Source: Folioceros fuciformis (taxonomy: Eukaryota). From it: a stretch of 64,000 nucleotides of DNA. Position numbers and translations under genes: made by a program. Location of the stretch: positions 469,049 through 533,048 of the forward strand of contig JBNGIO010006371.1 in assembly GCA_049999805.1 (NCBI GenBank), in the 5' to 3' direction. Of this stretch, positions 1 to 64,000 are shown in pieces (the first letter of the stretch is position 1; each line of letters opens with the position of its first letter). The notes beneath the pieces are model-generated. The model saw only the letters and a program-made list of their open reading frames with translations. It was not told the DNA's origin and did no database searches.

Positions 1-130
1 ATACTTCTGGGCAGGTATGGATGTCGATGTTGAAAGGGTGATAGCCAAGTGTGCGGTGTGTGATGTAGCAAAAGCAAGGCTCAATCATCAGATCCAGTAC
101 AGCATCTACTACCCATCGTGGAAGTACCTG
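1..130 (+). mobile_element. Degenerate Ty3/gypsy integrase zinc-binding fragment
   Basis: Frame 2 reads YFWAGMDVDVERVIAKCAVCDVAKAR, matching the YFWxxMxxDVxxxVxxCxxC integrase Zn-finger pattern; similarity is lost soon after. Confidence 0.6.
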
Positions 131-3100
131 AAGGTGAGTGGTTTTGCTTGGCTTGTCTCATTATGCAAAAGGAATAGCGTAGCTTTAACCGTTGGAGCTA
201 GAAAGCATTGTTGTCATAAATAGCTATGATATAAAGCAAGTAACAAATTAGGGCGACGTAATTATGTGAAGTAGGACATAACAACGTTGAAATAGATTGA
301 TTAAGTGCGAAACCTTAGATATGAAAGGCCACATGCGGCTTAGGATGCTGATTTGCAAGTCGTCAATGCTAGCGAAGGGAGGATACACAGTAGGGAGAAG
401 AAGAGGCATCAAGCACAACCAAGGGTGAAGGCGGGACTCGCCACAAAAACTCGAGGTATGATTGCATCAAGGAAGAAGGTTGATTGCAGGAACTGACCTC
501 GAAAAGGAGTTGGTTGAAGGCCTATAGTCTAGCTAGCTTTGGGGGTGGTGGCAGATATGTTGGAGATTGTGGGGGCCTATGCTGTCACGATGTGTGCATC
601 ACTTACATCACAAGTGTTAGATGGCAGAGACTACATGAGGTGAAGGATGGCATATGAATATGCCGACAAGGAAATGGCTGGTTGGTAACTTATGAGTCAA
701 TGATGTGTTCAAGGTGCATGAAGAGCAAGGTTGAAGCATGGCAAGCAGGAATAGTGAGGAAAGGGGCACAATTCATAAAGACAAGGAGCTGGAAGTCCTG
801 CCCCATAACAGGGGATATCGAGGGCACCGCTACTATTGTGGACAAGCTGATCCACCCCAAGCCGTCATATATGTGTAGGCCACAATTTGTGGATGTTGGC
901 AGGTAGAAAAAATGGACGCAAGTGTTTATTAGGAAGTATTTGCCTGAGAAACCCATGGCACCTACATATTATGCTCAATTAAGAAAATTTTTGCTGTTTG
1001 CTGAAGGTTACCACTTGCGGTGTCCTATTAAGTACTACCCCACTGATCATAGGGACTTGTTTAAGCTTCAGCATAAGGGATACAAGGGAGTGCCCTAGGT
1101 GTGGACCATATTCTGTGAAGGAGCATATAGAAAGATAGAGAATCATTTGTTTTTCCATCAATTGTTTGACACCACACCCTTGGAAGCCTTGGTGTTGTAT
1201 GAACCAACAAAGTTTCCAAGAAACATGCAAGCTTTTAGAGGATGGTTTGTTCACTTTCACCCATACAATATGGGCAAGCAAATGGTGATGGCTCTTCACA
1301 ATGCCTGAGGTCTTTCCTATGCAAGGCTCCTTTTCTTGTCCACTATGGAGGTGGCTATGTAATATACACCACCAAACATTGGGTACGTATGCACATCCAT
1401 GTCTCTATCTGGGTCTAATCATTAGACTTGAGGAAAATGATTTTTTTTTTTTTTTTTTTAGAATTCCAACTCCCCTGGTTGGGGGACTCGATTTTGTTTG
1501 CCACACGGCCCACACATCGAAGGGAAGGATAGGCACTCCTGCCATACACAAGGGTTTTATGAGGACTTGGAACTTTTGGAAGTATGGGCCCCCTACGTCC
1601 CGAATTTCCACAATAAAGTCTAGGACCCACTGGTAGTTCACAGAGGACAGACCCCAGACCCACCTGCACAATGCTCATGTATGCTGTACTTACTGGACGT
1701 ACTGAAGTTCATATTCAAACTAGGGCCATGGCACCTGGCACTTAGGCCAGAGCACATGCTGAAGGTAGCTTTCCCTGCAAGCAAAATCATCCTTGTCGCA
1801 CACCACGTGGTTGCATCGTCACCTCTTCCCAACGCAGACATCGCTTCTTCACACGACCAGCGTAGATGATGTTCAAGCAAGGGGTGCCGTGCCGTGTACG
1901 AGAAACCGTGTGACGGAGAGCTTCGTTAAGAACTGGCAGGACCGATAAGCTTCGCAGTATGTCTCCACCGAGGTCGATACCCGAGCCCGAGAGCCATTAC
2001 TCCTTACTCGTGCCGTTGGGATAGCCGAGATTTGGAGCCCGAGCATTCGAGTCTCGCACGCGTAAACCCTAACAATTGCATGGCTCCGGTTTCCGAACCC
2101 TAGCAGTGAGCTCTCTCCACATGCTGGCTGGGGACGGGAAGGAAAGAGGATGTGTCGTTGGATGTAGCCGCGCGCCTGACACACGACGGGGGGAAGGAGA
2201 GCATGGGGGCGGGCAGGTGTGTGGAGTGAGGGCTCCTCGGAACACCAGCATCGCACCGGCGCGCAGCGTTTGGCAAGGACGGATGGATGTCTCGTCCGTC
2301 CGACGGAGAGGTTTGAGCTCCGTGGTAGCGTGTGGCCCCGAGGCCTTACCCTCTGCCTCAGGATCAGCGATACCGTACACGATACCGGAGTTCATCTCCG
2401 GTCGCAAGGAATCGAAGCATAGCAGTTGCTAATCGACAAGAGAGAGCAGCTGCAGGAAATACCATCCCGACGTCGTCGTACCTTCGCCAGTGGATCCTGG
2501 AAGATGAGGTGCGACGCAGAATGATCTCCGCTGAGTCCTCTGCCATACAAAAATGGTTGAAATTGTGGTCACCTGATCCATTCTTCGCCGGGAAAGCGTT
2601 CTCAGGGCTCTGTCTATTGCGAGCGTCTGTCTGTGCGCCGTCGTTCGCGATTCCTCAGCGCACAAGACAGCGAATGTCATGCGCATCCGGCAGCGCTGAT
2701 CCAAAACTGTGTACGGTGAGGAAACCTCTCCCGCATGCACCCGAGCTCTCCAACCGCCTCGCTAACAACAACCAGATGTGACCAGGACTCTGTGCGAGAC
2801 CAAGCGTGTAGACTCCGGCGATCTGTCACTCACATTCGGCATACGTCCTGGCTGACATGCTCTCGAGCTATGAAAACCTCACGCGTGCCGCACAGATGGA
2901 ATTGTCTGACTCCGCGATCTCAGCTCCTCATTGGAGATGGAGAAAGAAACAATACTAAACACTTCCTGGCCACTCAAAACTGGGACTGAAACGGGCACGA
3001 ATAAAATACAAAATGGAAAAGTTGGGAAGCTTTATCGATTCTGCAATTAAAAACATGGATAAAAAGAGATGGTGCCAGAGCTGTACTCCGGCGTCTGCGT

Positions 3101-3766
3101 CATGGCCTGTCATGGCTGGCCTGCTTCCCAGGAGCCCGAAAACTGCCACGAGGCCCTTCCATCTTGGGAAGCAGCGGCCACTCTGATGTGTGCGGAAATT
3201 CACTTTCTCGAATTCCGGTTCGGCGGAAGGAGACGCAGAGGGTTCGGGGAAGCAGCATTGATCAGGAGAGAGTATGTTGCAGCGGCAGTGAGATGATTTG
3301 GAGAGGGGTTTTGGGCACATCCGTCCTTTCCGATGAAGCTTCGGGTGATCGTGGAGAGCCTGGGCGTGGCTGCCCGGGCCCAAAGGGACTTAGTCAGTGG
3401 AGTTGCATTTGCAGGCCGGTGGAACAGGCGGGGACAGCGGAACTTACTACTGGGAGCTTCACATCCGTGGCCTCCGCAGTGGAGATCCATCGCAGGCAGG
3501 CTCGCTGTTCAGCCGACTGTCGGCATTTGGTGCGCCCAGTGCGTGCGAATCGGGTCTAGCTGGTGCATGCGTGCGCATTGTGCTTCCTTTAGCGGGCGTG
3601 AACGCGCACAAAATGGTTGGCAATGGCGTTTTTTGAGCTGCAGCCGTGACACCTTGTACTCTATTTCCACTAGCCGAAGAGGTGTAGAGGAGCGCGGGAG
3701 AGAGGCGCTGGTTGTGGGGGGTGGTGTTGGAGCTGCAGCTGCAGTTTCTGGTGCGCATTCTTGATC

Positions 3767-6596
3767 ATGTCCAAGCGCTTTGGCCCCTCCGGGCACAGCC
3801 GGGTTTCGAGCGTGAGCGATGTGGATTCGGAGCAGAGCTCCATCTTGGCGGACCAAGAGCGGGGAGTGGAGAATTTCACTCGCCAGGGGAGCAGGACCGT
3901 GTTCAGCAGGAACAACAGTATGTCGGAGCAAGGGAGGCAGCCCCCTCTTGGTAGGGACGGCGGAGGGGCGCGGAGCAGCTTGAGGGAGGTGAGCGTGGAC
4001 GTTGTGCCGGTCGAGGAGGATTTGGAGGCCGGGGCGCCGAGTTGGGAGCCTGCACTGCCTCCCGTCAAGACTGCGGGGTCGGATAAGTTCTACGATTTGA
4101 CTGTTATCCATTTGACGTATCGGGTGAGTGCGAGTGAGGGAGTGAGCCGCATTGTGGTTGTTTGGGAAGTTGTGAGCTTCGTCTGATGTTTTCTCGGGTG
4201 GGTGTGATGGGAGCAGGTGTTTGAGATGAGGGGCAAGGAGAAGGTCGAGAAAATCCTGCTCAACGATGTGACTGCGTGTGCCAAACATGGCGAGATTTTG
4301 GCGATTTGCGGGCCTTCGGGATCATCTAAGACGACTTTCTTAGATGCATTGGCCGGAAGAATTCAGAGGCAGAGTTTAGAAGGGTCGTTGCTTGTCAACG
4401 GAAAACCATGGAGCTCCTCTTTTATGAAGAAATCGCAGTATGTTATGCAGGATGATGCCTTGTATCCGATGCTTACCACTAGAGAGACACTGCTGTTCAG
4501 CGCGAGATTCCGACTCCCGTCTACCCTTCCGCATGCTGAAAAGCTCTCCAGGGTGGAGACTACTTTGCAGCAGCTTGGTCTCACTGCTTGTGCCAATACC
4601 TATGTTGGAAACGACCTGGTAAGTGTTGCGCCCTAGGTTTGGACGTTGTTTGCCAGAAGTCTGTCGCCTGCTCCGTCTTGATCGTCGGCTGCAGTGTGTT
4701 AGCTCATCAGTTTCTATGTGATCTGCAGGTCAAAGGTGTGTCGGGGGGTGAAAAGAGGCGTATCTCGATTGGGGTTGAGCTGATTCATGACCCTGCTGTG
4801 CTATTTCTTGATGAGCCGACCTCAGGGTTAGATAGTACATCGGCTTTACATGTCATGGAAATTTTGTCTATGCTCGCTGTGGAAAGGAATCGCACGGTAG
4901 TATTGACCATTCATCAGCCCAGCTACCGACTTCTGGACCTTATAAACAGCATGCTTGTGCTTGCGAAAGGCAATGTCGTCTATCATGGTCGTTTCAAAGA
5001 TATGGCCAAGTACTTCAAGGACTTCGGCCGCAACCTTCCAGAACATGTGAGCTGTGGCTTTACCCTCCCCAGATGAATCCGTTTCTGCCTTCCCGTTAAC
5101 GACGTTACACTCTCTTACCACTCACGTTTTGTCGTGGTCGATCTCTCTTCTGTACAGGTCAATATTGTGGAATATGCTCTGGACACGGTGGAAGAGTTTC
5201 AGTCAGACCCAGAGGGTTTCCAGAAGCTTATTGCTCATCAGGTCAGTATATGTCATAGCAGAATTGTGGCACTTGTCTTCACTTGTTTCTTCTCCCGCCC
5301 CTTCCTCTCTGTCCCCCTCCCTACCCGCCCCTCAGGATTTCATATTGCCCCCATGTATTGGATACCTTAATGCCTTTGGAGACGTTAGTTGATGTTTCTA
5401 TTGTTCTGTCGCTACCGTGCTCTGTAGAAAGCGAAGCAAAAGGTAGACGAAGCGGAAGGCCTTGCAACTCTGACTAAGGATACAGACTCGACTCAAGAAC
5501 TCTACGGTTTTGGGAACAGCTTTTTCGCTGAAACTTGGATATTATCTGATCGGGCTGTGAAGACTGTCTTCAGGACGAAAGAGCTCTTCTTTTCTCGGGT
5601 TGGACTCATGGTACGATGCTCATCCTCACCGTCGTGCCTGTTTTCTGTGTTTCCATCAAGAGTGAGGACGGAGAGGGAAAGGCAAGTCAGGGGGGGAAGA
5701 GATTATTTAGGGAGTTAGGGAGAGCTGACAGTGTTGATGATGGCTAATGTCTACAGGTAGTAACTGGCCTACTTCTGGGGACTATTTTCCTAAACGTGGG
5801 CATCAGCGAGAAAGGATCTCGCCAGCGGCAAGCTTTTGTGGCATTTACTTTGGCTTTAATGATATTTACTTCAACGGAAGCGCTTCCAGTTTTTCTTGAG
5901 GAGCGGCAGATATTCATCAGAGAGGTCTCCCGTGGGGCATACCGGTCGTCTTCGTACACGTTGGCGCTGTCGGTCGTTTTCGTACCGTTCATGTTCTTCT
6001 TGGCTGCGCTGTACACCTGTATAGCTTATTTCATGGTCGACTTTGTGCACAACGTGAATGCTTTCTTCATTATGGTTCTCACGCTGTTCCTCACATTGGC
6101 CGTCGCCAATGCGTTCGTGGCAGTCATTGGTGCTCTGGTTCCTAATTTCCTGGTCGGTAATGCACTAGTGTCAGCTCTGTTTGCCTATTTTTTCCTCTTC
6201 TCTGGCTTCTTCGTTCCCAGGTACTTTATTTTCTCGTCTTGATTCCTTTCTTTTTCGTTGTGTGTTCTTTACCCTGATTGGCGAGTGAAATATGTTGATG
6301 ACACTCGTGGTATCGTTGCTGTTTCCCTCAGGAGTAGCATTCCAAAATACTGGATTTGGATGCATTACCTGTCCATCTTCAAATATCCTTACGAGATTCT
6401 TCTTTACAACGAATATACTAGAATACATGTGCCCTTCTGGTACGGCAATACTACCACGGGTGACATACTGAGGAGCGTGTCTGCTGGGAAGGTGCACATA
6501 TGGAACAACATCGCAATCATGATCGGTTTCTTCGTGGCATATCGTATCATTTTCTACCTCGCCTTGAGGTTCCTCACTAAGAACGTGAGGAAGTAA
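3767..6596 (+). CDS. Half-size ABC transporter, ABCG/WBC family (NBD-TMD), 7 exons
   Basis: GT-AG exons 3767-4123, 4217-4618, 4729-5046, 5158-5241, 5428-5610, 5757-6220, 6332-6596 join in frame. Walker A GPSGSSKTT, Q-loop YVMQDD, signature VSGGEKRR, Walker B LFLDEPTSGLD, H-loop TIHQP, TMD with IPKYWIWMHYLS. Confidence 0.93.
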
Positions 6597-7015
6597 CTGC
6601 CAAAACTTGCACGGAGCCAACATCAGCTTCCCGGGGCTATTAATTACAGTAATTATACTAAAGCAGGTCCACAGAACGAGATTTGATAATGTAACATACG
6701 GGTGATCTCTAGGCTACCATATTTGTTATTGAGTTGGACCTGAAAAGTGGACAAAGTATATCAGCGGTTCCATATCTATGTCATAGGGTTCAAGTTTTGG
6801 TCTAAAGCACAATCGGAACTTTTACGAGTGATGCAGGCAGTCTTCCAGATGACTTGCCAACCAAATCTCTATGACCATTCATCCATCCACATCAAGATCT
6901 GTCCAGATTGGAGCCAGCGACGCTGAAATTTTCAGTGAGATTGGTACGAACTCAAAGATAAAAGATATTAAATAGCTTTGTTTAATTTTAAGACAAAAGT
7001 TGCAGGTGGACATAA

Positions 7016-8839
7016 TCAGTGGTAACACTCTTCTAAAAGCTTGGAGCTGGGTCTCCGCGTGCTGCGCACGGGATTACGTTTCCTCCCTCCGGTGTCCTCG
7101 ATGTCTACTCGCTGCCTGGGCGGATCCGGGCACGTCTTATAGCTGCCTAATTCCCAGTTTCGAGCGGAGCCACACTCACAATCCGGCTCATGGGGCGAGT
7201 AGAGCAATATCAACCTACGCATGAGCCTTTGTGCGAGAGCAGGAGCCCTCGATACCCCGTCACATAACGTACAGGTGCAGTCACCTGAAGCACGAGGCAA
7301 TTCAGCGTTCCCGTGAATTGGTTGGCCACCTCTGCTACTGCGCTCGACGGGATGAGGAGGGTCAAACTCCATCCCGTCAAGCGGCCTCGCGCGATTCAGC
7401 CCCGAAGTCTCTGCCTCCCAACGATTCCTCTCAGCCGCTTGGCCTGCGCCGCCATCATTCCGCGCCGGAACGTCGCCTGCCGGTGCCTCGAAATCCTGGC
7501 ACGGAACATTCTCTTCACCAGCACCAGCCTGGGAACAGTCGTTGCATTGACTGAAGGACCCGTTCCCGTGCACCACAAACCGAGGCCCCGGTGCCTTCAA
7601 GTTTCTTCGTATCAAACTGTCAGCAACCACCTTGAGCTCGAAGTCGTCAGCAATGGTCCCCGTGCGAAAGGCATCCAAGACTCCCAGAAATGCGTGGTAG
7701 CCTGTCCTCTGCAACACTGTCTCCGCTTCCGCGAGGAACTTTACGGCATTCTCCTTCCACGATGGACGTGTGTTTGCAACAATCGCCGTCACAATCTCTG
7801 GCTCCATCCGTCTAACATGTGCACTCGATCCAGCCACCCTTGCGCCGAAAAAAGGACAACCAGGACACAAACAGCGCGGAGCGCTGCGCTTCAGCTCCGT
7901 CAGATTCGAGCAGGAGGATGGAGCGACTGTGGAATCCGATGAAGTCGGACGTGCGTCTACGTCCGAGCCTTCGGAGGCACCCGCGGGCTGGAGACGACCT
8001 GGCGCGCAGAATTGGTCCGGACCAGATTCTTGAGTCTGCTCTCACGTATACTAGTATTAGCCTCCTCTCGAGAAGCAAACAAGCAAACAGGAGGCAAGAG
8101 AGCACTGGAAAGCAGCCTGCAACCTAATCTGTGGAGTTATAGAAATGCAAGAGTTACTCGAATCCGTCCGGACAGAAGTAGTGGCACAAGAGGCACAAGG
8201 GTACGAGTCATGCTCTTCGAAACAGAAGCCCTCTAATTCGATGCTATATATATATGTACTACTACGCACATATATGTCTAGACAGGATTAAAGAAGTTCC
8301 AATGCAGGAGATCGAGATGAAGACGACGTCGCAAAAAACATGGAGGCACTTGTACCACTGCTAGAGGAGAGCTAGCTAGCATTGGAAGGAAGGAAGGCAG
8401 GAAGAGGCATGAAAGAAGGCAACACGGACGTACTTAAATCCATCCATTTGTCAGAATGACAGAAACATTCGGCAATGGCAGTACTAGTGGTAGTACTTAC
8501 CGAACGAGACGAGAAGAAGTGGAGCAGCATTTGATGGAGGGAGTCATGCTTGAGCCGGGAGCATGAGCCCTGCTCCGTGACGAGCTTGAAAGCTTCGGCA
8601 ATGGCCTGCTCCCGGGACTTGACTCCCCGCTCGAAATCAAGAAAAACGGCCGTGAATTTGTCGAATGTAGCATCGGAGCCGCACGCTCGCTTGATAGCCA
8701 TGAAGCAGCTAGGGTCCGGGTACTGGTTGTCCACCACACCAAGATCCACGTGCAGCTGGATGCCGGAGAGATTGCTAGCGAATAGCAGGTCCAGGGCCTC
8801 GGGCCGGGGCCCTGCAGGGTTTGCAGCGGAACGCTCCAT
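7016..8839 (-). CDS. Hypothetical two-exon protein (~450 aa) with two PAH/harmonin-homology-like helical segments
   Basis: Exon 8839-8501 ends at a phase-0 GTAAGT donor. Exon 8035-7016 begins after CAG with an upstream GCTAAT branch-like motif and is open in the matching frame. The start codon is uncertain and the domain call is by pattern only. Confidence 0.5.
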
Positions 8840-9562
8840 GTGATCTGGCAACAGCACGGCGGAGCAAAATGTGCCTGCTACAATGTTCTACGACGGGCCT
8901 CCCGGCCTCACCAGACTCCCAGCTGCCTCATCTCCCTCGCTGCATCCCAGAAAGCCATACCCCATCCGCTCCCGATGCGAGGCCGGTGCGCCCGGCCCAC
9001 CCTCGGATCCACCACACACCTCTGCTGCGACGCTGGAGCTCCAAGAATCCGCCTGCGGCAGCAACCACCTGACCTGCGAGCGAGAGAGAGCTAGCCTTCT
9101 TTCAGGAGAGAGACGGCCCGGGCCAAAAGTGGATTGGCAGGGGCGGGAAAGAGAAACAGCAAACCGCATTGCGGACACTGAGCGTGCCCATATCTTCACT
9201 CCACTCCCATAAATACCAGCCACTCTGGACACAATCCATCTCTCAAACCCTAGTCAGTCAAGCAACGCCCCGTAGCTTCATCCGGCTCCTCTCGTCTCTC
9301 CAAAACGGGACGCTTTGTATTCCAGAACGTCATAAGCTTTCCTCCCATTTCTCCCTTCCCACGCTTTGGTCACCGCAAGGAATGCTAACGTACCGTCCAT
9401 CTCACCAACCGTGCATTTCTTATTGTTTATCAATAAGTATAAATTAATTTATTTTTAGCTTAACAACCACATAAATTCAACATGAATATTTTCGTGTTTA
9501 TTCATTTTATAAAATCACAGAACATAATACAATGAAATAACCTTTCAAGAGTTTGCTGTAGA

Positions 9563-10650
9563 ACACAAAGTGAGTTGTGTGGTTCTTGAGCAGTAGCCTA
9601 GACACAAGATTGATGAATTCATCTATAAGAAAGAGCTCAAGCGTTGTGTTAAGAATGGAGAGGAACTCTATATTTATTAGTGTTGCAAGGACTAGAAGAT
9701 GGTCTTGAGATGGAGTCTCAAGAGCAACCAAAGATTCCAAAGGAGATACAGGTTGTCTTAAATGAGTTTAAAGACTTGATGCCTAATGAGTTACCTCCTT
9801 TACCTCATAGGAGAGTTGTAGATCATGAGATTGATATGAAGCCAGGAAGTGTACCACCTTCAAGAGCGCCATACAGATTGTCGCTAGACGAGTTCCTCTC
9901 ATGTTCATGCAATTTTCTTCATTTATAAGCCAACGACTTACCTTCTTGCATAAGCACTCCTCCAAAAGCTGTATTTGACGCATCAGTGTACTGACGCATC
10001 AGTGTACACTTTAATATCTTTCTTTGGATCATAAATTGCTAATACTGGGAAAGTGCTGAGTTCTTCGCCTTCTTCAAGAGATCAGTTAATGGGGCAATAC
10101 AAATCTTCTGCACACACCAGCCAATCCCAACAACATAAGCACTTCATGTACATTGCTTGGCGGCAACCAACTCTATATGGCTTTTACCATATCAGGATCC
10201 ATCCTAATTCCAAACTATGATCCAAGAAAGTCTATCTCTTCCTTATAACTAAAAACCAAAGAATTTGCTCTTAACCTTTCCAACACTTTCCTCAATAGAC
10301 ATTTATCTCTTCAACTCTTGAAGCTCATTTAGCAACAATCTGTATGGCGCTCTAGAAGATGATACACTTCCTGGCTTCATATTAATCTCATAATCTACAA
10401 CTCTTCTCTAAGGTAAAGGAGGTAACTTAGTAAACATCAAGTCTTTAAACTTGTTTAAGACAACCTGTATCTCCTTTAGAATCTTTGGTTGCTTTTGAGA
10501 CTCCATCTCAAGACCATCTTTTAGTCCTTGCAACACTAATAAATAGAGTTCGTCTCCATTCTTAACACAACGCTTGAGCTCTTTCTTAGAGATGACTTCA
10601 TCAATCTTGTGTCCAAGCTGCTACTCAAGAACTGCACAACTCACTTTGTG
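9563..10650. repeat. ~330-bp inverted repeat of gypsy protease-RT linker (9563-9892 vs 10323-10650)
   Basis: For example 9601 GACACAAGATTGATGAA..AAGAGCTCAAGCGTTGTGTTAAGAATGGAG is the near reverse complement of 10555-10613; identity runs to GAGCGCCATACAGATTG. Confidence 0.9.
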
Positions 10651-12235
10651 CTTTTCATCTCCTAAGATCTGTATGGTACATGTCTGCACATACCTTATTG
10701 GCCTTCATCCATTCTAAGCCCAAGATGATTTCATGATCATCTATATCTACAATTGTGAAGCTTGCTTCTCCTATCCAATTGCCTATCTGCAAAGGGACTT
10801 TTTTCAGCTGTCCTAAGAACTATAGCTTTCCTTTTGCTTGTTTCTCTACACATGGCTCTGAAGTGCTAGCCCATGTCAACCCAAGCTTACTTGTTCTACC
10901 AAGAGAAATGAAATTATGTGTTGCTGCTAGATCAAGCAACATCTTCGGTTCTTCACGATTCACACATCCTTCTATATACATGAGCTCTCCACCCGCCCTG
11001 TGAATAATGCTGTCCTCAGCATCTTGAGACTCACCACATGTAGCTTGTGCAACATGTGGCCAATCCCGTCACTTGGGATTGTCAGATCCAGATACTTTTG
11101 TAATCCTGAGTCTTTGGGACTGTGGGTTGTCTTCAACAACATTTAAAGTTTGTTGAGCATTGGGGCATTCATTCACATAATGTCCCGGCTCTCCACAAGA
11201 AAACAAATTGCTTTCTGAGAACCCGTTGTCACTGTTCTCTGAGTGCAGCGCCCCTTGCGCACTCCTCGATTTCTTCCACAGAAGCTCCTACTGGAGTTGC
11301 CTCTTGCAATTGTACTTCCTTCATTATCCTTGGGAGTTCCTCTACCAGTATTATTGGAAGAAACTCTAGTATGCATATACCATCTACAGGTATTACCTCA
11401 AAATCTTCGTGAGGAGTTGGACGTGGTAGAATGAAAGGTAGCTGGGATAGCATCTGCTGTTGTTATGGCCTCTGCCAAGGTCATTGGACTATACAACTCA
11501 ATTCTATTAGCAGCCCAGTCCTTCAAACCAACCATGAAGCAACGTAGTTTGTCAATCTCACTCATCGAAGTACACTGCATAACAGCTTCATTGAAGGCAC
11601 TTACATATTCCCGTACAATACCTGTCTGCTTTATATTATCAAGCAGCTGCCGGCTCAAACGTGAAGCATTCGCAGGTTGGAACTGCTTCTTCAAGGCCTC
11701 TTTAAAAGATGCTCAATCTGTGATGGTATGTGCTCGATTACCCTGGGCTACATTAGCAGGATAACTTCACGACTACACCAATGCATACCCTTTTAGAAAG
11801 TTGCCCACAGTACCTAAGTAATGCTTAGGCTCAAGGGTAGATGAAGCAAGATAGCTTTCAACAAAGTAAATCCAGGAATCAATAGCTTGTAGATCCCTTA
11901 CTCCCTCATACTTATCTGACATGGCCAACTTCGAATTTGTCTAGGGTTTGAAGATATGAAAAGGATCTTGATTGTCTTCCGCTTTGTCATTCCGTAGAGC
12001 TATAGGTTGTGGATTGTTCCTTGCCTTTTTCCCAGATGCTGTCGAATCTTGGAGAACTTTAGGCAATACTTCAGGAAGAATTTGTCGTAAAGCGACCATC
12101 ATCCGGATGGTCCTACTAAGTCGATAGGCGGCATCTCCTTGCCTTGATTCTCTTCAAGTTGTTGAGGTGGGGATCAGAAGAAACCTCCCATATCTGCATC
12201 CTCTGGCACTTAGCCATCTTGGAGGAATACACTAT

Positions 12236-12247
12236 GCTCGGATACCA
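12236..12247 (-). promoter_or_regulatory. Primer-binding site (tRNA-iMet type) of the gypsy element
   Basis: TGGTATCCGAGC on the minus strand, one mismatch to the canonical TGGTATCAGAGC, upstream of gag. Confidence 0.75.
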
Positions 12248-14297
12248 ACTAAGTAACGCCCCCTTCCTTATGCAGTGTAAAAGGAAGCAACGTCCTCGAA
12301 TCTTGTCCATTCACTCCGCAGCGCTCCACTTACAGATCATTCACTCCCTCTCACATGACTCAGCACAAGGCTCCAAGTAGCCCCCCGTCCACTGACGACT
12401 CGTAGACCACCTCCTCCAGGTGCTGCTCTTTGTTCAAGATACTTATAAAAGAGTCTGGCGATCTACAACCCACTAGCTACTGCCCTACACTCAATCTAAC
12501 AAGCTTGCTCTTCAAGACCTCCACAACTATGTCTCAAGGCTAGAGGTCTCACTGTTTGCCTCTCTCTCTGTCTTTCTGTCTTTCTATCTCTCTGTGTATG
12601 TTCTTAAGGCCTTAGCACTGGCCTATTTATATTCCACATCTAAGCCATTGCTAAAGTTGGGAATGATACACACCACTCATCTCAGAATACTAGAGGTCAT
12701 TACAACTCCATCCTTCTTAAGAGGTTTTGCTTGGAACACACATCTTGTTTCCAAAGGCAGCAAGAAGCATACTTGCTTCTCCATCAAGACAACTCTAGAT
12801 TTAGCTTTCATCTTTCTACTTTTAACTTTCACCTTATTTCACTTGTGCCATTACTTTTCAAGACTTTGGTGTAAAGCTATGAAGGAAGGAGGAAAACAAT
12901 TCTATAAGTAGTTTAGCAAAAATAATATTTTTGAGCCTAATGGTCTGTTATCAAATTTTCTGAAAGATATTAGGATTGGGAAGGTACCTAGATATTTTTA
13001 TTTAAATTATTTTTTAAAATATTTATAATCCTTAGTATTTAAATACAAGACTTTACAATTAAGAAGAGTTAACCTGCTAGTTTTTTATTCTCATACGAAT
13101 GTACTTAGTTTCACCATTGAGCTAAAGCTCAACTCAGTCCTAGGAAACACTAAGGATAATGGTTTCATGGTTTAGTTGACAGAGAAAAGGAAAGAAAAAA
13201 AGTTATTTATAGCATATTCCAATTAACCTAGTCTATTTTTAAGAAAATAACAAAGCACGACTTAGCTGCTTTAAGCCGTAGATGTGCTTCCTCATCCACC
13301 TAGGACGAATAATGGGGTAGCCGATAATGCTGATAATCATGAGACTGGCTTGACCACCATTTGGCGTGCAACCAAGTCATAGGATTACCGGCAACGACTT
13401 TTCACTTACCGGGAGAAGCATGTCTTGTCTAGTGTTCTCCCGGTAATGTTGTCGAGCTTGGTTTGTCGGCATCAACAGAGCTGGATGGTGGAGACAGTAG
13501 AGAGTCTGGTAACTCTGCCTTGAGTTAAAAAAACCTACGGTGCAGTGAGATGTAAAATAACACCAATCTGTGGCTCTCTTGGTTTGTAGAGGAGCTTCGA
13601 GAGGAGCACAGATATGGCCAATCTCAGCTCCTTGTTGCTTGGAGCGTGTCTCCCAGCCTCGGTGCGGCTCAAAGACGCGGCTCGCTGGAGACAGGTGCAT
13701 GGATGTGGCTCATGGAAACGTGCCCAACATTTGATGAGCAGACTAACCCTGTTCTCCAGTGGCATTGCACTGCTTTCTCGCCAGCAAGTTTGCTGCAGAC
13801 TGGTGAGCGAAGTGTAGTCGAGTACAGTCAGTGCGCCTTACGCGGGATGACAAGGAGGAGGATATTTGACGTAAGGGTAGCCAGCGTTGGACAGAGGGAT
13901 TGTATTCACATCGTGAATGACTTTGGTTGAGGCGGGATGGCACTCCGTTAGTCTCCTGCAGAGTGAGAAAAGAAGTGTCCGAGAGCAGACCGATTACGTC
14001 GAGTGTGGCAGGAGGATTTGCAGATTGAAGACAAAGGAATTAGATTGAGGACAGTGGAACACAGGAGCCCTTGACAAGAGCGATTTTATTCACATCTTAC
14101 AAGTTTACAAGGCAATGAAGAATTCAGGTGCGAATCTTGAGAACGCGTCTCGCTGATCAGTCATCACGGCAATTGGTACCTGCCAGTTGAGAACTGTTCC
14201 GGATCCTCCTAGCAGAGAAAATTGGCAGAGACAAGGCCTCCTGCGCACGCAATCTGCATCTGTACACACAAACACCGCCAGCTTGGAAAGGGAGCGC

Positions 14298-15134
14298 TCA
14301 CTGCTGGATGCGGCGCTTGGCGTCCTCGGCGGTGTTTTGCGCGTTCCGGGACAAGTCGTCCAGGTTAGACTTGACACTGGAGCCGGCCTGGGACGCCTTG
14401 TTCTGCACCTCCTGGCCAGCGTTGGTGATGCTGTCCTTGGCTTGGTCCAGCCCGCCCTTCACCTGGTCCTTGAGGCCCTCAGCCTGCTTGCCCAGCCCGG
14501 ACGCGTTGCTCTGCGCCTCAGACTTGAGGCCCTCGGCGTGGCTCTGGCCCTGAGACAGCGCATCGTCGGTGCGGGAGCGCAGCTCCTGACCCGCGCCCTG
14601 CGCCTGATTCTTGGCCTCCCCAGACTTGCCTTGCACGAAATCACTCGCCTGCTGTGCCGCTCCCTTCACCTGGCCCTTGAGGCCCTCGGCCTGCTCTCCC
14701 AGCCCGGACGCGTTCCTCTGCGCCTCGGACTTGAGGCCCTCGGCCTGGCTCTGTCCCTGCGACAGCACGTCGTCGGTGCGGGAGCGCAGCTCCTGCCCCG
14801 CGCCCTGCGCCTGGTTCTTGGCCTCACCAGACTTGCCTTGCACGAAATCGCTCGCCTGCTGCGCCGCTCCCTTCACCTTGTCGCTCACATTTCCGACCGC
14901 GTCCTGCGCCTTGTCGAGAATGCCGCTCGGATCGTCCTCGCAGCGCACCAGCACGGTCGGCGCCCGGCGAGCGGCGGGGCCAGCCCCCCGCTGCCGCAAC
15001 CGCAGCCCCGCCAGACTCGCGCTCGAACTCTGCAGCCGCGCGCTTCCGCTGGCGGTCACCGCGGGCGAGCGCACCGACAATGCGGACGGGGCGGCGACAG
15101 CGGACGCCATTGCTGCCATACTCGTAGCGGCCAT
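14298..15134 (-). CDS. LEA-like hydrophilic protein with predicted chloroplast transit peptide (278 aa, intronless)
   Basis: Ala/Ser/Arg-rich N-terminus ending VLVRC-E. The mature part is rich in A/Q/K/G/D/E, has no Trp, and contains a 69-aa tandem duplication. Confidence 0.8.
   Translation of the reverse strand: MAATSMAAMASAVAAPSALSVRSPAVTASGSARLQSSSASLAGLRLRQRGAGPAARRAPTVLVRCEDDPSGILDKAQDAVGNVSDKVKGAAQQASDFVQGKSGEAKNQAQGAGQELRSRTDDVLSQGQSQAEGLKSEAQRNASGLGEQAEGLKGQVKGAAQQASDFVQGKSGEAKNQAQGAGQELRSRTDDALSQGQSHAEGLKSEAQSNASGLGKQAEGLKDQVKGGLDQAKDSITNAGQEVQNKASQAGSSVKSNLDDLSRNAQNTAEDAKRRIQQ
14455..14878. repeat. 207-bp coding tandem duplication in the LEA-like gene
   Basis: GACTTGCCTTGCACGAAA occurs at 14623 and 14830; the protein unit VKGAAQQASDFVQGKSGEAKNQAQGAGQELRSRTDD... 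occurs twice. Confidence 0.92.
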
Positions 15135-17216
15135 ATCTGGGAACGAAGAAATGTGCGAGACGGACACGCCTTGTCGCAGCGAGAGCAGCACTGAAGCCTC
15201 AACCGGAGGCTGAAGGAGACAGAAGAAATTGTTCGAGTGCTGAAGCCGAAGCCGAAGCCGAATGCGAAGCTGAAGGAGACAGAAGAGAACGCTCGAGACC
15301 TGAAGGACCTGGGATGCCTGAACTGCCGCGGGAACGGCTTATCTACCCCGCCCGAGAGCTGATAACGGGTTGGGAGTGAAAAGCCAAGTAGGGAGGGGAC
15401 AAGTGCCATATTGTCGTGGCCGGCTCTCATTGCCCCTCGTGTCACCTCGCCTCTCTGCCCTCCATGCATGCATCTGCCGCTGGGCTGCCCTCTCGCGCCT
15501 GCCTTTGGACCAGCTCCAGGGATGCATAGTACTCTTGCCTTTCGTTTGTGCGGTGTTCAATCCATGGCAGACACGCAGCAAACTGGCCCAGACATCGCGG
15601 GCCTGGGGACACACTTAATTTGCTGAATCCAGTTCTAAGGTTTCAGTTTAACATGAGCATGAACTCATGCTATGACCATTTTGCTTATGGCATGCAGTAT
15701 GCCATATATAGCTCGTAAATTGCACCGGAGATGTTTTGAACTTCATGTAGTCCATGTTTTGAACTTCATGCACCCCATGTTTCGAACATCAAATTGTAAC
15801 TTGCAAGGGCAGCTAAGGTGGAGATTGAAGATCTTCCCTACTGTTGGGAGGTACAAGACCCACCGCGTGGCTTGTTCAACACTTGAAAGTTTTCATCCTA
15901 AGGATTACATGCCCCTATCTCTAGATTTGGCATTATTCCATGGAATAGGATGTTAGGCTTAGTGTTAGGAGAAGGCAAGAATGTGCACTTCCCCACATAC
16001 TTTTGGAAGGAGATGGATAAGAAGCTAGCTACCTCCTCCTACAACAACTGTAAAACTAACTTTTGGGCTTACTTATGGCACACAAAATACTAGTATGCAT
16101 TTAAGAAAGTTGATGATCTTCATGATGATAATGAATCAAACAGGCTTCAAGTAGTGTAGGACAATGGAAAGCCAAGATCTAGAGAGGTCAGAGTTATACT
16201 TTAATGTGAAAGAGCTTGCTATTTGCACATAAGTAATAGTTGTCTTCTGTGATTCATTTGAACATGAAGACGGATTTGGACAAATCTATGAGGAACTTCA
16301 TCACATTGTAGGCGTCCCTTGCTTCAGGTTTGCTGCCCATTTAAGTGAGGACATCTGTGCCATTGTGAGACAACACTTATTTGTTAGTGTAACAAAGAGG
16401 AAGATATACTTCAAGCATGTGGAGCAAGTAGGATTGAAAGCACAAGCTTGTGATTATGAACATTATCATGTATTGGTCGGGTAGAGCGTGGATGAGATGC
16501 AACCAGTGGCCTGGGTTTCACAACACCATTGCGAATGTCCACCTTCATGGATTGGATATGGTACATAGAGAGAAAGTCGTTGGCAAGGGGATCCAAGGGA
16601 ATGAAATGTGATTTGGATTGGAAATTGGATGGATGTATAAGCTCACTTGGACAAGAAACAAAAATGAGATACAGAGAAACATGTCACTAAAATTGAACAT
16701 CAATCTCGTAGACAACAAGACATTGGACTTCTATGTGGCCAAGGCCGATGAAGATATTTGGATGTTTGTGGACGAGATTTCTAAAAAGTGGGAATGCAAG
16801 TAGTTCCCAAAGCAAGTTGAAACAACTTGGGCTTTAGTTGCAAAGCAAGCAAAGACCCATGACGGGTGCATTAACTAGAGACCTCGGTCATTGTAGAAGT
16901 GAAGGAGTCAGAAATTCCCATTAGAGTATAAAAGAGGTTTAGGGTGTTAATATTTTATTATACTTTAAAAACTTAAGGGCATTAGTTCTAGTGAGCACCC
17001 TCACCGTTCATAATTTATTGTACCTTAGAAACTTAAGTTGATCCGTCAAAGTGTATAAGCACATAATGCTCACACGGTATGTGAAACGGGCCAGTGATCA
17101 ATACTTCCTGCCACCGACATCCAGGGCATATATAAACCCGCCCTTAGCCTCCGCTTGCCTACACGACAATAATAATGACGGACCATTTAAGGGGATACGA
17201 CATCACCTTCCTCATC

Positions 17217-18550
17217 TTATGATTTCCGCGCTTCGAGGACATGCAGGACAAGGCCAATATCTAGGATGTCCAGTCTGGTGAAGCCCGCTTCGGCGAAGAG
17301 CTGCCGCCACTGCCATTCTTCCCGCTCCCGGCCGCCCTCCGAGTGTGCGATCATGACGAGATCCATTTCTTCTGCCAGCTTCGCTCGAACGCTGAAGTTG
17401 TTGTTGTTTGGCTCCAAAATGAATTCCATCACAACGAGCTTGCCGTCATCTGGCAAAGCTTTGTGGCAGTTCTTCAAGATGTGGATGCACTTCTCATCGT
17501 CCCAGTCATGGAGAACAAACTGCACACACCATACCACAGAACACCTGCGTGTCGGAGTAAGAAAGGGTTTAGGCAATGTAAAAAGCGAGCTGTGGAAGGC
17601 AGTGAAGAGGTAGCGAGCTAGCTACCTTCATGAAAATAGCCTCGGAATGAGGGACGCTTTCGAACATATCCCCTCCGATATGTTGGACTCCTGCACACCA
17701 CAGCACTCACCAGGATTGTTAGGGAACTTGTACCACTTGGAGATCGTTGTTCTGGCCAGCGAGTGAAATTTATCATTGCACGGGAGCGGAGCTAGGTGTA
17801 AGAAGCGTGTGTACCAGGGATCTCTGGTGCTGAAGCTACAACAGGAGGCAAATCGAAATTGATACCACGAAGGTGAGGGTAGCGCGGCAGAATGATAGAC
17901 AGGGATGTTCCTAACCCTCCTCCAACATCCGTGAGACTTTCCTTCACGTCCTTGAACAAGGAATCACAATTGTTCAGTGCGGAGGACAGCATAACCCGAG
18001 AACCAGCCTCCATGGCCTGGTGAAACAGCTTCTGGTGCGCAGGCTCCTCGGACACATGCTCCCATACGTTCTTGGCATGCGTCAGACTGTAGGCGTATTC
18101 GCCTGTCAAGACAGAACGATGGAGATTCTTCCATGGTGCCTGGAAATGAGAATCGAGCTGCATTATAATCACTGGAGAAAAGTTGGCGTTGCCCTTGGAC
18201 ACGAGGAGCTTTGACACTGTATTCAGACCATAGCGTAAAGCCTGTCTCCCATCTCCGCTGGAAACACGGGCATCAGGAGCTGGCGTAGCAGAGAAAACTC
18301 CCGCGGACACCAGCACTCGGAGAATCCGCGCTAAGAATCCCGCACTCGGCTTCTTCCCATCCCTCGCCTCGTCGCCTGTGATCTCGTTCAGAATTTCGTC
18401 GCAAGACAACGGTCTATCAGCCTCAGCTAGTATGTCTGGTACCCGCAGCAGTGTGGCAGCCTTCAGTGCTGCCGGCTGTACAAACTGGAAGGTAAGCTCC
18501 AGAAGGCGGACCTGTCCTGCAATCGAGACGTCAGGACTTTCTTCATCCAT
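17217..18550 (-). CDS. Class II SAM-dependent O-methyltransferase (COMT-like), 3 exons
   Basis: Exons 18550-17815, 17690-17626, 17519-17217. Motifs LTDVGGGLG, INFDLPPVV, GGDMFES, K|FVLHDWDDEKC, GGRER, plus an N-terminal dimerisation domain. Confidence 0.93.
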
Positions 18551-19628
18551 GGCAGCAGAGCTGCAAGCTTACGAATTGCAAGACATGTAGACGAGAGAGG
18601 GCATAAGGTTTTCCATGGAACGTATGTGTGCTTCGGACAATCCTACAACAAGATGGCCCACAAAGCCCATTGTGTCTTCATGCTATTGGTCCCTTGACTT
18701 CCCCCCCAAGTTGGCTTGACCCTCCCAGCCAAGTTCGCCGGCAGGACCATGGCTTTCCCTTCTAGAAGACGCTCCCGAATTATATACCTTTATCGCAAAA
18801 AATCTGTTCTTTAGGCATGTGAGATGGGAGCTGAAGCTTCACCAGGGACCGCTCCTGGCCTATCCTGCAGAAAGCTCACTTCGTACACTAACGCAGGATA
18901 GTACGCCGGTGAGGTTCCCTATGTAAGGAGATGATGATCTATCGCTGGCAAATGTGTGGATGCAAAGTAATACAACTGGTCAGTACTTGGAGCTACATAG
19001 CATATCAGCCATAGCCACACTTCTAATACTCCCGCTCGACCTATCTAAATCAATCCTTCAAGCCAAGCATCTTGCAAAACTTAGCATTCAATCCTTTAAT
19101 CAAAACATTAGCCGGGCCTATCTTGTTGTGGACAATACTCTAGCTTCACCTCTGATTTCAAGATGCTGATGCCGTAACTATGCCCACCGTTCCCGGAAAA
19201 GGCATCCTCGAGAATTGCAAGGTAGGACAATCGCTCAGCTCTATCCGGGTCCGCTTCCTCGTGTGAAGGGTTTTTTTATAGAGCACGAATGTCAGGCTGC
19301 GTGGGAGAAGACGAACACGTACATATATATGTGAAGGTCGGTGACAAATTAAGAATACGCTGTCATTTTATTTTGTGAGGCACCTAAAGGCGGCGCCGTT
19401 CAAATTTGTTGAAACAGGGGACACTGGAGATGGGACGTGACACGCGGAGTGTTGGTAGATTTCCTTTGCCCGTGCTCTGATGCAGATGCTGTCCTTGAGA
19501 CAGACAGGCGAGGATAGGGTGGGGTACGTCATACCTGGGCAAGCGAACGAATTTTGCGGACTGTTGGGGGCAACCAATCCATCCATCCTGAAAACATTGT
19601 GCCGTGAGTTGGAATTGCACCTGCGATC

Positions 19629-20945
19629 ATGGCTCGACCAGCCTCCAACTTGGTGAGGGAATTGACAAGCGTTGGCAAGCCGTTCAAGTCCGTGGCGGAC
19701 CTGAGTGACCTGGTGAGGAGGGTGAAGAGTGCCAAAATCGTGATGCTCGGAGAGGCGTCTCATGGCACACACGAATTCTACGAGTGGCGGCGTCTCATCT
19801 CACAGGAACTCATGGAAAAGCATGGATTCAACTTCATCGCTGTTTGAGGGAGATTGGCCTCCATCGCAACGCGTGAATCGATTCATCCACATGGAGCTGG
19901 ATCAAGATCTCAACCTCCATACCAAGGACCCGCTTTTCAAGCACAGAGTGCATGAAGTGCTTCGTTGTTTCAAGTAGGTTGTGGTTTTCTGTAGTACGGG
20001 CTACGGTACGTGTGCCGCGTTTTCTGCTTCTGCCTTTGTTGGACCCTTACAGATTCGCGAAGAAGGCCGGGTTTCATTTGGCGCTTCATGATCGGAAAAG
20101 GATGTCTCTGGAACAATGATCAACTTGAAGGCTGGCTTTGGATTTGCAGGAGATGGCCGACATGGATGTGGTGTAATTTAGAGGTGGAGGAGTTGGTGAG
20201 GTGGATGAGGATACACAATCTGAAAGTAGACAATCCTGGGACGCGAGTGGGATTCTACGGCTTGGATGTCTATTCCCTGTTCGAATCCATCAAGGAAGCT
20301 TTGACGCAACTGGAGAAGGTGGATCCAGGCTTGGCCAGGAAGGCGAAGCTGCGGTACGCCTGCTTCGATCCTTTTCTGGAGGACGAGAACGAGTACGCCA
20401 GGTCGTTGATTTTCTTCCCAGAGGGATGCAGGGAGGGGGTGGTGAGGACGTTGCAGGAGCTGCTGCAGAAGCGGCTCGACAGCATCGAGCCTGCCAAGCA
20501 CGGCGCCTTCTTTGATGCCGTACAGAATGCTCGGATTGTGCAGAACGCGGAGAGCTACTACCGGTGCATGATTCAGGCTGACGACAAGTCGTGGAATGTG
20601 CACTCAACTCATGGAGATCTTGAGATCTTGCCTGTGCCGCCGGGTCGGCCTGGGAGCTGGGAAGCAGAGTTTCATGCCGTAGCGATGAAGATGGAGTCGG
20701 AGGCTGTGGCCTTCTCATTTGAGCCTAACAAGCACGAGAAAGGGCCGTTGGTGGAGGTGAGGGGTAATAGGGCCATCGGTGTGGTGTACAATCCTGTACA
20801 GGAGAAGTGGGGCAATTATGTGCCCACATCCTTGGCCAACAGATACAATGCAATGCTGTTTGTGGATGTGACAGTCGCTCTAGAACCTCTACCTGCGGAA
20901 CCCGAGCCCAAAGAGATACCTGAGGCCTATCCTACGGGCTTCTAG
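19629..20945 (+). pseudogene. Erythromycin-esterase (EreA/EreB-like) family gene, bacterial type, one intron; disrupted as assembled
   Basis: Motifs IVMLGEASHGTHEFYEWR, GFNFIAV/EGDWP, RWPTWMWCN, GFYGLDVYSL, ARIVQNAESYYR, SWNV, RAIGVVYNP, NYVPTSLANRY. GT-AG intron 19974-20149. An extra T at 19843-19845 breaks AVEGDW, and the segment expected between SWNV and VPPGRPGSWE is missing. Confidence 0.8.
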
Positions 20946-21644
20946 GGGCCTCAAGACTAGCTAACTTGGTAGCGAGCCTGACTTGGTAGCGAACTCTTGC
21001 TAGATTTCGCTTTGCTTGACCCACGCGACGTCATGGAACATTGAGAACAGCTGGACTTGGTTCCAAACCCTAGCTGTCGCTGAAAGAGGAGTATGGATTT
21101 CATGAGGGTTCTGAGCTGTTCAGTATCCTGGCTTTAAGAATCGAACTCAAACAGGACGTTGATGGAGATCCAAGTCTTCGGACGAGTCTTGTGGGCCTCG
21201 ATGTGCAAGCCTTTAGAGGATGATCTAACTGCATCGGTGTCCGAGCCAATAGAAAATGATCGAACTCCATCAATGTCCGATCATTTAGAAGACAGCACTT
21301 CCCACCTTCAAGAGGTCCTGGTAAAAAATTGGTGGTTACGCACGCAAAAATGAAAACTTTGTACATGGTCAAGAGCCTTCCTCAACAACCAGAATAATCC
21401 TAAATACTTCACTACGGAGATATATACTTAGGATGTAGGGAAATAAAAAAATCCATTGCAATTTACTGATAGTTAAGCATAGGCATCTGGCTCGGGATAC
21501 CAGCCAACCCCTGCATACTAGCATGAAGGTGGTCAGGCCGGAGGTGACGACGGTCAAATGCAAGTCACACGAGTCCTTGCGGCGAGCCCATCGACCAAAC
21601 CAGATACAAACGCTGCATTTTTCTTCTTCTGTACATGCGACGCC

Positions 21645-23821
21645 TCAAAGCCAGATATCTGACGTGCAGTCGCCCCCTGGATACCGAACCTCGTGAGCCA
21701 GAGAAGGACCATGGGGTTCCTTGGAGAAGTCAACGAAGAAGTCCTGGTTGATGGAGAGACCACCCTTCTCTGTGTCCACATCGAGCTGTAGCATGTGGGA
21801 GCCACCTTTCACCAGGCTAGGGTAAAACTGATTATCCCAGGCACTGAACAAGGAGTTTGTCACATACAGCCGCTTGCCGTCCAGACTGAGCTGGATCATC
21901 TGAGGCCCACCCCGGAGTTTATTTCCCTGCATCCGAAGACATTCAGCCCTGACACGTTAAGAAAAAAACCAGCATTCTAAACTAATAAACTTGACGGACA
22001 ACTACTGTGGACCTCGTAAAAAATGGAATGGCATCCACTGGGAGGTGCAAGAGGGTTCTCATTCAAACCTGAACCTCCGGGACGGTGGACTGCCAGAGCT
22101 CCCCGTTTTCCTTCTCCACAAACACGTCACCGCCCTTCTGGAGGAGCCCACCGACCCAGATCTGTCCGGCCAAGAACGGTTTGGATGGGTTTTCAATGTT
22201 GTATTGGCGGATATCACCATGAAGCCAGTCAACCAAATACAGATAACGGTCATCCAGTGAGATGACAAAATCGGTGATGAGAGCGGGCATCTCCGGGAGC
22301 AGCCAGTTTGTAACCTTTAAGTTGGGAATCGACAGAACAACCTGTGACAGTAGCAGAAGACAGGACGAGGAATGTAAGTCTCGACAATGCTATAACCGTG
22401 ACTGGCCCAGTACAAGTTGCTAACTCTATGCTGACAGTAAAGCACATCATGCCTCTTTAACTTCTGGCCAGCGTCATACCTCATGATCCCAAACACCATC
22501 ACCCTTGTGGAAAAACCTGATCAAGTTACCGCACAATGCCCCCGCCACAAACCCCGTGTCTTTGCTCGGGTCGTGCAGAAAGCGCACCTATTCACAAACG
22601 AAGAGCTCAGGACTACCACAAACCAACACCCGGGAAAAAAAAAACTTGTGCTTAGCTTTCAGCAAGTTCGAAGAAACATACCTCCAATGGTATGAGCCCA
22701 GGGAGTCCCAAATCCAAGGTTTGCCTAAGGGTCCCTTCAGGCCAGTCGTAAACAAACAAATGTCTCCCGTACAGGCCTTCAGCAACATGTGCAGGGTTGA
22801 ATCCCTTAACAAAGGCTGAGGGTGCGCCCCAGGAAGAGCTGATCATCGTCTTGTGACGAGGCTGATACCAGAAGTCGTAGCCAAAAGCTGGACTGTGTCC
22901 TGGCTTCTCCCACCTGCCAGAAAACATAATAAGACATCCCACATTGAGAATAGGGTTGAAGCAGAGGCAAATCTCCTCACGGCATGCGAACGCAGTCGCC
23001 CTACCTTCCTTTCACGTTGAACTTGGAGTCCAGCAACAGAAACCCTGCACCTTCTGCCTTACCCTCCGGATCTCCAAGGCAAGACACCAAGATATCCCCC
23101 GATCCCAAGCAATGGGAAGTATGGGGAAACGCCAGGCCTGTCTTGCTAGCAATATCTTCCGGTTCAACAATCTTGTGCACAACAGGCGCTTTGGGATCCT
23201 TTGTATCAATAATATAAATCCGCGAAGAGCTAATAAAAAAAAAAAAACAAGCATTCCAAATTTAGCCTCCGAACCTGTCAGACCAGACAAACCGTGGCAA
23301 AACCAGCAACGAGTGTCCTTCCACGTACACGAGGCTAGGCAGCACCAAGAACCGCCTTTGAGCAGAGGCGTCGTCGTAGCAAGAACTGCACGCGTTCCAC
23401 CCCGTATGATGCAGCTCGTCATTCAAGTACTTCACGGGAGTTCGATGGATAACCTGCGAATAAGTCGCCGACTCGGGATCGGCATCTACCGTCGCCAGGT
23501 AATCCGGCTGCTCTATACCCGTCCCTACGAAGAGGAACAAAGGCATCCAAAATATTAAGAAAACACCTTCCCCCGCCCCGGCACTGGCCCGGTCCTGGCC
23601 ATTCACCACTTGCTCCCAACCCGACTTCTCCCACACTCGAGTCACTCACTCACGCACGCACTCACTCACTCACCGGCGTACACAGCCGTGACGTAGAGTA
23701 TGGTCTCCCGCGGCCCGCGCATAGCGTCCAAGGGAGTCGCATACCCGGGCCCGGCATCTGGGCAGCAGCTGCCGGGATGTCCCTCCTCAACCTTCCCATT
23801 TGACCCGCCGTTCTCCGCCAT
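21645..23821 (-). CDS. SBP1: Selenium-binding protein SBP56 / methanethiol oxidase homolog, 7 exons
   Basis: Exons 23821-23674, 23524-23329, 23229-23005, 22913-22682, 22587-22480, 22341-22069, 21926-21645. Motifs [60 protein letters not shown]. Confidence 0.95.
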
Positions 23822-24687
23822 AGCTCCGGATTCTGAAAGCCACAAGACAGGAGCAAGCCCGCTCAAAACCTCACCAGGCCTTCTCCGCACAAACACTCCA
23901 CAGCCAGAGAGCACGAGACTGAGAAAGAAATTTCCTTCCTCAGAATTCCCCCCTGCCAAATTCCAATTCCCTCGATGCCTGCAGAGCCCTCACCTGTGCG
24001 CGCGGGAATCCGCGCCGGCGCAGACAGAGAAAAGAAGCGCTTCGCTGCAGCCAAAGATCCCTCCGCCGCCGCGATGTCCTGTCGCACCTCCCCGCCTCGT
24101 CCCAGGCGTCACGAGAGTTTCCACGGACACCAGCTGACTTGGACTCGTCGTTTGTATTCCAGCTCTTCGGTACAGAGCACCTGGCCCAGTTCGAGGTCTT
24201 GGGATCCCCCGAAGTCATCGGAAAAGCGCAACTGCGGTCTACTTAACCGCAGAGCGGGGTTACCGAACTGGCAAACGACCATGTGTGGTTCGGGTGTGGA
24301 TCACGGATTTATCCCATCTTTCTTTCATAATAAACCCTGCATCTGGATTAGGTCTAATGGTGGTTCCCTTAATCTTGATGTCAATGGATTTATCCCATCT
24401 TTCTTTCATAATGAAGTCTATATCTCGATTAGGTTATGTATACTGAGATGGATGTGGATTTATTTATCTATTTATTTGACGACGTATATTGAGATGGATG
24501 TGAATTAATTCATTTATTTATTCGAAGTTCATTAACGTTATTTGATCAGTTTTGAGTTATCAATTTTATTGACATGAATGCTTCATTGGAGATAAGAATA
24601 TCAATATTTGAAGGTATTAGTTATTTATTTTTGTACATTCTGTATTGAAGCGTTTTAATATTCCATGATATTTCCTTCAAATTTGCG

Positions 24688-25295
24688 ATGTGTATCTGTA
24701 TTGTGTGAATCTATGAATCTGTCCTTTAGCTTACCATCACAGATTTGGAGGTTAAGAATTAGAGGTTGATCTAGCTTATCATGATATATTTGGAGATTAA
24801 GAAGTAGGGGTTGATCTAGCTTACCATCACAAATATGGAGATTAAGAAGTAGAGGTTGATCTAGCAATGTGTATCTCTGTTGTGTGAATTTGCCCTTCAG
24901 CTTACCATCACATATTTGGGGATTAAGAAATAGAGGTTGATCTAGCAATGTGTATCTGTGTTGTGTGAATCTATCCTTCAGCTTACCATCACATATTTGT
25001 AGATTAAGAAGTAGAGGTTGATCTAGCGATGTGTATTTGTGTTGTGTGAATCTATCCTTCAGCTTATCATCACATATTTGTAGATTAAGAAGTAGAGGTT
25101 GATCTAGCGATGTGTATCTGTGTTGTGTGAATCTGTCCTTCAGCTCACCATCACATATTTGGAGATTCAGCTTACCATCACTTATTTGGAGATTAAGAAG
25201 TAGATGTTGATGTAACGATGTGTATCTGTGTTGTGTGAATTTGTCCTTTAGCTTACCGTCACATAATTGGGGATTAAGAAGTAGAGGTTGATCTA
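24688..25295. repeat. Minisatellite with 81-bp unit and 45-bp truncated variants
   Basis: The TCTAG anchor within GAGATTAAGAAGTAGAGGTTGATCTAG recurs at 24770, 24815, 24860, 24941, 25022, 25103 (spacings 45, 45, 81, 81, 81). Confidence 0.95.
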
Positions 25296-25305
25296 CAAGA
25301 CTGCA

Positions 25306-26126
25306 ATGGCAATAGGGGATGCCAACCCATACACTATGCACGTTCCTTCTTGGCTCCTACATTGTTTGTCCATTCGAAATAAGTTCTACCCCGTGGCACT
25401 TGAAAGTGAAGAAGGTTCTAAGGGCAAGAGGCAAACTGATCACAACGATGAAGAAGAGTCCGACAGCAAGAGGAGGGCCAGGCCTTGCAAGTACCATGAA
25501 CAAATAAACTTGAGAGATGCAATTTTGCAAAAGTTTTGTATCTCTTGCAACAAAGGACCACTTTGTAAAATTGGAGTTGAAATGAACCATGCCAACCACG
25601 AGATATTTCATATAAGGAGAAACAACTACAAGGCATGCATCAACTTGGAGGAGAATGCAGACTTACTTAAGGCTCATGACGTTGATCTATCACGGATCAA
25701 CACATTTCAAAATGGTTCTCTCATCGTCTACTTGTTGGCCTCACAGCCACCACCAGAGAGACAGAGTTTAACATCTGGGACATTCCATAGTTGCAAAATA
25801 TGTAAGAGGGCCATGAAGAAGAAACCTGATGAAGACATAAAGCCTTTGTTCTGTAGCATCAATTGCAAAGTTGAAGCTAGCATGAAGAAAAGGATAAAGG
25901 CTCAGATTGCCTTCAGAAGAAATATGCAAGGGGATTTCAATTTTAGAAGGAGGTGAGTATTGGTTTTGTTGTATCTTGTCCCTTGTGCTCCTTTTGGGTT
26001 CTTCAGTAATGCTCATTGATTGGTTTCATGGTGGAGTATGATTCAATGTGATTTTCATACTAATGTTTGCATGATCCTTGCAGGCCTCGAAAAGGAAAGC
26101 CTAGACAAGCGGTAATCAATAGGTAA
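25306..26126 (+). CDS. Divergent PLATZ zinc-dependent DNA-binding protein, 2 exons
   Basis: Exons 25306-25952 and 26084-26126. PSWL...CKYH...FCISC...LCKIG...HANHEIFHIRR, then CKIC...FCSINCK and a C-terminal RRRPRKGKPRQA resembling the PLATZ RRKGxPxRA tail. Confidence 0.8.
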
Positions 26127-28832
26127 AAGTTCAAGAGCATCTACACTTTGTGGTGGTTTTAAGATACAAGTATTGATAGTACTTGCTTGTGTACATTCTA
26201 GCATTAAAAACATATGCCATGACATGCTACTGTGCTATAAAAATTGGGCTAAGGTTTCATCTACAGGATTTCAAATGCCTATTATTGTCCTAATTAACAT
26301 TCTAATAGCTCCTTAGTTGTACAATTTACTAGTTAGACATATTGAACTAGTTAGCACTTGGTTCTCATGATGCTCATTAACAATGATAAAATAGATTACA
26401 ACTTGGTGTGAAATCGCTACAAACATTTTCTTTTCAAAAACATGATAATAATAACGGAACAACTTTGAGTTACATGTGAAATTGCTCTTCCATTGAACAT
26501 ACATCATTCGATAGAGATATATACATCATAGAGATAAATACATCATCGAAGAATCTTGATACATATACCATGTAATCTTCACCAATATTGTACACAAAGT
26601 CTCGACCTCCTCTCTAGCAAATGACCTTCATTTGAGAAGAACAAGATTAGAAACCCATTCACCTCTTTTCGATCGGAAATCCATCTACCCAAAAAGAGGT
26701 GAGACAAACTCGACCCATCTGCCCCTCAAGATATGAGACAAACCACCAAAGGTGACTACACCACTAGGGCTAGCAAAACTAGCCCTCTTCTCTCAGAATA
26801 CAAACTGGAATGCATACGCTATCATCTTTTCTCTTTCAGGGCACTCACCAATAGGGTCTCAAGGCCTTGCGTATAGATCCTGTTCATCATAATGCACATC
26901 AAGGAGATCCAGATCAAGTGGGGCCAGGCTGTCCTACTTGCTTATTAGTAGTAGCCATTGGATAGAATAGGAGAGGCAAGAAGTCCAAGGGTCCAAGGTC
27001 TTGCTCTTTGGAAACATCTTGGCAATTACAAAATTGAGGCAACTCTTAGAGTGCCCTCCCAACATACTTTACTAAATACTATTATGGCAAAGGCAACTTG
27101 TGCACTTCTAGGCTACAAGGCACTTCCACACTTGTAAACACCTTGCTTTCAAAGGTATGGTTCCAGCTAAGATGACAATTCAACTTTAATGTTATCACCA
27201 TGTGCGAGCGTTGAGGCTAATCGCACGAAGGATCATGACAGCCATCCTCAACCGGGGGAGGTGCAATGGGAGAGGTGGGCATGAGCGGTGAAAGCTCGAC
27301 TGCCAATTTTGTGTCGTGCAAAGTCTTTCAATTCTTCTGAAGATGAGATGGCGGGTCGTGGACTGATCGGTTACCAGGGAGAATGGAGATGATGTAAGTC
27401 CGGGCAAGTGCCACCTTTGGGCAGTTGCCCGCATTTAATAACCTGAGGAGTTTTAGGAGCCACCCATCTCGGAGACAATTTCCGACACTTTTACAGCACT
27501 ATGCGCATGTCCGAGATTCCAACTAAAGCTAGGATAAAGCCGAATGCCACGCTTGCGAAGATGTGCCCCAAGGATGTCCAGGCAATATGGGGTAACAGCG
27601 GAGGTGTACAGCAAAGTAGAGGATGTACAGTATGTACTTTGATTAGCAGGACTCCAGGCAAATGCAGAGTCCGTCAAACTGACTGACGGGTGAAGAAGAC
27701 GACGTACAACATGCTTCCTGAGTTGCCACGGATTTGTGTCAGACAGTGCGTAGCGTGGAGAAACGAGGAGGCCACTTTCGGTTTTTGGCCCTTCTGTGCT
27801 ACTGACAGACATCCCACGCACGAAGCACCTGTGAGCCGAAAGTGGCGCGACCGAGGCCATGCCGGGCAATGCCTACAACGTCACACAACGTGGACCTGGT
27901 GCTGCTTGTGAGAAGTTCCGTCTTCAACTTGGCGCGCAGCTTTCGATGCCTTGGCTGGCTGGACTTAAATTATGCGTTTGTGCTGTGGCGTCGGGAGTCG
28001 CTGGGGCTGGTAAGATGAGTTTGTGCGTGTGTCCATTTCGGCCGGGTAGCATCTGTTAGGTGCAGGACATGTGGATGTGACCGTGGAAGGCAATGGAGCG
28101 AACATGCTTGTGTTTGACTGTCTCTGTCTGTCAGCGAGCAGCTCTTTTTCTGCATTCAATGTCCGATCACCATTTCGGTGCACTTCCTTCCTACTTCTTC
28201 ATTTCCTCCTCCTGCCGTTCTCCATGTCATCCGGCTTCTCCCTCTTCGACTCTCTCGGCAGCTCTGTTGCCTGTCGCGAATCGTTTGAATGTTGATGTTC
28301 GAATGTCAGTTGTCGGGGGTGGTTAGGTGGATTCAATTCGACGGTGCGTTGCATCTCATTCCGGTGTGCTGTATTTCAGGTCAGACTGTGGCCGGCCGCG
28401 GATGGCAGCAGAGGGAAATTCGATGCAGCTCTAGACAGTGCCTCATGTGCAGTCTTGCAAGCTGAGATTTCTGACGTCCAGGCCATTTCTCCTGGATGTG
28501 CCGCCGATTTGGCTGGCGCTCATGATCAGTGCAATACGAAGCTTTGCTGTCCACTTGATTCTTTCTCCTCGGGATTTTTCAATCCCTTGCTCCTTGGATT
28601 TCCATTGCATTACTGTTGGCATCTGCATTCGTAGCTTTCCTGCATTTAAGTTTCTTCTTCTTCTGCTCCTTCTGCTTTGGCAGACGCCTGCAAAGTTGTC
28701 CTCCTTCTCTTCGGGATTGACGTAGAGACAGATTCGAGGGAGGCGTATCTCTTGCTCGATCTGCAGCCTGAGCGCCGCGGAGTCAATTCTTTTAATTGTG
28801 CTGGTAGAGCTGCTTTGTTGAATCGTTTCACA

Positions 28833-30436
28833 ATGCATGCCAGACTAGCGTACATTCTGTCGCTCGCCGCGCTTCTTTGTCCACTTGTGTGCTCCGAGTT
28901 TGCGCAATCGGAAAGGCACACAAATTCCGAGATTGGCAAGAGCTGGCAACCCCATGGCAGCACCTGGGAGGAGGATACAATTCACGAGTTCAAGCAATGG
29001 ACTGAGGAAACTGGACCGGGCGCCCAGACGAAGCGCGAACAGCTGGAAAGGGAGATTCTGGAGCGCACAACGGGCAGATCGCAAAGTGACCCGTTTCAGA
29101 ACGAATTTGCAGGCGCCCGTTGGCTTGTGGTTGATCAACGTGGGAGGGGCAACTTCCGTACTGTGCAAGCGGCAGTGGATGCTGTCCCAGAAAACAACGG
29201 AGTGCAAGTTGTCATCCAAATCAACGCAGGATTATACAAGTAAGTTGTCTGCTAATTGGGCTAAATGACAATGTTAATTTTGCAGTCGCCGTGGTGCATC
29301 CGCTTTCGGAAAAAGGTAGCGAAGTAGGTGAATCAATAAACACGCGGTCGCTGCTTTGAACAGGGAGAAGGTTTTCATTCCGTATAACAAACCTTACATA
29401 AAGTTTCAAGGTGCGGGAAGGGAACTGTCAGTGATACAGTCCAGTGGCACGGCAAGGAGTGAAGGAGGGACAGCCAACAGTGCAACGGTGTACGTCAATG
29501 CAGACAACTTCATAGCTGTGGGCGTTGGATTCCGGGTATGCCTTGGGAAACGGGAGTTGGAGGGTGGGTTTCTCACCACGGACGATGTACTGACAAAGGA
29601 ATGTGTTTTATAGAATGCAGCGCCATTGCCTGATCCTGGCGCGCAAGACCAGCAAGCTGTGGCATTGCTTCTCAACGGTGATAAGCATGCCTTCTACCAG
29701 TGTGGAATCTACGGTGCCCAAGACACGTTGTTCGATTACATAGGCCGCCACTACTTCAAGGAGTGCTTCATTGAAGGCTCCATTGATTTTATATTTGGCA
29801 ACGGACAGTCCATGTTTGTTGTAAGTTCAGTTGGCATATTTCCCATGCTTTTTTCCTGAGTTTTGTCATCTAGTGCTACCAGATGGCAAGTCCTCCAGGT
29901 TAACATATCATTCAGCAAGCTCATAGTGAAGGTCCTGGAGTTGTGCAGGGTTGTCAGCTCCACTCGATTGCACGGTTCACAGGATCATTGACAGCTCAGA
30001 AAAGATCAAGCCCTAAGGAGAGCACTGGTTTCATTTTCATTAATTGCAAAATCACGGGATCAGGACCTGTATACTTGGGACGAGCATGGGGAGCTTACTC
30101 TAGGGTAGTATTCATGTATACTTACATGGATGACATTGTGATACCTGAGGGCTGGTATGACTGGTCTCAGCCAAGCAGACAGAGGTATGTTGCGAACGAA
30201 CGCACGGTCTGAGATGCTGTTTCTGAGAAAAGATGCATTCATTCATTCAGTAGCCTACGCTTACAGGCCGCTCTTCTCTCCGCAGGACTGTTTACTATGG
30301 GCAGTACCAGTGCTCTGGGCCAGGGTCTAATTTGGCTCGGCGCGTACGGTGGTCTCACGAGCTCTCTGACGGAGAAGCCAGACCTCTCAAGCAGATCAGC
30401 TTTATCGATGGACAGCAGTGGCTTAGTTCAACCTGA
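28833..30436 (+). CDS. Pectin methylesterase without PMEI pro-domain, 5 exons
   Basis: Exons 28833-29239, 29364-29535, 29614-29820, 29949-30184, 30286-30436. Signal peptide; motifs [37 protein letters not shown]. Confidence 0.95.
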
Positions 30437-31106
30437 AAGAGAAGGGCTATGCGTGGTTTCGTTGCTCGTGCCTAAGAGCTGGTCACATGGCATGCTGTTC
30501 GACGGGTGCCCCAGTGTTGCTGAAGCCAGCTGGGCTTCCTCGGATTCAACAGGTCAATTTCTTGACTGGACGGTGGCCACTGGCCACTGAGCAAGAAGGC
30601 ATATGTCAAATAAAGGGTCAAAGGAGGAGCAATTAATGTAAACTCACCAAGGCACTATGGCACTATGGTGTTCATCAATTATTGGTCACAAGGCCTGTAC
30701 GATACGCTATATGTACGTATGTATGTAATACGCGCAGGTAGTGGAGTTACGGTGTTTCGCCTCAACTGTTCGGAACAGGGGGTGATTGTTAAGCCCAGTG
30801 TTGAGTCACACAATTACAAGTCCTTGCAGCATTGCAGTTTCGAGGAGGTTTGAGGCTTCCCAGCCAAATATATTATTTCACATCTAGAAACCAAGATGTT
30901 ATTCTCAGTTCTGACAGGCACAAGTCCTGACAACAGCTCGGCGTCTAAGCTTCCTTTTGAAGTTATGTACCATGGAATCTGTGATTGCCCAGGATGAAGA
31001 AGAAAGTAAAATCTGTACATATTATGCTCCCTTAAAGTGGATGCATTCACTTAGCTTAGCTTCAGTTGTGGTAAGTATGGAAATCCAGTTGGTTGGCAGT
31101 AAGGAT

Positions 31107-32697
31107 TTAAATGCTGACCCAGCTCTTTCCATCAATAAAATCTGTAGTGAGGAATGGTGCAGCCTGAGAAGCTGTAAGTTTATGCGCCCAGGACACAAAT
31201 CCGTTGTCCACAGATCCAGGGCCGGAGCATTTGTAAAGCCCGTAAAACACCGTTCTGCACCAATGTTCACAAACGAGTGAGTGAGCTCTCAAATGCATAT
31301 ATATTACTTGCCTTGCGTTTGTTTCAAAGTTGGCGATAGCTTACTTCTGCCTGCTAGAATCTCCCCAGTCGTACCAGCCCTGAGGCACGATTATGTCGGC
31401 AATGTAAGTGTAGGAGAAAACGACTCGCGACGCCGGCCCCCACGCTCGCCCCAGGTAGAGCATTCCGGTTCCCGTCACCTTGCAATTAATGAAAGAAAAT
31501 CCTGTGTCCTCGGACGTGCTGCCTCTCTTCTGCGCTGTGAGGGAGCCGAATGTCTTGGCGATTGCGTGAAGCTCGCATCCCTGGAAAGGAAAGACAGGAA
31601 CCATTCTTCATCCAACGCTGCCTGCATTTGGCAGCAACCCTTTCACTCTGCGAAATTCAATTCGAATCGTACCGAGTACAGGGACTGGCCGTTGCCGAAG
31701 ATGAAGTCGATGGAGCCGACAATTTTGCAGTTCTTGAAGTAATGGCGGCCTTTATGATCGTAGAGAGTGTCCTGAGCACCGTAGAAGCTGCAGGAATCGA
31801 ACTGGGCTTTGTCCCCCGAGATTCGCAGCGCCACGGCCTGCTTTCCCACCGCCCCTGGAGGCGGCGCGGGTGCTGAGTTCTGCCACATTCAAGCGTGTCG
31901 GGTTGGTTAGAGAGGAGATTTGGAGCCGGACTTGCTGCGACTTGATCATGTTGTGCGAACTTCAGGCGGGTACCTCGAAGCTGATTCCTTGAGCTATGAA
32001 GTGGTCCGAGTTCACTGCCACGGAGGCACTCTTGTAGGTGCTGGAGTCCCCGGCAATGTCGTTCCAGGTGATTTTGGTGACGTCTGCGCCGGCTCCCTGG
32101 AATGTGATGTAAGGTTTGTTTGAAGGAATGTTCACCTTCTCCCTGCACAATTTCAAGAGAGTAAAAGCAAAATTTCATTGACCCCGTGAGCCACACTTGG
32201 GCTGTTGGGGAGAGCTGGTGGGGGTGAGAAAATTGAACAAGAGGACTGCCACAGACGATTTCTGAGGGACGAGCAGAGAAAGGAGGGTGAGAAGCGGGGG
32301 CATGGTGCCGAGCTCACTTGTAAGTGCCGGCAGCGATTTGAATCGTTATCCGGACGGTGCTGTGTTTGGGGACGGCGTCCACAGCGTCCTGGACCTTCTT
32401 GTAGTTGGCACCTCCATTCTTGTTGACGGTGATGATGTTGTCGACACCCTTCGCCAAGGAGACGCCATCCACGGTTTGCAAATCCGAGCTCGGCGCTGTC
32501 CTGTTTCCCACTCGTGCGATCCAGGCAAGGTACTCCGAGCGGACGCTCTCTAGATCCCCGGGAGTGAAGGGGTCCGGATGCTTCTTGTGGTGCTTGTGAT
32601 GCTTGTGGTGCTTGCTGGATCCCTCGGCCAAGGAGGGGTCGGTCAGCAGCACTGTTAGGATGAGCACCCAAGCCAGCATCGACATACGAGAAGCCAT
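31107..32697 (-). CDS. Pectin methylesterase without PMEI pro-domain, 5 exons, His/Lys-rich N-terminus
   Basis: Exons 32697-32318, 32142-31974, 31879-31673, 31580-31345, 31254-31107. Motifs [25 protein letters not shown]. Confidence 0.95.
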
Positions 32698-35049
32698 TGA
32701 AGCTTCCCACTGCCCTCTTGTTCTGAGTACGAGCTTCTCGTTCAGGTATGTCGCACGCTGCACCACATGCTCGATTACCGTGGACAGGGGCGTGGATTGG
32801 AATCCGCAAGGAAACCAAGTGTCCCTGAGGAGGAAGGAGTCCTCTCTGTCCTGGACTCCAGAGTCCAGGAGTCCTCTCAGCTTGGCTGTTGGGAGAGGAG
32901 ATGCAGATGGTGCGAAGGTCGAGAACGAAGGCAGAGACAGGCTGTATTTAAAGGTGCAGGAAGGAAGAGTCCTGTCCTGTTACATTCAACGGAGGAACGC
33001 ACCGGTGATAGCTAGCGAGCAGTGGATGCCGTGAGCATCATGTATACGAAGGAGAAAAAAAGAAAAAGGTAGAATCGGCAAACCAGGAATTAAGGCAGTC
33101 GGTGAGTGCTAGTTCCTGCAATTCCACAGCGCCTAGGTGGTGCACATTGTTGGCCCGAGATGTCCAGCTGCCGAGACCCAGGTGTCGCCGCCTAAGAGAG
33201 CATGGCCTGCTTCCTAATTGGACTTGAAGATTCAACAGAGAGAGAAAGCACGAGCGGTGGGTTGTAGCAGTTCATGTGCAGGTGGGCCAGATGAAATCTC
33301 GGCCCATCCCAGCCAGCAGCGCTATCATGTCTGGTCTGTCTCCGGGTAATGTGCCTTGACAGCCAATAGGGTGAACAGTCCCTGAGATTTTTCCCTGCTG
33401 TCTTACCTTCGCTTGCTGGCAAAGGCGGTGAAATTGGGATGCGGAGGGATTCAAGGAAAGGAAACCCAATCCCACAAGAGACTTACATACCGTATATTCA
33501 TCATTTCCCATAATTCTCATGCTTGTAGCACAGTGAGGCGGGAAGCTTGGGGTCCGCTTCCTGATCTGGGCTGGACACGTTCCTGCTGCTCTGGACTGAT
33601 GACTTTGTGTATGTTAGGACTCCAGAAGGGTGAATAGGGATGAATTAGAGTCCTGGGCTGGGTGACAAGCTTTACGAACCACAGCAACGGCATGATCTGC
33701 AGCTGAGCTGTCAGGTGTGGGCTCGATCTCTGTCCACGCAATGTAGCAGGTTCGTCCTCCCGAAGAAGCACCCATGTTGGCAGGTCTTGGGTCCGCCCCG
33801 TACTCGGACACTGAAACTCTCACCTTGTCAGACTGCAGTAAACCGGACAACTGGACCAGCACCACCCGTGCAGCTCTGTGAGAGATGATGCCTCCAATCT
33901 GCGGCAAATAACGGCGTCTGCCAGACAGCAGGTACACACTTTGCAGAAATTCCCAGGTGGCTGACATTCAAGGCAACACAAGTGGCACCAGGTGAGAGTT
34001 TTAGTGTCAGCAGTCTAGGCCCTGGGACTCGTGAAAGAGTCCCTGTCTCATAGGAAGCTTTGTTTGCAAACGTCACCGTAGGCGGTGTCGGGGATAGCCA
34101 AGGGTCTCCGACTCTCCTACCAGGCGCTGACGGTGGGTGCCAAAAGGGCTGCTTGCAGCACCGGTTTCCATCCACCTCTCACAGTTTTTTTAGCTTTTTC
34201 CCATCTCTCTACACATGGAAGACATGCATTTTCCTGCTCCATTCGGTTGCTGTGTCTCGCTGCCCACGCAGGAGCAAGAGAAGGAGCGGCAGAAGGAGAA
34301 GGCCCTGTTTCCGAGAAGCGCCCTCGTAACAGGCCCATTTCCCGAACCATCCACCGGCTCCCAATCTTTGTGACAACCTGTTTGCACCAGTGAAAGGATA
34401 GCACGAAAGGCTTCTCTGCTCTCCTGGACCAACCACCCCGGCTGGTGTCACCCAAGTTTTCGGGGGATTGGTGGCAGCCAACGGCCATGATGCTGTGCAG
34501 GCCACAAGGACCAAAATAATATTGCCATGTTTCTTTTGATCTCACTAGCATGAAGAAAAGATGCGGCCGCCTTGGTTTATGCAGGATCCAACGGGACAAG
34601 GCCATCCGGTAAGACGTGTACTCTCTTTGTTCCTTTCCTTTTCCCTGTCGGTTGTACTTTTCTCCCTCGTCCTCCCCCAGCCACTTGTAATGCCTTGACC
34701 TGTTTACCTGTGAGCGAGCCACGGCAACAATTGTTGTGGCAGAGGCGCGAGTCTACGCCTTACAGGACAGGATAGGGAAGGAAAGTTCTACACTCCTGAG
34801 TCTTGAGCTAGGTCTGCAGCAGACGTGGTCTTTGGGACAAGGATAGCAAGCGGACTACTGACCAGTGGTAACTTTCCAAAACTCCGCTGGGCTGTCCGGT
34901 GCTGGGCTAAGTGGTGGGGTACTCGCAAGCAAATGGACGAAGAAGTGTGGAGGTGGGCTGTTGCTGTTTCTGGTCCTGCTTGTCCTGCACCAGCTGTACT
35001 CCCTCCTCTCCAGCTGGAGTGAAAGTGGACGGCTGCAGGATGCTGCTTC

Positions 35050-37430
35050 CAACCTACCATATGGAACTTCTCGCACTTTCAAAGTTGGGATCGATGTGGA
35101 TGCAACAAACGGAGACCGGTTCCCAGCAGGCTCTTTCTCCAGGCGTTGTCACCACATAATTTCTCGAGGTGCTTGGCTTGGCATCCGGAATCTGGAATCT
35201 CTGGTGGGCTTTTGTCCATTCCTGTTGTTGTTCAATGCTTCTCTGGTAGCGATGGCCATGTGGTCACAACTGTAGGAAGTGCTGCCACTTGCGAATTATT
35301 ACAACACGTGCGCGAAGCTGTCGGATCACACAGCGAGATTACACACCGAGTTACAAACCTGACTGTGCGTGACACTGTAGCAGACGGAGAAGGTGAGGGG
35401 TCATATCTCTTGGGGAGTCAAGTCTCGTGACTGGTGAGCCGGCTGTGAAATAAGGCAACGCGATGACAGGGCCCCACCTGCCGAAGGGCGTCACGAGGGT
35501 GTGACATGTGCGCACTCAGCACCGGAGACATAGATTTATAGATTCATGCTTTCTATTTCACTCGCATGGTGGAGAGAGAGCTGTGTGCACACATCCTATT
35601 CTGCTTCTCCACAGGGACAATCTGCCAAGTGCCTGTTAGATAATCGAGAGATACCTGCCCATGGCTCAACAGGAGGAGCAAGAGAACCTGCTGGGCTGTG
35701 ATTCTCGGAACAATGCTCATCCCCTCGTCACATGCCACTTCGTATGGGACTTTGCGCTTCCTGATGAAGATGCTCCACCGTTAGCACCGAAGGTGGGTTC
35801 CGCTCTGCCATGTCTGTCATGGCAACACAGTGCAGAATGTAAGGACATCCATCTTCAAGTTCGCCTTCCACCCACCGAATGCCATCCACATCCACCCACC
35901 AAATGCCATCCACTGAGGAATGGATGACTAAGGACGTACAAGACACACTCTGGGCTACGTTTGCCTAAGGAGGTACTGTACAGGATGGAGTCGTCTACTC
36001 GGACAATGACAACTATGCGTGTCTGAGACGGCACGGTTTGAGGGAGGTTTTGCAAACCGCTCGCCAATGTGGCACTCCATCACGCACATTGGTCCATGGC
36101 TTGTGGATGATGCGTCATTGGGAAGGCCCGTACACATGTCGTCACCATGCTTCAAGGCCAAGGCGGCACAGCTGTAGGCATGCTCAAAGGGATGGTACCT
36201 GCAATCCTCTTTGCCCACAACTTCTCGGATCCACATTCCAGTGACCTACGTTAGAAAACTGTCTCCACCACGCAATGCAGAGTGCTACGCATCAGAGATC
36301 CTCAACGCTGGCCCAGATCCACTTTCGGGTACCGTGTATAGAGCCAAGCGTCACTGTGCGAACTCTGAAAATCATGCAATCGTTTGGGACCGGGTCTCTT
36401 GCAATTTCCACACTTTCTCACAGAACAGGCGGCTCAGCCCACACGCGTAAGAAACAACAGCATACAAAACACTTCCTATGTACATCCTTTCTCATTGTTG
36501 GTCGACACTCTGTGTAACCATCCTGTCCGACTCTGTTCGACAATCCAATCTGCAGCGATGGTACGCAAGAAAAGCACTATACAAAAGTCCAGCCTTTGGG
36601 AAGCGCTCTACACCCCAAACTCCTCATCGACGTGTTCCCGCAGGGTTGACAGATAGATTCAGCATGGTCAAAATCCTGTCTCCGGTTTTCCACCAAAATC
36701 TCTCTCACTGCCATTTGCACAACAACGTACAACGGTCTGCAAAGCTATGCGCGACGAGAACTCCCTAACAATCCCCTTCCCCTCAAGCTTAGCACGTCAC
36801 CTTGCCAAGCCCATAGATCTCAACTCACACACTGCACAGGCATCAGACCTTACACTTTACAGAAGCAAAGGCAAACCTGGCAAGCGAACGAGGCACACCC
36901 TTCACTTAAAACCCAGCTGAAAACCCTAGTCCAGCTGGGAATGCCTTCACCAGGACACAAGTTCCTCACTGTCCAAGGCCATCAAGGTCAACAAGCCGCC
37001 GTTGATCATGCGAACCTGACGTGATTGGCAAGAAACCCGAGCATCCAAGCTGGGAGAAACGTAGTTGCGTACATCCACTGTCAAGCATCGCTCACTTCCT
37101 ACGTCACGCGGACCTAGATCCTTGGCATTGAGGATCCGTTAGACTGATTTAAGAAAAGAACAAGATGCACGATGTCTCGTGCTTCCTCGAGGATACCCGC
37201 TCATATTATTAAACTTGTAAACGAGCTGACAATCTCCATATCCAGCGGGCTGTACGTCTTATCTTCTCCTGGACAACATCGTCTCCTTGCAGGAGGTCTC
37301 TCCCGGGGTGACAGTGTCTCCTGACAAGGGGTCAGCGGGTACTAAGTGTCCTAGACACGGCTCCCGGAATGTACCTGACTTATGCCGATCGACTCACAGC
37401 TAATTAGAAGGGCTTGGACAAGCCTGAAAG
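35050..37430 (-). mobile_element. Highly degenerate Ty1/copia-like remnants, possibly nested
   Basis: Minus strand: AMLDSGCTQ protease-like motif (~37066-37092), polypurine tract TTGAGGGGAAGGGGA followed by TGTTAG (~36765-36787), RT-like IVVIVRVDDSIL (~35985-36020), RNaseH-like AKHLE (~35163-35180). Boundaries approximate. Confidence 0.4.
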
Positions 37431-37720
37431 AAAACTGTTAGAAGCGACACAATTTTCTTCGCAGGTAGCCTTCCATGAGAGTTGGGGCTCACTTTGCCCT
37501 CCTTCCTTCGTCCTTGGGCTCTCTGTGCCGTCCTTCCTTCGTCCTTGGGCTCTCTGTGTCGAGCGTGATTTTAAGATACAAAGTACCTATCAAAATAAGA
37601 ACGCGATTAATGATCAACAAGAAAGCTACTACTACACTAAGCTATATCCTAAGCTACTACACTAGCTTTTCTGTTGTCTACTTTTTACATCTAGTTTTTC
37701 TCACCTAATTATACATCTGA

Positions 37721-39330
37721 TTACCAAGTCGTCGAACTTATCGTATTATGAAACTTAGGTGAAGTTCCACAAGACTCGTCCCAGTTCCCCAGTCCTAGTC
37801 CTCCTCTGGCGGGAATGACAATATGTCCTGCCGAATAGTCTTGGTCTGGCTTCGGTGCTTCATCGAAGGTCTGGCGTTCCACCTCCACGCTGCCCCGCTT
37901 TTGACAACCACCCAAAAAGGCGTGCAAAACTACGCCATCAGGCTCGAGAGGCATAGCCCTCGCCTCCTCTAGTGCTTCATCTAACTGGCCTGCACGACCC
38001 AGGAGATCAACAAGCATGTGTACTGCTCCAGGGTGGGTGGGATTCCATCTTCCCTGCTCATGGCCTTGAACTACCCTTGCACTTGGCTCACGAGGCCCAC
38101 ATGCCTGGATACTGCGTCAGGACAACCAGGAACGTAATGGCATCTAACTGTAAGTGAGCCCTGTTGGATCATCCTGTGAACCGAGGCAAGACCATTTCAA
38201 TGACTTCCCTCGGCTTCAAGCCCTTGCAAGGTCTTTGATCTGGGCATCAATCTGCATTTCTGCATCCAAAGCTGCTGAACCGGAACAGGATTGCAGGAGG
38301 AAAATGAAGGGGACAGAACCAGGTGCAGCCAAGTCTTTATGGTGCTCGGTGAAAAAGACCAAGGGCTTCCTCACTCACACCCTGCTGGGAGTACCCTGCG
38401 GTCATGGAATTCCACGTCTCGACATCTTTCTGGTCACGTCCGTCAAACACGCTCTGGGCATGCCGTAGGCTGCCACACCCACAATCCCATCAGCCTCCCG
38501 TCCTTGTTCTCGGACGTGGACATGAGGGTGCTTCAGAAGCCATTCTCTGAAACCGCGGTGCCTATACCTGCACATGTTTGCTGGGGGCACACAACATGTT
38601 GCAGAATCAAGTACCACGGTGCCGTCCCTTTCCATTGCACTGTAAAGATGAAGGGCTTCCTGACTTCTGCCCCGTCGGCACCATCCGGTTATCATGGCAT
38701 TCCAGACTACCACATCGTTTTGATTTAAGTCTTCCAAACACAAGTTGGGCATCTCTAGGCTGGCACACTTTGCGTGCACGTTTATCAAACTGTTGGCCAC
38801 AACATGTAAGCGTGAAGCCCTTGTTCTCTTTACCTATGCAAGAAGCTGCTTCCCCTTTTCCAAATCTAGGTTACCGACACTTGCACGCGCTTGCAATAGA
38901 CAAACATTTGTCACACAACCAAGTCCAACAATGTCGTCTGGCCGCATGGCACTAAAAAGAGAAGACTAAGAGCTTCCTGACGCACGCCATGCAAAATATG
39001 CTGCTTTCAGTGTATTCCACGTCAGTACAGCTTTTTCACCAACTCCATCAGACAACCTCTTTCCATCGTCTAGGCTTCCATGTTCATCAAGCTGTTGGCC
39101 ACAATCCCATCAGCTTGCAGCCCTTTCTCTTCTATCCGGGAAAGAGGTTGCTTCCGCTTCAGCAAAGCCGGAATCCCCGTCGTTGCGCATGCCTGCGGGA
39201 GACACGGATGTCCTCAGCTTTTGGGTCAACGATGCCGCCTCCTTGCATACTGCTATTGTAGGTGAAGGGGCCACTGCTGTGAGTGTCCTATTTTGTCTTA
39301 AGACCCCGTGCTGTAGGAAACAAGCAATAT
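37721..39330 (-). pseudogene. Degenerate PLS-class PPR pseudogene, third member of the tandem array
   Basis: Frameshifted fragments ANSLINVHAKCASLE, DVVVWNAMITGW and MLVDLLGRAGQLDEALEEARAMPLEPD, homologous to the neighbouring PPR genes. Confidence 0.85.
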
Positions 39331-39428
39331 CAAGGCGTCTCCCACTTTCGAGAGATTTTGGCACAAAGCGAGCAGCGTCACTTACACTCAACAGAATTAG
39401 TTGTTCCGGTTCTTGTAGATGCTTGCGT

Positions 39429-42400
39429 CTACTCAAATTGTGGGAGATACCCTTCTTCCATCATCTTGGGAAGCAGCTGCTTTAGACCCGCATATATTTC
39501 GTCACTCTGAGAAAGCTTTCTATCCCCGACCACAAAATTATGGACCGATCCGTCCATGTCTGTCCACCAGCTTCGGCCTGGCTGCTTCCACGCCCCGATT
39601 CTTTTTCTTCTCTCCTGCATCTTATGTGCCTCTTCCCACATCTGGGCACCCGTATATATGTTGGACATTGATACATAAGCTGCAGCATCTTTTTGGTCTA
39701 GCTTCATTGCTTCATTAAATGCATACCGTCCCACCTCTACGTTTCTCCACTTCCGACATGCACCCAATAGAGTGTGCCAAACTGCGTCAATAGGCTCCAT
39801 AGGCATTGTACTCACCAATCCTAGTGCCTCATCCAGTTGCCCCGCACGACCCAGCAAATCTATCATGCATGCATAGTGTTCCGCAGTAGGAGTTATGCCA
39901 TATTCTCTGCCCATAATCTCGAAGTACTCTTGCCCTTCGCTCACTAGACCACCATGACTGCACACTGTTAGCACACTTAAAAAGGTGATGCCATTTGGCT
40001 GCATGCCATCTTCTTTCATTCTGCTGACCAAATTAAAGACCACTTCTGTTTCTGCCTGACGACAGTATCCTGCAATCAGTGCATTCCAAGCAACGTCATC
40101 TCGTTTGGGCAATGCATCAAACACCTTCTGTGCATCCACCATGCTCCCGGCTTTTGCGTACATATTCATCAAACTGTTGGCAACAGTCAAATCCGTTTGC
40201 AACCCTTGTTGTTCAATCTCTGCATGAAGCTGCCTTCCAACACGCAGAGCTGCCACACCTGCACAGGCCTGAAGAAGGCACACAAATGTCACAGCGTTAG
40301 GTGAGGAGATCCCTTGTTCTTGCATAGCATCGTAGAGATCAAGAGCTTCCTGACCCTTGCCCTGTTGGGAGTATCCCGATATCATGGCATTCCATGTCAC
40401 CACATCTTTCTTTGTGAGGCCGTCAAACAAGCTCTGAGCATCCTCGAGGCTGCCACATTTTGCATACATGTTTATCAAACTGTTTGTCACGAACTCATCC
40501 CCTTGCAGCCCTTGTTCCCTTATCTGATCATGAATCTGCTTGCCCATCTCCAAAGCCTGGGAACCCACACTCGCACACGCCTGCAAGAGGCACACAAATG
40601 TCACTGAATCCGGCACAGTGGAGCCTTCTTCTTGCATAGCACTGAAGAGATGGAGAGCTTCCTGGCCCATGCCCTGCTGGGAATAGCCTAATAGCATAAC
40701 ATTCCATACCACCACATCTTTGTGAACAAGTCTATCAAACACGCTTTGGGCACCTAGTAGGTTGCCACACTTCACATACATGTTGATCAGGCTGCAACCT
40801 ATAAACATATCAGCCTGAAGCCCCTGTTCTTCAATCTCGGCATGAACCTGCTTCCCCATCTCCAAAGCCGGGGCACCCATAATTGCACATGCCTGGAGGA
40901 GGCGAACAAACGTCACAGCATTGGGTGCAGAGGTGCCTCCTTCTTTCATGAGACTGTAAACGGTAAGGGCTTCCTGACCCGTGCATTGCTGGGTGTAACC
41001 TGCTATCATGGAATTCCATGTCACGAGATCCTTCTGATCAAGTTCATCAAACACACTCCGTGCATCCTTCATGCTCCCGCACTTCACGTACATGTTTACC
41101 AGCCTGTCACCCACAGCCGCATCGACCTGGAGTCCACGTTCTCTAATTTCAGCATGCAGCTGCTTCCCCGTCTCCAATGCTGTAGTACCCACAATTGCAC
41201 ACGCCTGTAGGAGGCACATAAAAGTAACACAGTCAGATGCTGCAACGCCTTCCTCTTGCATAATACTGTAGAGATGAAGGGCTTCCCGACCCTTGCCCTG
41301 CTGAGTATACCCTGCTATCAGAGCAGTCCAAGTCACAACATCTTTTTGACTTAGAGCATCAAATATGCTCTGAGCATCCTCTAAGCTGCCACACTTTGCA
41401 TACATGTTTATGAGATTGTTGCCCAAACTCACATCAGCTTGGAGTCCTTGCTCTCCAATCTGTGCATGCAGCTGCTTCCCCGTTTCCAATGCTCGACGCC
41501 CAATACTTGCACATGCCTGAAGGAGGCAACCAAGTGTCACAGAATCAGGTGCAGTAGTGCCTTCTTCTTGCATGGCACAGTAAACACGAAGGGCTTCCTG
41601 ACCCATGCCCTGCTGGGAATATCCTGCTAACATGGCATTCCATGTAACCACATCCTTTTCACCAAGTCCATCGAACACGATCTGAGCATCCTGTAGGCTG
41701 CCACACTTTGCATACATGTTCACAAGGCTGCAACCAACAACCGCGTCGAATTTTATGCCTTTTTGTTTCATGTGTCGATGAAGCTGCTTTCCTGTCTCCA
41801 AAGCCGGAATACCCACACTTGCACAGGCCTGCAGGAGGCAAGCAAACGTCACAGAATCAGGCACAGCAAATCCTTCTTGTTGCATAGCATGGTAGAGGTC
41901 AAGGGCTTTCTGACCCATGCCCTGCTGGGAATAACCTGCGATTATGGCATTCCATGTCACTACATCCTTCTGACCGAGTCCATCAAACACTTTTTGAGCG
42001 TCTTCCAAGCTGCCACACTTAGCATACATGTCAACTAAACAGCTCCCAACAAACAAATCAGTGTCAAGCCCACCGGCCAACGCATCAGCATGCACCTGCT
42101 GTCCAGTTTTCAAGTCTGCTGCCCTTGCACAAGCCTGCAGGGATGCGACAAACAGATGACCATCTGGTTTCACCCTCGACCTGCGCATCTCATGATACAG
42201 TTGTAAGGCCTTCTTAGCCTGTCCGTTTTTAACATAACTGGAAATTATGGACGACCACATGAAGGCATCTGGGGTGGGAACCACGGAGAAAACATCCATC
42301 GCTTCTTTCAACCTGGCATGTGAAGCATACATCCGAAGAATGTGATTGCACAAGAATGTGTCCGACTCATACCCCTGCTTCAAGTTGAGAGCATGAACAC

Positions 42401-42746
42401 GGCGACCCAGAACCAAATCCCTCTTCACCACACAGTTTCTCAAGACTGTGTAAAGGAGAGACCGGGAAATACGACATTGTGTTTGCACCAGAACTCCCAG
42501 AGCCTCAACGGCCTTATTTAGCTGCCCCTCCCCACAAAGTTCCATCACGGTTTCAGCCGTCACGACCCCTTCGTACGCTGCCGTCCCGACAGAGTCAGTG
42601 TCGTCCCGCAGGCTCCAGTACGATGCAGGAGCACGACAACCGGTCTGGATATCAACAGCCAGCCAGGTGTGTGAAGCAGAAACAGGTGTGACGACCAGAG
42701 CTCTGGGCGGCAACCGTCTGCAGACGCTCTTTCCTCTTCCAGACAT
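39429..42746 (-). CDS. PLS-class PPR protein, E/E+ type with PGRSWWTD box; probable organellar RNA-editing specificity factor
   Basis: Intronless ~1105-aa ORF with P-L-S triplets, E motifs (HYACMIDLLGRAG, AAAYVSMSNIY), and an end at EEGYLPQFE with no HxE/CxxC deaminase core. Confidence 0.95.
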   Translation of the reverse strand: MSGRGKSVCRRLPPRALVVTPVSASHTWLAVDIQTGCRAPASYWSLRDDTDSVGTAAYEGVVTAETVMELCGEGQLNKAVEALGVLVQTQCRISRSLLYTVLRNCVVKRDLVLGRRVHALNLKQGYESDTFLCNHILRMYASHARLKEAMDVFSVVPTPDAFMWSSIISSYVKNGQAKKALQLYHEMRRSRVKPDGHLFVASLQACARAADLKTGQQVHADALAGGLDTDLFVGSCLVDMYAKCGSLEDAQKVFDGLGQKDVVTWNAIIAGYSQQGMGQKALDLYHAMQQEGFAVPDSVTFACLLQACASVGIPALETGKQLHRHMKQKGIKFDAVVGCSLVNMYAKCGSLQDAQIVFDGLGEKDVVTWNAMLAGYSQQGMGQEALRVYCAMQEEGTTAPDSVTLGCLLQACASIGRRALETGKQLHAQIGEQGLQADVSLGNNLINMYAKCGSLEDAQSIFDALSQKDVVTWTALIAGYTQQGKGREALHLYSIMQEEGVAASDCVTFMCLLQACAIVGTTALETGKQLHAEIRERGLQVDAAVGDRLVNMYVKCGSMKDARSVFDELDQKDLVTWNSMIAGYTQQCTGQEALTVYSLMKEGGTSAPNAVTFVRLLQACAIMGAPALEMGKQVHAEIEEQGLQADMFIGCSLINMYVKCGNLLGAQSVFDRLVHKDVVVWNVMLLGYSQQGMGQEALHLFSAMQEEGSTVPDSVTFVCLLQACASVGSQALEMGKQIHDQIREQGLQGDEFVTNSLINMYAKCGSLEDAQSLFDGLTKKDVVTWNAMISGYSQQGKGQEALDLYDAMQEQGISSPNAVTFVCLLQACAGVAALRVGRQLHAEIEQQGLQTDLTVANSLMNMYAKAGSMVDAQKVFDALPKRDDVAWNALIAGYCRQAETEVVFNLVSRMKEDGMQPNGITFLSVLTVCSHGGLVSEGQEYFEIMGREYGITPTAEHYACMIDLLGRAGQLDEALGLVSTMPMEPIDAVWHTLLGACRKWRNVEVGRYAFNEAMKLDQKDAAAYVSMSNIYTGAQMWEEAHKMQERRKRIGAWKQPGRSWWTDMDGSVHNFVVGDRKLSQSDEIYAGLKQLLPKMMEEGYLPQFE

Positions 42747-43010
42747 GGCGTCCGACACTCTTAGCGTGGATTTTTCATGTGGGCCATGCTCATAGTCGTT
42801 ATGGGTGGTTGCTACTGCCTACATCGATGTGAATGAAATACGAGCTGCAACGGAGGAAATGACATGCTTTGGGCATCGAGGTTACCCTTCCCTCCCAGTG
42901 CTAGATCGCTGTGCACTGAAAAACTAGCTGCGAGGTTGGAGACGATATGACGTGAGAATTGACACTGATACAAGAGAATGGATCCGTGAATGTCTGGGAT
43001 TGAAGAGTAT

Positions 43011-43071
43011 GAATCCATGAATGAGACGAATCCATGAATGAGACGAATCCATGAATGAGACGAATCCATGA
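43011..43071. repeat. 17-bp tandem repeat GAATCCATGAATGAGAC x3.6
   Basis: Perfect copies at 43011, 43028 and 43045, partial at 43062. Confidence 0.95.
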
Positions 43072-43137
43072 CTAGTCTAACTTACGATACGACTTCGTGA
43101 TGTCTGTCCAACGACAAATGTGGCGAATACCCTTCTT

Positions 43138-46100
43138 TCAGTATCTTAGGAACTCCCCCCGTGTCAGCTTTGAACATACGGCTCCGGTCTCAGGATGCCT
43201 GCTATCGCCCACCGCAAAACTATGCACCAGCCCCTCCATGTCTGTCCACCAGCTCTGGCCTGGTTGCTTCCGAGCCCCGACCCCATTTCTCCTCACGTGC
43301 ATCTCCTCTGCCTCCTCCCACATTTGAGCACTAGTATATATGTTCGCCATCAATATGTAAGCTGCTGGGTCTTTTTCGTCTACCTTAACTGCTTCATGGA
43401 ATGCACGCAGTCCCACATCCACGTTGCTCCACTTTTGACAAGCACCCAATAACGCATGCCAAACAGCGTCATGAGGCTGCACAGGCATTGCCCTTGCCAT
43501 CGCCAGAGCCTTGTCAAGTTGCCCTGCACGACCCAGCAGATCCACCATGCATGAGTAGTGCTTAGGAGTGGGAGTGATGCCATGAAGTCTGCTCATGTCC
43601 TCGAAGTACTCCCGTCCCTTGTCTACTAGACCCGCATGACTGCATACAGCCATCACACTCAAGAAGGTGACGCCGTCTGGCCGTATGCCATCTTCTTTCA
43701 TTCGGTGAATCAAGCCAAAGACCAATTCACTGTCCCCTTGACGGGTGTATCCTGCAATCAGCGCATTCCAGGCGATGATATCTCGCTCGGGCAAAGTGTC
43801 AAACACCTCCTGTGCATCAACCATGCTTCCAGCTTTTGCATACATGTTTATCAAAGATTTGCTAACAGTTGGATCATCCTGCAACCCTTGTGCTTTTATC
43901 TGTGAATGAATCTGCCTTCCGGCGTGCAAAGCTCCCACAACTGCACATGCTTGCAGCAAGCATACAAATGTGACAGAATTAGGTCGGACATTGCTTTCTC
44001 GTTGCATAGCACTGAAAAGACAAAAGGCGTCCTGAGCCATCCCTTGCTCGGAATATCCTCCTATCATAGCATTCCACGTTACAACATCTTTCACAGCAAC
44101 TCCTTCAAACACTTTCCGGGCATCATGTAGGCTGCCACACTTTCCATACATGCTAATCAAACTGTTGGCAACAAACATATCAGCCAGAAACCCGTGTTCT
44201 TTCATCTGCATATGCAGTTGCTTCCCCGTCTCAAGGGCGGGGGCACCGACACTTGCACATGCTTGCAGAAGGCACACAAATGTCACAGAGTCAGGGGCAG
44301 CACACTCTTCTTTTTGCATAGCTGTGTACAGTTGAAGGGCTTCCAAACCCATGCCCTGCTGGGAATATCCAGCTATCAGAGCAGTCCATGTGACTACATC
44401 TTTCTGACTCAGACCATCGAACACAGCCTGAGCGTCCTCTAGGCTCCCACATTTTGCGTACATGTGTACCAGGCTGCAACCTACAGACCGTTCAATCCTA
44501 ATTCCTTGAAGCTGTGCATGAAGTTGCCTCCCCTTCTCCAGAGCTGGCTTACCCACACTCGCACAAGCTTGCAGGAGGCACACAAACGTGAGAGAATCAG
44601 GCGGAGCAATGTTCTCTAGTTGCATGGAATCATAGAGATCAAGAGCTTCCTGACCCTTGCCCTGTCGGGTGTAGCATGCTATCATAGTTGTCCATGTCAC
44701 TACATCCTTTTGAGCAGTTCCATCAAATATGCCCTGGGCATCCTCCAGGCTGCCACACTTCGCATACATGTTTAACACATTGTTAATGACAAGCATATCA
44801 GCTTCAAGCCGTTGTTCTTTAATCTGTGAATGTAGCTGCTTCCCCTTCTCTAAAGCCAGGGTACCCACACATGCACATGCCTGCAGGAGCCACACAAAAG
44901 TCATAGTGGAGGGGACCGTTGTGCCTTCTTCTTGCATAGCACTGTAGATATGAAGGGCTTCATTACCCATGTCATGTTGGGCATAGCTAGATATCAGACT
45001 TGTCCAAGTCGTAACATCTTTTTGACCAAGTTCATCAAACAGGGTTTGTGCATCCTCCAGGCTACCACACTGTCCGTACATGTTTATCAGGGCATTCGCT
45101 ACAAACAATGACGCTTGAAGCCCTTGTTCCTTAATCTGTGAATGTAACTGCTTTCCCTTTTCCAAGGCCATGGAACCTACTGTTGCACATGCCTGCAGGA
45201 GGCACACAAATGTCAGAGCATCTGGCAATGAGATACCTTCTCGCTCCATCGCACTGTGAAGATGAAGGGCTTCCTCACTCATGCCGTTCTGAGAATATCC
45301 TATTATCATTGCAGTCCATGTGACCACAGTCTTTTGAGGAAGCCTGTCAAACACGCCCTGAGCATCGTGTAGGCTGCCGCACTTTGCATACATATTCACC
45401 AGGCTGCAGCCTACAACTGCATTAAGCTCAAGTCCTTTATCTTCAACTTGCTTATGAAGCTGCCTTCCCTTCTCCAAAGCTGCAGTACCCACGCTTGCAC
45501 ATGCCTGCAGCAGGCATGCAAATGTCACCCCATCTGGTGCAGCAATGCCTTCTTCCACCATCTCACCGTGAAGATGAAGTGCTTCCTGACCCAAGCCCTT
45601 CTGAGAGTACCCCGATATCATGGCATTCCATGTCACGACATCCTTTTGAGGAAGTCCATCAAACACTTTTCGAGCGCCAGCCAAGTCACCAGACCTTGCA
45701 TACATGTCAACCAAGCAACAAGACACAAACACATCGGGCTCAACCCCACTAGCCAACACATCAGCGTGTACCTGCTGCCCAGTTTTTAAGTCTGCTGCCC
45801 TTGAACAAGCCTGCAGGGCTGCTATGAACACACGGCCATCTGGCTTCACACTTGACCCGCGCATTTGATGATACAGTTGTATAGCCTGCTGGGCTTGACC
45901 GTGTTTGACATGCACAGATATTATAGAAGACCACATAAATGCATCTGGTTTGGCTACCATGGTGAACACATCCATCGCTTCTTGCAACCTGGAATGAGAA
46001 GCATACATCCGCAGCATGTGGTTGCACAAGAAAGTGTCAGACCCGTGCCCCTGCTTCACGGTGAGAGCATGTACACGTCGACTCAAAACCAGATCATTCT

Positions 46101-46431
46101 TAGCTCCTTTTATCACACTGTAAAAGAGTGAACTGGAAATGGGAAATTCTGCTTGCACCAGAACTCCCAGAGCCTCCACGGCCTCAGTCAGCTCCCCCTG
46201 TCGACATAGTTCCAGCATGACTTCAGCTGTTACTCTCCTTTCGCACAATGCAGGCCCCCGAGGCCCAGGATCGCCCGGCAAGGTCAAGTAGGATGTGAGG
46301 GCACGACGACCCATCTGCATATCAAGAGCAGCCAGCTGCGCATGCACCCAAGTGTATAATCCAGGAAATACTGTATCCGCCACAGTTCTGGGAAATAACC
46401 CTCTGTGGACGAGGTTCCCCCAGCCACACAT
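43138..46431 (-). CDS. PLS-class PPR protein, E/E+ type with PGQSWWTD box; tandem paralog
   Basis: Intronless 1097-aa ORF colinear with 39429-42746 from the start (MCGWGNLVHR vs MSGRGKSVCR) to the E+ region. Confidence 0.95.
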   Translation of the reverse strand: MCGWGNLVHRGLFPRTVADTVFPGLYTWVHAQLAALDMQMGRRALTSYLTLPGDPGPRGPALCERRVTAEVMLELCRQGELTEAVEALGVLVQAEFPISSSLFYSVIKGAKNDLVLSRRVHALTVKQGHGSDTFLCNHMLRMYASHSRLQEAMDVFTMVAKPDAFMWSSIISVHVKHGQAQQAIQLYHQMRGSSVKPDGRVFIAALQACSRAADLKTGQQVHADVLASGVEPDVFVSCCLVDMYARSGDLAGARKVFDGLPQKDVVTWNAMISGYSQKGLGQEALHLHGEMVEEGIAAPDGVTFACLLQACASVGTAALEKGRQLHKQVEDKGLELNAVVGCSLVNMYAKCGSLHDAQGVFDRLPQKTVVTWTAMIIGYSQNGMSEEALHLHSAMEREGISLPDALTFVCLLQACATVGSMALEKGKQLHSQIKEQGLQASLFVANALINMYGQCGSLEDAQTLFDELGQKDVTTWTSLISSYAQHDMGNEALHIYSAMQEEGTTVPSTMTFVWLLQACACVGTLALEKGKQLHSQIKEQRLEADMLVINNVLNMYAKCGSLEDAQGIFDGTAQKDVVTWTTMIACYTRQGKGQEALDLYDSMQLENIAPPDSLTFVCLLQACASVGKPALEKGRQLHAQLQGIRIERSVGCSLVHMYAKCGSLEDAQAVFDGLSQKDVVTWTALIAGYSQQGMGLEALQLYTAMQKEECAAPDSVTFVCLLQACASVGAPALETGKQLHMQMKEHGFLADMFVANSLISMYGKCGSLHDARKVFEGVAVKDVVTWNAMIGGYSEQGMAQDAFCLFSAMQRESNVRPNSVTFVCLLQACAVVGALHAGRQIHSQIKAQGLQDDPTVSKSLINMYAKAGSMVDAQEVFDTLPERDIIAWNALIAGYTRQGDSELVFGLIHRMKEDGIRPDGVTFLSVMAVCSHAGLVDKGREYFEDMSRLHGITPTPKHYSCMVDLLGRAGQLDKALAMARAMPVQPHDAVWHALLGACQKWSNVDVGLRAFHEAVKVDEKDPAAYILMANIYTSAQMWEEAEEMHVRRNGVGARKQPGQSWWTDMEGLVHSFAVGDSRHPETGAVCSKLTRGEFLRY

Positions 46432-48299
46432 TCTGTGCCCACAGCCAGGGTTTGTTGCAAAGAAGCTGCACCTCGGTCAACTAACAGTTGACACCACAGT
46501 ACATCGACTACATCCCTGCACTCAACCACCAAGTTGTCCTTCGCAGGAATTAAAAGCGACTGTCCAGACGGCCATGACCCGATGGAGCGCATGCTGCAGC
46601 TAGGGCAGAGTACAGCTGGATGCACAAAAGCCGTGTATGCTGTGCACAATGGCTGAGGCAAGGATGGACTGTGAGGAACCGCTCACTAAACCTAAACCCT
46701 TTTTCCACAGGAAATAAACGATACAAACCCGTAAGGGGAGAGACGATCAGCAAGGCCCTGGCGCGCGCTCAAGTGAAAGGACCCGCATCTGGACGCCTGA
46801 TGTAGCTTGTGCCCCTGTCAGAATCAGAAATCCTAGCAACGCAAGCTGTCATGGCACGGAGATGGTTTTGCAGGGGATGAACATGAAAAACGTTACTTTT
46901 TTATAAAATTTGACAATCTTTCACATCTCAAGCTGCTAAACTTCGCTGATAGCTCATGTGGCCACAACCAGAAGAAAAGAGAAGTTATGAACATTCGCCG
47001 CTATCTACTACCAGTTTTCGCACGAGCTCCCATTGCATAACAACGCTAGGCCAAGTTTGTTGCTATGACCGTCGGGCTTAACATTTGACAGGCACCTCAG
47101 ATACGTATACAATTGCAGGGACGTCTACTTCCGTTGTCCTTGCTGTACAAAAGGAGAACACATGGAAGGCTCAACAAGACCGTCAGGTTGAGCAACCACG
47201 GTAGACACATACATCGCTTCTTACAACCTGCCAAGCTTGAACAAGGCGGTCCAGTGCTACATCCTTTCCACCCTGGATCAGGGCTGTGTAGCAGAAGACT
47301 TCTACAACTCCAAGACCACCCAGGCTGCCGTTGTCGGATACATCTGTTCACAGTATCAGCTGCTGAGCCATTTCTTCCTGCAGGCCTGTTGGCTCAGAAT
47401 CATCAAAGCTACATTATATCCAGCACCAGTTCCATCTCAGGTTTCAACATATCGTAATAGCTACCTACATAACCGAACGTCAATACTAACAACAACGAGC
47501 ATCTACAAGGAAGTCAGGGTGGTTGACAAGTTTTCCCTCCATATACACCATTCCCTAACAGTGCACATGTAGGGGAACCTGTTGATGACCCTAACGTCAT
47601 CCAACAGATTCCTGTCTGCCATGCTTCGTTTCCCAGTGAGCAAGGAGGCCCAGCCGCTACATGGAATACAGAAATCATGCAGAGATACCTAACATGGAAA
47701 AGCAGGCCTGAGTACCGGACCCGCATCTGGCAGGCAAGGGGAAGACCGCATGAGCGATAGTGCAGTGTCGAGCATTTTGAAACCCTCGCCTGACTAATGA
47801 TGGTAGGCACCTACGTACTCGTTCTTCCGCCCATGAGCACGGCCTTTCCTTTTTGATCTCCAGTGGGTCGCAACTTGATGTGGAATCAGCTGAGCAGCCA
47901 CCACTCGAATCATGACCGTGCACAGCTGGGCACCCATTTCACGTGGAGCACATTGTAGTTGTCCAGTTTGAGAGCAAGAGCATCAACTACCCGCATCACC
48001 ATCCACGTAAGTAACACATAATTCCTCAGAAACATCAACAATGGAGGTAGGTGGCTCTGCAAGTAGTGAGAAAAGACTGTTGACCATTGCTCCGTCTTTC
48101 CACCGAAGACGCATGCAAGAGCGTGAAGGCAGAACACAAGTCCCTGACTGACACTAAGAGGCAAACAGTGAGATAAATGCCACATGAAGCCCGTGACAGG
48201 AATGTAGTCATGGAAATAACAGCCAAAGGGCACCTTGTATTAAATTGTCCAGGTACAAGCATCTGTTCACTGAAAAGAGGACAATACGAATGGAACAGT

Positions 48300-49421
48300 T
48301 CAAGCTAGTGGCAAACATTCATTTGAGTTTAGAAGCATATAAGCCCCCCACCTGGGTTCATAAGAAACGAGTGGGCCATGTAGATATGAAGGCAGTGTAA
48401 TCCAAGACTTGTTCGAATGATCGTACTTGACGATGCAATGGTATCTTTTTCCTGTTCCAACATACAGCTCTCCCTTGGCTCCCCCCGCACACTGCGATAT
48501 TTGAGGTTTAACGAAACACTTGCACTTCTTCACTGGCATGGGTCCCCAGTCTTCCCATATGCCGGTCAAGATGTCCATGCAGAACACCTCGATCCCTCTA
48601 ATATGCGGGGATATCTTCCCAGCACGACCTACCAGCATAACCTGGCCTGCGCTACCTGCAAGCCTGGGGAACTTTAGATATGATAGCATGGGTGAGGAAA
48701 CTGCAGTCCACAGATCAAGTCGGCAATCATATGCTCCAAGCACCAAGCCTCCAAAGCACTTTGCAAATATGCAATACACATGTGCACCGACGACAACTGC
48801 ATCCAAAATCTCTGAACACGGTACGGGCCATTCGCTAGCAGATGGTCTCCAATCCCCGACAGCCGAATGATATATCACTGTGCTGAACCCGTGGGGAACT
48901 ACGTGACCGAACGCCAGAACACGATAACTCAGAGGATATGTATTCTCATCCACCTGGAGAGAAATTACCGCTCCATCACATACCTCTAACGGGGGCAATA
49001 GCTTCACATACTGGGACAAGGGATCTATAAGGTAGACAGACACATGATCGATATGTACGTTAACAGCACATAGCAGCCCCGATGCTCCTGAGCAAAACTC
49101 AGACCGCGACGGAAGCCCGTGAGCCCCTTGAAGCCTGTATGTTTTTTTCTCGCCAGAAGAGTAAGCCAGCATCGTGTTTCCACCACCCCGCCCAAGTAGC
49201 CAGGGGTGCCGCGCAGGTGCTCGGCTGCAGCTCTGCTTGAACCGGTCGGAGAAGATCAGCTCCTTCCACCCCTTGCAAACAGTGGCGGCGCGGAAGCGAC
49301 TAGGAGCGGGCAGAGCAACCAACACTCGCTCTATCAGCTCGTTTGGCAACCTCTCCCACACACCTTCTTTCTCAATACCAACGTCACCTTCATGTTTCTG
49401 CTCCTTCTTGTCGGGCTCCAT
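48300..49421 (-). CDS. F-box protein with kelch-like/beta-propeller C-terminus
   Basis: F-box WERLPNELIERVLVALP...AATVCKGWKELI, then GLLC, LLPPL, AYDCRLDLW. First ATG at 49421; an upstream exon is possible. Confidence 0.88.
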   Translation of the reverse strand: MEPDKKEQKHEGDVGIEKEGVWERLPNELIERVLVALPAPSRFRAATVCKGWKELIFSDRFKQSCSRAPARHPWLLGRGGGNTMLAYSSGEKKTYRLQGAHGLPSRSEFCSGASGLLCAVNVHIDHVSVYLIDPLSQYVKLLPPLEVCDGAVISLQVDENTYPLSYRVLAFGHVVPHGFSTVIYHSAVGDWRPSASEWPVPCSEILDAVVVGAHVYCIFAKCFGGLVLGAYDCRLDLWTAVSSPMLSYLKFPRLAGSAGQVMLVGRAGKISPHIRGIEVFCMDILTGIWEDWGPMPVKKCKCFVKPQISQCAGGAKGELYVGTGKRYHCIVKYDHSNKSWITLPSYLHGPLVSYEPRWGAYMLLNSNECLPLA

Positions 49422-50750
49422 GAGCGGGTCCGTGTCACTTGCCCTGAACACTGCTCACCAAAAGGGACGCTAGCACAATCCTCAAGGCACGACACCGACC
49501 CAAATCACCTTCCAAACCCTCAGCTGGCAGTCACAGAACAATCACGTCACAGGACCCGCGCATTAGCCCTAAAAGTTGCAAGAATCCGAACACTGCACCT
49601 AGCTCCTCTCACATCTCTCCATCCCAAACCGAAGGAGCGTACTGTGGAGGCCGGAACACCTACAAAGGAATCAAGGATCTGCGCACAGAGAACAGGCAGT
49701 GCGAGAAAGGAACTCTCTCCTCACTACCATCACCACCGGCCGAACCTTCGATGCCAAGGCAATGAGAAAAGATCTTTGGCGTTCCAGCAGACGGGCACGG
49801 CGCTCACGTCTTGCTCGACTTCGGAGCTTGGAAAGTTGTACACGGAATGTGGTCTTCTAGCTTGAATGGCCTTAACTTGGTAGTCGTCATACTCTTAGGG
49901 CTACGTAGGGTTGCCATGACAAAGTCTCCATAATCGGGAAGGGCTTAATGAAGCGAGAAGATTAGGTACTGAATCGATTCCTATTATACACGTGTACCGT
50001 CCAACGGGCGGCCGGCAAGCGTCGCGGCCAAACCTCGTCGCGAACAGAGCACACAGTTTGATCGAAACAAGCTACAACGGTGCCCCAAGGTTGCTATCCC
50101 CTTCGGAGGAAGGTGAGTTGAGAAAGTGCTTACTCTCAGCCTGATCAAAACGGCCTCAGAGTCCCCAATCTCTGTGAGACTTGTGTTTTTTACTGTTTTT
50201 CTCTCCCTGCAGTCTGCTTGATCTACCTAGCTACAATTTCCACACACGAGAGTGCATCTAACAACACAACCCGCAGCAAGAAGTTCCAGCAGTATGAGTA
50301 AAATTCGACTCGCTCGATTTTCAGACCACAAAAACGTTCACAGCCGGTGCCGCGCACTTAAAGGAATTCTCCCGGTGACGGTTGATTCGCGGCTGTGAGA
50401 TTGACGCTTGTGACCTCCACGCTTCACTCCAGCTCCTACATACACTTTACTAGACTTGACATTGAACTCCTACAAGACTGAAAGCAAAAAGGAATCCATC
50501 GGCCAGAAGCAAGCCCGAGAGAGAGAGAGGAGCATTTATGATTCGATGCGCAGTGTCTTGCCTACTCCCAGTCCACCAAATCCGTCATCTCTTGCCTCCG
50601 TAAGACAAAATATACAAACTTTTCTCCTCCTCTGCCTTCTCCTCCTCCACCTTCACCTCCCATCACTATACCTTCCCCTCCTCCTCCTCCGTTGCATAAA
50701 CCTTAGATAGCAATCCGAGTGATTGCGCCCAGTCCTCGCCGGCGAGCGAA

Positions 50751-51266
50751 TCAATCGCAGCCGTCGTAGAAAGTCAGAAGGGAGTCCAGCTCGGTGTTCC
50801 AGGCCGCAGGGTCCTGCTTACCGAGCATCCACACCAGGTGTTCAAACAGCACCACATCACACGCAATGGTGAGGCCGCCTTGGTGCCCGAATCCGTACTC
50901 CTGCTCCGACTTGTCCAGCAGAACCTTAAACAGGCGATGGCTGAGCCACTCCGTACTGATGACGAAGCGGCGGCGCTCCGTCCCGACATACACCGCCAGG
51001 AACCCCTGAGGCACGTCCTCGGGGCACTGGCCCGCGTCGTCCTCGTCATCGAAATCGCCGTCCAAGTCCGACATATCGAAGGAGCGGGACTTCCGCAGGC
51101 TAACGTCGTCAGAGAAACAGGCGGAGGAGAAGGACATGGACCTGGAGGAGCTCCGAAGCGAGGAGAGCGAGGAGTAGGAGCGGTTCTGCTTTGCCATCCT
51201 CCGCCACTTCTTCACCACCTCCAAGATCCGCTCCATTCTAGAGGAGCCGTTGGTCTGGACCGCCAT
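50751..51266 (-). CDS. SAUR: SAUR (small auxin-up RNA) family protein
   Basis: DVPQGFLAVYVGTERRRFVIST..LSH.LF..LL...EQEYGF.H.GGLTIAC core; intronless; N-terminal VKKWRRMA. Confidence 0.93.
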   Translation of the reverse strand: MAVQTNGSSRMERILEVVKKWRRMAKQNRSYSSLSSLRSSSRSMSFSSACFSDDVSLRKSRSFDMSDLDGDFDDEDDAGQCPEDVPQGFLAVYVGTERRRFVISTEWLSHRLFKVLLDKSEQEYGFGHQGGLTIACDVVLFEHLVWMLGKQDPAAWNTELDSLLTFYDGCD

Positions 51267-51604
51267 TCCAGCAAGAAGCAGAACCGCGGAAAGCCGCAGA
51301 GCTTCGAAGATTGTTCCCCCTTTGCTTGCCCTTGGCTCCTTAGCTTTGCGCTGCTTTACTGCAGCGCTGCGCACTCGAGCTCAGCCATAGCGGCTACGAA
51401 GGCGGCGGCAACTGAATTCAAGAAAGCGCCGCAGCCTCGGCGAGAGGAAGGCGGTGGCGGGAAAGGACATGACACGCGGTGAGCGGAGTCGCGGGGGGCT
51501 CGGGGCGACGAGAGTGGAGCATGGAGGGCGAGGCGCACCGGAAGCTTAGAGGGAGGAATTCGGCCCGAAGGTTCGGACTCGGCTGCTAGGCAAATGAGCA
51601 AGTC

Positions 51605-51630
51605 CATATGTGCGGAGACACTATTTATAC
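51605..51630 (-). promoter_or_regulatory. Putative SAUR core promoter: TATAAATA followed by TGTCTC (AuxRE) and CATATG
   Basis: The minus strand reads GTATAAATAGTGTCTCCGCACATATG about 340-360 bp upstream of the ATG. Confidence 0.4.
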
Positions 51631-52900
51631 GCTTGCGGCTGCTGGTGGCGGCCAGTGGCTCTCACCGGCAGCATCCGTCAATTAGGCTACACCCCGGGAC
51701 GGCCTGTCAGACTGTCACTTCCCTTGCCCCTTCCACTTTCGCCCCTGCTCACATTTGGCGAAACCGCCCACAAATTGCTTCACCAACACAAACAAAACCG
51801 TCCACAGAATTCCTGATGAATCTTCACTCTCAAATTTTATGCCATCCATTTGCTACCAGTAGATTCTATGGTTGCCAAAGTCGGTAGCTCTTTACAAAAA
51901 TCAGTTTCATGTGAGCATACATGCTTAACCACATACATGTATGTTCAACGGTTTTGTGAATTATTATTATGATAATTAAATATATATTCCTATTATTTGA
52001 ATAAGAAAAAAGGATAATGACAACAAGTACAAAATAATAGAAAAAAAATATTATCCAAAATCACAAATCTCAAGAAAGAGAAACCGTACGTATGGACTGA
52101 TTGCGCATTTGCGGAATCCCTTAATCCCAATTTTCGAAAATCGCGCCTACATTAAGCGAATTTAGACTGAACGAAATCCGAAAAGATGACCACCAGGATA
52201 TGTAAGTACAAGTAGTTCCAAAATTGGAGCACGGCTTTGGGAACACGGAGAAATGTGGTCGCGCGTGAAATGAACTGATCTTGGCGCAACCAAGTGGTGG
52301 CGAAATCGGGGCACTTGAGGCGGGTTTGATTCTTCCCTAGGTGAGTGCTGCTCAGAAGAGCCCGTTTAAGGCTCAGAAAAGAAGCCTTGTTCAGGACGTC
52401 GTGTATGCATGCGGGGAGGGTGTAATTGAGCGGAGCCCATCTATAACGGATTGGGTCCTCCAAGGCAGGTTTTCCGGCTCTTGAGAATTGTGCATGCACG
52501 GAGTGTATGCAGTCGTCCAAGATAAATAGCCAGAGCCAAGTACAAGGCGCTTTAATCAGGATGCATGTGGGGAATTGGAATGCACTTCCTGGGTTGCAGC
52601 CACCTTAGATGAGTGGAAATGAAATGCCATGCCAAAGTCACTTGTACTTCCACCTCCAGAAAATCAAGGCCCATATGCACCTAAGGCATATGGGTTGCAA
52701 TCCAATATGGTTGGCAGTAGATTTCAATTTTATGTACCTAGTCAGGTACTATAGATAATATCTATGGAAAAGATGCGACTATCTTCAACCATGTTCGCAA
52801 GAGGAAGAATGTCTTCTTTGATAGATAGTGATGATATGGACTGTCGTCGTGAAACGAAAGTCTTCATATCTCAAACTAGCTATTGAATGTTTGGTGATGC

Positions 52901-53099
52901 ATGTGTTGCTCTTCTTCTTCACTACTGAAGTGTGAAAATAGAAATGTGTTGCTCTTCTTCCTCACTACTGAAGTGTGAAAATAGAAATGTGTTGCTCTTC
53001 TTCTACACTACTGAAGTGTGAAAATAAAAATGTGTTGCTCTTCTTCTTTTCACTACTGCTCTTCTTCTTCTTCACTACTGAAGTGTGAAAATAGAAATG
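52901..53099. repeat. 43-bp minisatellite, ~4.5 copies
   Basis: ATGTGTTGCTCTTCTTCTTCACTACTGAAGTGTGAAAATAGAA starting at 52901, 52944, 52987 and 53030. Confidence 0.93.
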
Positions 53100-53151
53100 G
53101 AGAGTGTCAAGCATAGAGTTGTTATTCAAGATCTTGTATATTCATCACAAG

Positions 53152-53295
53152 GGAGTGATCCATAGTCTTGTATTCTATGCAAGGTGATACATAGTCTTGC
53201 ATTCTATGCATGGAGTGATCCATAGTCTTGGATTCTCAGCAAGGCAGTGCTCCATAGTCTTGCATGCAAGAAGTAATCCATAAGCATTCTATGGA
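53152..53295. repeat. ~30-bp degenerate tandem repeat, ~5 copies
   Basis: Recurring GTGATCCATAGTCTTG(C/T/G)ATTCT unit. Confidence 0.85.
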
Positions 53296-53382
53296 AAGGA
53301 GTGTATTTCCTTCCTAGGTACAGGTTTTGAATGCCTACAATGGTGGTGTAGGCGATAAGGGGCAGAGGAAGCTAGAAGGAAG

Positions 53383-53494
53383 GAGAGGCGAGTGAATTTT
53401 GAGGAGGTCATTCAAGAGTAGTAGTGGATTGGTGGATCGAGAGGCGAGTGAATTTTGAGGAAGTCATTCAAGAGTAGTAGTGGATTGGTGGATC
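53383..53494. repeat. 56-bp direct tandem duplication
   Basis: GAGAGGCGAGTGAATTTTGAGGA(G/A)GTCATTCAAGAGTAGTAGTGGATTGGTGGATC at 53383 and 53439. Confidence 0.93.
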
Positions 53495-53949
53495 AAATGC
53501 AGATGTGGAAGAGGAATGGGAATCGGTGCGTTCACCTGAGAAGATCTTCTGATGACGAGGAGGCAAGTGCTGGGGCGTGAGTGGTGGAAGGACATGCCAT
53601 TTTGAAGGTAGAGCCTGCGTGCTAACAGCTGAGGCTAAAGAAAGAGAGACAAAGCGACTGAGAAGCAACATTCCACAGGCAGCCACCAAATAGGCTCCGG
53701 CCCACTTGGGTGAGGGGCAAGGGGAGGGAAGCAGGGGCAGGGCCCACGCCCACGAGCCTACAGGCGGCCGGCACAAGCCATCTCGCGTCTCTGGCAAACT
53801 CTCTGCACCTCAATCACTGAGAGAATGTGATAGACGGGAAGACAGGGAAGGAGGACGGAAGACGCGAGATACAGAGGCGCGAGGGACCTGTGACGGAGAG
53901 GAGTAGTGAGTGATGTGCCTCTGCCGTCATTTCTGACAATCCTCTATCA

Positions 53950-55640
53950 CAGACGAGGCCCTACTAGAGGTGGCCGACCACTGGCCAGGCAGCAAGGCTG
54001 AGGTAATCCAGTATGTGCCAGTTCAGTACCACTGGGGCCCGGCCATCCCCAAATTGATTGTCTCACCAAGTGTCTCACGTGGGAGTTGGTAAACGGTGAA
54101 TCCCGTCGCTCCAAATGGCGCGCTGGAGTCTGAATGGCCTGCGTCGCCCCGATTGGATGCGGCTCTCCGTCGCTGCTGCCGCACCTGCTGCAGCTGGGGA
54201 TGGCACACATGCCGTGCCTTCTCATGCATTGCCTGCGATATTAAACCCGTTCTGTGGCTTGTCTCTGTTGCGGAACTGGTGGCTCATGTTCCCCAACTCT
54301 CCACCAGAGATATGTGTGCTACGAAGCGACGAGGCCAACCACCCCCGAGCCCCGAGCTTCTGAAGGAGCCAGAGTCTAGATACTGGCGAAACCCTTGTCA
54401 TGGCGGAACCCGATTCCTGTTGCACCCACCATTAGGGCTACAGTATTACGTACCCATAACCTGGGGTGCTGAGCACGGACTGGTATAAGAGAATCAGGAC
54501 AAGGACGACGTGGTGTCCCGGACCTGCACTTCATGGTTGATTCATGACAGGATTCTCCATCTCCGCCCACTGTTTGTCCTTGCCGTCACCACGTTGCCCT
54601 TGCGGACTCCGAATCAAAGCTCCACACCCCAAATGTGGCTTCCCAGCTGCATGCTGCATGGATGTCTCCGGTGGCCTGCTGTGGATGTGGAGGAGCTCTC
54701 GCTTCCGTGATGTGGTTTTGGGTCAACGAGGCACGTAATAGCACGCCTGGCAGCTAGCACTCGTAGTTTCCCTAGGATCCACCGTTGCAGGAGGTTCTGA
54801 CTAGATGAGCCTGTCCATGACATAACCTCCCCACTCCTGCAACTGCCTTGTGATCCATTTCACACACGTAGTACTCTATACCCTTTTTCCTCCCGCATCC
54901 GATTCGAGCCGGGAGTGAAGGCTGCTTCTGTGTGAAGACTGTACATAAAGAGAGAACGCGGTTTCCAGTTGACATTGAGGTGGCTGTTTCGATGAGGCAG
55001 GCCATAGCGGCGCTTCGATAAAGTGGTGCAACTGCTGCTGCTTCCGCGCCTGCAGACATGGCAAAGTTGCAAGTACACATATATACACGAAACCCACAGA
55101 AAAAATACAGTACCTATAAGTACAATGCCGTGTCTGAAATTCGGACGGATATTGGGATTGGGCATCCAAAGTCAAACAGCTTCCACTGGAGCAGGCTGCA
55201 TCTATAGTGAACGTCCCGTGTTGTGCCCTGCTGAACATTGGATTGTGGATTGCTGTTGCCTGCAAACTTTGTAGCAGAGCTTTATTCCTGTCAGCTGGAG
55301 CATGCCACCTCCCATGCCTTGATGTCTCCGTGGTTGAAGTACATTGGACACACGGGGTCATGTCGTCCAAGTTTCAGTCTCTGACAGGTGTGAAAAACGT
55401 CTTGGCTGTAGAAACTTACACTAGCCACATCCCCTGCTTAGTCTTAGTTACTCAACCCTTTGTTCAAGGCTTCGTGGATACTCTCTTTGAGAAGGACTTG
55501 GCTCATGCGGATTACCTTTCCAATTTGGGGGACCCACAAGTGGCATTTAACATCCTCCTCTCTTCGTACTTTATTCAATACCCTTGTTCAACATTGCTAG
55601 CAAGCTTGAGGAGCTTTGACTATAAAATATGCAAACTGGG
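53950..55640 (+). mobile_element. Possible degenerate non-LTR retrotransposon remnant
   Basis: FVQGFVDTLFEKDLAHADYLSNLGDPQVAFNILLS (~55460-55565) resembles the post-RT region of early-branching non-LTR elements. No intact RT motif was seen; boundaries are guessed. Confidence 0.35.
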
Positions 55641-56401
55641 TGGGCTCTACCAGGCTGTCAAACCCCTGAAAGCTATCTGTATATCTGTGCCGCTCAGTGC
55701 CTCGTTCACGGAAATTACCACGGAAAGCAACTTAATCAAAATGGACATGTAGAGGCAAGTACCGTCGACTGAGGTAGACTCCACGCAAGGGTACTCTCTC
55801 CTCATGTGCGCTTGGAGTGTGTAGAGAGGATTACGGCGGTCATGGCTATCCCCATGACTGACGAATCCTTTCAAGCTTGGACTCTTGTCAGCTCAAGACC
55901 ACTAACATGCTATCGCTTGGAGGCTGTACAACCAAGCCCACAGCCGTGCAGCACAAGGCGTGTTCCGCAAGACGCTCCACGCACCCTTCGTCCACGACGG
56001 TGGAGGACCCGGCAATCAAAACTGTAATATTAAATCCTCGGAAATATTTGACTTGCCTACCATCCGTAATGTCTTGTCCACGAACTAGCCGCGTTACAGA
56101 GACTGACAAAACGGAATACGCATGTGCAACCACCGCCAGAGGGAGGAGCTGCAAGAAATCATAAAACATTCGTAAGGTCTGACGTGAAAAGGAGGGCGGT
56201 ACAGCTTAGGTGAGGAATACACTGGAGGCCCTTGACCCAAAAAAAAGTCACATCCGAATTCTATATCCGAGCAGCAGCGCAAACAGACGGTCGTAGAGAA
56301 GAAAGGATTGAACCTGGTTTTTAGAGCACGCTACCCGCTAGACAAGCTAATCTCACATTTGAACCAAAATTGTTTGCTTCGTTAAGAGTACCTACAAAAA
56401 A

Positions 56402-56985
56402 TTAGGCCGGAATTTCTACAGTTCCGTCATCTATCTCACTTTGCAAGTCCTTAGGGCTTTTACCGTCCACAGTGCATCCAACCGACACACAAGTTCCCAA
56501 AATCTCCTTCACAGTGCCCTCCAGGCCCTTGGCCATGGACCTGTGAGCCATAATCTTGGCAATCTCAATCACGTCATCCAACCCGACATTCCCCGTGTGC
56601 TTGACGTTCTTCACCTTCTTCCTATCCCTTTCCGGCTCCTTCAACGCCTTAATCACGAGAGCAGCCGCACTAGGCACCACGCTAACCTTGGCCTGCCTGT
56701 TCTGCACAGTCAGCTTGACAGTGACACGGAGACCCTTCCAATCCTTGGCAGTCTCCTTTGCGATATCCTCCCCAACCTTCTTGGGCGACAACCCTAGAGG
56801 ACCAATCTTCGGCGCCAAAGAGGACGCAGCTCCAACCTCACCTCCTGCAACAAATCCAAGCAATATGTAGTCCACACAATCCAGCTGCATGCTAGAACAT
56901 AAACGCACTACCACACCTGCGAAACCCTACCTGTAACCCTGACGTACACCTCCACCACCTGAGAAGGATCGAGCTTGGGCGGCAT
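56402..56985 (-). CDS. RPL12: 60S ribosomal protein L12 (uL11), 2 exons
   Basis: Exons 56985-56931 ([18 protein letters not shown]) and 56844-56402 ([30 protein letters not shown]...). Confidence 0.97.
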
Positions 56986-57085
56986 GGCTGCTCAACCGGC
57001 GAGTTCTTCAACGATTAGAGGGGAGATGGACGTCAGACAAAGCCTTTGCAGAGAAAAGAGACAAATACAGGAATTTACGGACACG

Positions 57086-57099
57086 AGGGTTTAGGGTTT
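57086..57099 (-). promoter_or_regulatory. Telo-box (AAACCCTA) in the RPL12/RPP1 intergenic region
   Basis: AGGGTTTAGGGTTT; telo-boxes are typical of plant translation-machinery promoters. Confidence 0.7.
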
Positions 57100-57241
57100 T
57101 TAGTACCCTAAAGGAAACCTACTAAACAGGTCCTCGTAGATCATTCGTCGTTGCGCGATTTGCCTCCTAGGTTAAGTGTAGTCCTGCTAGCTGATCCCCG
57201 TCTTTGTTGCTCGCTTTGTTCAATTCGCACGAGGAGCGAAC

Positions 57242-57856
57242 ATGTCGTCCAGCGAGCTTGCCTGCACATACGCAGCTTTGATTCTACACGATGACGGTAT
57301 TGCCATCACGGTAAGCACTACCTCTTTGATTTGTCTTCTCATGGCTGCCACAGCGTGTCTTCGATGGAGGACTGACGAAAACAGTTGATGACGTGCAGGC
57401 TGATAAAATCGCAACCCTAGTGAAGACAGCCAAGGTTCAAATCGAGCCCTTTTGGCCTGCGCTGTTCGCCAAGCTTCTGGAGAAGAGAAGTGTGGAGGAT
57501 CTGATCACCAGTGTTGGATCTGGTACGTGACGTTCTGTCCTTCTCTCCTTGTGGCATGTTGTGATGACAATCGAATCGTAATTCGGGGCTGAATTCTGGC
57601 CTCTCCATGGTGCAGGTGGAGGAGGAGGGGGCGTTGCTGTTAGCGGAGGAATGGCCCCCGCTGCCGGCGGTGCTGCTCCTGCCGCAGAAGGAGTTGAAGA
57701 GAAAAAGGTAAGGGATTGGGTCGTGGGGTCATCGAACGTTTTTAATCCTTTTGCTTCCTGTGCTGCTTCCTTCATCCTGATGTGCCCGGTCTGGTGCAGG
57801 AGGAGCCGAAGGAGGAAGAGAGCGATGAAGATCTGGGCTTCGGTCTGTTTGACTGA
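57242..57856 (+). CDS. RPP1: 60S acidic ribosomal protein P1, 4 exons
   Basis: Exons 57242-57310, 57399-57522, 57616-57707, 57800-57856. [29 protein letters not shown], Ala/Gly hinge, C-terminal [13 protein letters not shown]. Confidence 0.96.
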
Positions 57857-58652
57857 GGTGGAGGATGTAGACCATTTTTGTCAGGTGTAGGCTTCTTTTT
57901 GTAGCAAGGCAAAGCAACTTGTGTATTGCAAGTGATGAGAGGTCTGTCTCTCGATGAGTAAGGGAGTGTAATTCTTTCAGTGTTCCGAGAATTATTTGAA
58001 GGAATTCCTTGCACCTAGCGTGGTTGCAGTTTCGCACATCTGAAGCTCTCGATTCTTGTACATCCTGTAGGCCCTGCCGCATCGTCACATCTCCAATGCT
58101 CCCTACGAAGTACGCAGCACTTTTTCAGGTGCCATTCTAGGTCTCCTATCCCGTCGTGTAGTCGGTTCGATGCCTACACACTAAAGGGCGGCTCGGTACC
58201 GAACCGCGTGCAAGACCTAGAACCGTCCTTCAGGCAACTCGGCGCGGATCTACCCTAATTTTTACTCACTTGAAGCGCGTCCTTGCGCGCTCCGAGTATC
58301 TTCCCGTCGGTCTCGCGAATTTTCAAATTTTCCTGGTAGGCTGTCCGACTACCCTGTCCCTTCCGCAGCTGTCCCGACTGCTTGTGCATTGCATCGCATT
58401 GTGTATCTGGTCGTGTGAATGAGTGCTTGCCAATTGTTGTTTCTCGCATGCCGAATGTGGTAGGTTCTAGGGTTCTGTAGAGGTTTTGGCCACTGGCTCA
58501 GGTATTGTGGTGGTGTAATTTGCATGGCTTCCTTGCTTTGGTGCTTTCGGGTGTCCATCCTTACGGCAAGCCTAGCGTTGATACTTGTCCTTCATTCCTG
58601 GTTTCTGACAAGCAGGGCAGTGTGATACGAGGTTTAGGAGAGGCCGTGCAAG

Positions 58653-59570
58653 ATGTCGATGTCCAAGAGCTCCAAGCTCTTGCAGTATATCAATTACAGG
58701 ATGAGAGTGACAATTCAGGATGGGAGGCAGCTGGTTGGGAAGTTCATGGCCTTCGACAGACATATGAACCTGGTTCTGGGGGACTGTGAGGAGTTTAGGA
58801 GACTGCCCCCCAAAAAGGGCAAGGCTCAGGAGGAGCGAGAGGAACGCAGGACTCTGGGTTTGTTGCTTCTACGGGGAGAGGAAGTGGTTTCTATGACGGT
58901 TGAGGGGCCACCCCCACAGGAAGAATCCAGGTCGAGGTCCGCAGCAGCAGCGCAGGCGGGCCCGGGCATTGGGCGGGCTGCTGGGCGAGGTATTCCTACG
59001 GCTCCGTTGGGACAGGCGCAGCCTGGGCTTGCAGGTCCGGTGAGAGGAATTGGAGGACCAGCTCCTGGGATGATGCAGCCGCAGCTCAACAGACCTCCAG
59101 TTCCGCAGGTGTCTGCCGCCCCTGTCACTTATCCTGCACCTGGACCTCCTATTCCCGGGGTGCGGCCTCCAGGTCCTCCCCCCCAGGTTTACCCGGGCGG
59201 TCCTCCAAGAAACATGCCACCAGTACCCCCACCACCTGGCATGAGGCCACCAGGGCCTCCGGGACAGATGTTGCAAAGCGGGCCGCCACAAGGGTTTTTG
59301 CCTTCGAGGCCTGGATTGCCTCCAGGTCCTCCTCCTCCTCCAGGTGCGATGCAGATGGGTGGCCCAGGTATGCCCCCTTTCGGACAGAGGCCAATGCCTC
59401 CTCAGTTGCTGCGTCCAGGCCCTCCTCCGATGGGTGGGCCTCGACCTGGTATGCCTCCACCCGGTACACCTGTTGGCCCTCCCAGGCCTGGTATGCCTCC
59501 CGGACCCCCTCAGATGTATCCTCCCCGTCCTGGCATGCCCCCGCCTTCTCAGCAGCCTCCTCAGCACTAG
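58653..59570 (+). CDS. SmB: Small nuclear ribonucleoprotein SmB/B'
   Basis: [49 protein letters not shown] Sm fold, RG motifs and a Pro/Gly/Met-rich tail. Confidence 0.97.
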
Positions 59571-60935
59571 GTCTTCATCAGATCTCAAACACGCACTATT
59601 GGCGGGTAGGTTGATGGTAACACTGCTTTGAGTTGGTTCTGGGAAGCATATCTCATCAGAGGGAACGATGGCTCTGGAACGCGCAAGAGGAGCTCTTGCA
59701 GATTCTCACCTGAACACAGCTGTGCTGGATGACGTTCAGACTGCCAAAAGGTTGTCCAACGAAATGTTGTATTTGACAAAAGTCCTGGAGAATTCTGTAT
59801 GATGCAGATGGTCGGAGGCGCTTCCGCCTGACCAGCAAAAGGATTTTCGTCAGTCAGTCAGACAGTCAGGTAGCATTCTAGAGTCATTGGACCGTCTTTT
59901 TTTCATGTGAGAGGCCGAATCTGCGTCCTCTTCACTAGCTAGCGGGTGATGCTCTTTCTGGTAGTCAGGTTGGATTCTTGAGTCCAAAAGACGAAACACT
60001 GCACAGAACCATTTAGGAATTAACGACGATTTTCATTAAGTTACAATCGATCATGACAGCTCTACCATTAAGGCGCGTAAGCATCACAGCTCGACGCAGG
60101 AATTAAGAGAAATCGTGAATCCATGTAGTCAAACAGGCTTCTCGAGCAACAAAGACAGTGGACCATGGATCTGGTTAATGGTAACTGTGCACTTTTCGTG
60201 CTCACTACAAAATAAGTGTAATGCGCTCTTCCTCTTGAGTTGCACGTTTACGAGTGTCCCTACTGCAGATGAGGGAAACCTGGTAGATCAGTCTGGCTGC
60301 TAGCAATGCTAGACTACGTATAGCACGATGATTCTTTTTACTACTAGCAACAGACGTGTATTATTTATGTGGTGACACACTCAGTATAAGATTCGGCAAG
60401 GAACAAATTGAAACAATTCTCTTGAGAGGTAACAGCACAAGATTTATCATGCAGAACTTTATTTCTCTGAGAATCGACACTTCAAGGTCGAATGGTTCCA
60501 CTCCTGTTGGATAGTTAGTGAGTTGCTATACTGACACAACATTTCATGGTAGACGGCACAGGCCAGAGCTATGGTGTCATTCTCGATACGCAAATTCATT
60601 ATTCGACGACTTGGAATAAGCAGACTGTAACAATGTACTTGAAGGGGTGAAAGGCTTGATTTATTATGCAGATGGTTACATATCTCGGAATTGAATCTTC
60701 GAGGTAGACTGAATCCACTCTTGTTGGATGGTGAGGTTCTATCCTGACAACGTTCTTGGTTGGTGGTACAGGAGCAAGTCCTCCCTCATGTAAGAGCTAT
60801 GAGATAACTTATCAAAAGTGAACGAATTGCTCTCTGCCTCTACTGTTCGTTTAGTAACCCACGCAGAGCCTAGACTGAGACCTATCCAGACTTGTTGGCC
60901 ATTTCACGGTCTACCTGGTGGAAAAGAACCTTAGA

Positions 60936-63900
60936 TCATTGCATGACGGTTTCCAAGTGTGCAGAGGGCGGAAGCTGTACCTCCTGAGCACAAAACAAGA
61001 AGCCTGGCGTTACAACACTGATCGAAAGAAAAGAGCTCATATCCCTTTGAAGTGAGGATGATAATATGAGAAATTAAGAACCTTACCTCCGAGGACGTGG
61101 GAGAAGCTGCAGTATTCACTGGCATTCCTCTCTTCTCATTCAGAAGCTGTCGACGCATGCTCTGAGAGAGTTTCTTCGTAATCATCCTGGTCTTCTCCTT
61201 GGATTTACCAGTGATAGGAGTTTTGTAGCCCTCCTGGTGTTTCTTGAGCACAGATGTCTTGCCACTAGCACAACGGCCTTCGACGTACTCTTTGTCCGCA
61301 GAAATGGGAACAAAATCTCGAGCGGCGATGGACAAGTGCTTCTCTTTCTCCTCTAGTCTTCTCCTCGCAGTAGCCTCCATTGTCCTCTCCAGGTATTGCC
61401 GTCTGCCGAAAAACTTGATCACATGCTTGGGAGCCTTCTGCTTATTACTTACAACACGAACAGGCTCTCGGGAAGCAGCCGCTGCGACAGAGGTAGGCAC
61501 GGCAGCTTCCATCGATTGTTCCTCAGAACTTGGTGGCTCATCCGTTGATTCGACGTCTACAAGCTCTCTGTAGACCGCCACAGGCGGTACCGGAGAGCTG
61601 GCCAGAGCGGCTTCAACGACTCCTGTCTTGTGAACTCCAGCATTTCCTGGCTCAGGACACGGAACTACAGATTTTCCATTCACACGCAGCGGTGTCCCGA
61701 ATTCCCTCGCAGATTCACTTCTCTTCTTTGCTAGTACATCTTCCCTCAGGGCTTTCTTCTGTTTGATCGCCTTCTGTAGAGAGCGTAGCGACTGTGGCTG
61801 CTCATGCTGGAAAGGAGTTTTCTTGTAATCATTCTTGCGCTGTGGCACTGGCTGAGCAAAACTCGTGACCTCTTTAGCTGGTTCCACAATGCTGCAATAA
61901 CAAAACGTCAGTGCAACAGCAGGGATGAGGACTCTCAAGACAGAACGAGCTTAACGAGACCAAGAGTGTACCTTTCAATCTGAAAGGGAGGCAGTTCTAC
62001 TTCCTGAAACGACAACACCGATGATCACAAGAAGGTTAGATCAGAAACAGTCACACTGATACAAGACGAAGAAAGCGAAGCCACTTACCATTTCTTGGGC
62101 AGGGCTCGAGGGAGTGTCGTCGGCATCTATATTTGGACGCCGATCTGGGGACTCGTTCGGGTCTGCTGATTCCGGTGATGAAGCACCTTCATCTGAGTCA
62201 TATTCGTCTGGTGGACTGGCCAAGTCTGATTCGTGATGAGAAGCACCTGCAAGTAACTCGTCAGGCTCCTCAGTCTTCCTATCAAGACCAACTTCACTGT
62301 TGAGAGCTTTCTGCAACTGAGAACCATGATTTGTCACGAAAGCATTTCCACTTCCATGCAGATCTATTTCCTCCTCCACTACACTGTCCTCATTGAAAAG
62401 TTGATTCGATTCCTCGACCTCGACGGCCGGGCCTTCCTGCAATTCAATACTCGGCTCCGCCTGGGAAGCACCTTCACTTCCAGGGAGGTCTATTGCATCC
62501 TCCATGACAGAGTCTGTAACAAGGGCTGCCGTCCTGACCCCATCCAGGGACGTCATCCTGGCATCTAAAGCTGCATCAACAGTCGGTGCAGGGACTCGTC
62601 GCACCATCCGTTCATCAGTCTGATAGTCCACAACTTCTACATCGGAACCATTAGGTAGAGGCGTGTTCTTCTTATCCACTGGTGCATCAACTCGACTCCC
62701 AGTAATCCCTGCCGACTCATCCTCAACATCGTCCTCATCCGAATCCTTCGGGCCAAATTCATTGACTGTAACAGCTTGTTCGGAACGCTTGACTTCCTTA
62801 GTCAAATCAATAATCTCCGGGCAGACATCCAGCGCAGACAACCCATCACCTGCAGTTTGGGTCATACCATTTGACAGTTGAAGACATTCGACAGATTCTC
62901 TCATTGATCGGTCGGCACCAGGCTCCAAAATCGCATCAGAAGTATTCTCCACAGACTGAAAACCTCTATTCGAATCAGAAGGTTGCTCCACAATGCATGC
63001 ATGGTTATCCTCAGTCTCATGTTTACGTGCACAAACCATTCTTCCCGCCGAACACTGCTGGCCCTCATGTGCATCAGCATCTTCACCATGATCCTTGACG
63101 ACAGCTTTGATCAAGCTGTTTGTGCACTCCTGACCTGATTTACACATACACAACAGTGGGTTGGGTAAAGCACGCTAATTTGATGATTGCTGAGCCCGGC
63201 AATGCTAGGTACGGACCTTCACTACAGTTGCTCACGATTGGCAGACGAGCTAATGCCGCCAAGATCTCGGCGGAGAAACCCATTGGCTGAGCAGAAGAAT
63301 CACAGGGCACAAGGTTTAGGGCAGGGAGAGACTCTTGTTCGACATCTTCCTGCCCAGCAATACTGCATTCCTGGATGATCGACGACTTGTCAAACCCCTC
63401 GTTGCTCTCCAAAGGCTCCAGTTCTCTTAGTCTTACTTTGTGTTCTTCTAGAGCTTTTACCGCTGGATCCTGGACGGTTGTAGGAACGGGATCCAAGATC
63501 ATGGAATCGTCCCCCAGGGCACTAATATGCAAGCTCACATCGTCAACCAGCTCAGACTGGCACTTTTCAGCACTGTCCACTGCAAAGCAACGGACATCTT
63601 CCTGCAACATCAAATCAAAGAAGAAACTTGCGAATTAACACAAACCCTAGACACAACATCCAGCTGATAACAGACATCGAGACAGAACGGTTGATGCCTA
63701 TACCTTATCTGCATTACAAGGGTCGCAATCGTCAACAACTTTCAGAATGGGAACAATTTCCTTAACACTAGCAGCTTCAAATTCTGGGTCTACTGAGATC
63801 TCCGGGATAGTAGGTAGCGCAACTTGAACTTCCTCGGAAACAATGAGATCATCACTGGAGGCTGAGAACTCTTCTCTGCATCCCTCTGCCTTGAGAGTGC

Positions 63901-64000
63901 CCTCCTGTTGCAGCGGGTGCTCACCTGTAGAGTCGTGCTCAGATGCACTCTGCTTCAAAGACCCGCATTCCTTAACTTCACTACCATGAGCTTCAAGCTC
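60936..64000 (-). CDS. 3' part of a large hypothetical acidic, probably disordered protein; 5' end lies outside the window
   Basis: Phase-compatible GT-AG exons >64000-63704, 63601-63217, 63134-62089, 62003-61972, 61891-61087, 60983-60936 (stop). No domain recognised. Confidence 0.7.

Follow-up and report, generated by a model that had tools for sequence, protein, structure and literature searches.

The coding sequence at 19629-20945 (+ strand) raises the question of how a gene of the erythromycin-esterase (Ere) family came to stand in plant DNA, and whether it still encodes an enzyme. We analysed the window, that is, the whole 64-kb stretch of DNA that contains it, and read the features of the locus from the sequence letters, the open reading frames, Pfam searches and tblastn; the coding sequence itself was read from the window sequence and from homology. 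Overall, we hold with good confidence that the locus, in the nuclear DNA of a non-seed land plant, is an Ere-superfamily hydrolase gene that has recently become a pseudogene and would descend from an old bacterium-to-plant transfer.

Family membership is carried by exon 2. Its translation (20151-20942, 264 aa) matches PF05139 with an E-value of 3.4e-58 and 198.5 bits against a cut-off of 26.4, a score far above chance; the match consists of two stretches, the best of which spans profile positions 42-196 of 358. This bears out the initial annotation, which had placed an Ere-family gene here, and the motifs GEASHGTHEFY, RWPTWMW, GFYGLDVYSL and RAIGVVY that it listed are all readable directly in the sequence. 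The two short pieces of exon 1, searched alone against Pfam, matched no family, and both align to homologues by tblastn. When four full-length relatives were used as tblastn queries, a single Ere-like locus was found in the window. The parts of the locus and its neighbours are given in Table 1.

Table 1. Features of the Ere-like locus and of the genes around it, in window positions
Feature	Position	Strand	Description
Exon 1, first part	19629-19844	+	72 codons, ATG to FNFIAV; carries GEASHGTHE; tblastn to P0001 residues 1-72
TTT run with one extra T	19843-19845	+	+1 frameshift; DNA alignment against L002
Exon 1, second part	19846-19973	+	+1 frame; EGDWPPSQRVNRFIHMELDQ...VLRCF and the first two bases of K; homologous to P0001 EGDWPPSQRVNRFI
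Intron-like insert	19974-20149	+	176 nt, GTAGGT...TTTGCAG, phase 2; homology restored on removal
Exon 2	20150-20945	+	RWPTWMW ... YPTGF, stop TAG at 20943-20945; open frame, about 74 residues short
Deletion scar	20592-20621	+	L002 alignment and contigs of organisms B and C
O-methyltransferase exon	17792-18568	-	PF08100 (plant-type dimerisation) E 2.7e-15; PF00891 (methyltransferase) E 2.9e-16
56-kDa selenium-binding protein SBP56, two exons	21645-22389	-	PF05694 E 2.7e-49 and E 3.8e-28
PLATZ	25285-25953	+	
Two tandem PLS-class PPR genes with E motif	39429-42815 and 43138-46473	-	
F-box/KIB1-4 propeller	48300-49451	-	
LSM protein	58638-59567	+	

The relatives of the window copy point to bacteria. 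Among the candidate proteins, 7369 of 7901 scored E<=0.001. The best protein match was a 35-sequence cluster, with 78% identity across the initial 58% of exon 2 and 70-71% overall (the latter over about 364 columns); among its members are KAH9537736.1 of Sphagnum magellanicum, which lies on a record of 18.3 Mb, and S. jensenii fragments. The next matches were the singletons P0002 (61%) and P0003 (59%), followed by bacteria at 58% or less that are named Bdellovibrionia, Bdellovibrionales, Bacteriovorax and similar; a search started from P0002 gave the same ranking picture. No named plant other than Sphagnum appeared among the best 120 matches of either protein search. Against species-representative genomes, the best named matches of the Sphagnum protein P0001 were a Bacteriovorax MAG (53%), Bdellovibrio bacteriovorus (52%) and Oligoflexia/Bacteriovoracaceae MAGs, and the PF05139 clusters shown in an Atlas search with P0001 were all dominated by bacteria, which is a lead and does not show that plants lack the family. 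A metagenome scan returned at least 80 loci; among the 80 listed, one (L002) was plant-like and none was a window-type orthologue.

Maximum-likelihood phylogeny, the check that the initial annotation had proposed, placed the window/Sphagnum group among bacterial rows labelled Bdellovibrionota. The trees were quick IQ-TREE searches with SH-aLRT support only, rooted at the midpoint or on a chosen outgroup, and they held no eukaryotic Ere sequences beyond the window/Sphagnum group, none having surfaced in the searches. The 144-row tree comprised the window copy (read through its breaks), P0001, P0121, P0002, P0003, P0004-P0060, L001, L003 and L081-L160; left out were L002, which has stops, L004-L080 and P0061-P0120. 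In this tree the window copy joined the pair of P0001 and P0121 with a support of 83, the addition of P0002 gave 99 (starred) and that of P0003 gave 86. The whole group lay inside an 84-row clade (100, starred) whose 20 named rows were 19 Bdellovibrionota and one "uncultured proteobacterium", and the opposite side held the other 60 rows (Bacteroidota, Gemmatimonadota and others). A 57-row tree under a site-heterogeneous mixture model recovered the same three groupings with supports of 94, 99 (starred) and 99 (starred). The clades enclosing the plant sequences received 97 and 100 in the 144-row tree and 96 and 100 in the 57-row tree, all starred.

A bacterial origin is the best reading of the plant clade in these trees, and the donor label Bdellovibrionota depends on the few named rows. 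The initial annotation had described a bacterial-type gene acquired horizontally, and the plant neighbours, an insert that is absent in the closest homologue and the nesting among bacteria all agree with it. The event is, however, not private to the window genome, as an intact homologue is deposited from Sphagnum (KAH9537736.1) and two related organisms have the locus. Therefore, the transfer is older than the window species. The family would have entered the plant lineage from bacteria, the nearest named ones being Bdellovibrionota, and the transferred gene would then have become a normal nuclear gene.

Could the gene instead be an old eukaryotic or plant gene that was inherited vertically and lost by most plants, with no bacterial transfer at all? 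The window and Sphagnum copies may belong to different plant lineages, and no protein is more than 78% identical to the window copy despite the Sphagnum proteomes in the database. Moreover, the neighbouring PPR, searched against 50% representatives, has its best named match at 48% identity in the lycophyte Diphasiastrum, followed by the ferns Ceratopteris and Adiantum, and the sister sequences P0002 and P0003 lie on contigs of about 1.74 kb, a size that would fit mRNA. Against vertical inheritance, the plant clade sits several nodes deep among Bdellovibrionota-labelled rows within starred clades, the intact Sphagnum copy is intronless, and no other named eukaryote appears among the best 120 matches of either search, in a database where about one quarter of the proteins carry names. 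We consider this explanation rather unlikely and retain a bacterial transfer followed by pseudogenisation in the window species.

Two lesions break the window copy. The frame opened by the ATG at 19629 reads ...HGFNFIAV and then meets a TGA at 19845-19847, while the expected continuation is encoded one base further on. In the DNA alignment, the window has one base more than L002 in the T run, and this extra base has no counterpart in the Logan contigs of organism B (gap at 19842) or organism C (gap at 19843). Due to this frameshift, translation from the ATG ends after 72 codons, and the N-terminal GE motif, which lies upstream of it, is out of frame with the rest. The "AVEGDWP" that the initial annotation gave as one motif does not exist as such in the DNA, which reads FNFIAV-TGA, with EGDWPP one base later owing to the extra T. 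Its wording "frame-corrected" was its only hint of a frame break.

The second lesion, on which the initial annotation was silent, leaves exon 2 short of a catalytic motif. By tblastn, the window matches the 458-aa P0001 over residues 1-274 and 346-458 only. The missing stretch (P0001 about 272-345: RDKHMMETL...WAHNTHIGDY...VIAS; RDKHMMETLNLLLEHYGPESKGILWAHNTHIGDYRATS...GTVIAS) is kept by every full-length relative compared, and the window reads SWNVHSTHGDLEILPVPP in its place. The L002 DNA alignment and the contigs of related organisms resolve the loss into two nearby deletions, which removed about 224 nt in total at 20601-20622: about 14 nt were lost after 20601, and about 210 nt, the WAHNTHIGDY codons among them, were lost before 20622. 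Between them, the 20 nt at 20602-20621 are what is left of the MMETL codons, in another frame. A MAFFT alignment paired a window "HSTH" with the HNTH of the relatives, and we rejected it as an H-N-x-H motif; it consists of a lineage-specific HST triplet and a scar codon, and the pairing is a coincidence, because the L002 alignment and the loose ends of the relatives show the scar. Consequently, no uninterrupted frame over the full domain was found after splicing, with the TGA at 19845-19847 and about 74 residues gone.

The consequences for catalysis can be read against the residues that PMC4580454 gives as critical in Ere proteins, namely E43, T45, H46, G143, D145, H290, N291 and H293. The window still encodes the N-terminal GE-x-(S/T)-H-G motif (LGEASHGTHEFY, at about 19746-19781, corresponding to E43/T45/H46), as well as the central G-x-D and YYR residues (GFYGLDVYSL and NAESYYR in exon 2). 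The H-N-x-H motif (WAHNTHIGDY) is deleted, and the intact Sphagnum protein carries GEASHG, YGLDVY and AHNTHIGD. Ere enzymes need both the GE-x-SHG and the H-N-x-H motif, and a product made by read-through or from a downstream start would lack one or the other. Since the frameshift cuts off the GE motif and the H-N-x-H motif is deleted, the locus makes no active esterase; judged from its sequence, the window copy cannot encode an active enzyme. The detoxification role that the initial annotation had considered thus falls away for this copy, a pseudogene that cannot detoxify anything.

It is conceivable that the open exon 2 still gives rise to a truncated product, and the locus might even make a shortened, non-catalytic protein with a new role, made either from a downstream start or from just exon 2. 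The 264 codons of exon 2 form an open frame free of further stops, the homology upstream and downstream stays in one frame across both deletions combined, and the contigs of one sequencing run (X3, described below) span only 19572-21138, which resembles transcript limits if the library is RNA. However, the library kind of X3 is a guess, and an in-frame outcome of the deletions has a one-in-three chance anyway. The ATG frame stops after 72 codons, the alternative frame is without the GE-x-SHG motif, and the residues gone from exon 2 include the H-N-x-H of WAHNTHIGDY. We accord a shortened protein with a new role little probability and continue to regard the locus as a pseudogene.

To judge whether the lesions are real and recent, we turn to Logan contigs of four runs, aligned to 19300-21200. 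X1 and X3, from two studies, are labelled with the organism of the window; the window may have been assembled from X1 itself, and the library type of X3 (RNA?) is guessed. The X1 contigs (19701-20414 and 20423-21200) and the X3 contigs from the other study (19572-20088 and 20446-21138) show 0 differences to the window, and both the extra T and the deletion junction are present in each of the two runs. The lesions are therefore not assembly errors. Organism B (X4) is represented by one 6866-nt contig, about 92% identical, with a stretch of 244 letters in place of 20 in the window. Organism C (X5), also about 92% identical, has loose ends that read RDRHMMETLN after 20601 and IASHQWGG before 20622, and thus keeps the segment that the window has lost. 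Because organisms B and C are without the extra base and have the deleted stretch, the lesions are recent.

The sister organisms seem to retain the unbroken state, as far as their contigs can be read. The copies called intact in organisms B and C are seen in pieces of contigs only. Organism B shows two more 1-nt gaps (at 19860 and 19863), and the 224 nt that it has in excess are not divisible by three; the copy of this organism may thus be damaged too.

These contigs also bear on the view that the gene is intact and functional, with the frameshift and the missing segment being errors of sequencing or assembly. The extra base does lie in a TTT run, a typical place for indel errors of long reads, and exon 2 stays open, but the X1 and X3 contigs from two studies under one label repeat both lesions with 0 differences, and a two-part deletion of about 224 nt is atypical of assembly errors. 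We see scarcely any chance that the gene is whole. Under the preferred reading of a young pseudogene, the window species would have taken the 1-nt insertion and the two neighbouring losses, of about 14 nt and about 210 nt, after its lineage had gained a single spliceosomal intron at the K/R junction of SFK-RWPTWMW.

The evidence for that intron starts from the junction itself. Cutting out 19974-20149 (AA/GTAGGT...TTTGCAG/G) joins CFK to RWPTWMW, as in the homologues; the initial annotation had likewise described a GT-AG intron whose removal restores ...CFK-RWPTWMW. The insert has stops in all three frames and a GC content of 0.49, and it occurs only once in the window. Neither the Sphagnum-type L002, in the DNA alignment, nor P0001 and P0131 have it; the latter two are contiguous ORFs whose contigs measure 3442 and 1539 nt. 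Its size differs in organisms B and C by 33 nt and 16 nt, respectively, neither of which is a multiple of three. Organism B has at least 14 differences in 122 intron bases, while the exon bases of this piece show at most 29 in 452. This pattern fits a true spliceosomal intron that would have been gained after the bacterial context was lost. No spliced form was found among the runs on record as RNA, none of which contains the locus; the X3 contigs, RNA by guess only, pass unspliced through both borders of the insert.

The genomic setting is that of plant chromosomal DNA. The initial annotation had noted ordinary plant genes on the flanks, and the O-methyltransferase and SBP56 on either side, both supported by Pfam, agree with this. 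The Atlas neighbours of the PPR are Streptophyta, the same locus is found in related organisms, and the Sphagnum homologue also lies on a large record. Rfam and tRNA scans of the window found nothing. In a database that includes the Sphagnum proteomes, the O-methyltransferase exon had no protein match at E<=1e-20, a strict cut-off, and an exact look-up of 7 candidate PPR proteins gave no hit. The window is gene-dense with a GC content of 49.7%, compared with 41% in the flanking sequence of L002, a Sphagnum-like contig. Together with the 48% identity of the best PPR match and the ceiling of 78% for matches to the Ere copy, these results make us lean slightly towards a non-seed plant lineage other than Sphagnum. 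Contamination, against which the initial annotation had argued from the intron, is very unlikely. Although the nearest named non-plant relatives are bacteria (47-53% identity) and the family is overwhelmingly bacterial, we give next to no credence to a bacterial contaminant or a chimeric assembly join. On one flank a plant gene is reached within about 1 kb, on the other within 0.7 kb, and one X1 contig extends into exon 1 from a point about 982 nt before 19300. A live bacterial gene would not carry a GT-AG insert, nor a frameshift and a deletion. Moreover, the same locus recurs at about 92% identity in related organisms, a homologue lies on the 18.3-Mb Sphagnum chromosome record, and the GC3 of the locus is 0.69 against 0.63 in the neighbouring SBP56 exon.

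The nearest relative of the window copy is the Sphagnum Ere-like protein of the P0001/P0121 cluster, deposited as "hypothetical protein CY35_16G067900". The two belong to the same family and share identical blocks (RVGFYGLDVYSLFESI, KHGAFFDAVQNARIV and MIQADDKSWNV). The Sphagnum gene is an intact, intronless single ORF of 458 aa that keeps WAHNTHIGDY, whereas the window copy has the intron, the frameshift and the deletion. By sequence comparison, the two copies may be paralogues within a single genus, or else orthologues from separate lineages. The "erythromycin esterase family proteins" of Bdellovibrionota (Bacteriovorax, Bdellovibrio bacteriovorus and Oligoflexia MAGs) belong to the same subfamily; they are colinear throughout at 47-55% identity and enclose the plant clade in the trees, and their genes are bacterial and intronless. 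A fusion to a PF00156 phosphoribosyltransferase occurs in 11 of the best 120 relatives of P0002, whereas the plant genes are without it.

What the intact members do can be suggested in general terms only by their relatives of solved structure. A profile of the plant and Bdellovibrionota proteins, searched against the PDB, matched 2rad/3b55 (E 4.7e-17), 2qgm (E 3.7e-13) and EreC (E 0.0039), and a PDB search with exon 2 alone gave 0 matches. The best solved relatives are thus Bcr135 and Bcr136 of Bacillus cereus (PDB 2rad/3b55 and 2qgm), deposited as "succinoglycan biosynthesis protein"; GEATHG-HE and VW-HN-HI align with the profile, and the relationship is distant. Morar and colleagues are said to have found in 2012 that Bcr135 and Bcr136 are not macrolide esterases, and the fold family therefore does not fix the substrate. 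EreA, EreB and EreC (EreC: PDB 6xcq) share the Pfam family and the N-terminal GE-x-(S/T)HG region with the plant genes, but the match of EreC to the profile is marginal, covering 58 residues, and the H-N-x-H residues are absent from the window copy. Since the plant proteins are far from the characterised macrolide esterases, the family name says little about the substrate, and nothing in these comparisons indicates macrolide activity. The intact relatives, such as the 458-aa Sphagnum protein, are probably cytosolic hydrolases of some ester or lactone.

Comparable transfers have been described in other eukaryotes. An Ere-family gene in the nuclear genome of the haptophyte Chrysochromulina tobin was attributed to bacteria (PMC4580454), and an Ere-family gene of bacterial origin was described in the dinoflagellate Fugacium kawagutii (PMC11453091). 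As described there, these are events of the same kind as that of the window family, in different hosts, and the two genes are presented as intact and expressed, whereas the window copy is broken. Both transfers are probably independent of the plant event. In the literature, we found no paper linking "erythromycin esterase" with Sphagnum, hornwort or Selaginella, and the supplementary lists of transfer surveys may contain the family; for land plants or Physcomitrella, titles and abstracts gave only papers on algal transgene markers.

The family in plants is already represented by the deposited Sphagnum protein, and the window copy is a young pseudogene. Going further, we tentatively propose, as a possibility that we would not favour over others, that a Bdellovibrionota-like predatory bacterium was the source of a single old transfer into an early lineage of bryophytes or land plants, from which a small plant family arose that survives in at least two lineages. 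In Sphagnum this family would be intact, intronless and multi-copy, and in the window lineage it would have gained the intron. Its eukaryotic members would also include P0002 and P0003, and the window might capture the loss of the family under way in one species while sister species keep it. If the window lineage is not Sphagnum, the copies would be orthologues, or the family would span two plant lineages and the transfer would be old; if it is Sphagnum, the window and Sphagnum genes would be old paralogues.

Genes of bacterial origin form a known class in early-diverging land plants, for which surveys give dozens to hundreds of families, and one more transferred family adds detail, not a new principle. 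What this family offers is a natural series that runs from the bacterial relatives through an intact, intronless plant copy and an intron-gained copy to a freshly broken one, and this series could serve to time intron gain and gene loss after transfer. Additionally, the analysis flags the intact Sphagnum protein as a putative hydrolase in a plant of a microbe-rich habitat.

The Sphagnum-type Ere gene was found to be multi-copy and partly decayed (DNA copy L002, positions 834-2199; proteins P0122-P0134). The L002 copy contains in-frame stops and at least two frame changes, and many members of the corresponding protein cluster are fragments of 138-171 aa. These fragments carry AHNTNIGDY or AHNSNIGDY in place of AHNTHIGDY, with Asn where the catalytic His stood.

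A further, more divergent Ere-like locus is present in the organism of the window, on contigs from two studies (sets X1 and X3). It is approximately 86% identical to the window over two short aligned pieces, 19723-19841 and 20814-20866, and has a stretch of 1143 letters in place of 972 in the window; its loose contig ends read IEGEWPPSQN and VYKPNHDWIM.

The window also contains a tandem array of PLS-class PPR genes and several other genes. Both PPR genes of the pair reach only the very start of the DYW domain before the stop, which in gene 1 comes after ...EEGYLPQFE, and degenerate PPR motifs downstream of the pair mark a third copy. We observed that the F-box gene, whose architecture has been described mainly from flowering plants, is an odd neighbour for the PPR genes, since the best matches of these among named sequences come from a lycophyte and ferns. 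The O-methyltransferase exon had no protein match at E<=1e-20 in a collection of 5.8 billion proteins; therefore, either this O-methyltransferase is divergent or lineage-specific, or sequences from the host's lineage are scarce in that collection. The 345-codon ORF, which is matched by an ORF of equal length on the opposite strand, could encode a LEA-like protein.

Other features of the window
Feature	Position	Strand	Remarks
ORF	14157-15194	+	same length as the ORF below
ORF	14298-15335	-	345 codons; similarity to helical-repeat families (apolipoprotein-like, YtxH) is weak and below threshold
O-methyltransferase exon	17792-18565	-	clear Pfam match, E about 1e-16 per domain
PPR tandem array	38300-46476	-	PLS class
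Third PPR copy	~38300-39400	-	degenerate
PPR gene 1	39429-42818	-	PLS class; 1129 codons, E motif
PPR gene 2	43138-46476	-	PLS class; 1112 codons, E motif
F-box protein with KIB1-4/DUF295-type beta-propeller	48300-49451	-	PF03478, 30.8 bits (cut-off 27.4)

Among the 120 best bacterial relatives of P0002, the Ere sequence sister to the grouping of the window's Ere copy with Sphagnum, 11 are fusions of approximately 650 aa between Ere and a phosphoribosyltransferase domain (PF00156; P0141, P0144, P0146, P0154-P0156, P0159, P0167, P0168, P0170 and P0173), and one more, P0161, joins Ere to peptidase S9/hydrolase domains. Such fusions may hint at the real biochemical context of the family.
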